From assembly GCA_963804955.1 (NCBI GenBank), contig CAWDSQ010000007.1:214546-278545 (forward strand): a DNA stretch of 64,000 nucleotides. Reading direction: 5' to 3'. The stretch comes from an uncultured delta proteobacterium (GTDB lineage: Bacteria > Desulfobacterota > WTBG01 > CAIYCZ01 > CAIRTM01). Both the position numbers and the translations under genes were made by a program. Position 1 is the first letter of the stretch. Every line of letters starts with the position of its first letter. Shown here piece by piece: positions 1 to 64,000 of the stretch. The notes under the pieces were generated by a model. The model did no database searches. It was not told the DNA's origin and was given only the letters and a program-made list of their open reading frames with translations.

Positions 1-2
1 GG

Positions 3-216
3 ACCTGCGGCAAAACAACATCCGATGCAAAGCACCTGTGCAACCCGGGAAAATACGAACCGGTTTACACCTGTGAGTACTGCGGCACGGCAGGCAGCGA
101 TCCCCGCCACATCTGCAAGCCAAAGGTAGTAGACGTGCAGTGGTTCTGCGATGCCTGCGGCAGAGTATCCGTATCGAAAAGCCTGCTGTGCAAGCCCAAA
201 CAGATTAAAGGATAGC
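3..216 (+). CDS. C-terminal fragment of a Cys-rich (multiple CxxC) small protein; start lies outside window
   Basis: Open frame from window edge to TAG at 214-216; translation ...CNPGKYEPVYTCEYCGTAGSDPRHICKPKVVDVQWFCDACGRVS... with paired Cys motifs. Confidence 0.35.
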
Positions 217-320
217 TTGCCTGCGCAACGTCAGGCTCTGCGCGCGCAAAAAAAGCGCAGTTTAACCAGCAGGCATAAGACTATTTGTTCACCTTAGACA
301 TAACCGGGGGATCACGTCGC

Positions 321-578
321 ATGAAATATCTGCCTAAAACAGGGAGGCTTGAGCGCAACCTGTCGGACGCTCGCATAACATCCATACCAAAAAGCGAAAC
401 TGTCCAGACTATCGAACTCACCAGGTTGCCCGACGGCAGCATTTTGGAGGGAGATGATTTCATCCTGGCTGAAAAAGACCGCAAAGTGCTTGCTTTAAAA
501 GAAAAGTACGGCTCCATCGATGAAAAGCAGATCACCTGGGTAAAAATAAAAAAGGACCAGACAACCCCCGCATTATAG
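321..578 (+). CDS. hypothetical protein (probable start at MKYL within ORF 285..578)
   Basis: ORF track 285..578; followed by hairpin+T-run near 645-690. Confidence 0.3.
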   Translation: MKYLPKTGRLERNLSDARITSIPKSETVQTIELTRLPDGSILEGDDFILAEKDRKVLALKEKYGSIDEKQITWVKIKKDQTTPAL

Positions 579-794
579 CCTCAGGTGCATATGGCTCACG
601 CTGCACCGTGCTGTGCAGACCTGCCGCCACGAGCACAACCGGATGATCCAAACGCGAAGCCGCGACAGGCTCCGCGTTTTTTATTTTTGCACCTCTCGTC
701 AATGTAATGAATTGATAGAGCCGTCCGGGGAATAAACAGCTAGAGCATTTTTCAAATACTGTAGCCCACACAAAAAATCATTTTTCGAAAATGA

Positions 795-1150
795 AAATCC
801 TCATCCGTTCGCCCTGAGCCTGTCGAAGGGCTACGTGCCGTTCATGGTTCGACTGGCTGCACCACGTGACGGCTATGCCCTGTCCCGGATACTACAGCTC
901 CCAAAATAGAGGGAGGAAACATGCCCCTTAGCAAAGGGGGCTAGGGGGATTTGTCAGGCTGCAAAAATCCTGCCGGGGTTATCGCGGGGGTGATCCAAAG
1001 CCGGGGACGAAGCAGGCGGGATATCGACGTTGCTATAAAATAATTACGTAGGGGCCCTTGTTTTTTCGTAGGGGCTCAAAATTTTTAGCCCCTACAACGG
1101 CAGAGATTGCTTCACGTCGTTCGCAATGACAGTTGGTTTGACTTTTTACA
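795..1150. repeat. repeat-rich intergenic region: palindromic element 'ccgttcgccctgagcctgtcgaagggc' (inverted copy at 26535-26640), 'ccccctttagcaaaggggg' element (also 2017-2045, 21455-21540) and 'cgtaggggc' repeats
   Basis: Direct string matches within window. Confidence 0.55.
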
Positions 1151-1156
1151 GGAACA

Positions 1157-2005
1157 TCAAGGTTGAGCGATACGCTGTCCGGAACTCCAGCAAAAAAGCG
1201 CTATCGATACCGCAGCGGCAGCATTGAGCGATTCAACCGCGCCGGTCATGGGAATTGCCACGGCCTGATGCCGCAGCACATCGGGCAGGCCCTGCCCTTC
1301 CATGCCGGGAAGCAGCAGAAAGCGTTCGGGAAAAGCACATTCGCGTATCGACGCGCCCTGCATATCAAGGGCGACGATATGCCGGGCCATATCCGGCAGC
1401 TGCACCACCCCGGCAAGCGACGGTCCGCGGAAAAATGACAGCCTGAACACCGCGCCGCCCGATGCGCGGATGCTTTTCGGGTGAAACGGACTGGCTGCTT
1501 CTTTGAGCAGCACCACCTGCCGCACCCCGAACGCCGCTGCCGAGCGCGCCGCAGCACCCACATTGGCCGGGTCCTGAAACGGTAGGGCCAGAACGCAGCC
1601 GGGTTCGGTCAGCCGGCAATCCCATTCCGGGATGGATGGCGCAAGCATCTCAAGCAGGGGTCCGTTCGTCCTGAACATATCAAGCTCGTTGAAGAGCGCC
1701 TTCTTGAGTACAAGCAGCTTTCCCTCCCGGCTGAACTGCTGCACAACATCGCCCATGCCGCTCTCCTCAAAGCCGTCAAAGACAATCAGCGCGCAGCATT
1801 CCTGCGGCCGCTCCAGGGCAAGCTCCCGCACCAGCTTCGTGCCGGACACGAGCGTGCGCTCCTGCTTCTTCAGGCCGCGGCCATCGGTCAATTTGCACAG
1901 GGCCTTGAAGGTCCTGTTGTCGGGCGATGTGATGATAAGGGGGGCGTGGATTTTTTCGATCATGACTGCTACCGGCTGCTTCGTTCTTAGTACAGAGCCC
2001 CACAA
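1157..2005 (-). CDS. TrmH/SpoU family RNA 2'-O-methyltransferase
   Basis: 282 aa ORF; C-terminal SpoU motifs (…MTGAVESLNAAAAVSIALF…). Confidence 0.8.
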   Translation of the reverse strand: MWGSVLRTKQPVAVMIEKIHAPLIITSPDNRTFKALCKLTDGRGLKKQERTLVSGTKLVRELALERPQECCALIVFDGFEESGMGDVVQQFSREGKLLVLKKALFNELDMFRTNGPLLEMLAPSIPEWDCRLTEPGCVLALPFQDPANVGAAARSAAAFGVRQVVLLKEAASPFHPKSIRASGGAVFRLSFFRGPSLAGVVQLPDMARHIVALDMQGASIRECAFPERFLLLPGMEGQGLPDVLRHQAVAIPMTGAVESLNAAAAVSIALFCWSSGQRIAQP

Positions 2006-2206
2006 AAAAGGGGTGAAAAATTCCCCTTTAGCAAAGGGGGATTAACTAGGCTTATTTATCGTATGAAATTATATGCCCTCTTATTTGAGAGGCGCTGTAC
2101 TTATAATTGCACAGCTAACCTATAAAACAACAGGCCAAATTTTACAATGTGAAACACGTCGCCCCGCACATGCTCACTTGACAGTCTGCCGGACTTAGGC
2201 TAAAAG

Positions 2207-2220
2207 TATAACATATGTAC
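2207..2220 (+). promoter_or_regulatory. candidate operator palindrome (tataACATATGTac) about 30 bp upstream of lexA start; also CTGT-N12-ACAG at 2095-2114
   Basis: Perfect 8-bp palindrome ACATATGT resembling a GAAC-N4-GTTC type SOS box core; position relative to lexA. Confidence 0.3.
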
Positions 2221-2250
2221 AATCAAATTACATGACAGAGGTCACTACCC

Positions 2251-2867
2251 ATGGAACAGCTGACCGCAAAGCAGGCGCGGGTGCTTGATTTCATAAAAGG
2301 CCACCTGCAGCATACCGGCTATCCGCCCACGGTTCGTGAAATAGCCGACAGGCTCGGCCTTGCAGGCCCCAACAGCGCAAAAAAATTTCTCGATATCCTC
2401 GAACGCAAGGGATGCATCCGGCGGCAGCCGGGCTGCTCGCGTGCCATTGAAATTATGGGATCCTGCGGGCCGCAGCCATTCGCAGCCTGCCCGTAGTGGG
2501 CGCCATACGGGCAGGCGAACCGGTGCTGGCCTTTGAAAACATCGAGGAGCATGTGGCAGTGGACCCGTCTTTTGCCCGTGGCGAAGGGCTCTTCTTCCTT
2601 CGCGTGAAGGGCGACAGCATGATCGATGCTCATGTCATGGACGGCGACCTTGCCCTCATCCGGCCCCAGCCGGAAGTCGCCTCCGGCGACATTGCCGCCG
2701 TGCTGCTCGGCGATGAGGCGACGCTGAAATATTTTTTTAAAGAAAAAACAGCTATACGCCTGCAGCCTGCCAACCCTGCCTATGAGCCGATTGTGATTAA
2801 GCAGAAAGATGGCGCGCAGGTGCGCATCATCGGCAAGGTTGTTGGCGTCATGAGGAAAATGGAGTAG
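2251..2867 (+). CDS. lexA: LexA repressor, split into two frames (2251..2496 and 2496..2867) by an apparent 1-nt indel near 2456-2470
   Basis: N-terminal wHTH (…YPPTVREIADRLGL…) and C-terminal S24 peptidase domain (…LPVVGAIRAGEP…FLLRVKGDSMIDAHVMDGDLALI…); the two ORFs are contiguous in adjacent frames. Confidence 0.85.
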
Positions 2868-3098
2868 CATGGATTTTAGATTGAGGATATTGGATTTCAG
2901 ACTCTGGGCTTGGTCTGGGCTTGGGGTCGAATCTTTAACGTGACATTTCTTCGAAAAGATAAGGTAACAGGCTTAGTTCTGCTGCCTCACAAATCGAGCT
3001 TACCGGTTGAGGTATAGTTGTTCAAATATTCAGAAAAAACAGAATTAACGGGCAAAAAAAAATGAAGCGAATTCTACAGATCAGACTTTTTAAAAATA

Positions 3099-3128
3099 TT
3101 GACATCTTTGCAAAGGAATACTATATAG
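3099..3128 (+). promoter_or_regulatory. sigma70-like promoter (TTGACA-17bp-TATATA) upstream of Abi_2 gene
   Basis: ttgacatctttgcaaaggaatacTATATAg in AT-rich tract 2870-3200. Confidence 0.45.
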
Positions 3129-3200
3129 AAGTCAGCACACCCGCCGCGCCTCTGCCTAGCATGCGAAATTCGGTGGGTTTTTCTTTTTCTGGGGGGCTTT

Positions 3201-4100
3201 ATGGAATATTGTAAGCCCCCGCTTTCCTTTGAGGCACAGGCAGAGCTTCTCCTCTCACGGGGCCTTCAGGCAGATAAAAACGCTTTAATTGCTCGCTTGC
3301 AAGCGGTTAATTATTACCGGCTTAGCGCCTATCTTTATCCCTTTCGTAAGAACTCAAGCGATACATTCCAAAAAAATACTACTCTTGATCTTGTCTGGAA
3401 ACACTACACCTTCGACCGTCAATTACGAATCCTCGCAATGGATGCCATTGAGCGTATCGAAGTTGCGGTGAGGACTCAGCTTGTCTACCATTTTGCGCAT
3501 CGACATGGCGCGTTTGATTATTTAAAGCCAACCAACTTCCCGAAGCTAAGCCAAGACCGATTTAACCGCTGGCTTGTCGACATGAAAGATGAAATCAAGC
3601 GCAGCCGGGAGACATTTGCAGAGCACTTTAGTCAAAAATATGGCGATCATCATGAACTACCGCCTCTTTGGATGCTTTGTGAAGTCATGAGCTTCGGGAA
3701 AATGCTGACCCTTTTTAACGGCGTTGACGATGCCATGAGACGCTTGATTGCCCGCGAATATGGGCTTGAGGATAAGGTGCTTCAATCCTGGCTTGGTTCG
3801 CTCAACGTCATTAGAAACATCTGCGCTCATCATGGACGTCTCTGGAATCGCGAACTCGGATTTAAGCCTTTCATACCGCGCAGGCAGAAATATCCGCAGT
3901 GGCATGCTCCTGTAGAAATTGCCAATCACCGCATCTTTGCCATAATGACTATCCTTAAGTTTATGCTTAGGAAAGTTGCACCTACAAGCAAATGGGAGTG
4001 CCGGTTTAGCGACCTTCTCAGCCGTTATCCTGAAATACCGCTTGCGTCGATGGGGTTCCCGGGAAACTGGGAAAGTTGCGCAATTTGGAGCAACCAATAA
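3201..4100 (+). CDS. Abi_2 family (AbiD/AbiF-like) abortive infection protein
   Basis: 299 aa; motifs YYRLSAY, LWMLCEVMSFG, RNICAHHGRLWNR typical of Abi_2/AbiD-F; AT-richer than flanks. Confidence 0.75.
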   Translation: MEYCKPPLSFEAQAELLLSRGLQADKNALIARLQAVNYYRLSAYLYPFRKNSSDTFQKNTTLDLVWKHYTFDRQLRILAMDAIERIEVAVRTQLVYHFAHRHGAFDYLKPTNFPKLSQDRFNRWLVDMKDEIKRSRETFAEHFSQKYGDHHELPPLWMLCEVMSFGKMLTLFNGVDDAMRRLIAREYGLEDKVLQSWLGSLNVIRNICAHHGRLWNRELGFKPFIPRRQKYPQWHAPVEIANHRIFAIMTILKFMLRKVAPTSKWECRFSDLLSRYPEIPLASMGFPGNWESCAIWSNQ

Positions 4101-4153
4101 AATCAACAACGCGAAAAAAATACGCAAACAAGTTCCATCAGACAATTTAAACT

Positions 4154-5384
4154 ATGCCGAGCACTATCATCCATCTTGACATGAACGCCTTCTTCGCCTC
4201 GGTGGAGCAGCAGTGCTAACCCCGCCCTGCGGGGCAAGCCTATTGCTGTCGTCGGCCGGGGCAGCCGCACCGTTGTCACCACGGCCTCCTATGAGGCCCG
4301 GGCTTTCGGCGTCAAGACGGGCATGAACAAATTTGAGGCGCAGCGGCAGTGCCCGCACATCATTTTCGTGGAAGGCAATAACCGGCGCTATGCCGAAACA
4401 TGCGCCGGGTTCACGGCCATGTGCCGCAGGTTTACCCCGCTGGTGGAGGTTTTTTCCATTGATGAAGTATTCATGGATGTGACCGGCTCCTTAAAGATTT
4501 TCTCCTCGGCCCGGGATATTATCGCACGTATTAAGCAGCAGATAAAAAGCCGGTACGGCCTTACCTGCTCGGCAGGCATCGCCCCCAATAAGCTGCTTGC
4601 CAAACTTGCCAGCGACCGGGAAAAGCCCGACGGACTGGTGGACATACCGCCTGACACCGTGCTGCCCTTTCTTGAAGGCCTGCCGGTCCAGGACCTGTGC
4701 GGCATCGGGAGCAAAACGCAGGCAAAGCTGGCGCTTCTCGGCATAACAACCTGCGGCCAGCTCGGCAGGGCTGACGCGAATCTGCTCTCCCGCCATTTCG
4801 GTGTGATGGGAGACATGCTGCGCCACATGGGAAGGGGAGAAGACGACAGCCCGGTGGTGCCTTTGGAAGAGACGCCCGACCCCAAGTCAATCGGCCACAG
4901 CCATACTCTTCCGAGCGATATAACCCGGCGCGAGCTGCTTGATTTCCATCTGCTGCGGCTCTCTGAAATGGTTGGCCGCCGGGCGCGCGATGGCGGCTTT
5001 GCCGGCCGCACCGTATGCCTTACTATCCGCTATAAGGATTTCACCACCTTCACCCGCAGAGTTTCTGTTTCGCATCCTATGTGCGAAACCCCGGATATAT
5101 TTGCCGCGGCAAAAGGCATTCTTGACGGCATCAAGCTTCAGCAGGCCGTGCGGCTGGTGGGCGTAGCGCTTTCACAGCTGGGAGAGATGCCGCGCCAGCT
5201 GCCCCTTTTTGCAAAGCAAACCAAAAGCCGCAAGCTTACCCGTGCGATGGATGAAATCAATAACCGCTTTGGTGATTTTACGCTGACCTGGGGCAGCATG
5301 CTTGAGCATGATGATTCTGAAGGCCACGGGGGCGTGATATCGCCTGCCTGGCGGCCTGAAGGCGTGCGAAAAATCACGTTTTGA
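4154..5384 (+). CDS. dinB: Y-family DNA polymerase IV (DinB); N-terminal 21 codons in another frame (frameshift near 4212-4220)
   Basis: MPSTIIHLDMNAFFASVEQQ(C*) then NPALRGKPIAVVG… in the +1 frame; rest of ORF 4323..5384 has Y-family palm/fingers/little-finger signatures. Confidence 0.85.
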
Positions 5385-5534
5385 CCGCACTAAAAAAATT
5401 CACTGAAGAGTCAGGAAGCGTGCAGAGGAAAAATGTATTTTTTTCTCAAGAAACTGTTGCCAAGTGCCGACTATAGGATTAATAAATAATGCACGGAAGT
5501 CGTTAACCATTTTCTCTAGAAAGGAAGGTATGTC

Positions 5535-5639
5535 ATGTCAAAAGGAATGGATGCCAAAAAAACAGACAAAAAGAAGTCGGAAAAAAGCCTGAAAGAAAAA
5601 CGAGCCGAAAAGAAACAGAAAAAGGCCAACAAGGCCTGA
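5535..5639 (+). CDS. 34-aa lysine-rich small basic protein (MSKGMDAKKTDKKKSEKSLKEKRAEKKQKKANKA)
   Basis: RBS aaggaagg 6 nt upstream of ATG; strong intrinsic terminator immediately downstream; below ORF-track size cutoff. Confidence 0.4.
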   Translation: MSKGMDAKKTDKKKSEKSLKEKRAEKKQKKANKA

Positions 5640-5651
5640 AAAAATACGAAA

Positions 5652-5690
5652 CAGGGAGGAGACGCACAGGCGCTCCTCCCTGTTTTTTTT
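5652..5690 (+). terminator. intrinsic terminator (cagggaggag…ctcctccctg + T8)
   Basis: 10-bp GC-rich stem and U-run. Confidence 0.65.
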
Positions 5691-5725
5691 CACCCGCGCG
5701 CCCTGTTGCGGAGGGAGAACCAACA

Positions 5726-6163
5726 ATGGACACCGCACAGCTCAGTCAGGTTGAGTACGTCGGCTTCTGGCCCCGTGTGCTTGCCTCGATCATCGACAGC
5801 GTTCTGCTTATGCTGGTGCTGGCGCCGGTTGCCGGCATGCTGACGGGCGGCGGCACCGGCAGTGTGCTCATCAATGTCATCCTGCCCGCCGTGGCAGTCA
5901 TTGTTTTCTGGATATACAAATCGGCAACACCGGGCAAAATGATCATCAAGGCTGAAATTGTCGACGCAAAGACCTTCGGCAAGCCCACCACCGGCCAGTT
6001 TATCGGCCGGTATCTGGGGTATTATGTTTCAACCATTCCGCTTTTGCTGGGGCTTATCTGGGTGGCCTTCGATGAGCGGAAGCAGGGCTGGCATGACAAG
6101 CTTGCCGGCACCGTCGTGATCAGCACGAAAGACCGGGGGCAGCAGCAGGCTCCACAGGCATAA
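5726..6163 (+). CDS. RDD family membrane protein
   Basis: 145 aa, TM helices and R…D…D signature (…GRYLGYY…FDERKQGWHDKLAGTVV…). Confidence 0.7.
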   Translation: MDTAQLSQVEYVGFWPRVLASIIDSVLLMLVLAPVAGMLTGGGTGSVLINVILPAVAVIVFWIYKSATPGKMIIKAEIVDAKTFGKPTTGQFIGRYLGYYVSTIPLLLGLIWVAFDERKQGWHDKLAGTVVISTKDRGQQQAPQA

Positions 6164-6295
6164 AAAAACGACGGGGCATGACCTTGTCGTTTCATCTCAA
6201 CATGTGTAATGGGTGAACCCCATCATTGATGCAAATGGATATATTGCGGGTTTTACCAACAATATTTGTGAACTAAAATTTCCTTCTCCCCTTGA

Positions 6296-6640
6296 GAGGC
6301 TGTGTTGCAATCACCTTTGCTGTCATCTCGACCCCTTCGGCTTTGCTCAGGGCAGGCTCCGGGAGAGATCTTTGTAGCAGGTAAAATCAAGGGCTTAAGA
6401 TTGATGCGCGGTGGCGCAACCTGCGGACTCACCGCCTGCGGCGGATTCGAAATGACATTAATAAATCAATCTGGTTATCTCCAAAGCTGAACTTACCCTT
6501 ATTCTGGACACCAACTTACGAACACTGTGTCGTAATTGCCCTTGATGTCATTTCGAATCCCGCTGAAAGCGGGATGAGAAATCCTAACGCCCTAATTTCA
6601 CATCAGTCTAAGATTTCTCCCTGCGGTCGAAATGGCAGTT
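6296..6640. repeat. composite/degenerate copies of the MITE-like family (left TIR-like ggctgtgttgcaat; internal 'cctgcggcggattcgaaatgacattaataaatcaat'; inverted partial copy 6530-6640)
   Basis: High similarity to 44635-44798, 49990-50129, 57804-57942. Confidence 0.5.
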
Positions 6641-6893
6641 TTCGCTGACAGAGGGGTTTTCGTTCAGATACTATATAAGATGATATATTCTTTATAGAGC
6701 ATGGAAGTTTTGGCCTTCCGGATAAAATCGTTCATTGCCCTCAGGCAGCAAAGATTTTTCACTTGCAAAGATGCTTTGATAGTTGTTTAATGCAAAAATG
6801 GGATGAGGGGCCTTGCGGATGAATCCTGCTGGGAAGGATACCCCCGCACGCCGCATACTGCAATTTTCAAAAAATCCTCGCATGTGAGGGATA

Positions 6894-7163
6894 GTGAAAA
6901 AAATTGACCTATTGGGAAGACTGGAAAATTTCTTCTTATATAGTTTTTATCCCCTATTGTTTCTTGCCCTTTCCGGTATATTGATAATAGTTGATTCCCT
7001 TTTCTTTCAGGACTTTCCTGTACTGCTGCGAGCTGTATTGTTCTGTGCCGGTGTATTTTCCGGCGCGGCTCTCGGGTATAGTGCAGCAACAGTGATATTT
7101 GACCTTTTTTTCCCCCGGTACTGCAGGGTTATGGAAGAAATCGTCAATGAAAAACAAGAATAG
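6894..7163 (+). CDS. small hydrophobic hypothetical protein
   Basis: 89 aa ORF with 2 predicted TM segments; weak. Confidence 0.3.
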   Translation: MKKIDLLGRLENFFLYSFYPLLFLALSGILIIVDSLFFQDFPVLLRAVLFCAGVFSGAALGYSAATVIFDLFFPRYCRVMEEIVNEKQE

Positions 7164-7445
7164 GCCGACAGGCCGCTTGACCCTCTTGTTCCCGCCCCCT
7201 TTTTTTTCGGCCTTTGATTCCTGAACAGTGCCCTTGAGTGCATTCTTAAAAATAGCATAGCCACAGGCGCACCTGTGCAGAGGGCTGCAAAAAAGTTCTC
7301 TCGTGGGTCGTCACCTTCAATAGTAGCAGTTGCTGGTACCCTCACTCCACCCGCAGGAAGGGCACTGTTGGGCCTAAAAGATAGCCTTTGGGGCTATTGA
7401 TTAAACCGATATTTCTATATATCCTATACGTCTCAGGAAGGTATT

Positions 7446-7856
7446 TTGAAAAAAACAGGTCCGATTAATAGAGCCAATCAATTTCTCAAACGGTTCGTGC
7501 AGATACTATATGCGGATTATCAGGAGAGAAGAAGGCCGAATATGGCGCCACTCGTTGCAGCTAAACAAACTGTAAAAGAAATCGCAATAGCCATTTTGAC
7601 AGCCATTGCCGCTTGTATCAACAGGTGTTGCAGGGGGAAGCAGCAGTCCCTGGACAGAGCAAAGATGGGACAGGTCGTTTTTGACCTGGAGGACCGTTTG
7701 CGCAAGGTGGCAATCGAGCTTATGCGCGTCAATGGTGTATCGCCATCGAGGATTGAAGAACTGAAGGCAGAGAAGAATAAGCTGCTTGCGGAGATTGATG
7801 CCGTGACCCGTGCCGCCGGGCTGAGAAGCCGCATCTTGTCTTCCGGTTTTGAATGA
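7446..7856 (+). CDS. hypothetical protein
   Basis: 136 aa ORF. Confidence 0.35.
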   Translation: MKKTGPINRANQFLKRFVQILYADYQERRRPNMAPLVAAKQTVKEIAIAILTAIAACINRCCRGKQQSLDRAKMGQVVFDLEDRLRKVAIELMRVNGVSPSRIEELKAEKNKLLAEIDAVTRAAGLRSRILSSGFE

Positions 7857-8083
7857 TTGTTGCGCCCTCGTCCGTTCAGCGTTTATGTCCGTCTCAGTGA
7901 TGCCAAGGGCGATGGGAGTTGAAATGCCTTTACACCCCCCCCTGTAATTTTTTAGCTACATTATCTAAGAATTGGTCCGATACGTTACTTATAAGAAAAG
8001 AGAAGCAATCATAAGCGATAGCCGTGGATCACAAACAATGAGGGGTAAGCCATGGACAAGACACTCCAGACTGATAAAAAACC

Positions 8084-8494
8084 GTGCCGGAAGCCGGAGC
8101 TGATGGCATATTGTTTTCAGGGGGATACAGAGTGACTGCTACCACACCGGGCACCAGTGAACGTTTCAATGTCCACCTCAAAGCCACATATGGCATCATG
8201 GGGCTGGACATGCAGCCTCAGGATTGCCGGATCGCCAATCTGAGTGCAAGCGGTGCGAAAGTTCTCTTCCCGCACACTGAAAGCTTTAAGAACGGAGCTG
8301 TTATTGCAGTGGATATACCCATACCGAACACGAGCATGCGCATTGCTGCTGAGGCGGAAATCATATGGACCAGGCAGCGCTTCAATGAGTTAATAAGCGG
8401 CATCAGGTTTTCCGGTGCGCTCAGTGATGCCATGCTCCGGCAGGTCGTTAACAATATTCAGCAGTTGAGCGATTATACCGAGGTGATCTGGTAA
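8084..8494 (+). CDS. PilZ domain protein (paralog of 47962..48324)
   Basis: …DCRIANLSASGAKVLF…IPIPNTSMRIAAEAEIIW… matches PilZ RxxxR/DxSxxG pattern. Confidence 0.6.
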   Translation: MPEAGADGILFSGGYRVTATTPGTSERFNVHLKATYGIMGLDMQPQDCRIANLSASGAKVLFPHTESFKNGAVIAVDIPIPNTSMRIAAEAEIIWTRQRFNELISGIRFSGALSDAMLRQVVNNIQQLSDYTEVIW

Positions 8495-9033
8495 ACAGGC
8501 TGCCCTGGCGTCAACCTCCAAAAACCGAGACATTGCAAAGCACGTGGTTGTGGCACATGAAAAGCGGGGCTGTAAAAGGCCCTGCTTTTTTTATGCATGC
8601 CGGTCAGTTGTCCTCCTTTTTACTCCTTTGTAATCTTAGGGTGAAAAAAAGTGACGGATTTATTGCTTTCAGAAGGGCCGTCGCTTATGGCGATGATTCC
8701 TGAAGATAGCAAGCCAAACGCAGCGTGTTTTGAATTACTCCCTTTCTGGGCGAAATCAAGTCACCCTCTATGCTGGCGTCTGCTGACTTTTTTGCAGCAA
8801 CATGCCGCCGTGGCACACAAGCACCCCACTCCGCGTCTTCACCGAAGGTAAAAAAACTCTAGAACCGCACCATCCCTCCGCCCCCATCATCATTTTTTAC
8901 TATTGATTTTAGCTATTGAATAACCTAAATAATATACTATTAGCCTCTTAAATTTTAGATTTTTCGTTTTTCTATTCCTTGTTCTTCTAAAAATTTCTAT
9001 TCATAAAAATTTTATCTGTGAAGGGAGGATGTC

Positions 9034-10134
9034 ATGAATCGTATTTTTCGCGCTTTTTCGTTAGCCTTGTCACTGGCACTCCTGGGAAGTTTCGCAATAC
9101 TATCTTCAGCGCCTCAACAAGCCGCTGCAGCCGGCACCCTTACTGTTGGCATTTATGGCGCAACTGAAGCAAGCTATTTAACAGATATCCAGAGCAAACT
9201 GAACAGCACCGGGTTTTTTAGCCAGGTGGATATTCACGAGATAGGCGCATACACTCCGACCTTGGCAGAACTACAAGGTTATCAGGCTGTGCTTGTGTTC
9301 TGTGATGACGATTTCCATAACAACACTACAATGGGCGATGTTCTGGCAGATTATGCAGATGCTGGCGGCGGCGTTGTGGTGGCCACCTTTGCTTTCACAT
9401 CCGGTTGGGGTGTTGGCGGGCGGATCTTAAGCGGCGGCTATCTGCCTTTTACGTTTAATGAGCAGAATGAAGGAACACTCCTCACTTTGATCCCGGACCT
9501 GCCGGCCCATCCCATTCTGGCAGGCGTCAATTCCTTCGACGGAGGATCTAACAGCTACCATGATGTCGTAACCCTAACGGCTGGCGCGACCCAGGTGGCT
9601 CATTGGAGCAACGACGTTCCGCTGGTTGCCACGAAACAGAAGGCCACCGGGATAAAAATCGTGGGTTTGAACTTTTTTCCACCCTCCAGCGATGCCAGAT
9701 CGGACTTCTGGAATGCAACAACAGATGGCGCCCTGCTGATGGGCAACTCGCTGGGCTGGGCGGCCTGTATTGATAATGACAATGACACCTATGGACAAGG
9801 CTGTGCTGCAGGGCCTGACTGCGACGATACGGATGTTTTTTACACCGACATCTGCCAGGACTGCCAGGTAAAGGTTATTCCCAAAACCTTTGGCAGGCTG
9901 ATTGGCGGCCAGGAGAAGAGCAGATGGCTGCTCATTATCGGGGAGCGGGGGATGGATTTCGGAGATAACGCCACGATCAGATGGGAGTCAAATGCGATAG
10001 AGGTTGTTAAGACGCATGTGTTTTTCAAACGGTTCATGTTAATGCAGGCGAAGTTCAACGGTGAGCCGCTTGAGATGCAGGACTACCGTGTGCTCGTCAA
10101 CAGCTGCGAAGGCAAGATCACCTGGGCGAGATGA
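9034..10134 (+). CDS. secreted protein with ThuA/GATase1-like N-domain and Myxococcales-type Cys-rich metal-binding motif (C-x-DNDNDTYGQGC…DCDDTD)
   Basis: Signal peptide MNRIFRAFSLALSLALLGSFAILSSA; Cys-rich motif at residues ~245-280. Confidence 0.55.
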   Translation: MNRIFRAFSLALSLALLGSFAILSSAPQQAAAAGTLTVGIYGATEASYLTDIQSKLNSTGFFSQVDIHEIGAYTPTLAELQGYQAVLVFCDDDFHNNTTMGDVLADYADAGGGVVVATFAFTSGWGVGGRILSGGYLPFTFNEQNEGTLLTLIPDLPAHPILAGVNSFDGGSNSYHDVVTLTAGATQVAHWSNDVPLVATKQKATGIKIVGLNFFPPSSDARSDFWNATTDGALLMGNSLGWAACIDNDNDTYGQGCAAGPDCDDTDVFYTDICQDCQVKVIPKTFGRLIGGQEKSRWLLIIGERGMDFGDNATIRWESNAIEVVKTHVFFKRFMLMQAKFNGEPLEMQDYRVLVNSCEGKITWAR

Positions 10135-10182
10135 TTGCCGACAGCGTTTGCTGAGGTTTTAATCTGCTGAAACCGAAACAAT

Positions 10183-10225
10183 AAAAAGCCCCGTTCACTT
10201 TGTATCCTTTTGAACGGGGCTTTTA
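10183..10225 (+). terminator. intrinsic terminator (ccccgttcactttgtatccttttgaacgggg ctttt)
   Basis: hairpin + T-run after 9034..10134. Confidence 0.55.
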
Positions 10226-10649
10226 ATGCATGGTGGAATAAGAAAGCAGAGGCTACCGGTCTATATTATGGTGGTCCAAGTAAATTAAAAGAAGTCCACA
10301 CTCGCATGTAAACGCCCTGGCCGCAATACGAGACTCAGTTTTTTGCATGTTAGATTTGGTAAGCTTGAATTTTTAAGTCTGTCGCCATTTTTCGCATTTT
10401 GAATTCGGCGGGTTAGCACCCGTCCTTCTATGAGGACCGTTGTCAAGCCTCGGGTTAATTTTTTTTGTTTTTTTCTTTCTTTATCTTTTGATACTCATTC
10501 CGTTTTGGCCGGTTGGGCTTGTCGTTTTCCGGGAACCTTGCCCGGAACCACCTTCTATCCGTGCCGGTATTATAACCGTGCATCCACATACTGCGTGCGC
10601 CAATTGGCGTCAGTCCAACCAGTTTAAGAAGCCTTCAATCTACAAAGAC

Positions 10650-11972
10650 GGTGCTTTTAGACCCAGGGCGGGTACGAAGGGCTTCACCAACTGGAATGCC
10701 TATCAAATCCTTTTCCTCCTGTTGTATGTCCTTTATGCCATCTTCAGTATCGCGCCTTCCGGCACGATGTCGTGATCAACATACTTCCACAGCGCTATGA
10801 GCAGTTTTCTGGCCAGCGCCACGATCCCTATTCGCCTCATCCGCTTGTTGCCCCCTCCAAAGCGCTCATGAAACCACGTGCTTAGCTTACTGCCAGGCTG
10901 CCATCTCAGCCATCCCCAGGCTAGCTCTATCAGCAAAGCTCGAATCCGCCGATTGCCCGCTTTGCTTATCCCTTGCTCAATCTGCATATCCCCGCTGCTG
11001 TAGGGCATTGGCGCAAGACCCGCTGCACCTCCCACCTGCTTCACATTCTTGAATTCCCGCCAGCCAAAAAACTCATAGATCAAATCCCATGAACTGATCG
11101 GCCCAATTGCCCGTATCCGGGCAAGCTTGCTTACCTTGCGCATTTGTTCAGGACTTGCCGCAAGCTGCCGCTTCTTTTCCTCTTGTATCTGCCTCAGCTG
11201 CCGGTCCAGCACCCCTATCCGTTCATACTCCCGCTTCATCTCCTGCACGATATGCTCTGGCAGTTTGCTGCCATCCCAGGCTCGCACTTCCTCAAGCAGC
11301 TTCAGGAATTTACTGCCTACCTCTGCATGTATCCCATACAATACAAGTAATGACTTTATCCGGCTTACATGTGCTCCCCGTTCCTTTAACAGCCGATCCC
11401 GCTCTCGGTTGAGTCGCCGTTCATCTTCCTGTTCCTGTGTCGGAACCCGTACCACACTCCAGACTTTCTGCTCTCCTCCCAAGTGCCGTATCAGCATGGT
11501 TAACAACTTTAACCCATCTACCCGGTCCGTCTTGGCCCGCCGATGCCGCCGGTTCACTTCGATACTGGCCGAGTCCACCACGATATTCTTTATCCCTATG
11601 CTCTCCAAATACCGATGTATCCAAAACCCGTCTCGTCCCGATTCATAACAGCTGTATATGGCGCAATCTTCATCCAGTCTAAAATGCTTCCGGGCCTTGA
11701 CCAGCTCTTCCTTAAACTCTTCAAGATCTGCTGATGTTATTGTTCGCTCCCTCCTGCGTTGCCCGTCCCCAAACGTCAGTTTCCATTTCTTGTTGGACAG
11801 TTCAAGGGATATGTACAAAACCTGCTTACCTGTGCTATTCTTTGCCTCGGTTTGGATCATTTGATTGTTCGCCATGTTTGTCTCCTTTATGCTGAAAGTT
11901 ATTGACGTGACTTTTTCAGCATATCCGAGACGTGACGCCTGTCAAATGATCCGTTCCTTCACAGTATCTACA
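10650..11972 (-). mobile_element. IS110-family insertion sequence (ends approximate; 5' end defined by identity with the truncated copy at 38159-38460)
   Basis: Contains intact DEDD transposase; 5' terminus 'gtagatact(g/a)tgaagga(a)cggatcatttgacaggcgtca…' shared with second copy. Confidence 0.8.
10733..11875 (-). CDS. IS110 family transposase
   Basis: 380 aa; N-terminal DEDD RuvC-like domain, C-terminal …GLAPMPYSSGD… motif typical of IS110. Confidence 0.9.
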   Translation of the reverse strand: MANNQMIQTEAKNSTGKQVLYISLELSNKKWKLTFGDGQRRRERTITSADLEEFKEELVKARKHFRLDEDCAIYSCYESGRDGFWIHRYLESIGIKNIVVDSASIEVNRRHRRAKTDRVDGLKLLTMLIRHLGGEQKVWSVVRVPTQEQEDERRLNRERDRLLKERGAHVSRIKSLLVLYGIHAEVGSKFLKLLEEVRAWDGSKLPEHIVQEMKREYERIGVLDRQLRQIQEEKKRQLAASPEQMRKVSKLARIRAIGPISSWDLIYEFFGWREFKNVKQVGGAAGLAPMPYSSGDMQIEQGISKAGNRRIRALLIELAWGWLRWQPGSKLSTWFHERFGGGNKRMRRIGIVALARKLLIALWKYVDHDIVPEGAILKMA

Positions 11973-12207
11973 GGCTTTGAGCGGCCAGTTGCCGCATGTT
12001 GTGCCTCCCAGCCGCCAGCAATATCTGGCCTCGCACAGAGCTTTAAATGTTGCGTACGGGTCGCCTTTCGTCGTGACAAAATGTGATTTAATGTATTTTT
12101 CTTGCACGCCTAACTCTTTGAAATAACTAAAAGCCTTGGCTTATCTGTAGCTTTTCACCTCTAAGGTCGCCCCGATTAAAGCCGGAGTCGTCTCTGCCAT
12201 ATATTCA

Positions 12208-12236
12208 AGGTCTGCTGAAAAGCAGACCTTTTTTAT
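12208..12236 (+). terminator. orphan plus-strand intrinsic terminator (ggtctgctgaaaagcagacc + T6) with no plus-strand gene upstream; possible sRNA 3' end or terminator separated from its gene by the IS110 insertion
   Basis: stem-loop + U-run. Confidence 0.35.
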
Positions 12237-12385
12237 AGGTTAACCGGTGCCGCAACATCTGCCTATGGGCTCGCAACGCACTGTAATAACTTGACCTTGA
12301 GGCTAATTTTTAGTATGCTTACAATTATTTTCCAGGTTTTGAATATCTGCATTTATGTGCCATACAATCTTATTGGAGGTTTGCC

Positions 12386-13654
12386 ATGGAAGAAATGAAA
12401 CCCGGACCACTGAGCGGCGTGACCATTCTTGATTTCACCTGGGTGCTTGCAGGTCCCTTCGCCACCAGAACACTCGCCGACATGGGCGCCTATGTTATCA
12501 AGGTGGAGCGCTACAAAGACGGCACCAATGAGCGGCATCTGCCGCTGATCGTTGAAAATGAAGGTGTCAAGCAAAGCTCCTACAATATCAATTGCAACCG
12601 CGGCAAAAAAAGTATCTGTATCAATCTCAAGGATCCCAAGGGCATGGAGCTGATTCACGAGCTCATCAAAAAATGCGATGTGCTTATGGAAAACTTCGCT
12701 CCCGGCGTCATGGACCGCCTGAAGCTGGATTATGACTCAGTAAAGAAGCTCAATCCCAAAATCATCTACTGCTCGGTTTCCTGCTTCGGCCACTGGGGCC
12801 CGTACTCCCATAAGCCAGGCTATGACATGATCGCCCAGGGCGCAAGCGGCTGGACCGACCAGAGCGAGATTCCCCAGATCGCGCCCGTCTCCATAGGCGA
12901 CATGAATGCAGCAGTGCATGCAGCCGTTGCCATCTGCGGCGCTCTGTACTGCCGCGAAAAGACCGGCATCGGACAGAACATCGATATCTCCATGATGGAC
13001 TGCCTGTTCTCTTTTCATGAAAACACCCTGCCGTGGTATCTGCTGACCAGCGCCATCGGCAAGCCTGTGGAGCCGCCCCGGATCGGCCGCCTGCATCCGG
13101 GCTATGCCCCGTACGGAATATACAAATGCAAAAACGGCTATATCGTCATCGCCTCCCTCACCCAGCCCCGCTGGGAAGGCATCGTGAAGGCCATGGGCGA
13201 AAAGTACAGCTGGCTGCTTGATGATCCCCGCGCAGCCACCGTTTCAACACGCTGCACACAGGAAAACGCCCCCTTTATTCATGAGGTGGTTGAAGAGTGG
13301 ACCATGTCATGCGCTTCAGCGGAAGAGGCCGAGCGCATTCTTGAAAAGCACGAGACACCCTGCCTGCGCACGCGCACCATCAAGGAGCTTGCCGACAATG
13401 ATGAGCATGTGAAGGCACGCGAAATGATGGTTGAGATCGAACAGCCGTTTGTCGGGAAAATGAAAATGTACGGCAGCCCGCTGAAGATGTCCGAAACGCC
13501 CTGCTGCGTACGCGGCCATGGCCCCCTGCTGGGCGAGCATACGCGGGAAGTGCTCGGAGATGTTCTCAAGTACGGCAAGGAGCAGATAGATGCGCTCTAT
13601 TCAGGCGGAGTTTTGTTTCAGGAGCCTGCCGTGGAAATGCTTGAAAAAAAATAA
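12386..13654 (+). CDS. CoA-transferase family III (CaiB/BaiF)
   Basis: 422 aa; conserved N-terminal …GVTILDFTWVLAGPFATRTLADMGA…. Confidence 0.8.
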   Translation: MEEMKPGPLSGVTILDFTWVLAGPFATRTLADMGAYVIKVERYKDGTNERHLPLIVENEGVKQSSYNINCNRGKKSICINLKDPKGMELIHELIKKCDVLMENFAPGVMDRLKLDYDSVKKLNPKIIYCSVSCFGHWGPYSHKPGYDMIAQGASGWTDQSEIPQIAPVSIGDMNAAVHAAVAICGALYCREKTGIGQNIDISMMDCLFSFHENTLPWYLLTSAIGKPVEPPRIGRLHPGYAPYGIYKCKNGYIVIASLTQPRWEGIVKAMGEKYSWLLDDPRAATVSTRCTQENAPFIHEVVEEWTMSCASAEEAERILEKHETPCLRTRTIKELADNDEHVKAREMMVEIEQPFVGKMKMYGSPLKMSETPCCVRGHGPLLGEHTREVLGDVLKYGKEQIDALYSGGVLFQEPAVEMLEKK

Positions 13655-13674
13655 ACTAAACGTGCATGAAAATA

Positions 13675-13710
13675 AAAAAGGGACGGCCTGCAGGCCGTCC
13701 CTTTTTTATT
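13675..13710. terminator. bidirectional intrinsic terminator (aaaaagggacggcctgcaggccgtccctttttt)
   Basis: perfect palindrome flanked by A- and T-runs between convergent genes. Confidence 0.65.
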
Positions 13711-13727
13711 GCTGCCGCAGCTGCAGG

Positions 13728-14117
13728 TCAGGAGGAGGGGGAATGCCCTTCCAGTTTTTCTATCTGCTTTACGACATATTTGCGCAGCAGATAGGCCTGC
13801 CGCGAAATCCTAAAGAGGTCCTGCTCCAGCATGTACAGGTTGTCCATCTGCATATTCTGGGCAATGGTTTTTATTGAACTGACCTCGCTTTCAATGGCTT
13901 CATGTCCCGGCTCGATATAGTGGCCCTTGTAAAAATAGTCCAGCAGCGAGACGAGATCGGGGGCGTTTTTTTCGCCGCAGCTTTTGCAGACCAACTGCTG
14001 GGTGTCGTTGAGAAAAAGGTCAAAAGGGCGCTGCGGCTCGGTTTTTTTTCCACACAGGGCGCACAGGCCTGCGCTCACGGAACTGCCCGGTTTGATGGCA
14101 AGCTTGATATGTTCCAT
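13728..14117 (-). CDS. hypothetical zinc-ribbon protein (CxxC…CxxC)
   Basis: 129 aa ORF. Confidence 0.4.
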   Translation of the reverse strand: MEHIKLAIKPGSSVSAGLCALCGKKTEPQRPFDLFLNDTQQLVCKSCGEKNAPDLVSLLDYFYKGHYIEPGHEAIESEVSSIKTIAQNMQMDNLYMLEQDLFRISRQAYLLRKYVVKQIEKLEGHSPSS

Positions 14118-14290
14118 GCCATATCCTCCTTTGGTATGTGTGACAGTTTTTATTCTATGTATATTTTAGCATATATTTGTTTGCAATTAACGTTTCCTGT
14201 AGAAAATGTTGCGAGTAACTTTTTCGAAACTCCCGTGTTGAAATATTAGAGTATTGCAGAAAACCATATGCTGATATTAAAAAAGACGAT

Positions 14291-14494
14291 GTGCGAAGGG
14301 AGATTGTCATGAATGAAATATATACCTGCATTGCTTCAGGGCTCCGGGATGCGGGCCTGCCTGCAAGCACATTTATTGTTGAGCAGTATCTGGGGCGCAA
14401 TGATTTCAAAGGGCTTATTGATCTGCTGATGAAAGCGCAGGAGACATGCAGTCTTAACAACCTTATAAGCATTTCATATAAAGCAGTGGTCTGA
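14291..14494 (+). CDS. small hypothetical protein
   Basis: 67 aa ORF followed by terminator 14498-14533. Confidence 0.3.
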   Translation: MRREIVMNEIYTCIASGLRDAGLPASTFIVEQYLGRNDFKGLIDLLMKAQETCSLNNLISISYKAVV

Positions 14495-14497
14495 ATA

Positions 14498-14533
14498 AAA
14501 AAAGAGACAAGCCGCGGCCCGTCTCTTTTTTTA
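14498..14533. terminator. bidirectional terminator (aaaaaagagacaagccgcggcccgtctcttttttt)
   Basis: palindrome with flanking A/T runs between 14291..14494 and cysS. Confidence 0.55.
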
Positions 14534-14561
14534 TCTCTGGCGGCAGATCCATTGAACTTCT

Positions 14562-16037
14562 TTAGTTCTCCTTAAAGCTCCACTGTGTTCCCTGGGCTGA
14601 ATCTTTTAAAATAACACCTTTTTCTGCAAGGCCATTGCGGATTTCATCCGATCTGGCCCAGTTCTTCTCTTTGCGGGCCTGCAAACGCTCGGCAATAAGC
14701 TCCTCGATCTCCTGCTTGCTGATGCCGTGCGACGCGCTGCCCAGCTCCTTCAAATTTTCAAAATAGGCAGCAGGCTGTTTCTGAAGAATCCCGAAAACCT
14801 TGCCGGCACGGGCAAAAACTTTCTGAGCCTCACGGGCAAGGGCTTCATCAAGAGCAAAGCCTGAGTCTTTTTTACACCGGTCAACAATGCCGTTGAGCGT
14901 ACGGGTCAGGCTGTGAAGATGCCCGAGCGCGGCTGCCGTGTTGAAATCATCATCCATGGCTTCCTTGAATTTTTCAGGCAGGCCGCGCGCTTCATCAAGC
15001 GCTGCCTTTTCAGCCGCCTCAAGTACGCCTTCATCCTTTGCCGCTGTTTTAATGGTCTGCAGGTCAAGCAGCAGTGTGTAAAACCGCTCAAGGCCTATTT
15101 TTGCCTCGGTAAGGTTCTGGTCGGAAAAATCAACCGGGCTTCGATAGTGATTGGACAGCAAAAAGAGCCGCACAACTTCGGGATGGTAGCTTTGCAGCAC
15201 ATCGCGGATGGTCAGGAAATTTTTGAGCGACTTTGACATTTTTTCGTGGTTGATATTCACAAAACCGTTGTGAACCCAGTACCGGGCAAAAGGCTTGCCT
15301 GTTGTGCACTCGGCCTGGGCGATTTCGTTTTCATGATGCGGGAACACCAGATCCATGCCGCCGCCATGAATGTCGAATGTTTCGCCCAGGTATTTCTGGC
15401 TCATGGCAGAGCATTCTATATGCCAGCCCGGCCGGCCCTTGCCCCAGGGGCAGTCCCACCAAGGCTCTCCGGGTTTGCTTTTTTTCCACAGCGCAAAATC
15501 AACAGGGCTTCGTTTGCGCTCATCGATATCGACCCGTGCGCCCGACAGCAAATCATCGAGGTTCTTGCCCGACAGCTTGCCGTAGTCTGAAAAATTGCGG
15601 ACCGAAAAGTAGACATCGCCGTCAACCTCGTAGGCCTTGCCCTTGTCGATGAGCGCCTGCACCATGGTGATCATCTCGGGGATATGGTGCGTGGCGCGCG
15701 GCGTGTGCGTGGGCATCTCGACACCCAGCGCCTGCATGTCATTATCAAATTCTTTTATGAAGCGCTCGGACAGCTCGTTGAAGGCAATGCCCTGTTCATT
15801 GGCCCGGTTGATGATCTTGTCGTCAATATCGGTGTAGTTGCGCACGAACGTGACATCATAGCCTGCTGACTTGAGATAGCGCTGGATAACGTCAAAAACG
15901 ACCATGGCGCGGGCATGGCCGATATGGGAAAAGTCGTAAACGGTGACACCGCAGGCATACATGCCGACTTTGCCCTCGCAAAGGGGCACAAAAATTTCCT
16001 TTTTACGGGTCATGGTATTGTAGATTTTCAGTGCCAT
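14562..16037 (-). CDS. cysS: cysteinyl-tRNA synthetase
   Basis: HIGH (…FSHIGHARAM…) and KMSKS (…KMSKSLKN…) motifs, 491 aa. Confidence 0.95.
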   Translation of the reverse strand: MALKIYNTMTRKKEIFVPLCEGKVGMYACGVTVYDFSHIGHARAMVVFDVIQRYLKSAGYDVTFVRNYTDIDDKIINRANEQGIAFNELSERFIKEFDNDMQALGVEMPTHTPRATHHIPEMITMVQALIDKGKAYEVDGDVYFSVRNFSDYGKLSGKNLDDLLSGARVDIDERKRSPVDFALWKKSKPGEPWWDCPWGKGRPGWHIECSAMSQKYLGETFDIHGGGMDLVFPHHENEIAQAECTTGKPFARYWVHNGFVNINHEKMSKSLKNFLTIRDVLQSYHPEVVRLFLLSNHYRSPVDFSDQNLTEAKIGLERFYTLLLDLQTIKTAAKDEGVLEAAEKAALDEARGLPEKFKEAMDDDFNTAAALGHLHSLTRTLNGIVDRCKKDSGFALDEALAREAQKVFARAGKVFGILQKQPAAYFENLKELGSASHGISKQEIEELIAERLQARKEKNWARSDEIRNGLAEKGVILKDSAQGTQWSFKEN

Positions 16038-16093
16038 AGCTTGATCATCCTCACAAAAGCATTTTATTTTCAGCCTGCAGGCTTGCAGGTTGT

Positions 16094-16561
16094 TTATTCA
16101 ACCAGTGCCACGGCCTGCGCCGATATGCCTTCACCGCGGCCTTCAAAGCCCATGCCTTCGGTCGTCGTTGCTTTAATATTGACGGCATCAGGGGCTATCT
16201 GCAGGGCAGTGGCGATAGTGCAGCGCATCCGGTCCATGTACGGAGCCAGCTTTGGCTGCTGCGCCACGATCACGGCATCGATATTGCCGCAGCGCAGGTC
16301 TTTTTCAGTAAGCTTGTTCCGGACTTCAACAAGCAGCCTGATGCTTGAGATGCCCCGGTAGCGCTCGTCAGTGTCGGGAAAATGCCTGCCGATATCGCCC
16401 AGGCCGGCGGCGCCAAGCAGGGCATCGCATAGTGCATGCAGCAGCACATCTGCATCGGAATGCCCGAGGAGACCCTTTTCATACGGGATATGTACGCCGC
16501 CGAGAATAAGGGGCCGGCCCTCCACCAGTTTGTGTGCGTCATATCCTATGCCAACTCTCAC
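16094..16561 (-). CDS. ispF: 2-C-methyl-D-erythritol 2,4-cyclodiphosphate synthase
   Basis: 155 aa; …GIGYDAHKL…[10 protein letters not shown]…. Confidence 0.9.
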
Positions 16562-17256
16562 GTATGCAGCCTCCTGTGCAGTATCGCTTCGGCAAACAGC
16601 AGATCTTCCTGCGTGGTGATTTTAATATTATCGTAGGAGCCCATGATGACCGACACGGGCACGCCCAGCCTTTCAACCAGCGAAGCATCGTCAGTCCCGG
16701 CAAAGCCTTCTGCGCAGGCTCTGCGGTGCGCCTCGCAGATGAGCTCCCGCTCAAAGGTCTGGGGCGTCTGGATAAGGTACAGGCGGTCGCGCTCAAGCGT
16801 TTGCTCGATCACAGCCGTATCTTTTGCAACTATGGTAACCGTATCCTTAACCGGCACAGCCATGGTCGTGGCGCGTTTGCGCCTGGTTATCTCAAGCGCG
16901 TCGCAAATCATCCGCACGGTAACAAAGGGGCGCGCGCCGTCGTGGATCATGACCAGATCGACCTCCCCGGATACAGCGGCAAGCCCATTGCGAACCGAGT
17001 CCTGCCGCCGGTCGCCGCCCGCCACCACGGTCACCGGTTTTGCTATGGCACAGCCCTTCACAACCTGCTGCCGGCAAAAATCCTCCTGGCCCGGGCTCAC
17101 CGTAACAATCAGCTCTGCAATATCAGGTGCTTGTGCAAACACCCGCAGGGTGTGGGCAAGCAGCGGCATGCCCTGAAGCATGATGTAGGGCTTTTTGATG
17201 CTGCCGCCCATGCGTTCACCACTCCCGGCTGCGGTGATAATTGCCGCGGCTTTCAT
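16558..17256 (-). CDS. ispD: 2-C-methyl-D-erythritol 4-phosphate cytidylyltransferase
   Basis: 232 aa; …AAGSGERMG…; overlaps ispF by 4 nt. Confidence 0.9.
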
Positions 17257-17340
17257 GTCACCTGCATCTCCATATAAAAAAAGCAGGCCCGAATGATATG
17301 GCCTGCTTTAATATTATCCAAATTTACATAAAAAGAAATG

Positions 17341-17836
17341 CTAATTTTCAAAGATGGCCGCGATATTTTTCTCTACATGATCTTCTGTTGTTTTCTGGGC
17401 TATTGAAAGCTCTTTGACGAGCAGTCCTTTTGCGATATCCATCATACGGCGTTCGCCAAAAGAAAGGTCTTTGCCGATTTTCAGAAGAAACAGGTCACGC
17501 AGCACAGCCGCCACCTCATAGACCGATCCTGTTTTAATGCGATCCATATAATCGCGGTATCTGCGGTTCCAGGTCTGAGCATCCGGAGGCGCTGATTTTT
17601 TATCTTTTAGTATTTTATAAACTTTTGTTGCATCTTTATTGCTGATAACGCTTCTCAATGCCAACCTGCTCGACATTATCAGTCGGCACCATAATGGTCA
17701 TACCATTGCCCAGTATGCGCATTATGTAAAATTTTTGTTTTTTATCGTGTCCAACGGACATATCCTTTTCCTCAACAGCCTCTATAACACCTACGCCGTG
17801 GGTAGGATAGACCGCCATATCGCCTTTTTTAAACAT
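17341..17836 (-). CDS. CarD/CdnL family transcriptional regulator, split in two frames (17636..17914 N-part, 17341..17676 C-part) by an indel near 17640-17676
   Basis: N-terminal MFKKGDMAVYPTHGVGVIEAVEE (RNAP-interacting domain) and C-terminal CdnL-like domain in adjacent frames. Confidence 0.7.
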
Positions 17837-18238
17837 AGAGCAATCCTCCCAATAAAATAAAATATATAATAAAAAAGTTAAGAACTTTGGCTGTTCCGTG
17901 GCCCCCCACGCCAAGTGCAGGATTTGTTATACATAATACAGTACGAAACGGTTTTTTTTCGTGCGGAACAGAAAATAGAATCAACCATGAATCTTATATC
18001 AAAAATTTAAAAAAAAGACAATGAAAAATATCAACTGCTAGGGGAGGGCTTAGGGCTTGATTGAAAAAAAATAAAGCAAATTAAGGACTTTGAATGGGGT
18101 TCTCCGGAGAGGCTTAAAAATGTTTTTATGTGCATGCCGGTAAACGACGGTGCATCTATGGATACTTCGCCGGTATGCTGTGCATGGTAACCCGGAGCCG
18201 GCTTTATGCTGTCTGGCTACAGACAAGGCCCCGAACTT

Positions 18239-18505
18239 TTATCTGTTTATTCCGTTTTGCGTCTGCCGCAGTTCCCGCCGGAGTTTTTTTACCTCACGGC
18301 TGAGCCTGAACCGCTGTACGACATCAAGCAGGTTACCTGCCAGAACACCTATAAAAAACGGCGCAATGACAATTCCCCAGAGGGGGAATGTATCTGCCAT
18401 GTCGCTGTAATAGGTCAGCGTTACGGCCTGGTTGTTGTGCATGGCAAAATAGATAAGAGCAAAAAGAACCGCAACAATGCCGCAGGTGTTAAGAAAAATT
18501 TTCAT
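18239..18505 (-). CDS. LapA (DUF1049) family inner-membrane protein
   Basis: 88 aa, two TM segments, C-terminal basic coiled region. Confidence 0.5.
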   Translation of the reverse strand: MKIFLNTCGIVAVLFALIYFAMHNNQAVTLTYYSDMADTFPLWGIVIAPFFIGVLAGNLLDVVQRFRLSREVKKLRRELRQTQNGINR

Positions 18506-18542
18506 GACGCCTCAATACGCAGCACGCATGCTCTTTAGCACA

Positions 18543-18737
18543 TCAAGCTTTTTGGTCCTGCTGTTTTGATATGATGCCCGCTATCATCTCGCGGCGAAAC
18601 CTCCACGAGTTTCCGACCCTGAATCCCGGCAGGTCGCCTTTTTTGACCAGTTTATAGACCGTTATTTTTGAAAGCTTCAAAAATTCGGCCACTTCTTCAA
18701 CTGTCATGATTTGTGAAGATTCTCTTGATGTTGTCAT
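18543..18737 (-). CDS. excisionase-family (HTH_17/MerR-like) small DNA-binding protein
   Basis: …MTVEEVAEFLKLSKITVYKLVKKGDLPGFRVGNSWRF…. Confidence 0.6.
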   Translation of the reverse strand: MTTSRESSQIMTVEEVAEFLKLSKITVYKLVKKGDLPGFRVGNSWRFRREMIAGIISKQQDQKA

Positions 18738-19371
18738 AGCAAAGCTCTGCTCCCCTGAAATTTTTTTTAAACTGTTTGATGATTAAAAGGATTAGATTTA
18801 ATGCTTCAACATTTTGAGATACCCTATTAATATCTTTTATAACACATAGAAAAAAATAAATCAATAAAAATTTATTATAGCACAATTTAAATAAATAATA
18901 ATAAAATGACCCCATCGAGTTTAAGGCAGTGGCATATAGAGTTTTTCGAAATACACCATATCTGATAGCCGGAAAAGATTTTAGATGAAAAAACGTTTTG
19001 CTTAAAAGTTTCCTGTCAGCATTACCGAATGGGGAGAGTATGCGAAGGAGTCTTCTGCAACTGCTCTATATGACTTTTTTTGCTTTACAAGCAGCACAGT
19101 TGAGTATCGGCTGCAACCGCCGGATGTACTATTCAATATACAGTCAGTTGATTATCTGTTAATAAATTATAAAAAGGCTCGAAACAATGGCTCTGTGACG
19201 TTCATTGCAAATAAGGGTATAAGGGATTATAATAAAATGACGCCTGATGCTTGATTATATTGTCAGGAGCAGGGCAACATGCAGCCATTTTGATTTTTTT
19301 AAGTAGCGCACACGACAGGATAAAACGCCGGTAAGCGAAAATGCAGGTGCAAGCAGAGCACAACAAGAGGA

Positions 19372-19749
19372 ATGCGTATGTATGAGATATCAATTCAGAC
19401 GGTTTTTTCAGCGGCGCATCGGCTGCGGAATTATCAGGGCGATTGTGAAGCCCTGCATGGCCATAACTGGAAGGTTCAAGTGACCGTGCAAACCCCTGCG
19501 CTTAATGACCTTGGCCTTGCCATTGATTTTAAAATGCTGAAAAAAATCACCAATGAAACGCTGGAACGCCTGGATCATGCCTGCCTCAATGATATTGCTC
19601 CGTTTTGCGATATCAACCCTTCATCGGAAAACATCGCCCGCGTGCTTTTTGAAGGCATGCAAGCAGGCATTGCGGCTTGTGGCGTCAGCCTTGTAAAGAT
19701 TTCCGTCTGGGAATCGGATAATGCCTGGGCAACCTATTCTGAAGGGTAA
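19372..19749 (+). CDS. queD: 6-carboxy-5,6,7,8-tetrahydropterin synthase
   Basis: 125 aa; …FSAAHRL…HGHNW… motif. Confidence 0.85.
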   Translation: MRMYEISIQTVFSAAHRLRNYQGDCEALHGHNWKVQVTVQTPALNDLGLAIDFKMLKKITNETLERLDHACLNDIAPFCDINPSSENIARVLFEGMQAGIAACGVSLVKISVWESDNAWATYSEG

Positions 19750-19756
19750 TACGGCC

Positions 19757-20527
19757 ATGTCTCTCAAGGATATACAGAGCCAGAATGACCATCGCCGTAT
19801 AGAAATCGACAAGGTCGGCGTCAAGGGCATACACTATCCCATAGTCGTGCTCGACAAAATGAACAAGGTGCAGAACACCATAGCGACGATCAACATGTAT
19901 GTGAGCCTTCCCCATCACTTTAAGGGCACCCATATGAGCCGCTTCATTGAGGTCCTGAACGCCTATCGCCACGGCATCAGCACGAAGAATATCTCGGAAA
20001 TACTTATAAAAATAAAGGAGAAGCTCCGGTCCGAATCGGCGCACATCGAAATTTTCTTTCCTTTTTTTATCGAGAAACAAGCACCGGTCACCGGTGCTGC
20101 AAGCCTTATGGAATATACCTGTCATCTCGTTGGATCGCACCGCGAGAAGCTCGATCTGATCGTCGGCGTAGAGGTTCCGGTCACAACCCTGTGCCCCTGC
20201 TCACGGGAAATCAGCAATTACGGGGCTCATAATCAGCGCAGCCTTGTGCGGGTTCAGGGGCGCTTCAAGAAATTTTTCTGGATAGAGGATCTGATAGCCC
20301 TCATTGAGCAGTGCGCTGTAAATGAAATTTATCCCCTGCTCAAGCGTCCGGACGAAAAGTTCGTAACTGAAAAGGCCTATGATAACCCCATGTTTGTTGA
20401 GGATATAGTGCGTTCTGTTGCCGCCCGGCTGGAGCTTGACAGCAATGTCATCTGGTATATGATCGAGTCGGAGAATTTCGAAAGCATACATAATCACAGC
20501 GCCTATGCGCTGGTAGAAAAACGATAA
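19757..20527 (+). CDS. folE2: GTP cyclohydrolase I type 2 (FolE2/MptA family)
   Basis: conserved …NMYVSLPHHFKGTHMSRF…; start taken at ATG 19757 just after queD stop. Confidence 0.85.
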   Translation: MSLKDIQSQNDHRRIEIDKVGVKGIHYPIVVLDKMNKVQNTIATINMYVSLPHHFKGTHMSRFIEVLNAYRHGISTKNISEILIKIKEKLRSESAHIEIFFPFFIEKQAPVTGAASLMEYTCHLVGSHREKLDLIVGVEVPVTTLCPCSREISNYGAHNQRSLVRVQGRFKKFFWIEDLIALIEQCAVNEIYPLLKRPDEKFVTEKAYDNPMFVEDIVRSVAARLELDSNVIWYMIESENFESIHNHSAYALVEKR

Positions 20528-20653
20528 CTGCTTGTGCCATAACCGTATGCGACAGCCGTGTTGGCCCGCACCGGATAGCCGGCAGCGATTGTACTGCGGG
20601 CAGGCAGGCATGCCGTCAGCTATGCTAAAACTCATCTTCAAGGAGGATCAGTC

Positions 20654-21388
20654 ATGAGTATATTCACGAAACGATGGGCCTGTGCCTCTGCTGCACTCAT
20701 TTGCATACTGCTTGCGGCGCCAGGATATGCCGAAGCGATGCGTTTTGAATATTCTGCCGGCCAGGATGGTTTCCAGTTCAAATACCGCATACCTTTTTTG
20801 GGCTTTGGCAGGGTGAATCTGGCCGACCCGGCTGACCCGCCGGAGGCTATCAACATCCGGTTTCTTTTTGTAAAACTGGCCACCATACAGTTGTCGATTG
20901 CTTCTGTAAACCCTGATGCAAAACAGCCCAATCTCACGCTGCGCTATGATATTTCAAGCCGGTTTTCGTCTTCACCGAAATCCGGCACTATTCCGGTTTC
21001 TTTTGGAGACGGAGGCCTCAGAATAAAGTTTTTTCGCCCATGGTTTTTATGGACCAGGGGCAATGATGCAGATATACGGCTGCTGCTGACCAGAAAAAAA
21101 ACAAAGGCCGTGTTTGATTTTAGTTTGCCGAAGCTTGAGGGCACATGGGTGGATGAAGCCAACAGCCAGGACAATCAAATCCAGCAGTCAATAACCAACA
21201 ATGATAATGAGACCTTTGCAGATATTACCATGACGTTTACCTATCTGCCGGCTTTTGTCACGAGAGTTAATTACTCTATAACCGTAACGCCCGACCCCGC
21301 GGGCGACCCTGATAATTCATCCAGTTTTGACGGCGATCTGGTGCTGCCCAATGGCAGTTATCATGCCTGGTTTAATGCTGCACAATAA
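20654..21388 (+). CDS. secreted hypothetical protein
   Basis: signal peptide MSIFTKRWACASAALICILLAAPGYAEA; no recognised domain. Confidence 0.45.
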   Translation: MSIFTKRWACASAALICILLAAPGYAEAMRFEYSAGQDGFQFKYRIPFLGFGRVNLADPADPPEAINIRFLFVKLATIQLSIASVNPDAKQPNLTLRYDISSRFSSSPKSGTIPVSFGDGGLRIKFFRPWFLWTRGNDADIRLLLTRKKTKAVFDFSLPKLEGTWVDEANSQDNQIQQSITNNDNETFADITMTFTYLPAFVTRVNYSITVTPDPAGDPDNSSSFDGDLVLPNGSYHAWFNAAQ

Positions 21389-21741
21389 AATGGCTCCAGC
21401 AGGAACTGTGGGCCGCCTGACTGGTGCCTTAAAAAAACCGGCATGAGCTATTATTCCCCCTTTAGCAAAGGGGGTTGGGGGGATTTGTCAGATTGCAAAA
21501 AATCCCCCTGTATCCCCCTTTTCCAAAGGGGGATGAAAACAGGCATATTTTTTTGTATACATACTATTGCCCCTCTTGTTTATGGGACGCTATACTCAGA
21601 TTGATGCGCACTGCGCAGCCTGCAGACTCCTTCATTTGAAATGACAATGCGGCTGCACTATTTTGAGAAATGCTCGAAGGTTATCCGGCATTTTAAAAAT
21701 ATCACCAGCTGTATCTTATAAAGAATTTTATCTGAAATTGC

Positions 21742-22659
21742 ATGAAACAGCTCCGCATCGGCTATCTTTCCACGCTGTATCATACCTCCCATATCCTGAA
21801 GCACCAGGGCCGCATTGATGCCGGGCTTGGCGTTGCGGCGCAGTGGCAGCTGTTTGGAACAGGGCCTGCCATGGTCGAGGCTTTTGCCCGGGGAGAGCTC
21901 GACCTTGGCTATATAGGTCTTCCGCCTGCCATGATCGGCATCAGCCGGGGGCTTCCCCTGAAGTGCATCGCCGGCGGGCATATTGAGGGTACGGTGATGG
22001 TAGGCCCTGCTGACCTGGGCACTGCCCGGGACATGCACGACAGAAACGATATTCTTGCGCGGTTTGCAGGCAAAAAGATCGGCGCGCCTGCCCGCGGCTC
22101 GATTCATGATATTATCATCCGCCACCTTTTGCACACACAGGGCGTTGCCGGCGCTTCTGTGGTCAATTATCCGTGGGCCGATCTTATGCCGCAGGCCATT
22201 GCCGATGGCGAGATTGCAGCGGCAGTGGGCACGCCGCCCCTTGCGGCAGTGGCGCAGGCCTGGTACGGCCACAGCATCATCATCCCGCCCGGGCTTGTAT
22301 GGCCTTTCAATCCCAGCTACGGCATTATCGTGCATGCGGATCTGCTGAATGAGAGAGATTTTCTGGATGGCTTTATCGGGCTGCATGAGCAGGCCTGCGC
22401 CTGCATGCGCGAGCAGCCGGGCGAGGCCGCACGGATTCTATCCCAGGCAGTGAAAGTCGTCGATGCGGCCTTTGTGCAGAGAGTGCTGGCTGTTTCGCCG
22501 CATTACTGCTCGGCACTGCCCGAGCCCTATCGCGCGGCAACCATGGCATTTGTTCCGGTGCTGCGGGAACTGGGGTATATAGACCGGGAGCTTGAGGAGC
22601 GGGAGGTTTTTGATCTTTCCTTCATCGGCCGGGTGCATGCCGGGCCCCACCATTACTGA
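21742..22659 (+). CDS. NMT1/THI5-like (ABC-type nitrate/sulfonate/bicarbonate substrate-binding-like) protein
   Basis: 305 aa; periplasmic binding protein type-2 fold-like N-terminus. Confidence 0.45.
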   Translation: MKQLRIGYLSTLYHTSHILKHQGRIDAGLGVAAQWQLFGTGPAMVEAFARGELDLGYIGLPPAMIGISRGLPLKCIAGGHIEGTVMVGPADLGTARDMHDRNDILARFAGKKIGAPARGSIHDIIIRHLLHTQGVAGASVVNYPWADLMPQAIADGEIAAAVGTPPLAAVAQAWYGHSIIIPPGLVWPFNPSYGIIVHADLLNERDFLDGFIGLHEQACACMREQPGEAARILSQAVKVVDAAFVQRVLAVSPHYCSALPEPYRAATMAFVPVLRELGYIDRELEEREVFDLSFIGRVHAGPHHY

Positions 22660-23354
22660 TCATCATGCTTCTTTTTGGCCGGGCAGCCCTCAACCACGAC
22701 GGTGAATTCGCCTTTTATCACAGCGCTGCCCAGTTTATCTGCAATCACGGAAAGCGATCCGTATATAAATTCTTCATGCAGTTTGGTGAGCTCCCGGGCA
22801 ACAACTGCGCGCCGCTCGCCAAGCACCTCCATCATATCGGCAATGGCTGCCTGAATTCTATAGGGGGATTCATAGAAGATGAGCGTCCGCTCTTCGCCGG
22901 CTATTTTTTTAAGCAGATTCTTGCGCTTGCCCGACTTGGGCGGCAGAAATCCTTCAAAGGCAAAACGGTGCACGGCCAGGCCCGAGGCGCTCAGTGCTGC
23001 AATGGCAGCGCAGACGCCGGGCAGGGGCACGACGGTTATCGATTCGGCAATAGCCGCGGCAACAATGCGAAATCCCGGATCTGAAATGGTGGGCGTGCCT
23101 GCTTCTGAAACAAGGGCAATATTTTTCCCCTCCTTCAGCCGGCTTACAAGCCAGCCGGTTTTTACCTGCTCATTATGCTCAAAGTAGCTGGTAAGGGGCT
23201 TCTTTATGGTATAATGATTCAAAAGGATGGAGGTTTTGCGCGTATCCTCTGCGGCAATGAGATCAACCTCGGCGAGAATGCGCAGCGCCCGCATGGTGAT
23301 ATCTTCGAGATTGCCGATAGGGGTTGAAACGATATAGAGTGTGCCTGTTGACAT
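22653..23354 (-). CDS. rsmI: 16S rRNA (cytidine1402-2'-O)-methyltransferase
   Basis: …LYIVSTPIGNLEDITMRALRIL…AAEDTR…; start at MSTGTLY. Confidence 0.85.
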   Translation of the reverse strand: MSTGTLYIVSTPIGNLEDITMRALRILAEVDLIAAEDTRKTSILLNHYTIKKPLTSYFEHNEQVKTGWLVSRLKEGKNIALVSEAGTPTISDPGFRIVAAAIAESITVVPLPGVCAAIAALSASGLAVHRFAFEGFLPPKSGKRKNLLKKIAGEERTLIFYESPYRIQAAIADMMEVLGERRAVVARELTKLHEEFIYGSLSVIADKLGSAVIKGEFTVVVEGCPAKKKHDDQ

Positions 23355-23681
23355 GCCTGCGCCTTTTTTGAATGAATTGTGATGCTCACGCAAAAAGTTA
23401 AAAAAACAGTCATTGCGGACGAAGTAGGGGCTCAAGATTTTGAGCCCCTGCGAAAAACAGAGATGTGATGCAAGGCTCGAAAAACGGTCAATGACAGCAG
23501 GTGCTTTTTTGTCATCGCGGGGCCACAGGCCGTGGCGATCTCATGTGCCGGTGCAGGACCGGGATTGCCGCGTCAGTCGCTCCGCTCTTTCCTTGCAATG
23601 ACGGTCATCGCGACTTATTTATAAGAGTAGCAGTTGTTGTAGCCGCAGTTTAATGCATCAGGGAGGTGCTGTCCACAGATT

Positions 23682-24698
23682 ATGAAAAAAAAGAGAACGG
23701 CAGTCAGCTTGTCACCGCAGCTCGAGCAGCTGCTCAGCAGCAATGCGGGCCTGGAAGACGGGCTGCGCAAAAACAAAAAATTGCTGCAGGAACTGGCGGG
23801 AGCAGTGAAGGCGCTCTCGGATGCCTATGTTGAGCCGGAGCAGTGTGACTGGAAAGCGCTCTACAAGAACACAGCAGCCGTCCATGCCTACCTGCTTTAT
23901 TATCTGCCGGTAAATCTGGTCAAGCTTTTTCCGCTGCTGGATGAGCTTGCCAAAGGCGGCGCTTTCGATGTCGCGCAGCGGCAGCATATGTCCGTACTTG
24001 ATATCGGGTGCGGCCCCGGCACTTTCATGCTCGGTCTGCTTGAATACTGTTGCCGGGCCGGCAGGCCGGAATCTGCCGGCCCTGTATCAATTTCTCTTAC
24101 CGGCATCGACCGCAGCAAAGACAACCTGGCTGCGGCAGACAGGCTCATCCGGCAGTATTGCAGCCCCGGCTGTTTGCCTCCGGGCATGACGGTCACGGCA
24201 TCGTTCAGGCAGGGCTCCGTGCTCTCACCGGATTTTTTGAACAGCCCCGAACTGTATGATCTCATTATCGCCGGCAATGTGCTTGCAGAGCTGCAGGGAG
24301 AAGCTCTTTCCTCCTGTCTGGCTGCAATCACTGAGCATCTGGCCCCGGGCGGAGCGCTCATTATTGTAGATCCCGGTACGCGCCGCGCGGCACAGCGCCT
24401 GCTTGATGTCAGGAACATGCTTCTTCAGAATACCGGGTTGCGGCTGTATGCCCCCTGCCTCTGCGCCGCGCCCTGCCCCCTGCAGGATGACCCCGGGCAG
24501 TGGTGCCATGAAAAGCTGTTCTGGCAGCCCACGGAGGCTGTTCGCCTGATCGACAGCGTGCTTGGTTTCACCAAAGAAAAAGGGATCAAGTATTCATTTC
24601 TCAGTTTTGTAAAGAAGGATGTTGACACGGCTGAGCCTGTATGCCGGCATGGCGCAGGAAAAGATCTGGCGGGTCGGCAGCTATGTGATAAAAAATAA
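23682..24698 (+). CDS. Rsm22-like SAM-dependent methyltransferase (possibly extended by frameshift into 24619..24891)
   Basis: …VLDIGCGPGTF… SAM motif and Cys cluster CLCAAPCPLQDDPGQWCHE. Confidence 0.5.
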   Translation: MKKKRTAVSLSPQLEQLLSSNAGLEDGLRKNKKLLQELAGAVKALSDAYVEPEQCDWKALYKNTAAVHAYLLYYLPVNLVKLFPLLDELAKGGAFDVAQRQHMSVLDIGCGPGTFMLGLLEYCCRAGRPESAGPVSISLTGIDRSKDNLAAADRLIRQYCSPGCLPPGMTVTASFRQGSVLSPDFLNSPELYDLIIAGNVLAELQGEALSSCLAAITEHLAPGGALIIVDPGTRRAAQRLLDVRNMLLQNTGLRLYAPCLCAAPCPLQDDPGQWCHEKLFWQPTEAVRLIDSVLGFTKEKGIKYSFLSFVKKDVDTAEPVCRHGAGKDLAGRQLCDKK

Positions 24699-24930
24699 AG
24701 GTGAGCATCGGCTGTGGGTCTGCAATGGACGGCAGCGGCTGCTGCTGCGCCGCCTTGAACGCAATTGTTCAGAGACAAACAGTGATTTTGACCAGGCTGA
24801 GCGCGGCGATATTGTTTTTGTCGACGGAACCGTTGCCCGCGCTGCATTTCATGATATGCCGCGGGAGGCTGTTTTTACCATCCTGCAATGATATGCGCTG
24901 AGGGTTCTGCACGCTGTTGCGAGTTGGTAG

Positions 24931-25057
24931 GGTGCGCCGTGCGCACCGATGACGGCAGGTTATTGTGTTGCTATGCCCGCGGTGTAAAAAACCGGATAGG
25001 CGACGTGGTTTTAAATTTGATTTTTGTTTAATTATCGGTGCGCACGGCGCACCCTAC
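24931..25057. promoter_or_regulatory. long inverted repeat (23-bp arms tagggtgcgccgtgcgcaccgat / atcggtgcgcacggcgcacccta, about 80 bp apart), upstream of the M48 protease promoter (-10 TATAAT at 25120)
   Basis: perfect reverse-complement arms seen in sequence. Confidence 0.5.
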
Positions 25058-25176
25058 GCCCTGAACACACAGAACGAATCATATTGCAGCCGACCCCGCT
25101 AAAGCGGGGCGGCTGAGCTTTAGCGGTATAATTCTTGTTTTGAAGCCGGGATGTCCAGGAAAGAAAGCAAAAAGCT

Positions 25177-26493
25177 ATGCATACATCAGTTTTTTCACGC
25201 CGCGATTTTATTAAACTGACCGGCCTTACTGCCGCGGGGCTCGCTCTTGGCTGCGCGGTCAATCCCGTCACCGGGCAGTCGCAACTGATGCTTGTGTCTG
25301 AAGGGGATGAGGTTCAGCTCGACCGCCAGAGCTCGCCGTTTCAGCTTTCGGCAGACTATGGCATGGTGCAGGACAGCGCTCTTGCTGCCTATGTCAGCGG
25401 GGTGGGCATGCGCCTTGCAAAACTTACCCACCGGCCGCAGATGCCCTATGCCTTCCGCACGGTCAATGCCGTGTATGTCAATGCCTATGCTTTTCCCGGC
25501 GGCACAATCGCCGCCACGCGGGGCATTTTGCTGAAACTCAGGAATGAGGCGGAGCTAGCGGCCCTTTTAGGGCATGAGCTGGGGCATGTGAATGCACGGC
25601 ATACGGCGCAGCAGGCCTCAAAAAGCATGATTGCGCAGGCAGTGCTGGGCAGCGTTGCCATGATTGCGGGCACAACAAGCCAGGCTCTGGGAAATATTGC
25701 TTCGCAAATGGGCATGATCGGCGCGGGGGTGCTGCTTGCTTCCTACAGCCGTGAAGCCGAAAGGCAGGCAGACAGCCTCAGCATGGACTATGCCGTGCGC
25801 GCCGGCTACAGCCCCGAGGGCTGTGTCGGGCTCATGGACATGCTGAAAGGACTTTCCAAAAGCCGCTCCGGGGCTGTTGAGCTGCTGTTTTCCACGCATC
25901 CCATGAGCGAAGACCGCTATCAGGCCATGGCAGCGGAAGCATCGCAGAAATACGCCGCAGCCCGTACAAACCCCCTGTACCGCGAGCGGTATATGGATAA
26001 CACGTCCCGCCTGCGCAGCCGGCAGGCTGCCATCGAGTCGATGCAGAAGGCAGAAGAGGAGCTTGCCAAAAAACAGTACGGCCCTGCCGAGGCGCTGCTG
26101 CGCCGGGCTCTTTCGCTTGCCCCTGATGATTATGCCGGGCTTCTCATCATGGCCAAGTGCCGGTTTATGCAGGAGCGCTACGGCGAGGCGCAGCGCTACG
26201 GGCAGCAGGCAAAGCAGGCTTACCCCGGCGAGGCGCAGGGCCACCAGGTGTGCGCGTATGCCTGCATGAAACTGAAAAAATATGACCTGGCGTATCAGGA
26301 TTTTTCAACCGTCGAGCGCCTGCTGCCCGGCAATCCGGATAATGCTTTCAGCAAGGGATACTGCCTTGAGCAGATGGGCCGCAAGCCTGATGCTGCCAGG
26401 GAGTACCAGCGGTATCTCCAGAAGGTGCAGGAGGGTGACAAGGCCCGGTATGCCTACCAGCGCCTGGTGCAGTGGGGGTATGTGAATGGATAG
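25177..26493 (+). CDS. M48 family metalloprotease with C-terminal TPR repeats (BepA-like), Tat/lipoprotein-type signal
   Basis: HEXXH (…LGHELGHVNARH…), N-terminal RRDFIKLTGLTAAGLALGC. Confidence 0.75.
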   Translation: MHTSVFSRRDFIKLTGLTAAGLALGCAVNPVTGQSQLMLVSEGDEVQLDRQSSPFQLSADYGMVQDSALAAYVSGVGMRLAKLTHRPQMPYAFRTVNAVYVNAYAFPGGTIAATRGILLKLRNEAELAALLGHELGHVNARHTAQQASKSMIAQAVLGSVAMIAGTTSQALGNIASQMGMIGAGVLLASYSREAERQADSLSMDYAVRAGYSPEGCVGLMDMLKGLSKSRSGAVELLFSTHPMSEDRYQAMAAEASQKYAAARTNPLYRERYMDNTSRLRSRQAAIESMQKAEEELAKKQYGPAEALLRRALSLAPDDYAGLLIMAKCRFMQERYGEAQRYGQQAKQAYPGEAQGHQVCAYACMKLKKYDLAYQDFSTVERLLPGNPDNAFSKGYCLEQMGRKPDAAREYQRYLQKVQEGDKARYAYQRLVQWGYVNG

Positions 26494-26534
26494 AGTATTT
26501 TTCTTTATTTTGCAGCCGAATTCTCCATAGCTGC

Positions 26535-26640
26535 CATTCCCGTTCGTGGTGAGCCCTGAGCTTGACGAAGGGTCGAACCATGAACGGAAAGGCGGCCCTT
26601 CGATCCTTCGACAGGCTCAGGATGCAGGGCGAACGGATAG
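26535..26640. repeat. palindromic dispersed repeat (inverted copy of 795-870 element)
   Basis: gagccctgagcttgacgaagggtcgaaccatgaacgg … cttcgacaggctcagg…gggcgaacgg. Confidence 0.5.
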
Positions 26641-26771
26641 GAGTTTTTTTTGAAGATATTTTTTTTGCAGGCTACAGTATTTAGAAAAATGCTCTCGTTA
26701 AGCTGCCAGCAAGAAAAAAGCCCCCGCGCCATAAGGCACAGGGGCTTTTGCTTGTAGCGGGTGAGTTTGGA

Positions 26772-28412
<1,641 letters not shown>

Positions 28413-28446
28413 CTAGCCTCCACTATATATTAATTGTTTATTTAAA

Positions 28447-28737
28447 TTACTTCTGGATGATGCCCAGGATATCGTCTTCGCGCAGGATCAGATGCTCTTC
28501 ATTTTCGATTTTGATCTCGGTGCCTGCATATTTGCCGAACAGCACGATGTCGCCTGCCTTCACCTCGGGTGCAACGCGGGTGCCCTTTTCATTCAATTTT
28601 CCGGGGCCTACGGCTATAACCTTGCCCTCCATGGGCTTTTCTTTGGCGCTGTCGGGGATGATGATGCCGCCCTTGGTCTTTTCTTCGCCTTCCAGTCTTT
28701 TAACGATGATTCGGTCCTGCAGTGGTCTGATTTTCAT
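28447..28737 (-). CDS. groS: co-chaperonin GroES
   Basis: 96 aa. Confidence 0.95.
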
Positions 28738-28965
28738 ACGTTTCCTCCTTTGACTACTGTTTAATGGTTGCCTTAAACTTGAATAAATTCAAATAGTTAG
28801 GCTTTTTAGGGTGTTTTAGTGCACCGCGCATTAGCAAATGCTTGATAATATAAGGTATATCGTAACAGAGTCAAGGCAGGGTGGTCATTTTTTTTTAAAA
28901 AATGCGTGAGAAAGCCTGCTTGACTTGAAGACAGGAAGCTCTTATGTTTATCTTAAATAACGCTT

Positions 28966-29829
28966 TTGAAAGGAACGGCAATGGGAAATCAGCTTAAAAC
29001 CGCAGTTTTGCTTGGCGTTTTGACAGCCCTCATCATCATGTTCGGCAGCTCTGTGGGCGGCCAGAACGGCATGATGATAGCATTTGTTTTTGCCCTGGGT
29101 ATGAATTTTTTCAGCTATTGGTTCAGCGACAAAATCGTTCTGCGGATGTACAAAGCACAGGAAGTCTCCGAGGCAGAGTCCCCCGAGCTTTTTGCCATAG
29201 TGCACCGGCTGACGGCAGCAGCCGGTCTTCCGATGCCCAAGCTGTATATTATCCCTGATGAGTCGCCCAATGCATTTGCCACGGGCCGAAACCCTGAGCA
29301 TGCGGCTGTGGCCGTCACACAGGGTATCCTGAGGCTTCTGAGCCGCGATGAGCTCGAGGGCGTGCTTGCCCATGAGCTTGCTCATGTAAAAAATCGAGAC
29401 ATTCTTATCGGCACTGTGGCAGCCGTGCTGGCGGGTGTTATTACCTATATAGCCCATATGGCTCAGTGGGCTGCCATGTTCGGCGGTTTTTCGCGCGATG
29501 ATGATGAGGATGGCGGCGGAAGCCTGATCGGCACCATCATTCTTGCCATTGTCGCTCCCATAGCCGCGCTGATTATTCAGATGGCGATTTCGCGCTCCCG
29601 GGAATATCTTGCGGATGAAACCGGCGCACGTTTTGCCGGCACCCCCTCGGGGCTCGCCGGAGCGCTTGAAAAGCTCGATTATGCTTCGCAGCGCGTACCG
29701 CTCAAGGCCAATCCCGCCACGGAGAATATGTTCATTGTCAAGCCCTTTACCGGCGGCGGCATCATGAACCTGTTCAGCACCCATCCGCCTATTGAGGAGC
29801 GCATTCAGCGGCTGCGGGAGTTGCGGTAA
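28966..29829 (+). CDS. htpX: heat-shock membrane protease HtpX (M48)
   Basis: …[10 protein letters not shown]… HEXXH, 4 TM segments; start may be ATG 28981. Confidence 0.85.
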
Positions 29830-29972
29830 CGAGCTATTGCGGATTTTAAAATGAGAATCTAACGGGTGCGGTCATCGCGCTCCCTACGATCCTGAACACC
29901 GAACTTATAACTTCGAACTTAAGCACGGGAACATCCTTACAGCCCCTAGAATCTTGAACTCTATAACAGGGG

Positions 29973-30329
29973 ATGATCATGGAAAACAGAGAAACCGATC
30001 ACCGCCCCTGGGGCTACTATGAAGTTCTGAAGGATGAGCCGTTCTGCAAGGTAAAGAAGATCGTCGTGTATCCCGGCAAACGCCTCAGCCTGCAGCGCCA
30101 CCGGCGCCGCAGCGAGCACTGGTTTATCGTTCAGGGCCTGGCATCGGTGACGCTTGATGACGCGGTGCTGCATATTGCTGCCGGTCAGGCCGTGGATATT
30201 CCCCGCGGGGCAAAACACCGTGTTGCCAATACCGCAGCCGATGAACTGGCCTTTATTGAAATTCAGACGGGTGATTATTTTGGTGAAGACGATATAGAAC
30301 GGCTGGAAGACGATTTCGGGAGAGCCTGA
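29973..30329 (+). CDS. cupin-domain protein (mannose-6-phosphate isomerase-like)
   Basis: 118 aa cupin_2 fold signature. Confidence 0.55.
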   Translation: MIMENRETDHRPWGYYEVLKDEPFCKVKKIVVYPGKRLSLQRHRRRSEHWFIVQGLASVTLDDAVLHIAAGQAVDIPRGAKHRVANTAADELAFIEIQTGDYFGEDDIERLEDDFGRA

Positions 30330-30763
30330 GAAATTTTGATGGTTTCAAGTTAGAAAAATCTTTACGTGTTCGAATTCCGAAGATGGATGCTTTTATATTT
30401 TCCCCGCGGATTACCTCAAATACTCCATTACGCAATTTCCCGGTTTAAACGTATCCGTTGGGGATCAAAAATGCGAACAGTCCTCAGACCTCCTGATATG
30501 CACGCAGCAATCTGTGCAGGTGGGGTATCCTAGCGGAAACATGCAGATAGTCTGCGCAAACACAGCATAGAAGCCTGGCTGTTTGCCGCTCATCCCCGGT
30601 CTTTCATGCCGTAACGAACATAACAGTGTGGCTTTCAACATGCGTCCTTTCAAATCAATGGTTGTTTGCACGCACATTTTTCAAAAAATATTATTTATAC
30701 CTCTTGCATAATTTCATTTAAAGCAGTATATCTGAAAAAAACCTTTAAGAAGTTTGCCGAATT

Positions 30764-31891
30764 ATGAAAAAGAAAATAATTATTGTTGTTATTGGATTGG
30801 CTGTACTGATCGGCATTATTGCCGGCATCAAAGGCCTTCAGATCGGCAAGATGATGGGCCAGAAGCGGCCCGTACTTGTTGAGACCGTTACCGCAGCCGT
30901 AGTAGAGCACTCAGAATTGGGAATCAACACTTTCATCGGTCGGATCGCTGGTCGCGGTGCAGGGAGTAACAGTATCCGCGGAAATGGCGGGGAAGGTGGC
31001 CAGTATTGCTTTTGAGCCCGGCTCCAGCGGTGCAGGCGGGCGATTTGCTCGTGCAGCAGGATGTAGCAGCCGAGACCGCGCAGCTGCGCTCGGCGGAAGC
31101 AAGCCTTGCCCTTGCCAAAGTAAATTTCGAGCGCGCCACAAAACTGCTGCAGCAGAAAACCTATTCCCGGTCAGAGTATGACAGCGCAGATGCCCAGTTC
31201 AAGCAGGCCGCGGCACAGGCTGATAACTTAAAGGCTGTCATTGCAAAAAAAACCATCCGGGCGCCGTTTGCCGGCGTACTCGGGATACGGCTGATAAATC
31301 TCGGGCAGATGCTCAGTGCCGGAGACGCCATCGTTTCGCTGCAGGCCCTTGATCCGGTATTTGTAAATTTTTCCCTTCCCCAGCAGCAGTTCTCAAAAAT
31401 AAAAACCGGCCTGACCGTGCGCATCAAGACCGATGCGCTGCCGGGGCGGGTTCTCGATGGAACCATTACGGCTCTTAATCCGCAGGTTGAAGCTGCAACG
31501 CGCAATATCATGGTGCAGGGCAACGATAAAAAACTCCGAACTGCTGCTGCGGCCCGGCATGTTCGTAACCGTAACCCTGGTGCTGCCGGAGCAGCAGCCG
31601 GTGCTTGCCATACCCGCAACCGGGGTTTTAAACGCGCCCTACAGCGATTCGGTTTTTATTGTGGAAAAGGCCCCTGATAACAGCACCGCTGCAGGCGGCA
31701 TGGTGGTTCGCCAGCAGTTTGTGCGGCTCGGCGAGCGGCAGGGCGATTTTGTAGCGGTACATGCCGGGCTGAAACAGGGCGACATGATTGTCAGCACCGG
31801 AGTGTTTAAGCTCCGCAACGGCCAGGCTGTTGCTGTTGATAATACGCTGGCACCCAAATTCGAACTTGCGCCCACACCCAAGGACAGATGA
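30764..31891 (+). pseudogene. RND efflux membrane-fusion protein (HlyD/AcrA family), fragmented in three frames (30764..31015, 31006..31677, 31433..31891)
   Basis: N-terminal TM anchor, coiled-coil and beta-barrel segments in successive overlapping frames. Confidence 0.75.
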
Positions 31892-32015
31892 AGTCAGAAT
31901 CCAGAATCCAGGAGTCGGAACCCGGAAGAAAAGACTAAGTATCCGGAAGTTGGAGCAATAAAAATTTTTTATTTATTCTGAATTCTGCCTACGGACTTCC
32001 TTTAATGGTTATAGA

Positions 32016-35000
32016 ATGAAATTTACCGATCTGTTCATACGCCGCCCTGTTCTCGCGCTGGTTATTAATTTAATAATCATCATCGCTGGGTTGCAGGCTA
32101 TCCGCTCTGTCAATGTCCGCCAGTTTCCGCGCAATGAAAACTCCTCCGTCACGGTCAAGACCGTGTATGTCGGGGCAAACGCCGAGCTGGTGCGCGGCTT
32201 TATCACCACGCCCCTTGAGCGCGCCATTGCCTCTGCCGACGGCATCGATTATATGCAGTCCCAAAGCAGCCAGGGTCTTTCAAGTATCACCATCCGGCTG
32301 AAGCTCAACTATGATCCGCTCAAGGCCCTTGCCGAGGTCAGCTCCAAGGTTGACCAGGTTCGGCAGGACCTTCCTCCCGAATCAGAAGTGCCGATCATTG
32401 ATGTCGTATCGGCGGACAGCCAGTTTGCGGCAGCCTATCTCAGCTACGAGTCCGACATTCTGGATCAGAACCAGATAACCGACTATCTCATCCGCATGGT
32501 GCAGCCCCGGCTTTCGGCCATTGAAGGCATGCAGCGGGCCCAGATCCTCGGCGACCGCACATTTGCCATGCGCATCTGGCTGCAGCCCGAGCGCATGGCC
32601 GCCTTCAATATCAGCCCGCTGCAGGTCCGGCAGGTTCTGGCCTCCAACAATTATCTTGCCGCCGTCGGCCAGACAAAAGGCGCGCTCATTCAGGTGAACC
32701 TGACGGCCAATACCGATCTGCATACGGCCGAGGAGTTTAAAAAACTCGTGATCCGCGAACAGGACGGCGCAATCGTGCGGCTTGAGGACATAGCCCAGAT
32801 CGCTCTCGGCGCCCAGGACTATGAATCCGAGGTTACGCTCTCGGGCCAGACCGCGGTTTTTATGGCCCTGTACCCGCTGCCCACTGCCAATACCCTCGAT
32901 GTTATAAATCGCGTCCGCACGGAGATGGAAACAATAGAGAAAAATCTGCCCGAGCGGCATCCGGATGCGCATCGGCTATGACGCGACCGATTACATTAAA
33001 AACGCGATCAGCGAAGTGCTCGGCACGTTGATCGATACCCTGCTCATCGTCATGGTTGTTATCTTTCTGTTTCTCGGGTCGATGCGCGCCGGTGTTTATC
33101 CCGATCGTTGCCATTCCCTTGTCACTTATCGGCGCTGTTTTTGTAATGCAGGCCTTCGGCTTTACCATTAACCTGCTGACGCTGCTTGCTATCGTGCTGT
33201 CGGTGGGGCTGGTGGTTGATGACGCCATCGTGGTGGTTGAAAACGTGGAGCGCCATTTGAGCGGAGGGCAAATCCCCCCTTGATGCGGCGCTGCTCGGGG
33301 CGCGCGAGCTTGTGGGCCCGATTATCGCCATGACGGTCACCTTAGCGGCAGTGTATGCGCCCATCGGGCTGCAGGGCGGCCTTACCGGCGCTTTCTTCAG
33401 GGAATTTGCCTTTACCCTTGCCGGGCGCGGTCATGATTTCGGGCATTGTGGCGCTCACCCTGTCGCCCATGATGGCTTCAAAAATGCTCAAGCCGGGCTT
33501 GAGCGAGCATGGGCTTGCGGGCCGTATCGAGCGCGATTTTGCCCGGTTCAAGGAACTGTACGGCCGCCTGCTGAACGTAACCCTGGATGCGCGGCCGGCA
33601 GTGTATGTGGTGTGGCTGGTGCTGAGCCTTGCGGCCATACCCATGTTTATCATGTCTCCCGCCGAGCTTGCTCCCATGGAGGATGAGGGCGCCATATTCA
33701 GCATTGTCGATGCTCCGGCAAATTCGGCCCTTGAACTGACCGCTCATTTTATCCATGCTGCAGATAAAATTTTTCAGGCCATTCCTGAAACGGACTTTAC
33801 CTTTGAGGTTATATTCCCCAGCTCGGGTTTCGGCGGTGTGATTACAAAACCCTGGAAGCGAGCGCAAGCGCACGGTGCAGCAGATACTGGCCGAGATGCA
33901 GCAGAAGCTGCGCTGCTATACCCGGCGTACGGCTTATGTCGATCACCCCGCCGCCACTGCCCGGCGGAGGTGATTTTCCGGTCGAGTTTGTCATAACCTC
34001 GACAGCCAGGCCTGAAGAGATTCTCGCCATTGCCCAGCAGATGCAGCTGAAGGCTATTGAGAGCCGCATGTTCGCTTTTCCGCCGCTTATTGATCTGAAA
34101 ATGGATCAGCCGCCAGTCCGAGCTTGTCATTGATCGCGACAAGGTGGCGGACCTTGGCCTCAATCTCCAGCAGGTCGGCGCTGATGTGGCCTCGATGCTC
34201 GGGGGCAACTATGTCAACCGCTTTAATATTGCCGGTCGCAGCTATAAGGTCATCCCGCAGATCCAGCGCAGCGACCGTCTCAACCCGGACCAGCTGCAGG
34301 AGATGTATATCAACGGGCCCAAGGGCCAGCTCGTGCCGCTCCGTACGGTCGCGGAAATAAAAAACTCCACGGTTGCCCGGTCGCTCAACCGCTTTCAGCA
34401 GCTCAACAGCGTGAAAATCAGCGGCGTGGCAATACGCCCTCTTGATGAGGCGCTGGGTTTTCTTGAAGCCGAAGCCGCAAAAATTCTGCCCGACGGCTAC
34501 ACGATCGATTATACGGGCGAGTCGCGCCAGCTCAGGACCGAAGGGCAGAAATTTCTGCCGGCCTTTCGTCCTTGCCATGGTGCTTATTTTTCTGGTGCTT
34601 GCAGCACAGTTTAACAGCTTTCAGCGATCCGCTTGTCATTCTTGCCGGCTCAGTGCCCCTGGCCATGTTCGGCGCGCTTATCTTCATGTTTCTGAAAATG
34701 CCCAGCCCCAATGTACCATTTTTCACAAACGGCTGGACCACGACGCTCAATATTTACTCTCAGGTGGGGCTGGTGACGCTGATCGGGCTTGTTTCAAAAA
34801 ACGGCATTCTTATCGTCGAGTTTGCCAACAAACTGCAGGAGCAGGGCCTTGCCAAGCGCGCAGGCCGTAATCGAGGCTGCCAGACCCGCATCCGCCCGAT
34901 TCTCATGATCAGTGTTGCAACCATTGCCGGCCACTTCCCTCTGACGCTGGTCACCGGCGCCGGCGCCGCAGCCAGAAACTCCATCGGCCTCGTGCTTGTG

Positions 35001-35087
35001 GGCGGCATGGCCATCGGCACCCTGTTTACCCTTTTTGTTATCCCCTCGATCTACATGCTTATCGCCCGCGACCATTCAAAAAACTGA
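32016..35087 (+). pseudogene. RND (HAE1/AcrB-like) efflux permease, fragmented into at least 7 ORFs by multiple indels
   Basis: ORFs 32016..32981, 33056..33283, 33355..33996, 34144..34614, 34572..35087 etc. all carry AcrB-like TM/periplasmic segments. Confidence 0.8.
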
Positions 35088-35261
35088 ATTCCTTTTTTCC
35101 GGCATGCGGCCGAGCACCTCGCCTGCCCCTGAGGCTGTGACGCCAGGCCCGTCAATGAAAACGGCTCTCGTCCGCACCACGTGAAGCGCAATAAAAAATA
35201 TTTCATAATATGAATAAAAAAGCTATACTTAAAACAACTGGAATATATTCCGTACGGAGGC

Positions 35262-36007
35262 ATGATGAGAAGTCCTACGCGCAGCACTTTTTTCTTTTTT
35301 ATACTCGCGCTGGCGCTGCTGCAGGGCAGCCGTGCTTACGCCGATACTGATCGGGCCCGCGACTGCTTATCTTCTGTTGATGCGGCAGCCCTGCCCCGCT
35401 ACGCCGCCGGCAAGCTTGACGAAATAAAGCGCATGATTGCTTCTTTTCCCCGGAACGAAATCAGCGCAAAAAATGAAGAGCAATCGTTGTATGAACTTAT
35501 CCGTATTGTTAAGACAACGCAATCAAGCTATCATGCGGTCAACTACGATGTTTTTGGATGGAATGATGTGCTTGAGTTTTTGTACCGGACAAATGTGGCA
35601 GCGGTAAAAAGGGGGATTGCGGTCACCAGAACTTTTATTGTTTCAGATGATACTTTGCAGAATGCCGTCATGCTTGAAAATCTGCTGGACATTATGGCAA
35701 CACACAGCAGGGACGGCATCAAGGTGTATTATGGCCTGCACCGGGAGATCATCAAAGACGCGGGGTATAATCAAATACGCTATGTATCGATGCCGGATTA
35801 AGCGATGGTGTGGTTCTGGCCCAGGTGAAGGCTGTCAGCATATACGGGCCGCAGCCTTCGTATCTTGATATAACGTGGGACAAGGAAATTTTAAAAAAGA
35901 AAAACCCCTTCCCGTTTTTGAAAAACAGCGCCCATATTTATCCCTATAATGAAGCTGCTGAAAAAAAGCTGCGCGGCCTTGCTGCAACTCCCGCGCCGGT
36001 GCAGTAG
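35262..36007 (+). CDS. secreted hypothetical protein, apparently frameshifted near 35800 (35262..35801 + 35810..36007)
   Basis: signal peptide; downstream ORF continues same protein in another frame (…IRYVSMP|GLSDGVVLAQVKAV…). Confidence 0.4.
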
Positions 36008-36054
36008 GACGGGGCAGTGGTCCGCATGTTTAAAGACGGCCCCCAACTCTGCGT

Positions 36055-36726
36055 TTATATAATCAGGTAGGCAAGCAGGGTTATTTCTATTGATAGATGG
36101 GCAAGAAGGGGCAGGAGCACGTTTTTACGCTTATAGCTCCAGTAGGTGAGAACGATGGATAAGAGCAGCATGCCCAATGCCTCCGGAATTGATTTTTGCA
36201 GATGAAACAGAAATTCAAAGGCCGGAATGAAACAGGGGCCGATTTTGCCCAGCACTGCCTGCAGGTACTTCATGAGAAAAACGCGATGGAGAAATTCCCA
36301 TCCGATCAGCCACGAGGACAGCCAGATAAGATAGCCCGTCGCATAGGACCACTTCATTGCGCCGCTGAGATGTGATTGGGGCTGATAGTACTGGTTGAGC
36401 ACCGGTATGAATTTGATGAGATAGACGCCGCAGGCGCCCAGCAGCATTAAAGCGATCAGCAGCCAGGCATCGGTTTTTTTCCATCGAGCGAACGTAAAGA
36501 CCCGGATGTCAAGATCCCGCCACATAAGCAGCACGGGAATGCCCAGCCACAAAATCGCCGTCGACATTTCAAATCCGTTTTTTAATCGCCAGTAGAATAT
36601 CGACCAGTCAATGATCCACTGGGTGTGATTCGTCGATAGCGAGTCAACCGTGAGGGCAAAAACGGCATACAGAACCATTATGATGGCGTATGCTGTTTTT
36701 GCAGGCCGCTGTTGAGCGTCTTTCAT
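36055..36726 (-). CDS. CPBP (CAAX protease/Abi, PF02517-like) family intramembrane protein
   Basis: multi-TM; …IGWEFLHRVFL… resembles EExxxR motif; weak. Confidence 0.4.
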   Translation of the reverse strand: MKDAQQRPAKTAYAIIMVLYAVFALTVDSLSTNHTQWIIDWSIFYWRLKNGFEMSTAILWLGIPVLLMWRDLDIRVFTFARWKKTDAWLLIALMLLGACGVYLIKFIPVLNQYYQPQSHLSGAMKWSYATGYLIWLSSWLIGWEFLHRVFLMKYLQAVLGKIGPCFIPAFEFLFHLQKSIPEALGMLLLSIVLTYWSYKRKNVLLPLLAHLSIEITLLAYLII

Positions 36727-36789
36727 ATGCAGGGGAATTAAGCTTATGTACGGTTTTTTCGATGTCCGGTATCCTTGCCAGTGCTGCCA

Positions 36790-37302
36790 TTATTTGAGAT
36801 AGGTTTGGAGAACTGTTTTGAAGGTTTCTTCAGCGATGCCCGGTGCAGCCTGCCACCAGATAACAGTCATGCCCTTTTGAAAGAAGAAATGCTTCAGTCC
36901 TGAGCCGGTTGTCTCATATATATCCTGCTCCGGGCCGGGCCTTTTAGCAGGAGGGCTGAAGCCTGCGGGACCGTCGGCCATTTTGGAGAGCATCCGCTCA
37001 AAGGCCCTGCGTGCCTGCTCATCATTCATGAAGGCGCTTATATAGAGAACATTGTTTGAATCTGCGCCCCCATAGTAGCCCACTGCCGAGGTGGAGCCGC
37101 TGTTAGCCTTGCCATGCATATTGTAGATAAGCTTATTGGCTTCAACGCCCTCAACCGTGCGGGCAAGGGCAAGGCTGCCTATTGCGGCAGGCAGTTTGGG
37201 CGCCGGCGCTTTTTCAGGGCCGGCGCATGATGAAAAGAACGCTATGCAGAGCAGGCTTTGTGCCGCAATGCGGGCAACTGCTTGTATGGATTGTCTGTGC
37301 AT
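36790..37302 (-). CDS. hypothetical lipoprotein
   Basis: lipobox …FFSSC…. Confidence 0.4.
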   Translation of the reverse strand: MHRQSIQAVARIAAQSLLCIAFFSSCAGPEKAPAPKLPAAIGSLALARTVEGVEANKLIYNMHGKANSGSTSAVGYYGGADSNNVLYISAFMNDEQARRAFERMLSKMADGPAGFSPPAKRPGPEQDIYETTGSGLKHFFFQKGMTVIWWQAAPGIAEETFKTVLQTYLK

Positions 37303-37345
37303 GTCATTATTTCCTTTTAATTTTTTTTGATAAGGTGCTCAATTT

Positions 37346-38070
37346 TCATCTAACATTGGAAGCCGGTGCTGTGTCGGGAGAAATATAGAATTCCCGAAAC
37401 GCTAAAATGCCCATGGTCACATAGCATATCGTTTTGGGAATCATCAGCATGCCCACGGCAGGGAAACGGTCGAACAGGAAAACAACCGGGGCATAGCAGG
37501 CGAAAGAAACCAGTATGAGTATGGCAATTCGCCGCAGCAGCGTGTCGTTGGCCGCAAGTGAGTCACGGAGTATCAGGGCAGCCAGCCCGAGCTGCATGAG
37601 CATGAGCGGAATATTGCGGTATATGTACAGGGGGCCACCGCCGAAAGATTTGTTCCAGCCGTTGTCGGGATGCATCATGATGAAACAGCGAATGACGGCA
37701 AGGGCAAAAAGAGCCCAGCCCCATATGCCGATATCTTTTTTGTAGCGCGCAGCCCAGGCCAGTATCATCGCCCCGTAAAACAGCGTGAAGGTTACGGCAG
37801 TGGCCAGGCCGCCCAGCGGCACGAGAAATAAATTCGAGCCGAAGATGGTGACCGGCTCAGCAGTTTTGTTCAGGGCAAACGCCAGCACCTGGAAACCCAC
37901 ATGGGCCGCATCGCCGATGGCGAGAAAGAGAAAGGCCAAAAGGATGAATGCGGCGGTGCGCCTGTCGGAATCGGAAACCTGCCGCCTGCGCCGCCACATA
38001 GCCCCGACAAGACAGCAAATGGTGATCAGGTACAGCACATTGAAAGGCATTTCAAATAAAGCGCGCATGA
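37346..38070 (-). CDS. hypothetical multi-pass membrane protein
   Basis: start at MRALFEM; 6-7 predicted TM helices. Confidence 0.45.
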
Positions 38071-38158
38071 TGGCAGTCTCCTCCTCTATGGGTTGTGTCA
38101 GTTCGTGGCGGTTGTAATCCGTCGTTTTTATTATGTTGTTATCAAAAATTATCTCAGA

Positions 38159-38460
38159 TGTAGATACTATGAAGGAAAGGATCATTTGACAGGCGTCAGT
38201 CTCGGGTATGCTTATAAAGTCAGATCAATAACTTTTAGCATAAGGAGACAAACATGGCGAACTATCAAATGATCCAAACCGAGGCAAAGGATAGCACAGG
38301 TAAGCAGGTTTTGTACATATCCCTTGAACTGTCCAACAAGAAATGGAAACTGACGTTTGGGGACGGGCAACGCAGGAGGGAGCGAACAATAACATCCGCA
38401 GATCTTGCAATGGTTCAGGAAGAGCTGGTCAAGGCGAGGAAGCATTTTAGACTGTATGCC
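38159..38460 (+). mobile_element. truncated IS110-family remnant (5' end + first ~70 codons of transposase)
   Basis: MANYQMIQTEAKDSTGKQVLYISLELSNKKWKLTFGDGQRRRERTITSADL… nearly identical to N-terminus of 10733..11875 product, then diverges. Confidence 0.8.
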
Positions 38461-38696
38461 AATCTGCCATTTTTTGCTTGTATGATTCCGGCGGGTTGGC
38501 GCCCGCCCTACGTTCTACCTTCTGTGTTTTGCATTATGTGGTGGATTCGCTGCGCTTAATCCACCCTACGGCTTCTGTACCCTGATTCCTGATCCCCGAC
38601 CCCGGACCCTGCTTTTATTAATCCTTCACCTTTACGGTTGACATATGATAGTATAGATTATATTTCAGTTACAATCATTGTATCGGGAGAATTTTT

Positions 38697-39182
38697 ATGA
38701 ACGAAATAGCTGAACTGCTGCAGAAAGACGCACGGCTCACAGCCGAAGACATCGCCTCCATGCTCAACAAGAGCGTCGAGGATGTGCGCGATAAGATTCG
38801 CCAGATGGAGGATGACGGCACCATTATTAAGTACAGCGCCGTCATCAATGAAGAGAAGCTGCCGAAGCAGAAGGACAAGGTCGTTGCTTTTATTGAAATA
38901 CAGGTGCAGCCCGAGCGCGAAAAGGGCTTTGACGCCATTGCCGAGCGCATTTACCAGTTTCCGCAGGTTACGTCGCTGTATCTTATGTCGGGCCGCTATG
39001 ACCTGCTGGTCGTGGTGGAGGGAGACAACCTGAAGGATGTGGCTTTTTTCGTGTCCGACAAGCTTTCAACCCTGGATAATGTCAAGAGCACGGCCACCCA
39101 TTTTCTACTGAAGAAGTACAAGGAAAACGGCACCATGCTGTTCAAACAAAACAAGCTGGAGCGGCTCAATGTTGCGCTTTAA
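38697..39182 (+). CDS. Lrp/AsnC family transcriptional regulator
   Basis: 161 aa HTH + RAM domain. Confidence 0.85.
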   Translation: MNEIAELLQKDARLTAEDIASMLNKSVEDVRDKIRQMEDDGTIIKYSAVINEEKLPKQKDKVVAFIEIQVQPEREKGFDAIAERIYQFPQVTSLYLMSGRYDLLVVVEGDNLKDVAFFVSDKLSTLDNVKSTATHFLLKKYKENGTMLFKQNKLERLNVAL

Positions 39183-40311
39183 CAACCGCATCGAGCAGAT
39201 GCCGCCATCGGGCATCCGCAAATTTTTTGATCTCGTGATCGACGCCAAGGATATTATCTCCCTTGGCGTGGGCGAGCCGGATTTTGTCACGCCCTGGCAT
39301 GTGCGCGAGCGGGTGTTCTATTCCCTGGAGCAGGGCCGCACGAGCTATACCTCGAACTGGGGCCTCATGGAGCTGCGCAAGGAAACGGCAAAATATCTCA
39401 AAGACCGCTTTGCCGTGACATATGACGCCAACGAAATTATGATTACCGTGGGCGTGAGCGAAGCTGTGGATATCGCCCTGCGCACGATATTAAACGAGGG
39501 CGATGAGGTAATTCTGCCCGAGCCCACCTATGTGTGCTACCGGCCCCTTGCCGAGCTTGCGGGCGCAAAGGCCGTGGCGGTGAGCAACCCGAGCTTCAAG
39601 ATCACGGCAGATGATATTGAAAAAGCCGTAACGCCAAAAAGCAAGGTGATAATACTGTCCTATCCCTCAAATCCAACGGGCTACACCATCGACCGGGCCG
39701 AAATCGAAAAGATAGCCGAGATTGCCCGGAAGCATGACCTGTGGATTATTTCAGACGAAATTTATGGCGAGCTCACCTATGAAAAAGAGCACTTCTCCAT
39801 AGCGGCGGTACCGGGCATGAAGGACCGCGTTATCCTCATGAACGGATTCTCCAAGGCCTTTGCCATGACAGGCTGGCGCCTTGGCTATATTGCAGCGTCA
39901 AACGATTTTCTTGAGCAGGCCGTAAAAATCCATCAGTATGCCGCTCTGTGCGCTCCCATCATGGCCCAGTACGCAGCCATTGAATCTCTGCAGCGGGGCA
40001 TGCCTGAAATGGAAGAGATGAAAAAAAGCTACTGGCGGCGGCGCAATTATATGTTCGAAGCGCTCAATAAAATAGGCATGACGGTGAACCGGCCCGAAGG
40101 CGCGTTCTATATCTTTCCTTCCATCGAGTGCTCAAAGCTCTCCTCGGAGGATTTCGCCCTGGGGCTGCTGGAAAAGCAGCGCGTGGCTGTTATTCCCGGT
40201 GATGTATTCGGCCTTGGCGGCGAGGGCCGCGTTCGCATCTGCTATGCCATCGACTTTGAGCTTTTGAAGGAGTCTGTGGCGAGGATGGAAAAATTTATTA
40301 AATCTTTATAG
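39169..40311 (+). CDS. class I/II PLP-dependent aminotransferase
   Basis: 380 aa; …SKAFAMTGWRLGY… Lys-containing motif. Confidence 0.85.
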   Translation: MLRFNNRIEQMPPSGIRKFFDLVIDAKDIISLGVGEPDFVTPWHVRERVFYSLEQGRTSYTSNWGLMELRKETAKYLKDRFAVTYDANEIMITVGVSEAVDIALRTILNEGDEVILPEPTYVCYRPLAELAGAKAVAVSNPSFKITADDIEKAVTPKSKVIILSYPSNPTGYTIDRAEIEKIAEIARKHDLWIISDEIYGELTYEKEHFSIAAVPGMKDRVILMNGFSKAFAMTGWRLGYIAASNDFLEQAVKIHQYAALCAPIMAQYAAIESLQRGMPEMEEMKKSYWRRRNYMFEALNKIGMTVNRPEGAFYIFPSIECSKLSSEDFALGLLEKQRVAVIPGDVFGLGGEGRVRICYAIDFELLKESVARMEKFIKSL

Positions 40312-40313
40312 AA

Positions 40314-40350
40314 AAATGAAGCGCCCCTGCAGGGGCGTTTTTTTATTGAG
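40314..40350 (+). terminator. intrinsic terminator (gcgcccctgcaggggcgc + T8)
   Basis: seen in sequence. Confidence 0.6.
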
Positions 40351-40362
40351 ACGGGAGTATGT

Positions 40363-40920
40363 ATGAAGTGCCTGTACTGCGCCGAGGAGATCAAAGACGA
40401 GGCGAAGCTGTGCCGGTTCTGCGGAGCGCGCCTGTCTGACGGCCAGTGGCAGCCTCCTTCCGCACCGGCGGGAGCCGCAGGCCGGCGCAGCTTCACCATG
40501 CTCACCACGGGCTGGCTGCTGGCGCTGTCCGGTGCGTGGATGCTGGTCATGTGCAACTCCCCGGTGCCGCTGTTCGGCTCGGTGCGCGGCGGTATCGTCG
40601 CTGTGCTGTACAACGGTGTTTTCGGCGTGCTTATGCTGGCCATGGGATATGCTCTGGCCGGCCGCAAGCCATGGGCTCTTACGGCAACGGCTGCCGCCAC
40701 TGCCGCCTATACGCTGGACAAGGTGCTTTTTATTTTCGATACTCCCGCGCGGCTCGCATCACTGAAAGATGGTTCGCAGCTGCTTAATTCCCTGGGCCCG
40801 GGAATGGACTCAATGGTTGATCAGGTGGCGGTGGTGATGGCGGCTTCGTTCCTGGCGGGCTGGTGGGGGCTTGTTATCTATATTTATCTCAAGCGCGGCT
40901 ATTTCCGGCAGGATGCATAG
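40363..40920 (+). CDS. zinc-ribbon (CxxC…CxxC) membrane protein
   Basis: MKCLYCAEEIKDEAKLCRFCGA… + 4 TM. Confidence 0.5.
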   Translation: MKCLYCAEEIKDEAKLCRFCGARLSDGQWQPPSAPAGAAGRRSFTMLTTGWLLALSGAWMLVMCNSPVPLFGSVRGGIVAVLYNGVFGVLMLAMGYALAGRKPWALTATAAATAAYTLDKVLFIFDTPARLASLKDGSQLLNSLGPGMDSMVDQVAVVMAASFLAGWWGLVIYIYLKRGYFRQDA

Positions 40921-40983
40921 CTCACATCGGGTGGGTGAAACTCAATATTTAGGAATTAAGTAAAAAAAGTTCCTCGCCCCCGG

Positions 40984-41160
40984 AGCCTGTGTCGCAATTG
41001 ATTTATTTGGTTATCTCCAATGCTGAACCTGTATGTGGTCGTTAATTTCATCGCAAAATTTTGTCATTTCGAAGGAGCGGAGCGACTGAGAAATCTTAAG
41101 CACATGCAAAGATCTCTCCCGCAGTCTGCCCTGAGCGAAGTCGAAGGGGTCGAGACATGA
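40984..41160. repeat. rearranged/inverted member of the MITE-like repeat family
   Basis: contains left-TIR-like gcctgtgtcgcaatt and reverse-complement blocks (ttgtcatttcgaa, gagaaatcttaag, aaagatctctccc, gtcgaaggggtcgagacatga). Confidence 0.45.
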
Positions 41161-41296
41161 ATATAAAAACAGAGCTTTCGTTCAGCCACTATATAGCTCC
41201 GGGCTGCTGGAGAAGGGCCTCCGTACAGGCAAAAACAGCATCACGATTCGCTTCACGAAGAGAGATATTCTGGGGTATGGATACACTGCCATAAAA

Positions 41297-42828
41297 CTAT
41301 TTCAAGCTGCCCGTGCAAACGCTGCCGGCACAGGCCGCCCTGCCCTGCGGCTGCTCGAATACAACCTGGCCGGATACCTGCGGCGCATCGATAAAACCGT
41401 AATGCCGCCCCATCCAGTAGGGCAAAATAAAATCAAGTCCGGTGGCCTCATTCAGGCCCCCGGTGTTCACCTCCCCGTCACCCGTGCCAAACGGGTCCTT
41501 CTGCCAGATGAAATACTCCGTCGGCTTGCGCAGATGCACCGGTACGACAAAGTCGCTCACATCGCCGTAGAGCAGCACCGGCCGCGGCGGATAATAGTCT
41601 TTGCCGTGCAGCGGCGAGCTCCAGTCGCGCAGCGGCTTCAGCGACAGTTCCCGCAGGCTGCGGGTTGCCTCATCCAGCCTGGACGCATCACCTGATGCAG
41701 CGGCATACAAAAAGTTAAAATGGGTGTTCCTGTGGTTCTGCACATAGCGCCAGATATGCTTTTCCATATAGTCCGCAACGGTAGCCCTGCGCCGGCGGTC
41801 ATTGTCCAAAAGGTGTACGGTAAAGCTCCGGGCGAACCTGAGGTTATAGGAAAAATAGCCGTCAAGCAGGCTCCTGCGGTTAAACAGCGCTTCGGCATTG
41901 CCGTCGTTCAGGCAGAAGGCCCCGGCAAAAGCTCTTTTGTACAGCCGGTCAATGCGCTTGTACTCAGCCCCGCCAACCCCTTCGCGCTGCTCCAGCGCGG
42001 CCCGGTACACCGCCAGCAGCTGCACCCGCAGCAGCCCTGACACCAGAATGGCTGTGGTTCCTGTTGTGCCCTCATGGTCTTTGATCACGAACCCGGTCGC
42101 CTGGAGCCGCCCCCACACGGCGCGGATCACGGCCTGCAGAATGTCTCTGACCTGCTGCACAGCGGCTGCGGTCTGCGCGCTGTAGCCGGCAGGCTCAAGC
42201 TCTGCCAGAGCAACGCCTATACCATACAGAATGCCGGTCAGCTGGTCTCGGGTAGCCCGGGTATAATAGATCATCGCTGGATAGCAGGCCGACGGGTTGC
42301 CGATGTCCGGAATATCAGTTGGGCTCTCATATACATAGCCGCGGTCGATCCGGTCCTGCCAGGCCTCGGGATAGCGCCACTGCGCGGCCTGCGCAGCGGG
42401 AAACGCACACCGGGCAATCACGCCCGGCGTACCGCTCACATGGGTCAGGATATGCAGGCCGCGCGCAGCTTCAAACACCGCGTCAAGATCGCGAGCCTCG
42501 CCTGTCGTGATGAAGCGGTAGACCGCACCGGCGAGATAAAATCCGGTAAAGATGGCGCTGTCGCCGCCTGTTCCGTACAGGGATGGCTCTCCATCCGCCT
42601 CCTCAGCATACCGGCCCTGCCAGATAATGCCGTTCACACTGTGATGCGCCTGATAGTTTTCCTCAAGCATGGCTGCCCGCGCATACAGATCCCCGTTGCT
42701 GACCGCATCGGGATCAAGATCAAGAAGATAGCTTAAATCCTGCGCATGGGCGGCAGGGCACAGTATGCCCGCAGTCTGGCTGCCGGCCAGCACCATGAGC
42801 GCGAGCAGTTTCAGGCAAAGCTTTTGCA
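41297..42828 (-). CDS. large secreted hypothetical protein (511 aa)
   Basis: start at MQKLCLKLLALMVLAGS… signal peptide; no recognised catalytic motif. Confidence 0.5.
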
Positions 42829-43029
42829 TGGCATCTCCTGACAGATACAGGCACCGGCGATTCAAGAAGTACGAAATCCGGCAGCAACTCACTGTGGAAT
42901 ATTCTACATAAGGATATAGTGCGAGGCCGGCTGTGAGTCAAGGGTACTGCCTGAAGCAAGTGCCCGCAGAGGGCGGTACGTAAAAACTGAAAAAGCAGCA
43001 CGCTGCGAAGGTACGGCGTGGTTTCCGGC

Positions 43030-43235
43030 TTTAAGCGGTATGTACCGCACTGTCTTTCGGTGCAGCCGAAACACGGTTCAGTTTGCATCATAGGGGATTG
43101 ATACTTGATGGAACATGCTGCAGCCGGATAGGTCACTGTGCTTTAGAACACACCGGGGCGAGATACCGGCGGTGAAAACGTGAGTCGGTCAGGTATCGCA
43201 GGCCGGATATTGATTTTATCATGGACGCCACCCGG
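43030..43235 (+). repeat. degenerate UmuC-like 3'-end remnant, copy 1 (…RTVFRCSRNTVQFAS*GIDT*WNMLQPDRSLCFRTHRGEIPAVKT*) ending in 'gcaggccggatattgattttatcatgg'
   Basis: similarity to copies at 46585-46770 and 50655-50900; matches conserved UmuC C-terminal pattern …G(R)xTxxFAxxGIxxxWxMxxxxxSPxYTTxWxEIPxV. Confidence 0.5.
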
Positions 43236-43319
43236 GGATTCTGATACATACTACCTGCTCAAGCACCCGCCTGCCGGGGGAGGGCTTTTGCCTGCTGTAC
43301 GAAGGGAGATTATACCGCT

Positions 43320-43796
43320 ATGCACCGTAAGATATTTAAAGCAATACTGAAAGCAATGCCGAAATCCGGCGGCACGGATACCGGCCGCAGCAGCAGTGCA
43401 GACAGAGAGCTGCAGATTGCAACCTGCGCGCTTCTTCTTGACATTGCTCATGCTGACAATGAGTTTTCACCGGAAGAGGAGCTGAAAATAGAGCAGCTTA
43501 TGCGCGGTCATTTCGCGCTGTCGGAAGAGGCTTTTCTTGAAATAAAAAAGCTCTCCGAGCAGAAGCTCAAAGGCAGCATCGACCTGTGGCAGTTTGCCAA
43601 AACAATAAAAGAGCAGTATTCCTACCGGCAAAAAGAGAAAATTATCGAGATGCTGTGGGCTGTTATTTACACTGACGACTCGCTGCATGCCCACGAAGAC
43701 TATCTTGTGCACAAGCTTGCAACAGTGCTCAACCTTGATCATGGAAAGCTGATTGACGCAAAGATGAAAATCCTCGGGCAAAGAAAGGCGGACTGA
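43320..43796 (+). CDS. TerB-like (tellurite-resistance TerB/DUF533-like) domain protein
   Basis: 158 aa helical protein; …EEELKIEQLMRGHFALSEEAF…IYTDDSLHAHEDYLVHKLATVLNL…. Confidence 0.55.
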   Translation: MHRKIFKAILKAMPKSGGTDTGRSSSADRELQIATCALLLDIAHADNEFSPEEELKIEQLMRGHFALSEEAFLEIKKLSEQKLKGSIDLWQFAKTIKEQYSYRQKEKIIEMLWAVIYTDDSLHAHEDYLVHKLATVLNLDHGKLIDAKMKILGQRKAD

Positions 43797-43930
43797 AACA
43801 GCAGGTATTGAAAGAGTTGCCCGCGAAAAAGCGGGACGTCACCCTGAATAGTTCCTGCAATACAGTTAATTCAGCAACGTTCCCTGGCTGCCCCTTGAAG
43901 TTATTGATATAGTTATGGGACGCACCCTGG

Positions 43931-44536
43931 TCATTCCCTGCCGTCATTCACCCTGTCTATATTCTGCCGCTGGCGTATTAAAAAATTGCTGCTCGGAGCC
44001 CCGGTGGATGGCGCTGGTGATGCATCCCCTGCAGCCCCCGCTTTATTGGGTGTTACTACAGCTTTTGTAACAGTGCTGCTATTTTGACCCGGCGGTTTCA
44101 GCTGTGGATCTGACCAAACCCCCAGTGAACGTTTTTGGGCCAGGCTTACAGACAAATCGTAGGGATGTTTTTTATTTTTCTCCAGTAACGGCCAGGCTAA
44201 CCCTTTCCGGACAAGCTCCCGGTTAATGGAATCCTGCTTTTTGGAAGAAAAAACTTCTGCGGTTATGATATTTTCTTGAGAACTGATCATAGTAATTCTG
44301 AGCATCTGGTTTAAAGCAAGACTTTCAAGATAGCGCTTTGCCTCAGCCCCGAATTTTTGTTGAGGCTCCGGAGCAATAATATATGCCAGCTGCACGGTAT
44401 ACTGTTTTCCATTTGCACGTATCAAGAGCGTGTCAGCATCTACCACCGTCTCGCAGACCGCATTAAAGTTCTCGGCAAAGGCCGGACAGGCCAGGAGCAT
44501 AATCCCTGCAATAAAGAAAAAATATTTTTTAAGCAT
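43931..44536 (-). CDS. secreted thermonuclease (SNase-like) family nuclease
   Basis: signal peptide MLKKYFFFIAGIMLLACPAFA; …VVDADTLLIRANGKQYTVQLAYIIAPE… SNase core. Confidence 0.6.
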   Translation of the reverse strand: MLKKYFFFIAGIMLLACPAFAENFNAVCETVVDADTLLIRANGKQYTVQLAYIIAPEPQQKFGAEAKRYLESLALNQMLRITMISSQENIITAEVFSSKKQDSINRELVRKGLAWPLLEKNKKHPYDLSVSLAQKRSLGVWSDPQLKPPGQNSSTVTKAVVTPNKAGAAGDASPAPSTGAPSSNFLIRQRQNIDRVNDGRE

Positions 44537-44634
44537 ACTAATCTCTCCCCTGGTAGTGTTCTTAATGTCGTCAGCACACCAGCGCCACAGGCTATGTTCC
44601 CTGAAAAAGGCAGCCAATCAAGCCACCCTCTATG

Positions 44635-44798
44635 AGATTGTGTCGCAATTAAAAAAAGATGTCATCTCGACCAAAGGGAGAGATCTTTGCCTGAAGCAAA
44701 AGCAAAGCCTTAAGATTGCTGCGCGGTGGCGCAACCTGCGGTCTCACCGCCTGCGGCGGATTCGAAATGACAGTACAAAACTAATTATGACACAGCCT
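44635..44798. mobile_element. MITE-like element copy C (164 bp; TIR agattgtgtcgcaat / attatgacacagcct; TSD CTATG)
   Basis: flanking CTATG direct repeats at 44630-44634 and 44799-44803. Confidence 0.7.
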
Positions 44799-45425
44799 CT
44801 ATGCTGGCGGTTGCTGCCTGCCTCCCCGCCACCGGCTCGAACCATCGCATGTCTCTTCTTGTTTAATAGGGTCAAAGTCAGGCTGCCGTCAAGGGCTTCA
44901 TTGATATTTTCGGCATTATTGCAATAAATCTGAATGAGTTTCCGGCCATTGCTGCTGTGGTTTTGAGTAAAGAAAGGCGGCCTGAAACAGGCATTCATTG
45001 ACAAAAAAAAACCGGCTGCAACAACCGCCGGCCAAAACACCTGAAAAACAGTGCTGTGGGGGTGTTGAAAAACCCCATTAAGTCATTCTGAGCGCAGCGA
45101 AGAATCTCTATCTTTTTGAATTTTCTAAGCCCGAATGGGACCTTCACTTTGCAGATGCGCTCCTGAAAACCATGGCTATCCCCTGTTTTCCTGTCCGCAA
45201 AAGCCGTCACCACCAAAAAAAATCATGAATAAAATTTTTTGCGTGCTATATAGAAATCTTAAGCAGCAATGCACGGGCACAAGATAGTGCGCTAAAGACA
45301 CTTCAGGGTCAGGAGTCTCGTCTGACCTCCGCCCCGCTGTGGAGCACAGAGTTTGTTGTAAATTTTTTATCATATCTACAAATAGAGTTAAATGAAGTTA
45401 AACGTATAAAGCAGAAGAGGGTTCT

Positions 45426-46457
45426 ATGCAGCTAATAAAATCAATATCCCTGCTGTCTGTGATCGGCTCTCTGTTTCTGTGCTCATCTGCCTTTGCCTAT
45501 CAATCGGGGAACTTTACGTACACGGTAACAAACCAAACGGTCACAATCACTGGCTATTCCGGTCCCGGCGGAGCAGTTGCAATTCCAGATACCATTACCA
45601 GCATGCCGGTAAGCGGCATCGGGGATAGTGCGTTTTATTGTCAAACCCGTATGACCGGTGTCACCATCCCGAACAGCGTTACGAGGATTGGAGCACAGGC
45701 GTTTCGAAACTGCACCGGTTTGACCAGCGTTAGCATACCGGGAAGCGTTACGAGCATTGGGACATATGCGTTTCAATTTTGCAGCGGCCTGACCAGCCTT
45801 ACCATACAAAATGGCGTTACGAGCATTGGCTACAGTGCGTTTGGAAATTGCACGGCCTTAATAAGCGTAACCATACCGGGCAGTGTGAGAAGCATTGCTG
45901 GTTCTGCGTTTTCATACTGCGACAGTTTGAGCGGTGCATATTTTTACGGAAATGCGCCGGCGATGGGGCCGAATGTTTTCCTTAACTGCGCAGGCGGTTT
46001 TACCGTTTACTATACTGCCGGAGCCACGGGGTTTACCAATCCGTGGTATGGCTATCCAACGGAGGAGTCTAACCCGCCTCCGTCAACCAGCACCACTGTG
46101 CCGGTAGCGACGACAGTGCCAGCAAGCACAACGACGAAGCCGTCCACGTCAACGACGTCCGCATCAACGAGTATAAGCACAACATCATCATCGGCTGCTT
46201 CATCAACAACTACTACTCCGCCGAAGTCCACCACAACCTCTGCACCGCCGAAGCCAACCACCTCCACTACCAGTGCCTGCAACGTATCAGGTGATACCGA
46301 TGGCGACGGTATGCCCGATACGCTCGATAACTGCCCGAATGGTTTCAATCCCAATCAGCTGGATGCGAATGGTAACGACATAGGAGATTGCTGCGACCCG
46401 GCACCCGGCTGCGGCGGCGACGGACAGGCAACATGTGATACGGTGTGCGGGCAGTAG
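45426..46457 (+). CDS. secreted surface protein: BspA-type leucine-rich repeats + Thr/Ser/Pro linker + thrombospondin type-3-like Ca-binding repeats
   Basis: repeats IPNSVTRIGAQAFRNCTGLTSVSIPGSVTSIG…; DTDGDGMPDTLDNCPNGFNPNQLDANGNDIGDCCD. Confidence 0.65.
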   Translation: MQLIKSISLLSVIGSLFLCSSAFAYQSGNFTYTVTNQTVTITGYSGPGGAVAIPDTITSMPVSGIGDSAFYCQTRMTGVTIPNSVTRIGAQAFRNCTGLTSVSIPGSVTSIGTYAFQFCSGLTSLTIQNGVTSIGYSAFGNCTALISVTIPGSVRSIAGSAFSYCDSLSGAYFYGNAPAMGPNVFLNCAGGFTVYYTAGATGFTNPWYGYPTEESNPPPSTSTTVPVATTVPASTTTKPSTSTTSASTSISTTSSSAASSTTTTPPKSTTTSAPPKPTTSTTSACNVSGDTDGDGMPDTLDNCPNGFNPNQLDANGNDIGDCCDPAPGCGGDGQATCDTVCGQ

Positions 46458-46584
46458 TCGGAGTATGGGGTAACGGATTAATCCTCTGAAGAATCATCAA
46501 GGCCCAACTACCAGAGATGGTGGTTGGGCCTTTTTTGTAAAAGTCCACAGGAGATGTCACTACAGTGATGCTCTGAGTCAATGC

Positions 46585-46770
46585 TATGACCGCAGCAAGG
46601 TTCAGTTTGCATCATCTGGGATTGCTAAGCGCAGGAAAATGCTGCAGTCGTATAAATCCCCGTGCCACACCGCAAGCTGGAGCGGGATACCGGAGGGAAG
46701 GCGATAGTTAAGGCAGATGGCGCAGGCCGGATAGTGATTTAATCATGGTCTTTATATGCTCTTGAGACCA
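46585..46770 (+). repeat. UmuC-like 3'-end remnant, copy 2 (KVQFASSGIAKRRKMLQSYKSPCHTASWSGIPEGRR*)
   Basis: see copy 1. Confidence 0.5.
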
Positions 46771-46870
46771 AGCCGTGCAAGAAGCTATTGTGTTAAACAG
46801 CCTCCCTTTTTCTCCCATCCCCTGCAGCCCTGAGGATGAGCCATGAGCAGAGCTGTGTGCGCCACCTCTG

Positions 46871-47278
46871 CTACAGCACCGCCTGCTGTTTATACAGCGC
46901 ATTGGGCAGGCACTGCATGGTCGCTTTGATCAGATCTTCCTGCTGGAAAGGTTTGCTCAGATATCCGTCAAACATGCCGCTTATCCGTTCCGTCACGTCA
47001 CCGGAGGCATGGCCGGTCATGACCAGCAGCGGAATGTTTTTAACAGCTTTATCAGTTTTCAAAATGACGACCGCCTCGTAGCCGTTCATCACCGGCATCT
47101 GTATGTCCAGCAGAATCAGGTCGGGCGCGCACGCGCGGGCCATATCAACAGCATCCCGGCCATTAGCTCCCTCGATCAGATCAAAGTCGTACTCATCGTA
47201 AAACAATTTGATCAGCTCACGGATATGCGCAGTGTCATCGACAATCAGTATGCGCGGCTTTCCAGACATTGCAGTCAT
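46871..47278 (-). CDS. single-domain response regulator (CheY-like receiver)
   Basis: …ILIVDD…D…LILLDIQMP…; 135 aa. Confidence 0.8.
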   Translation of the reverse strand: MTAMSGKPRILIVDDTAHIRELIKLFYDEYDFDLIEGANGRDAVDMARACAPDLILLDIQMPVMNGYEAVVILKTDKAVKNIPLLVMTGHASGDVTERISGMFDGYLSKPFQQEDLIKATMQCLPNALYKQQAVL

Positions 47279-47961
47279 AGCAGTCCCCTTCTTTCATTGG
47301 ATTAACTCTACAGAAGTACAACCCTGTCCTTCGTGCAAAAAAACCCCTTCCTGAAGCTGAAAAAAGGCCGGCTGTGACATACATTTTCACTACCGGCAGT
47401 CTCTGATTATTCAGCACCTGTGCTGTCTGCCGTTATGCCCTCATGCGCTCTTTTCGGTTGTCTGCGACGCTGCGTTTCTCTGCATGTTTTCAATACAGAG
47501 AGCACCTCCGGCCATAGAGAACAAAACATGTTTTATTCAATTTTTATTACATATACTGTGCCAACAACAATGCCGTCTTTGCTTGCAACTCCATTGACAA
47601 TAAAAAATTTAAAAATCATTCTAAATTAAATGATTTTTTTTGAAAAATATCTGGAAGGATTCTTTTTCAGTCCTGAGAAATGATGGCTAAAGCCGGCATC
47701 TATTCAAAATGAGTAATAATTGGCAAATAAAATTACTCATAATGAATACGACATGCTGCTGTAAAAAACCGTATCTCTCTCCATCAAAAAACAACAGTAC
47801 AAAACAGCCCCCCGAGATGTGAACTGAAAAGCCGGCCACGACAGGTCAGGCCGGAGGGCAGCCAGAGGCCCGATGGTTTACATACTGTTCCGGCAGGTGC
47901 AGGCGGCAACAAGGCAAGACCGGGGAGGGGCAAGGCTGCGAAAATTCCAAACTGCTAAGCT

Positions 47962-48324
47962 TTACTGGAACGCAAGGGATACTTCCGGATTTCTTTTAAC
48001 AAGCTGGCGGATCATGATGTCGCTTAATATACTCGTGAACTTTATGCCGCCTGTTACCTTATATGGGCTTTCCTTTACCCACATGACTTCGGCCTCAACA
48101 GGAATATGCAGGATCGTGTTTGGTATGGAAATTTCCATTACAAGAACAACTCCGCGCTTAATGCTTTCAGTCTGCGGAAAGTTTACAGTCGCACCGCTTG
48201 AGCTCAGATTTATAATCCGGCATTCATACTGCCGCGTGTCCTGTTCCCTGATGGAGCAGCGCGTTTTGAGGTTAACATCAAAACGAGCCTTGGCGCGCAT
48301 ATGTGCATATGAAGATTTTCCCAT
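47962..48324 (-). CDS. PilZ domain protein
   Basis: …ECRIINLSSSGATVNF…; paralog of 8084..8494. Confidence 0.6.
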   Translation of the reverse strand: MGKSSYAHMRAKARFDVNLKTRCSIREQDTRQYECRIINLSSSGATVNFPQTESIKRGVVLVMEISIPNTILHIPVEAEVMWVKESPYKVTGGIKFTSILSDIMIRQLVKRNPEVSLAFQ

Positions 48325-48913
48325 ATTTTAATTGTTCCTGTGCCGATTTTAAATTGTATGTAATAAAAAGTAAAAATGCAGACTAAAAGAGGTCTGCCCG
48401 GACAACATAGCCTGCTCTGTTTTTTATCCGACATCTGCCTGTGGGACGAAGAATAGAAAAAAACACCCCATAAAGCAATAGCACCAGAGGCTATTATTTA
48501 GGCACTAAGGGGCCTGAGGAGCGGGGGCAGAAAAAATATTGCCAATCATGTCTGTTGCGGGCCTGAACCGGTGCCTGCATTTCGGGCGAGACATTCCCGA
48601 ACCGGCATTACGAGATTTACAGCCCTTCGAATATTTTGAACAAAACGATAAAAAAGAGCGGCTGTGCGTGTCGTGCACATCCGCCCTGTATCATCTGACT
48701 CTTTTGATGCCGATTTAAAATACCTGCACCCGGTTTTCCACCTGCAAATGCGGCACCCGTTTGAACTCCTTTGCATTGCTGGCAACAGGCAACTACCGAC
48801 TTCTGAAATTTTATGTTTAGCCAGAAAGTCAAGAAACAATCAGCGGCTGTTGTCCCCCTATTGTTGTTCGCAGGCCTGATAGTAATTTATGTATGAACGT
48901 CCCCTGGTCAGCC

Positions 48914-49207
48914 CTATGCGCCAACTGCGGCACGCAGTTCTCCAACTTTTATTTTCTTCTGCCCGGCATGCCAGAGGTCGAGTTTTGACTGCATATACAA
49001 CCAGCTTTCCGGCGTGGTGCCTGTTGCAAGGGCGATTTTTACGGCCATGTCCGGTGTCACAGGACCCCTGCCGTTTAAAATTGCAGACAGTGTTTTACGC
49101 GACGTGCGCAAACGTTTTGCGGCTTCCGTTATCGTAAGTCCCAGGGGGACCAAAACATCCTCCCGTAAAACTTCTCCGGGATGTGTGGGTTTGCGTTTGT
49201 TAATCAT
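48914..49207 (-). CDS. higA: HigA antitoxin (HTH-XRE)
   Basis: …HPGEVLREDVL…LGLTITEAAKRLRTSRKTLSAILNGR…. Confidence 0.8.
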   Translation of the reverse strand: MINKRKPTHPGEVLREDVLVPLGLTITEAAKRLRTSRKTLSAILNGRGPVTPDMAVKIALATGTTPESWLYMQSKLDLWHAGQKKIKVGELRAAVGA

Positions 49208-49229
49208 GATGTGTGCTCCTTGAAAATAG

Positions 49230-49508
49230 TCAGTGATAATCCCTGTAATCGACGATCACAGCATCTGCCCCTTCAAATTGAAAAGTAACCCGCCAGTTGC
49301 CGTTTACCCGGACCGACCAGGAGTCCTTCTCTTTGCCCGGCAGCCGGTGCAGTTTAAAGCCGGGCAGATTCATGTCCTCGGGGCATGCTGATGCGTCCAG
49401 GCGGTCAAGTATGCGGGCCAGCCTGGGGGCATGGTCCGGCATTATTTTACTGCAGTCATCATGGTGGAAAAACTTTTCCAGCCCTTTATGCCTGAATGAT
49501 TTAATCAT
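49230..49508 (-). CDS. higB: HigB toxin (RelE/ParE superfamily, 'plasmid maintenance system killer')
   Basis: MIKSFRHKGLEKFF…; toxin-first order with higA. Confidence 0.8.
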   Translation of the reverse strand: MIKSFRHKGLEKFFHHDDCSKIMPDHAPRLARILDRLDASACPEDMNLPGFKLHRLPGKEKDSWSVRVNGNWRVTFQFEGADAVIVDYRDYH

Positions 49509-49751
49509 GTCTCCATATATAACATGTAACCTAATGCGTTACAAGCAGTTTTAGCAATTGCCAGTGTATGCTGCTGTTGGCATGCGGATCAGCATGAAAA
49601 CTGTGCATAGCGCGGATAGTAAAAACAAAGCGTGCTGACACCTGTTCTTGTTTTTTCGTTCTATGGTTTTCCCGATGGATGTTCCCGGTTGTTTTTTAGA
49701 CCCACTAAAATACAGGTTGCATAATATATAAAAACTTATATAATTGAAAAT

Positions 49752-50327
49752 ATGAATACTGTCGTGAAAGCACTTAAGTTCATTGGGTCGAGTCTGGACG
49801 ATCTACGGAATTTCCCGGATGAAGCCCGGCGGGCTGCCGGATTTGAGTTTCATGCGGTTCAAAGCGGTTTTGATCCAAACGACTGGAAGCCCATGCAGGC
49901 CATCGGCCCCGGCGTAAAAGAGATTCGTATTCATGTGCTGGGCGAGTGGCGCGTTATCTATGTAGCTTAGCCAACAACCACCCGCATAGAGCCTGTGTCG
50001 CAATTTACTTTGCTGTCATCTCGACCGAAGGGAGAGATCTTTGTAGTAAGTAAAATCAAGGGGCTTAAGATTTCTCACCGCCTGCGGCGGATTCGAAATG
50101 ACATTAATAAATCAATTGTGACACAGCCTCATAGCGGGGGGGGGATTTCGCTAAAGCGAAATCAAAAAACACATAGTGTTTATGTTGCCTTTTTCAGAAA
50201 CGCATGTTTCTGAAATCAGTTCAGCGACGCAGTTTATGTGCTGCACGCATTCAAGAAAAAAAGTCAAAAAACGAGCCGCCAGGATATCGAACTGGCGCGT
50301 CAAAGGTACAACCGCATTGGAGGTTAA
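49752..50327 (+). pseudogene. Gp49-like (PF05973, HigB-family) toxin gene interrupted by a 140-bp MITE; N-part 49752..49970, C-terminal end (…AVYVLHAFKKKSQKTSRQDIELARQRYNRIGG*) resumes at ~50220
   Basis: N-terminal ORF ends in-frame inside MITE; C-terminal conserved block found in-frame downstream of MITE, stop overlaps antitoxin start region. Confidence 0.7.
49990..50129. mobile_element. MITE-like element copy A (140 bp; TIR agcctgtgtcgcaat / attgtgacacagcct; TSD CATAG)
   Basis: CATAG at 49985-49989 and 50130-50134; 96% identical to copy B. Confidence 0.75.
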
Positions 50328-50331
50328 AGTA

Positions 50332-50616
50332 ATGAACGATGACATTATTAAATCTTCCGGCAGCGTTTTTGCTGATCTCGGTTTTCCACCGGATGAAGCC
50401 GCTATTCTTCAGATGCGTGCCGACCTTATGGCTGATCTGCGCAAACTCATCAAAGCGAAAAAATTAACGCAGGCCAAAGCGGCAACAATTTTCGGGGTGA
50501 CGCAGTCCAGGGTATCAGATCTCATGCGCGGCAAATGGGAGAGATTCAGTCTTGAAATGCTCATTACGCTTGCAACAAAGGCGGGCATGCATGTCAGCTT
50601 GAAAACAGCGGCATAA
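50332..50616 (+). CDS. HTH-XRE antitoxin partner of the Gp49-like toxin
   Basis: …LTQAKAATIFGVTQSRVSDLMRGK…. Confidence 0.7.
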   Translation: MNDDIIKSSGSVFADLGFPPDEAAILQMRADLMADLRKLIKAKKLTQAKAATIFGVTQSRVSDLMRGKWERFSLEMLITLATKAGMHVSLKTAA

Positions 50617-50654
50617 CGCTGGCTTCAAAACAAAGGGCGCTGACCCCTGTTCTT

Positions 50655-50900
50655 GTTTTTGCTGAGCGGAGAGGGAATTTATTAGATCAAAAAGCCATGA
50701 TGCAGGCAATAGATTCCCTGAATCAACGCTATGGCCGCAACACGGTTCAGTTTGCATCATCGGGCATAGATAAGCGCTGGAAAATGCTGCAGTCGCAAAA
50801 ATCGCCGTGCTTTACCACATGACGGGGCGAGATACCGGCTGTGAAGGCATGAGACAGACAGGCGGTGCAGGCCAGATAGTGATTTATGTATGAACGCCCC
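50655..50900 (+). repeat. UmuC-like 3'-end remnant, copy 3 (…AMMQAIDSLNQRYGRNTVQFASSGIDKRWKMLQSQKSPCFTT*RGEIPAVKA*)
   Basis: best-preserved copy; W codon replaced by TGA. Confidence 0.55.
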
Positions 50901-50995
50901 GCAGTCCTACTCAAACAATTCAACTAATTCAACAACGTTAAGTTCCTAAAAAATTTTCTTGAAAAGCATTAAATACAACCGTCCCCTTTTAGATG
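50880..50995 (+). repeat. 110-bp direct repeat, copy 1 (contains 21-bp core aattcaactaattcaacaacg)
   Basis: approx 90% identical to 55878..55990; core also at 54697-54717. Confidence 0.65.
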
Positions 50996-51057
50996 TTTAC
51001 AGCCAATTTCTGCAACCTGGGGGGGGGAGGGCGTTTGTGTACTTTGTAGGATGGCCC

Positions 51058-52229
51058 CTAAGTGCCGTCATTCTCAACAAGTGAATAGCTTGTGCTTCTG
51101 CCTCCTGCGGGATCCTTCTTCAGCAGGTTCTGTTTCACAAGGTCATCAATATCGCGACCGGCAGTATCCTGAGAACATTTTGTGATTTTTGCCCATTTTG
51201 ACGACGTGAGTTTTCCTTCGAATCCATCAATCAATAGATTGAGCATATGTCGTTGGCGATCGTTCAACGGCTGCTGCGCAAGTTTTTTCCAAAGAGTTGC
51301 TTTGCGGATGACATTTGCCAATATGGTCTCGGCGCCATCGAACGCTCGATTGAGGCAGCTCAGGAACCAATCGAGATATTCCGTGATATCAAGATCGCCT
51401 TTCTGCATTTCTTCCAGACGAGTCGTAGTATTTTCCCTGTTCTGCCTTTATCTGGGCAGAGATGCTGTAAAAGCGCTGAGCGCTGCGCTCTGAGCGAGCC
51501 AGCATCATGTCAGCGAGCGCGCGACCGATGCGACCGTTTCCATCGTCGAAGGGATGAATGGTCTCAAACCAAAGATGCGCTGTGGCGGCTTTAAGAATGG
51601 GATCGACATTGGGTTGCTCTGTATTAAACCACTTTATGAACGCACCCATTTCTTTATCGATACGCGTTGCGGCAGGCGCTTCGTAGTGAACATGTTCGCG
51701 TCCATAGGGGCCGGAAACAACCTGCATGGGCCCGGATTCAGCCGTTCGCCATTTGCCGACAGTAATCTTCAAAAGGCCGCTGTATCCTGTCGGGAACAAT
51801 GCTGCGTGCCAACCGAAGAGCCTCTCTTTTGTAATCGGTTTATCGTAGTTCTGTGTTGCATCGATGATCATTTGAACAACACCATCGACATTTCTGTCTG
51901 ACGGTGTCAGTGCGCCGATATCGACGCCAAGCCGCCGCGCGAGAGAAGAACGAACCTGATCCCGATTGAGCTGCTGCCCTTCAATTTCGCTGGATTTTAC
52001 GACTTCCTCCGTCAGGGTGTCGCAAAACGGCTTCGTCGCGCAGCTTGATGCCGAAAGCCTCTATGCGCCCAAAGAGCTGCCCTTGCCGATAACGTACAGC
52101 AGCGAGTTTTTGTGCAAGATGGTCGTTATCCCAACGAAAATGGGGCCAATCGGCTCTTTGATATATGTAGGTAGTCATAATCTCCGCACCTTTCGCGTAG
52201 ATTATAGCACTTTTTCTCCGCATAAGCAA
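51058..52229 (-). pseudogene. Fic/DOC family protein (DUF4172 N-domain + Fic HPFxxGNGR + C-terminal wHTH) split into three ORFs (51981..52229, 51389..51871, 51058..51408)
   Basis: …YIYQRADWPHFRWDNDHLA… (DUF4172), …HPFDDGNGRIGRA… Fic motif; overlapping frames. Confidence 0.75.
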
Positions 52230-52517
52230 TCATATTCGCCGCATATATTGCGGAGAATAAAGCGGCTAATCTCCGCAATTGATTGATCCTTGCTTTGGGC
52301 TGGGCAGACTAGAGATGAGGGTTGTTCAATACAAAGTTTGCCGCAGGAAGCACTTCCTGGGTGGGGGGATTTAGTAAGTGGTTGCCTGCTCTAACTCCCG
52401 CACGTTGTGCAAAATATGTATTCAGGAGCTGCGGAAAAGCTAAGTCAACAACGTCCCCCTAGTTAGACCTTTCTGCTCTATGTTAGTAGATGATAAAACC
52501 CTTTTTCAAATACCCCT

Positions 52518-53516
52518 TTACAGCCGGTTGCGACGTCTGGCTGAATGCCGATCCATGCGCGAATGTTCGTCATCCTGCTTCCTGCCTGCGGGCTTTGCAA
52601 AAGCTGCAAGGTGCAGTATGTGCCCCTGGTGCTCAAAGGCAAACCCGATCACCGAGTCCGATTCAAGCCGTATGTCTTCACCCTCAGATACGGATTTGCG
52701 ATGCTCTGCTGTTGCATCTGCCATGCCGGCGATAAACTGCCTTGCTGCGTCACCATGAGATCCTTCAAGCTTCAGATCAGGATCATACCAGTCCGTGGCA
52801 TCAAGGGCGTAGCTCTTCACAAGCTTTGCAAACACCTTCCCGAACGTGTCGGGTCCGGCAAAGCTGTCAAGGCCTGCAACTTTCCCGTTTATCAGAAATA
52901 CAGCACCGGCCTGATTTTCGGCCCTGGTAAAGTTTTGCAGGTAGTCTTCAAGGGAAATTCTGTCCTTTTCGTAAATTTCTGACATGGCCATGCTACCGGA
53001 TACGGCCTTCCTGCGCCGCGCCTTCTTGTCTATGGAATTCCATATCTCTCCCTGGTCAGAACAATAGGAGGCATTAATTTTGAGCGAGTGGTTTACGTGA
53101 ACGGCCTTCTCCGCCCTGATATTCGGACAGAGCAGGCGCTCATGGCTGAAAAACTTGCCGGAGGCGTAGGACCACCGGCCCTGTTCCACGCAGCTCACCG
53201 GGATTATCACCTTTGACATGGCAGCGATGAGAATGGTGGCGTTGACGATACGGTTCTGCTTGGCCCCTACCAGCTCTTCGCCGTCCAGGATGAGCACCTG
53301 CTTGCTTGCCTTATTGATCACCTGCAGCTCAGGCACTGAGCCTCCCGTGCTCACCTCTCCAACTTCGATGAGCCCGCCCTGCAGCGCCTCGTCAAGAAGC
53401 AGGTAGTCGGCCTGTTCCGTACCACTGGTCAAAAGCGGCACCATGCTCAAATTTTTATAGGCTTGAGCCGGCCCCGTGGTGATGGTTGTGATATAGGTTT
53501 TAAGACTTTCGTTCAT
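52518..53516 (-). CDS. hypothetical protein (332 aa), first gene of an operon divergent from the WYL regulator
   Basis: no recognisable motif by eye; intact long ORF. Confidence 0.5.
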   Translation of the reverse strand: MNESLKTYITTITTGPAQAYKNLSMVPLLTSGTEQADYLLLDEALQGGLIEVGEVSTGGSVPELQVINKASKQVLILDGEELVGAKQNRIVNATILIAAMSKVIIPVSCVEQGRWSYASGKFFSHERLLCPNIRAEKAVHVNHSLKINASYCSDQGEIWNSIDKKARRRKAVSGSMAMSEIYEKDRISLEDYLQNFTRAENQAGAVFLINGKVAGLDSFAGPDTFGKVFAKLVKSYALDATDWYDPDLKLEGSHGDAARQFIAGMADATAEHRKSVSEGEDIRLESDSVIGFAFEHQGHILHLAAFAKPAGRKQDDEHSRMDRHSARRRNRL

Positions 53517-53674
53517 GGCCTCTCCTTTGACTTTTCCGGTTAATCTTACCTTTAAGAATAGCAGGGCACTGTGTCAGGGAAGGTCAAAACGAATTAAAAA
53601 ATATTGTTATTTATTGTAAAAAATTGATATATTTTAATTTCATTGTGGTCTTTTTTTACGTCAGGGAGGATTTT

Positions 53675-54652
53675 ATGCCACGAGGAGATCAGCTGGCGCG
53701 TCAGTGGAAAATTATTCAGACCATAGTCTCGTCAAAAAAAGGCAAAACGGCAACCGAGCTGGCAACCGAACTCGAAGCAAACCCGCGAACCGTCTACCGC
53801 GACCTTCAGGCATTGCAGACAGCGGGGTTTCCGATATACACGGAAAGAGTGGGCGATAAAAATTGCTGGACACTGCTTGATGCCATTAAAAACCAGATCC
53901 CGGTCCCGTTCGCATTTACCGAGCTCATGGCTCTGTATTTTTCAACCGATATGCTCAAAGCCCTTCACAATACAATTTTTTATGAAAACCTGGACTCACT
54001 GGCTAAAAAAATAAAAACCATCCTGCCTCCCGAGTCGCACAGATTCCTTGAAAACGCGCGCAAGACTTTTTCTGTTCAGAAGAAGCACTATAAGGACTAC
54101 GGCGGCTTCAAAGAGATAATCAACAAGGCTTCAGATGCCGCGCTGAAGCAGAAATGCGTCACACTTGTCTACTGCTCCATGCCGGAGAAAAAAGAGACCC
54201 GGCGCACCGTAGATCCCTACCGCATCTGGTTTTTCAATGAGACCTTTTACCTGATCGGCTACTGCCACCTGCGCAAGGAGCTCCGCTCTTTTGTGCTCGA
54301 CCGGGTCAAATCCCTCACCGTTACTGATGAGGAGTTTGTCATCCCTGAAGATTTTGATTTTGATGCCCTGATGAAGGGCAGCTTCGGCGTTATCACCGGC
54401 CCGACTGAATCCGTGCGGATACAATTTGAGAAAGAAGTGGCCGGCTATATTGAAGAAAAGGTGTGGCACAGCAGCCAGCGCATTAACCGGGCCTCTGACG
54501 GGGCAATTATCTTTGAGGCCGACGTTGCAATAAATGAAGAATTTAAAAACTGGATTTTAAACTGGGGATCAAACGCGATGGTTCTGGCGCCCGCATCGCT
54601 TGTTGCGGAGATTCAGGCAGAGATCGCCAAAATGGCTAACAGGTATAGCTGA
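53675..54652 (+). CDS. WYL-domain transcriptional regulator (wHTH-WYL-WCX; BrxR/CapW/PafBC-like)
   Basis: N-terminal wHTH (…ATELATELEANPRTVYRDLQALQTAGFPI…), WYL core (…RTVDPYRIWFFNETFYLIGYCHLRKELRSFVLDRV…), C-terminal WCX. Confidence 0.8.
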   Translation: MPRGDQLARQWKIIQTIVSSKKGKTATELATELEANPRTVYRDLQALQTAGFPIYTERVGDKNCWTLLDAIKNQIPVPFAFTELMALYFSTDMLKALHNTIFYENLDSLAKKIKTILPPESHRFLENARKTFSVQKKHYKDYGGFKEIINKASDAALKQKCVTLVYCSMPEKKETRRTVDPYRIWFFNETFYLIGYCHLRKELRSFVLDRVKSLTVTDEEFVIPEDFDFDALMKGSFGVITGPTESVRIQFEKEVAGYIEEKVWHSSQRINRASDGAIIFEADVAINEEFKNWILNWGSNAMVLAPASLVAEIQAEIAKMANRYS

Positions 54653-54819
54653 TTTATGGATGGATGCCCCCAGGATATTTCCTGCAGCACAGATAATTCA
54701 ACTAATTCAACAACGCCCTTTATGCTCCCAATATGAAGCTAATAAAGAGGGGGATGCAGGTAACCCCTATTCCAAGTGGCCACGACTAGGGGGTTTTGGG
54801 TGGCCGCCGGGGTTTATTT

Positions 54820-55230
54820 TTAAATAATACTTAAAATCGGCTCAAGACGCGGGTCAATGGCTTTCAAAAGTTTGGAAAATTTATCCAGGGATGGCTTTAC
54901 TTTACCCTGTTCATATCTGCTGTAGGCAGCCGGTGAATTTGAACCAAGATTTTTCGCAACATCACGTACGCTCAAGTGAAGGCTGCTGCGTTGCTGTTTG
55001 AGCGCCAGGGCCATAAGCAGGGTGTCATTGCTGGAGCCCACCATGAAAGTATCTGCCGCCCCCTCTGTAACGGAAACAGTAAAGCCTTTTTCATCAATGA
55101 TTGATTCAATGGCATCCTTTGCCATAAAATAAGCATCTTTTCGGCTCTTTCCCTGAGTATAAATCTTCAGCAAGGGTATTTCTACTGCCCACCATTTACC
55201 TGACCGGACAAGTTTGCCTTCTATTTTCAT
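54820..55230 (-). CDS. hicB: HicB antitoxin (RNase-H-like N-domain + HTH-XRE)
   Basis: 136 aa; overlaps hicA by 4 nt. Confidence 0.85.
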   Translation of the reverse strand: MKIEGKLVRSGKWWAVEIPLLKIYTQGKSRKDAYFMAKDAIESIIDEKGFTVSVTEGAADTFMVGSSNDTLLMALALKQQRSSLHLSVRDVAKNLGSNSPAAYSRYEQGKVKPSLDKFSKLLKAIDPRLEPILSII

Positions 55231-55427
55231 GTGCTCTCCTTTCTCTTGTTACCCGGATTGGCCAGCGCTGTTTTTACGATGGCCTCAGCGGTATATTCAT
55301 TAATCTCTGTGTGCCGGGGCACCGGAATTTTCTGCTCTCCGTTTGTCCATTTCTCATGGCTGCCGCCCTCGCCGTATTTCCACCAGCCAAGTTCTTGCAA
55401 CCGCTTGATGAGAACTTTCTTTTTCAT
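55227..55427 (-). CDS. hicA: HicA mRNA-interferase toxin
   Basis: MKKKVLIKRLQELGWW…GGSHEKWTNG…. Confidence 0.85.
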   Translation of the reverse strand: MKKKVLIKRLQELGWWKYGEGGSHEKWTNGEQKIPVPRHTEINEYTAEAIVKTALANPGNKRKEST

Positions 55428-55597
55428 ATTTTATATTGTATACATATTTATATACATTGCAAGTGTAAATAAACCGCTTCATTTTATTAGTGGCTGTTGT
55501 CCCGGATAAATTCCGTGAAGTGTCTGTCAAACAGGGGTAAGTTCAGCTGTCCACGATTATTGCCTGAAAAACAAAACACCCTTTAATCCAGGATACA

Positions 55598-55826
55598 GTT
55601 TAAGAAAGAAGTGGCCGGCTATATTGAAGAAAAGGTGTGGCACAGCAGCCAGCGCATAACCCGGGCACCTGACGGGTCAATTATCTTTGAGGCCGACGTT
55701 GCAATAAATGAAGAATTTAAAAACTGGATTTTAAACTGGGGATCAAACGCGATGGTTCTTGCGCCCGCATCGCTTGTCTCGGAGATTCAGGCTGAGATCG
55801 CCAGAATGGCTGGAAGGTACAGCTGA
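55598..55826 (+). pseudogene. duplicated 3' fragment (last ~72 codons) of the WYL regulator gene, about 93% identical to 54433-54652
   Basis: MAGYIEEKVWHSSQRITRAPDGSIIFEADVAINEEFKNWILNWGSNAMVLAPASLVSEIQAEIARMAGRYS vs WYL C-terminus. Confidence 0.75.
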
Positions 55827-55877
55827 GGAGATTTGCTAGAAAACGAAACGGACTGAGCGATTTCAATTTGCTACAAT

Positions 55878-55990
55878 ATGAACGCCTCGCAGACCTACTC
55901 AAGCAATTCAACTAATTCAACAACGTTATGCTCCCTAAAAAATTTTCTTGAAAAGGATTAAATAGAACCGTCCCCTTTTACTTAAAGGAA
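55878..55990 (+). repeat. 110-bp direct repeat, copy 2
   Basis: tatgaacgcctcgcagacctactcaagcaattcaactaattcaacaacgtta…ccgtccccttttac. Confidence 0.65.
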
Positions 55991-56060
55991 CTATTGGCGA
56001 CAAATCCTTCGGCTTCCTGAGCGGCATCAAGCATGTGTTGAAGTCTTATTCTGTCATCAG
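55980..56060 (-). pseudogene. truncated HEPN (DUF86/HepT-like) toxin remnant (27 codons: [29 protein letters not shown])
   Basis: ATGA overlap with MNT stop; HepT-like N-terminus then premature stop at the repeat boundary. Confidence 0.45.
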
Positions 56061-56362
56061 GCCTCATACTGCACCTCGGCCGTACTCAGAATCTCTTTGC
56101 GAAAGTACCGGCTTAATTCCTGCGGGGTGCGAAGGTCGGCCTTGTTGCCGAGCAAATCGCTGAGTTCATTTTCCATATGGCAAAGAGAAAAAAAACCCGG
56201 CAGCATTTCATCGTAAAATTCAACCAGCAGATCAATATCGCTGTCCGGCCTCATCGCCCCTTTCAGGGCAGAGCCGAAAAGAGATAACCTTTTAATGCCA
56301 TTGCGCCGGCAGAATTCAATGAGCCGGTCACGCGAAATTCGCTGATCGATTATGTTCGACAT
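56057..56362 (-). CDS. MNT-type nucleotidyltransferase (MntA-like antitoxin of HEPN/MNT module)
   Basis: …[22 protein letters not shown]…. Confidence 0.8.
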
Positions 56363-56515
56363 ACATGCCTCGCCATTAATTTAGAGGGGTCCGGGTATCC
56401 ACCCCTGGCTAATCAGGGACTCCCTGTTTGCTGTTTATAGACCTCTGCTTTTATTTCACCGCAAAAATTCCGTTGTTGACACAGTGCACAAACTCCCCCT
56501 TTTTGCATGTGTATT

Positions 56516-57469
56516 TTACCCCAACTCCTTATATTCTGTCAGCCTTTTAAATCGCCACTCCAGCCCGTCCATGCGGGGATAATATTTTTTATCCCTCGGC
56601 AGGATGATGGGCTTTTTATCCAGATCGAGCAATTCCTGGTAATCGCGGTTGCGTTTGTCGAGAAGCTTTGAAACATGCCACTTCAAATCCGGGCCGGGGG
56701 AAAGGATGTTTTTGTCCAGCGCCCAGTGAAAGCTGGGGGCAAGGGCAATGCCGTTGCAGGGATCATTGTCGCGTGATTCGGAGAAGGGGATAATATGCGC
56801 GGCTTCAACCATGACCGACCCATCGGGCAGGATCACCCGCCAGCCCGAGGCGGCGCAGCGGTAGTCATATGCTTCGCGCACCACGCGTGAAAACGCCGCA
56901 TCGCGGACTTTGTCGTTGTAGGTGCTGCAACATTCAGCCACTTTTTCAGGTTCCTTCAGGCAGTTTTCATATACTGCTATCTGCTGCTCTTCGGCTACAA
57001 CGGTGCGGATCTGTTCGCGGCTTGCCGGGAACCACCGGTCTATGAGAGTTTGTCGCAAAATATCGCGATCCGGGGCAGAGGAGATCAGGCTGAACAGATC
57101 ATCATCAAGGAATGCATATTCAAAATTTTCCGTTATCTGCGATGGGCCGCGCACGGTTGACAGCGCTGCGACTACAGCCTCGCGGCCGGGAATCGGCTTG
57201 AGATGCCAGAAGGATTCCCCTTTGTATAGATGAAAAAATGGAAAATACGGATTGCAGGCATCGCCTGGCTGCTGCACTGTCTGGAAAAATGATTTAAAAA
57301 TATCAAGAAGGTTTTGGTTATAGAGGATTTTATTTTCTTTGAGAAACCCTGCCTCGGCCAGGGCCAGTACGGCCAGCAGCATGACCGGCTTGTGGGGGCT
57401 GACATGCTCCCCTGAACGGTTTACATGCAGCTTCGAGAAGGCGTGTATGTAGTATTCAAGATCAGGCAT
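56516..57469 (-). CDS. HNH endonuclease (HNH_2-like) with N-terminal helical domain; possible restriction-type nuclease
   Basis: …YRCAASGWRV…VEAAHIIPFSESRDNDPCNGIALAPSFHWALD… HNH motif. Confidence 0.6.
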   Translation of the reverse strand: MPDLEYYIHAFSKLHVNRSGEHVSPHKPVMLLAVLALAEAGFLKENKILYNQNLLDIFKSFFQTVQQPGDACNPYFPFFHLYKGESFWHLKPIPGREAVVAALSTVRGPSQITENFEYAFLDDDLFSLISSAPDRDILRQTLIDRWFPASREQIRTVVAEEQQIAVYENCLKEPEKVAECCSTYNDKVRDAAFSRVVREAYDYRCAASGWRVILPDGSVMVEAAHIIPFSESRDNDPCNGIALAPSFHWALDKNILSPGPDLKWHVSKLLDKRNRDYQELLDLDKKPIILPRDKKYYPRMDGLEWRFKRLTEYKELG

Positions 57470-57589
57470 GGCAGCTCATGTAATAATGAATATTATTGAA
57501 CTGTTCTTGTGAAGCAGGAAGAGTATAAAATAGAATAAAAGGCTAAAGCAACTACTCTTTTGTTATTTTTAAATAAATCAGTAAAATCT

Positions 57590-57765
57590 TTGCGAGCTGT
57601 GAGTTGGGAGTCGTGAGTTGGGAGTTGTGAGTTCGGAGTTCGGAGCGCAGGGGCACGGTGCACGTGCCGTAAAGTTCGGAGTTGGGAGTTGGGAGCGTAG
57701 GGGCACGGTGCGCGTGCCGTAAAGTTGGGAGTCGTGAGTTCGGAGTTCGGAGTAAAAATTCAGCA
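57590..57765 (+). ncRNA. candidate sRNA / tandem repeat: about 20 heptad units GAGTTSG(GAGT) carrying 10 GGA motifs, interrupted by two copies of a 30-nt palindromic unit (cgcaggggcacggtgcacgtgccgtaaagtt)
   Basis: tandem periodicity seen directly; GGA density resembles CsrA-sequestering sRNAs; strand and ends uncertain. Confidence 0.3.
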
Positions 57766-57803
57766 GCCGGGAGTCAGAAAAAACAGCCACCTCTCCCCCA
57801 TCA

Positions 57804-57942
57804 GAGACTGTGTCGCAATTAACTTTGCTGTCATCTCGACCGAAGGGAGAGATCTTTGTAGTAAGTAAAATCAAGGGCTTAAGATTTCTCACCGCCTGCG
57901 GCGGATTCGAAATGACATTAATAAATCAATTGTGACACAGCC
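57804..57942. mobile_element. MITE-like element copy B (139 bp; TIR agactgtgtcgcaat / attgtgacacagcct; TSD (A/C)TCAG)
   Basis: flanks atcag | ctcag. Confidence 0.75.
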
Positions 57943-58011
57943 TCTCAGTGGCGTAGGGGGAGAAAACCGGCAAGTTGGAAATTGCTGCACTACGGAGGCA
58001 GAAGATTGCTC

Positions 58012-58060
58012 ATTATGGCGGGGACGAATCCCGACTGCAATCGGGACGACCTTCGGCCTC
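58012..58060 (-). repeat. degenerate partial copy of tRNA-Asp 3' end (tggcggggacga…gaccttcggc)
   Basis: 12/12 then patchy identity with 58126-58165; plausible integration scar (att remnant). Confidence 0.4.
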
Positions 58061-58083
58061 AGGTTCTGCTCTTACCCTTAACT

Positions 58084-58118
58084 AAAAAAAGCACTTAACC
58101 GATGAGGCTAAGTGCTTG
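58084..58118 (-). terminator. intrinsic terminator of the tRNA-Val/tRNA-Asp transcription unit (aagcacttagcctcatcggttaagtgctt + T7 on minus strand)
   Basis: hairpin + U-run downstream of tRNA-Asp. Confidence 0.6.
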
Positions 58119-58125
58119 AAAAATG

Positions 58126-58202
58126 TGGCGGGGACGACGGGACTCGAACCCGCGACCTTCGGCGTGACAGGCCGACGTACTAACCAACTGTACTACGCCC
58201 CC
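58126..58202 (-). tRNA. tRNA-Asp (anticodon GTC), CCA encoded
   Basis: cloverleaf folded by hand: acceptor GGGGGCG/CGTCCCC(G-T wobble), anticodon loop CTGTCAC, T-loop GGTTCGAGTCC. Confidence 0.9.
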
Positions 58203-58229
58203 GCGTATCATATGCTGTTGTCAAATTTA

Positions 58230-58302
58230 TGGGCGATACTGGGTTCGAACCAGTGACCCTCGGCTTGTAAGGCCGATGCTCTCCCAGTTGAGCTAATCGC
58301 CC
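58230..58302 (-). tRNA. tRNA-Val (anticodon TAC)
   Basis: GGGCGATTAGCTCAACTGGGAGAGCATCGGCCTTACAAGCCGAGGGTCACTGGTTCGAACCCAGTATCGCCCA. Confidence 0.9.
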
Positions 58303-58380
58303 TAAAAGAGATAACTTATCTCAAATAATTTCAAAAGTCAAACAAGAAAACAAAAAAAGCACAGCGCCCTGCCCCGTCTT

Positions 58381-60784
58381 TTACTGCTGCACCGGCGGGA
58401 GGATAACTTTCTGCGGCGCCTTTTCCGCAAAAAACTGCTTTTCATCGACCGCCTGCCCGGCAAAGGCCTCGGCTGAGGCCGGCACCAGGGCAAGGCGGAT
58501 GACCTCATCCATATGATCGACCATGACGATTTTCAGGTCTTTGAGAATCTTCTCCGGGATATCCTTCAGGTCTTTTTCATTTTCCCGGGGAATAAGCACC
58601 GTGGAGATAAGGCCGCGGTTGGCGGCAAAAATTTTCTCTTTCAAGCCGCCGATCGGGAGCACCCGGCCGCGCAGCGTAATCTCGCCGGTCATGGCAATGT
58701 CCTTTTTGACCTCCACGCGGGTCAGGGCCGATATGATGGCGGTTGTGATGGCAATGCCGGCCGACGGCCCGTCCTTGGGTATGGCCCCCTCGGGCACATG
58801 TATATGCAGGTCGATGAGCTGATAAAAATCCTTTTCAAGGCCGAGCAGCTGCGCCCGCGAGCGCACATAGCTCATGGCCGCCTGTGCCGACTCCTTCATC
58901 ACATCTCCCAGCTTGCCCGTGATGATCAGATCGCCCTTGCCGGGCATGACCGCCACCTCTATGAACAGCAGCTCGCCGCCGACTTCGGTCCAGGCAAGGC
59001 CCGTCGAGATGCCCACCTTGTTCTTTTCTTCAGCAGTGCCGTAGCGGAACCGGGGAACGCCCAGATACTTCTCCACCGAGGTCTTATCAACTTTCACCTT
59101 CCGCTCTCCGGCCTCCTGCGCGCCCTGGCGGACAAGATCGGTTGCCACCTTGCGGCATATGGATGCCAGTTCCCGCTCAAGGTTGCGCACGCCCGCCTCC
59201 CGGGTATAGCGCCGGATGATATGCAGAACCGAATTATCGGAAAAGTCAAGCTGCTCGGCCTTCAGGCCGTTGGCCTCAAGCTGCTTGGGAACAAGGTACT
59301 GCTTGGCAATCGCGAGCTTCTCGCTTTCCATATAGCCGGCAATGCGGATGATCTCCATGCGGTCCTGCAGCGCCGGGGGTATGCCCTGCAGCGTATTGGC
59401 CGTTGTTATGAACATGACCCCGGAAAGATCATAGTCCATATCGATATAGTGATCATTGAAGGTGTCGTTCTGCTCGGGGTCCAGCACCTCCAGCAGCGCC
59501 GACGACGGGTCGCCGCGGAAGTCGGTGCTCATCTTATCGACCTCATCCAGCAGAAACACCGGGTTATCAGTGCCTGCTTTCTTGAGCGACTGCAGAATCT
59601 TGCCCGGCAGCGCCCCGATATAGGTGCGGCGATGCCCCCTGATTTCGGCCTCGTCGCGCACGCCCCCGAGGGACAGGCGCACAAACCGCCGGCCGGTCGC
59701 CCGGGCTATGGATTTCCCAAGCGATGTTTTCCCCACGCCCGGCGGCCCCACAAAGCAGAGTATGGGCCCTTTGAGCTTCTGCACCAGGCTTTCTACGGCC
59801 AGGTATTCCAGTATCCGCTCTTTGGGCTCTTTCAGGCCGTAGTGATCGTCGTTTAATATCTTTTCGGCAGGGCCTATGTCCATCTTCACCTCGGACTTTT
59901 CGCCCCAGGGCAGCGACAGAATCCACTCGATATAGTTGCGCACCACATTCAATCTCAGCAGACATGGGCGGCATCATCTTCAGCTTTTTGATCTCCTTTT
60001 CGACCCGGGTGCGGGCCTCCTCGGAAAGCTGCTTTTTGCTCTGCAGCTTCTCTTCCAGCTCATCAATTTCCGCCTGCCGGTCATCGGTATCGCCTATTTC
60101 CTTCTGAATGGCGCGCATCTGCTCGTTCAGGTAATAGTCCTTCTGGGTTTTCTCCATCTGCCGCTTGACGCGGGTCTTGATGCGCTGCTCGGTGCGAATG
60201 AGCTCCATGGCGCTTTCCATGATGGCATATACCCGCTCAAGCCGCTCGCACACATCGGTCAGCTCAAGAATCTGCTGTTTATCGGAAAGGCTTATGTTGA
60301 GCTGCGGCGCGATAAGATCGGCAAGCCGGGAGGGGTCATCAACGGTTGCAGCTGTTGCCACCAGATCAGAGGGTATGCGCTTGGTGAATTTGGCGAAATT
60401 ATCAAGAGACTCGAGAATCATGGCATTGAGCGCCTTGACCTCGTTTGCGTCCCGGCAGGTGTCATCAATTTCTTCGACAAGGGCTGAAAACGATTCATCC
60501 TCCACCAGAAATCTGGTGATGCGGCCGCGTTTTTTGCCCTCAACAAGCACCTTTATGCTGCCGTCGGGCAGCTTGAGCATCTGAAGAATCGTGGCCAGCA
60601 CGCCGACCGTATAGACGGTGTCCTGGCTGGGGCTGTCGATGGAGGCATCTTTCTGCGTCACCAGAAAAATGGTCTTGCCCTGCTCAAGGGCTTTTTCAAC
60701 AGCGGTGATGGAGCGCTCCCGCCCGACAAACAGCGGCGACACCATATGGGGAAAAACAACGATGTCCCGCAGGGGCATCATCAT
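58381..60784 (-). CDS. lon: ATP-dependent protease Lon, split by an indel near 59940-59960 (N-domain ORF 59567..60784, AAA+/protease ORF 58381..59952)
   Basis: …[12 protein letters not shown]| / [14 protein letters not shown]… junction; Walker [14 protein letters not shown]; protease Ser motif PKDGPSAG. Confidence 0.9.
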
Positions 60785-60912
60785 GTAGACAACCGCATGT
60801 TCCTTGTTGTGATTTAAAAATCATGGCCGGACCTTTCAAAAAAAAACTGAGGGCAGGGAGCCCGTCTGCCGGCAGTCCACAGCCCTCAGCATCCATGCTC
60901 CATCGAAAAAAG

Positions 60913-62173
60913 CTACGCTGATTCCTTCTGCTTGCTGTACACCAGCAGAGGCTTTGTCCCCTTGGTCACCACATCCTCACTGATGAGGCATTCCTCGACA
61001 TCGGTGCGAGGAGGGCAGATCATACATCACGTCGAGCATGATTTCCTCCAGAATGGCGCGCAGCCCGCGCGCTCCCGACTTGCGCCGCATGGCAAGGTCG
61101 GCAATGGCCCCGAGCACCTCGCCGGTAAAACGCAGGGTGACGTTTTCAAGCTCGAAGAGCTTTTCATACTGCTTGGTAATGGCATTGCGCGGGCGGGTGA
61201 GAATTTCAATAAGCGCTGCCCGGTCCAGATCGTCAAGCGTTGCCAGCACCGGGAGCCTGCCCACAAATTCCGGTATGAGGCCGTATTTAATGAGATCTTC
61301 GGGCTGCACTTCAGAAAGGACCTCGCCGATAGTGCGCTTTATATTCTTTTTCATCTCGGCGCCGAAGCCGATGGTCTTTTTGCCCGTGCGCTGCTGAATC
61401 ACCGACTCAAGGCCGTTGAAAGCGCCGCCGCAGATAAATAAAATATTGGAGGTGTCAACCTGCAGAAAATCCTGCTGCGGGTGCTTGCGGCCGCCCTTGG
61501 GAGGCACATTGGCAACGGTGCCCTCGATGATTTTCAGCAGCGCCTGCTGCACGCCTTCGCCCGACACATCGCGCGTGATGGACGGCGTGTCGGACTTGCG
61601 GGATATCTTGTCGATTTCATCGATATAGACGATGCCGCGCGAGGCCTTTTCGATATTATAGTCGGCAGCCTGCAGAAGGCTCAGTATGATATTCTCCACG
61701 TCCTCGCCCACATAGCCCGCCTCGGTCAGCGACGTGGCATCGGCTATGGTAAAGGGCACATGCAGCATGCGCGCAAGGGTCTGGGCAAGCAGCGTCTTGC
61801 CCGTGCCCGTGGAGCCGATCAGCAGAATATTGCTCTTCTGCAGCTCGACGTCATCCTTGCCCTTGCGATAGTCGATCCGGCGGTAGTGATTGTACACGGC
61901 AACGGAGAGGATCTTTTTGGCCTTGTCCTGCCCGATGACATACTGGTCCAGAAACTTCTTGATCTCATAGGGCTTGGGCACCGCTGTCTGGCGCGCCGAA
62001 AGCGACTCGCGCTCCTGCTCTTCGGCTATGATGTCATTGCACAGCTCGATGCACTCGTCGCAGATATACACCGACGGCCCTGCGACCAGCTTTTTGACCT
62101 CTTCCTGGCTCTTGCCGCAAAATGAACAGAACAGATGGCTGCCTTTGCCTCCCAGCGTTTTCTTCGTGGCCAT
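60913..62173 (-). CDS. clpX: ClpX ATPase; C-terminal ~35 codons in another frame (indel near 61000)
   Basis: N-terminal zinc finger CSFCGKSQ…CDEC, Walker A GSTGTGKT; true C-terminus …[35 protein letters not shown] recovered in -1 frame. Confidence 0.9.
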
Positions 62174-62188
62174 GATCTACCTCAACCC

Positions 62189-62809
62189 TCAGGTGGTGGT
62201 TATTTCCCGTTTTTCTATGACCTTATCAACTATACCATATTCGCGCGCCTGCTCGCCGCTCAGAAAATAGTCGCGGTCGGTATCCTGATGGATTTTCTCC
62301 ATGGTCTGGCCCGTATGGCGCACAAGAATCTCCTCAAGCTCCTGGCGCGTGCGGATGATTTCGCGGGCATGAATGTCGATGTCCGTTGCCTGCCCCTGAT
62401 AGCCGCCCATGGGCTGGTGCAGCATGATCCGCGAGTGCGGCAGGGCGAAGCGCTTGCCCTGAGCCCCGGCAGTGAGCAGCACGGCGCCCATGCTTGCCGC
62501 CTGGCCGAAGCACAGCGTTGATATGGGCGACCGGAGGTACTGCATGGTGTCATAGATTGCCATGCCCGAGGTCACCAAACCGCCCGGCGAATTGATATAG
62601 AGATGAATGTCCTTCTCCGGGTCCTCGGACTCCAGAAACAGCATCTGGGCAATGATGATATTGGCCACATGATCATCAATGGCGCTGCCGAGGAAAATGA
62701 TGCGGTCTTTCAGAAGCCGCGAGTAGATGTCATAGGACCGCTCGCCCCGGTTGGTCTGCTCGACCACGAACGGAATGAGCTGATTGGTCGTTTGCGGTAC
62801 ACCATTCAT
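62189..62809 (-). CDS. clpP: ClpP protease subunit
   Basis: 206 aa; catalytic Ser/His/Asp context …INSPGG…. Confidence 0.95.
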
Positions 62810-62877
62810 ATCATGTTCCCTGCTGTGCTGTAGTGTGCAAGATGGCCCCCCGTTACTTTTCGGTTATTTGTGCTTTT

Positions 62878-64000
62878 GCTGTAATAAAATCTATCGCTTT
62901 TTTTTCAAGAATCTGCGGCCGCAGCACCTCGGGGTCCAGGGCGGCCTTTACCGCTGCCACATCCTGGCCGTACTGAGCCGCAAGCTCATCGTATTTTTTC
63001 TCAATATCGGCATCATCAACCTGTCAGGCCTTCTTTTGCGGCAATGGCTTCAAGAATAAGCGCCGCCTTCACCTGCCGCTCCGCCGCGCCCCGGTAGCGC
63101 TCAAGCAGCGTGCCCGCATTCTGCCCCAGGCTCTCAAGCTTGATGCCCTGCTGCGCCAGCATCTGCTGGGTCTCCATTACCATATTGCGCGCCTGCATGT
63201 CGATAAGGGCTTTGGGCACATCAAATGCGTTCTTCTCGATGAGCGCATCAAAAATCTTTTCTTTAAAGCCATGCTCCGCCTGATTGCGCTTGCGGGTAAG
63301 AATCTCCTCGGACATGGCTTTTTTGAGATCATCAAGACAGGAATACTTCTGGCTCAGGTCCCGGGCGAATTCATCATCAAGCACGGGCAGCACCCGCTCT
63401 TTAATGCCCTTCAGCAGGACCTTCACATCCACCTGTTTCCCGGCATACTCCTTATTGGCAAAGTCTTCGGGCAGCTGCAGCGAAAAGCTCCGCTCCGTCG
63501 CCCGCCTGCATGCCCGCAACCTGTGCGGCAAAGCCGGGCAGATAGGCTGTGTCGGTGGTTTCCAGAAAAAAGTCCTTCTGGGGGCCGCCGCCATAGGGTT
63601 TTCCCTCGCAGCTGGCATCGAGATCGAAAATGCCGAAATCGCCCTGCGCAAGGCTGCGGCCCTCAACATCTTTCAGTGTAGCATATGTGCTGCGCAATCC
63701 TTCAAGTGCGGACGCAAGCTCCTCATCTCCACCTTCGGCGATCTTCTCGCGCTCAAGCTCAAGGCCTTCATAGCCCTGCGGCACTATGGCGGGCTTCACC
63801 TCGAAAACAGCCGTATAGGAAAACTCCTTGTCGCGCTCGATGCCGGCGTTTTCAATCTTTGGCTGCGACACAGGGGCTGTTTTTGCTTCATCAATGGCCC
63901 GGGGATAGGACTCCTGCAGAATCTTGGATATAACATCCTCTTCAACCTGGGCCTTGAAATACTTCTCCAAGCAGAGACATGGGCGCCTTGCCGGGCCGGA
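62878..64000 (-). CDS. tig: trigger factor (C-terminal two-thirds in window; fragmented into 63016..63669 and 63452..63970 plus a tail to ~62878 by indels); N-terminus beyond window
   Basis: PPIase and C-terminal arm motifs; synteny tig-clpP-clpX-lon. Confidence 0.8.

Follow-up and report, generated by a model that had tools for sequence, protein, structure and literature searches.

A WYL–ARPP-1 gene pair with an operator-like palindrome, and its relation to a neighbouring Fic gene, in a chromosomal island of an uncultured delta proteobacterium

That genes for WYL-domain regulators and for ARPP-1 (DUF6569) proteins form a conserved two-gene neighbourhood was recognised in silico in 2022 (Iyer, Burroughs, Anantharaman, Aravind, Viruses 14:1977, PMC9503650). 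[quoted passage not shown] ARPP-1/DUF6569 is a large enzyme family, already named and experimentally untested, and a literature search found no experimental papers on it. The same family contributes to ARG-centred systems, which consist of an ADP-ribosylglycohydrolase, a rhodanese-phosphatase and ARPP. Regulators of the wHTH-WYL-WCX architecture include DriD of Caulobacter crescentus, an ssDNA-activated transcription activator (PDB 8tp8, 9pfq) controlling a regulon of didA, recA and others, and the defence-island repressors BrxR and CapW, which adjoin the gene that they control in a defence-type island, BrxR being located upstream of BREX or another defence system. WYL regulators in general often control defence islands. 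SoFic (PADLOC SoFic; EcSofic-AS1, PMC12249575) is a single-gene Fic AMPylase abortive-infection system, described as a stand-alone toxin or Abi protein with a small antitoxin at most.

Relatives of these systems lie close together in the 64,000-nt stretch of an uncultured delta proteobacterial genome analysed here (contig CAWDSQ010000007.1; 'the window'). A palindrome, its DriD-like geometry and the boundaries of the WYL–ARPP unit are new here, and no component is added to the published pair.

ARPP, the WYL regulator and the palindrome between them

The proposed regulated output of the locus is a 332-aa protein encoded on the minus strand (52518..53516), which a preliminary description of this DNA had called unknown and devoid of recognisable motifs. 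Both statements were mistaken, since the protein matches Pfam PF20208 (ARPP-1, formerly DUF6569) end to end (profile positions 2–297 of 297, 310 bits against a cut-off of 27, E 2e-92), and the pairing of this family with WYL is the published one (PMC9503650). Residues E54, Q87, R89, C109, E111, R114, Q155 and W159 are invariant family-wide, and C109, Q87 and Q155 are retained in all of 108 representatives sharing 33–51% identity with the window protein, which thus has the conserved cysteine and glutamine. [quoted passage not shown] The gene is under purifying selection (dN/dS 0.14 against the orthologue in locus L001, whose ARPP is 80% identical), and the family comprises more than 10,600 representative clusters at 50% identity, about 3,000 of them at E<=1e-30. 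Family size and invariant catalytic-looking residues lend ARPP its importance, as does the outcome of sequence and structure searches, which found no relative of known function or structure, so that its chemistry is conjectural. Although the window protein belongs to the same family as its namesakes in ARG-centred systems, the partner genes of those systems are absent beside it: no ARG, phosphatase, Macro, NADAR or REase genes accompany ARPP in the window, and among the neighbours in 81 related loci ADP_ribosyl_GH appears in three and R-P phosphatases in two.

Divergent from ARPP, as the preliminary description had it, lies the WYL regulator gene (53675..54652, plus strand), whose product has the order wHTH, helical linker, WYL and WCX. 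A TTG-initiated ORF spans 53624..54652, and on this longer ORF Pfam HTH_11 (residues 26–75), WYL (1e-18) and WCX (1e-16) all score above cut-offs; the real start is ATG 53675, giving a 325-aa product that is an exact match to a public gene call, and 158 nt separate the gene from ARPP. The best solved relatives are the DriD structures 8tp8 and 9pfq, aligned over the full length, though only weakly, by phmmer (E 1.5e-9, 40.8 bits); the alignment with BrxR (E 5e-4) is confined to the WYL domain. DriD's base-reading Arg37 and Arg41 are conserved (PRTVYR), whereas Glu40 is replaced by Tyr. In the ssDNA pocket Y168, Y192 and R204 are kept, while R207 is changed to V, Y240 to I and R189 to E; overall, of eight DriD contact residues placeable in the alignment about four are kept (one tentatively), one is conservatively changed and three are lost. 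With the pocket only partly conserved, the ligand of the window regulator may differ from that of DriD. Unlike DriD with its regulon, the window regulator has a single evident target, the neighbouring ARPP gene.

The intergenic region contains an operator-like palindrome, TTTGACCTTCCCTGACACA (53570..53588), located 72 nt upstream of the ARPP ATG and reading TTTGAC-N7-GACACA against a family consensus of TGTGAC-N7-GTCACA. At two mismatches or fewer, 18 of 75 loci have it in the region preceding ARPP, with about one expected. It stays with the ARPP promoter when gene order is altered, lying between both genes in co-directional WYL-to-ARPP loci. In ARPP promoters, a TAnnnT invariably comes 10 nt after it. 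In the window this element is the extended −10 TGcTATTCT (53555..53563, minus strand, read from sequence), which aligns with its counterparts in L001 and in three further loci (L004, L006, L007) and has no −35 hexamer at 17–18 nt. The WYL gene has a promoter-like site of its own, TTGTTA-18-TATATT with a TG before the −10 (53604..53633, plus strand), found by a consensus scan as a consensus match only. Judged by sequence and position, the WYL protein is the candidate binder of the palindrome; at three mismatches or fewer, however, the palindrome is present in 16 of 53 ARPP loci with no nearby WYL gene as well as in 9 of 22 with one, so that the binder may be another factor or a WYL protein encoded elsewhere.

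The geometry recalls DriD. The DriD box (CGAC-N7-GTCG) has the same half-site spacing as the window palindrome (xGAC-N7-GTCx), and DriD promoters likewise lack a −35 and show constant spacing between site and −10, although the window half-site is TGAC instead of CGAC. The BrxR box does not match, being built of 10–11-bp repeats with a 5-bp spacer and located downstream of the −10, whereas the window has 6-bp half-sites and a 7-bp spacer upstream of it. The 'BrxR/CapW-like' label first given to the regulator is therefore too narrow. Since an extended −10 does not need an activator, such a promoter could just as well be repressed by occlusion; by analogy, ligand-dependent activation may be slightly favoured, because the layout resembles that of the activator DriD. 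The Glu40-to-Tyr change in the regulator parallels the half-site change from CGAC to TGAC.

The Fic gene downstream of ARPP

The DUF4172-Fic-wHTH gene reported downstream of ARPP on the same strand is indeed there (51058..52178, minus strand), though as three ORFs and not a single intact one. Pfam, PADLOC and PDB comparisons identify it as a SoFic-type class II Fic AMPylase gene, split into pieces at 51981..52229, 51389..51871 and 51058..51408 by two +1 frameshifts, single-base insertions at about 52016–52022 and 51418–51421. The coding span of 1121 nt equals 1119 + 2, and 372 aa are read through once both insertions are removed. The frameshifts are probably assembly errors, as Lon (split once) and AcrB (split into at least four pieces) are also broken in the window. 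Pfam matches DUF4172 and Fic domains on the fragments, and residues 1–366 of the repaired protein align with the closest solved structure, PDB 8cil ('Fic family protein'), at E 1e-102. The HPFx(D/E)GNGR motif, earlier marked for checking after correction of the indels, is intact (HPFDDGNGRIGR), as is the inhibitory SSEIEG.

With SoFic the protein shares an N-terminal helical domain bearing the inhibitory (S/T)xxxE(G/N), the Fic core with its motif, and a C-terminal wHTH; it matches the PADLOC SoFic model at 1.3e-47 over positions 18–350 of 361, and stands alone in a defence/TA island. It differs from SoFic in its twice-broken frame and is not an equivalog of the Shewanella protein, scoring 52.6 bits against NCBIfam NF046030, below the cut-off of 550. 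A promoter of its own, TTGCTT-17-TGcTATAAT (52201..52229, minus strand, read from sequence), ends 23 nt before ATG 52178; a consensus scan missed it because the −35 matches at only three of six positions.

One operon or two modules, and what the pair may do

The preliminary description proposed that ARPP and Fic form a WYL-controlled operon, a two-component effector co-de-repressed upon infection or DNA damage. Both genes are on one strand with no intrinsic terminator predicted between them, making read-through into Fic possible, and Fic-domain genes do occur near ARPP elsewhere: six were found, in 6 of 81 loci, each no more than 3 kb away from ARPP (399 kb sampled), and the outer 477 kb contain no others. 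In L009 a RhuM-Fic gene follows ARPP at a distance of 270 nt, and in L035 the WYL gene directly adjoins a Fic_N-Fic-wHTH gene, this pair being divergent from ARPP. This proximity is a weak signal for which island effects are not a full explanation. However, these six proteins differ in architecture and none contains DUF4172, Fic appears once among 140 immediate ARPP neighbours, and the loci whose ARPP is most similar (80%, 73%, 68% and 58% identity) do not have it. The anticipated co-occurrence of the 332-aa family is thus frequent for WYL, but rare for Fic, and then with no single Fic type. The 339 nt from the ARPP stop to the Fic ATG contain the strong, near-consensus extended −10 Fic promoter and a copy of a junction repeat, CTAAGTCAACAACGTCC (52440..52456, plus strand, motif search). 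Within 350 nt upstream of Fic there is no palindrome, the best match having five mismatches. In a blastn comparison with L001 the similarity covers ARPP, the spacer and the degraded 5' remains of the WYL gene, and ends at the ARPP stop codon. Conversely, neither ARPP nor WYL adjoins the Fic homologues of 86% and 71% identity, whose neighbours are type I R-M or TA genes. A common operon is accordingly very unlikely, and what was taken for a three-gene operon is an artefact of gene proximity within a mosaic island. The explanation that we consider probable as a whole is that of two independent modules, chance neighbours in a variable chromosomal island: WYL–ARPP as a self-contained two-gene unit (52457–54689), and Fic as a separate, stand-alone gene. 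The Fic module (~50990–52440) would then be a SoFic-type class II AMPylase of the known abortive-infection/toxin type, with a constitutive-looking promoter.

The link between the WYL and 332-aa genes, also suggested earlier, has held up, as WYL is by far the commonest ARPP neighbour and the palindrome recurs in ARPP promoters. Were the adjacency meaningless, the regulator would control itself or other genes and ARPP would be an unregulated accessory gene, in keeping with the roughly 70% of sampled ARPP loci that have no adjoining WYL gene and with the palindromes in such loci. This idea can be given hardly any credence, however, in view of the WYL homologues found within about 1.3 kb of ARPP in some 24 of 81 loci, in divergent, upstream co-directional or downstream arrangement, against a chance expectation well under one (for a 2.6-kb neighbourhood, estimated from typical WYL gene counts), and in view of the palindrome tracking the ARPP promoter through gene-order changes. 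WYL+WCX is the Pfam family most often found immediately beside ARPP (14 of 73 upstream, 3 of 67 downstream neighbours), and the adjoining WYL proteins are mutually close (hmmsearch E 1e-94 to 1e-143). If the two genes do cooperate, they may constitute an anti-phage defence of the CapW/BrxR type, with a WYL repressor released by ssDNA and ARPP as a toxic or abortive-infection effector. The setting would suit it, namely a TA/defence-like island near tRNAs, a class of regulator frequently in charge of such islands, an ARPP family that entered the literature through conflict systems, and a genomic position of ARPP that differs between close relatives. On the other hand, there is no BREX or CBASS near the regulator, ARPP matches no PADLOC model, and searches found it once among 72,556 plasmids and not at all among 50,697 phage records; many of its neighbours in other loci are ordinary metabolic genes. 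The operator has the DriD spacing and precedes the −10, in contrast to the BrxR box. L001 retains an intact ARPP, under purifying selection and with a conserved promoter, although its WYL gene has decayed, which is hard to fit with an unrepressed toxin. A defence role of this kind is a possibility to be taken seriously, if an unlikely one.

For the unit itself, a DriD-like mechanism can be outlined. A homodimeric wHTH-WYL-WCX factor, encoded back to back with ARPP, would bind the palindrome, which sits 10 nt upstream of the extended −10 at the usual −35 position, and would switch ARPP transcription upon binding of a nucleic-acid-type ligand in its WYL/WCX pocket; this ligand would most likely be single-stranded DNA produced when DNA is damaged or phages replicate. 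ARPP, the sole output, would be an enzyme whose predicted beta-barrel insert carries invariant Cys109, Glu111, Arg114, Gln87 and Arg89, and may, following Iyer et al. 2022, target by way of its cysteine a ribose- or deoxyribose-phosphate moiety, either in ADP-ribose adducts or at damaged DNA ends, in the service of repair or immunity. In its most specific form, WYL–ARPP would be a widespread switch of one sensor and one enzyme, in which a DriD-like ssDNA factor turns on a novel-fold cysteine enzyme that attacks ribose or deoxyribose lesions covalently, its candidate substrates being ADP-ribosylated or abasic DNA and ADPr-type adducts; so detailed a proposal is speculative and, taken in full, rather improbable. 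If true, thousands of environmental bacteria would possess a hitherto unrecognised response to DNA damage or phage that does not depend on SOS, and the weak but non-random proximity of Fic-domain genes would reflect a shared theme of nucleotide-derived protein and DNA modifications. The locus is in any case a compact unit for study that fits regulator, operator, promoter and enzyme into 2.2 kb, and the predicted 19-bp operator and DriD-like layout offer handles on the inducing signal of ARPP, on activation versus repression by WYL and on the role of the enzyme.

Junction repeats and the surrounding island

That the locus belongs to a TA/defence island beside a tRNA was correctly recognised in the preliminary description: tRNA-Asp and tRNA-Val are located at 58126–58302, and the island holds HicAB, a HigBA-like pair and an MNT nucleotidyltransferase (PADLOC PDC-S09), along with a PT-DNA-restriction-like HNH gene and the SoFic-type gene. 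Its modules are bordered by repeats. The junction motif CTAATTCAACAACG is found at 50924, 52440, 54702 and 55912, all in the same orientation, and has five matches in the window against 0.47 expected. The longest repeat copy (50867..50991, plus strand), downstream of the Fic stop, is 88–96% identical to 55877–55980, and another (54650..54718, plus strand, repeat search) comes right after the WYL stop codon at the boundary of the WYL–ARPP unit opposite that with Fic, so that the repeats flank exactly WYL and ARPP.

A 21-mer core of the repeat forms a sequence breakpoint in 23 metagenome contigs, which carry one or two copies each and in which the flanks vary. The repeat holds ATTCAAC twice, with an inverted partner in some metagenome copies. 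The hallmarks of an integron-like array are an IntI integrase and, behind every cassette, attC hairpins bearing RYYYAAC/GTTRRRY core sites; compared with integron cassettes the polarity of the repeat arms is non-canonical, and the ORFs scanned include no integrase. An orphan duplicate of the 3' end of the WYL gene (55591..55826, plus strand, repeat search), encoding WCX only (Pfam 1e-15, 71-aa ORF), is 93% identical to 54417–54652, with the HicAB pair located between it and the intact gene.

ARPP and its recurrent pairing with a WYL regulator

Three ORF groups occupy positions 51058-54652, as in the preliminary description, but the 332-aa protein divergent from the WYL regulator (ORF 52518..53516, minus strand), there considered unknown and without recognisable motif, is not featureless. 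A plasmid homologue bears the annotation 'DUF6569 family protein', and the ORF belongs to the ARPP/DUF6569 family (ARPP-1, Pfam PF20208), named by Iyer et al. 2022 and containing absolutely conserved Cys and Gln residues (PMC9503650, the sole paper on ARPP found in a literature search). The family comprises 10,624 representative clusters at E ≤ 1e-3, of which 3,020 remain when the threshold is tightened to E ≤ 1e-30, with E54, G84, Q87, R89, V107, C109, E111, R114, Q155, W159, G204 and G279 invariant throughout. Three conserved two-gene ARPP neighbourhoods have been published outside ARG-centred systems, one of them with 'a WYL domain TF' (PMC9503650). WYL and ARPP genuinely recur as a two-gene unit, one already described by Iyer et al. 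2022, and the window locus is a further instance of it.

The association with WYL regulators holds up in other genomes. In a sample of 81 loci, 80 from species-representative genomes (out of more than 585 ARPP hits in GTDB genomes) and one from a metagenome, roughly 24 carry a WYL homologue within about 1.3 kb of ARPP, arranged divergently, upstream and co-directional, or downstream. WYL+WCX is the commonest Pfam family among immediate neighbours (upstream in 14 of 73 loci, downstream in 3 of 67), followed by MerR (5), ADP-ribosylglycohydrolase (3), R-P phosphatases (2), ERCC4 (2) and HD (2). MerR-family regulators replace WYL immediately upstream of ARPP in five loci (comparison loci L002-L081 scanned), suggesting that the stress-sensing regulator is exchangeable before the same enzyme. 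A candidate for a conserved third gene, absent from the window, follows ARPP in five comparison loci as an approximately 85-aa ORF (MTMTTHARTRMQQRGLP...; L082 2137-2394, L078 ~8985-9221, and directly 3' of ARPP in L051, L072 and L075). ARPP domain fusions were uninformative as a clue to function, one protein combining REC and MORN repeats and the remaining extensions lacking a Pfam domain.

Putative operator, promoter and possible role of ARPP

The putative operator and the promoter architecture of the WYL-ARPP pair are newly defined in this analysis. Alignment of the divergent spacers of the window and four comparison loci (L001, a relative with an 80%-identical ARPP, L004, L006 and L007) revealed a conserved block, TGTGACCGnATCTGTCACA, with TAnnnT 10 nt beyond it. 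In the window the palindrome reads TTTGACCTTCCCTGACACA (53588->53570, minus strand), and TAnnnT takes the form of an extended -10 element of the ARPP promoter, TGcTATTCT (53563->53555, minus strand), with no -35 hexamer at normal distance. More broadly, 18 of 75 loci carry TGTGAC-N7-GTCACA with no more than two mismatches a short way 5' of the annotated ARPP start, mostly at a distance of 30-90 nt, against about one expected from a background of 0.049 per kb. In co-directional WYL->ARPP loci the palindrome is located between both genes. Since ARPP loci that have no WYL gene close by carry it too, the window WYL protein can be regarded only as the putative binder of the ARPP-promoter palindrome. 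A search of the window for other WYL targets returned further palindrome sites at chance level only.

The regulator itself (ORF 53624..54652, plus strand) contains HTH_11, WYL and WCX domains. Translation actually begins at ATG 53675 (MPRGDQ..., 325 aa), and the resulting protein is present unchanged, as is ARPP, among public gene calls, on a 560,182-nt contig. Its best full-length solved relative is DriD, the ssDNA-activated activator of Caulobacter (E 1.5e-9), with the defence-island repressor BrxR reaching only 5e-4. The likeness extends to the putative DNA site, as the DriD box, ATACGAC-N7-GTCGTAT, has the same geometry as the ARPP-promoter palindrome, and DriD-dependent promoters, like that of ARPP in the window, lack a -35 element and keep a fixed distance between site and -10. 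The BrxR box, in contrast, is built of 10-11-bp repeats around a 5-bp spacer, and is positioned downstream of the -10. By alignment, DriD Arg37 and Arg41, which read half-site positions G2 and C4, are kept in the window protein (PRTVYR), and Glu40, the reader of C1, is replaced by Tyr, in agreement with the half-site change from CGAC to TGAC. Since the window protein retains only part of the DriD ssDNA pocket, its ligand may differ. An orphan copy of the final 236 nt of the WYL gene, encoding the WCX domain and 93% identical to 54417-54652, is found past the HicAB pair at 55591-55826, and looks like what recombination has left of a second WYL allele or module.

The evolution of ARPP bears on whether it is a repressor-controlled toxin or an inducible, non-toxic enzyme. 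Between the window and L001, ARPP has a dN/dS of 0.14 at a dS of 0.86, denoting purifying selection, and the promoter core is conserved far beyond expectation from this dS. In L001 (9734-9860) only about 115 nt of the WYL gene are left, interrupted by stop codons, with the ARPP promoter and palindrome still highly conserved. Together with the DriD-like promoter, this pattern argues mildly against a repressor-held toxin and mildly favours an inducible, non-toxic enzyme. The AF2 model of ARPP is confident (pLDDT 86.5, pTM 0.87), and a Foldseek search with it gave no match in PDB or BFVD; likewise, the ARPP profile had no matches among PDB sequences at E ≤ 10, and no PADLOC or NCBIfam model matched the protein. 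ARPP was present in one of 72,556 plasmid records and in no phage records. Some of its neighbours (ERCC4, HD and a C-terminal RecQ fragment) and its published HIRAN and ARG/phosphatase contexts (PMC9503650) suggest that the substrate may be a sugar-phosphate or a DNA end, which Cys109 would attack.

The neighbouring Fic gene

The Fic gene is interrupted in the assembly, its DUF4172, Fic and C-terminal wHTH portions residing in separate ORFs (51981..52229, 51389..51871 and 51058..51408, respectively, by ORF and Pfam analysis). The DNA contains two single-base insertions, at ~52016-52022 and ~51418-51421, and the coding span between the ATG at 52178 and the stop codon at 51058 measures 1121 nt, or 1119 + 2. 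Broken housekeeping genes indicate that assembly indel errors are frequent here: the AcrB-type pump (32016-35087) is divided into at least four ORFs (profile positions 2-312, 470-599, 725-864 and 875-1020 of 1021), Lon is split once near 59945, apparently also by a +1 insertion, and the Y-family polymerase ORF (4323-5384) begins at profile position 50. At roughly one indel per kilobase in the window, two within Fic are unremarkable, so that its frameshifts are probable assembly errors. An intact, 100%-identical Fic is absent from the protein database, the best match (95%) being on other contigs, and the fragments are absent as stored proteins. When repaired with a single placeholder residue per insertion site, the 372-aa protein aligned over residues 1-366 with PDB 8cil ('Fic family protein', E 1e-102) and nearly full length with the PADLOC model of SoFic, the single-gene Fic AMPylase type (1.3e-47). 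The Fic motif proved intact, the catalytic HPFDDGNGRIGR being present in the sequence, as is the inhibitory-helix motif SSEIEG.

The proposal that ARPP and Fic form a two-gene effector operon was not borne out. The closest ARPP relatives with genomic context (80%, 73%, 68% and 58% identity) have no adjoining Fic, and the blastn match between L001 (9734-10992) and the window (53789-52525, 79% identity) spans the WYL remnant (its first ~115 nt), the promoter spacer and ARPP, and stops at the ARPP stop codon. Conversely, 86%-identity Fic homologues adjoin type I R-M genes and 71%-identity homologues adjoin a Gp49/HTH_37 TA pair, in both cases with no ARPP or WYL nearby. Within the 339-nt ARPP-Fic spacer, Fic has a promoter of its own, TTGCTT-17-TGcTATAAT, 23 nt 5' of its ATG, and the best match to the WYL-type palindrome has five mismatches. 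A prediction of intrinsic terminators yielded none between ARPP and Fic and so gave no evidence for their separation. A single operon would be consistent with the six Fic-domain genes encountered in the 81 ARPP loci, all less than 3 kb from ARPP with none in the outer 477 kb, and with comparison locus L035, where the product of a Fic-wHTH gene adjoining WYL shares 31% identity with the window Fic across its Fic and C-terminal regions. However, these six genes differ in architecture (RhuM-Fic, Fic_N-Fic-MarR, Fic-IclR-HTH and short forms) and none contains DUF4172. Their closeness to ARPP is read here as an island effect, and a joint operon is considered very improbable. Fic is thus an independent SoFic-type gene beside the WYL-ARPP pair in a mosaic island; published descriptions present SoFic as an AMPylating toxin or abortive-infection gene that acts on its own, accompanied at most by a small antitoxin.

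Junction repeats and island structure

The HNH_2 and SNase genes are common to L001 and the window in a different order, marking the region as a mosaic. A short repeat, CTAATTCAACAACG, occurs in a single orientation at 50924, 52440, 54702 and 55912 (five motif matches in the window vs 0.47 expected), these four copies falling exactly between Fic, ARPP-WYL, HicAB with the WYL fragment, and the next gene. The dispersed repeat AATTCAACTAATTCAACAACG(TCCCC) appears at each junction of island gene units in constant orientation (50917-50937, 52440-52456, 54695-54715 and 55905-55925), with longer versions at 50867-50991 and 55877-55980. Its 21-mer core is found exactly in 23 metagenome contigs (L090-L112) whose flanks are unrelated on either side, implying that the repeat marks recombination or insertion junctions. 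For some copies there is an inverted counterpart, CGTTGTCAnGAATTAAT, with which a hairpin would form. As a possible integron attC site, the repeat includes RYYYAAC twice, but with non-canonical polarity, and no IntI was detected among the ORFs scanned.

Three copies of an approximately 165-nt element (44623-44813, 49978-50144 and 57793-57958), ending in ~17-nt terminal inverted repeats (GAGrCTGTGTCrCAATT ... AATTGTGACACAGCCTC), resemble a MITE. The middle copy separates a truncated RelE/HigB-like ORF (49752-49970) from its HTH partner (50176-50616), and the third adjoins the tRNA genes, two tRNAs being the only matches in an Rfam scan. A palindrome, TGTAACCTAATGCGTTACA (49525-49543), immediately upstream of a HigB-like gene (49230-49508) is probably the operator of the TA pair to which that gene belongs. 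The 317-aa HNH_2 protein (56516-57469, minus strand) resembles phosphorothioated-DNA-binding restriction endonucleases, scoring 96 bits against NF045808, under the cut-off of 180, and its gene matches part of L001 with 85% DNA identity. Between this gene and the MITE/tRNA region, positions 57588-57772 contain 14-nt and 50-nt repeats in tandem (AGTTGGGAGTCGTG...). Elsewhere in the window, an Abi_2 (Abi-like) gene at 3201-4100 and an IS110-family transposase at 10733-11875 signify that accessory or defence-type genes extend beyond the 44-58 kb island.
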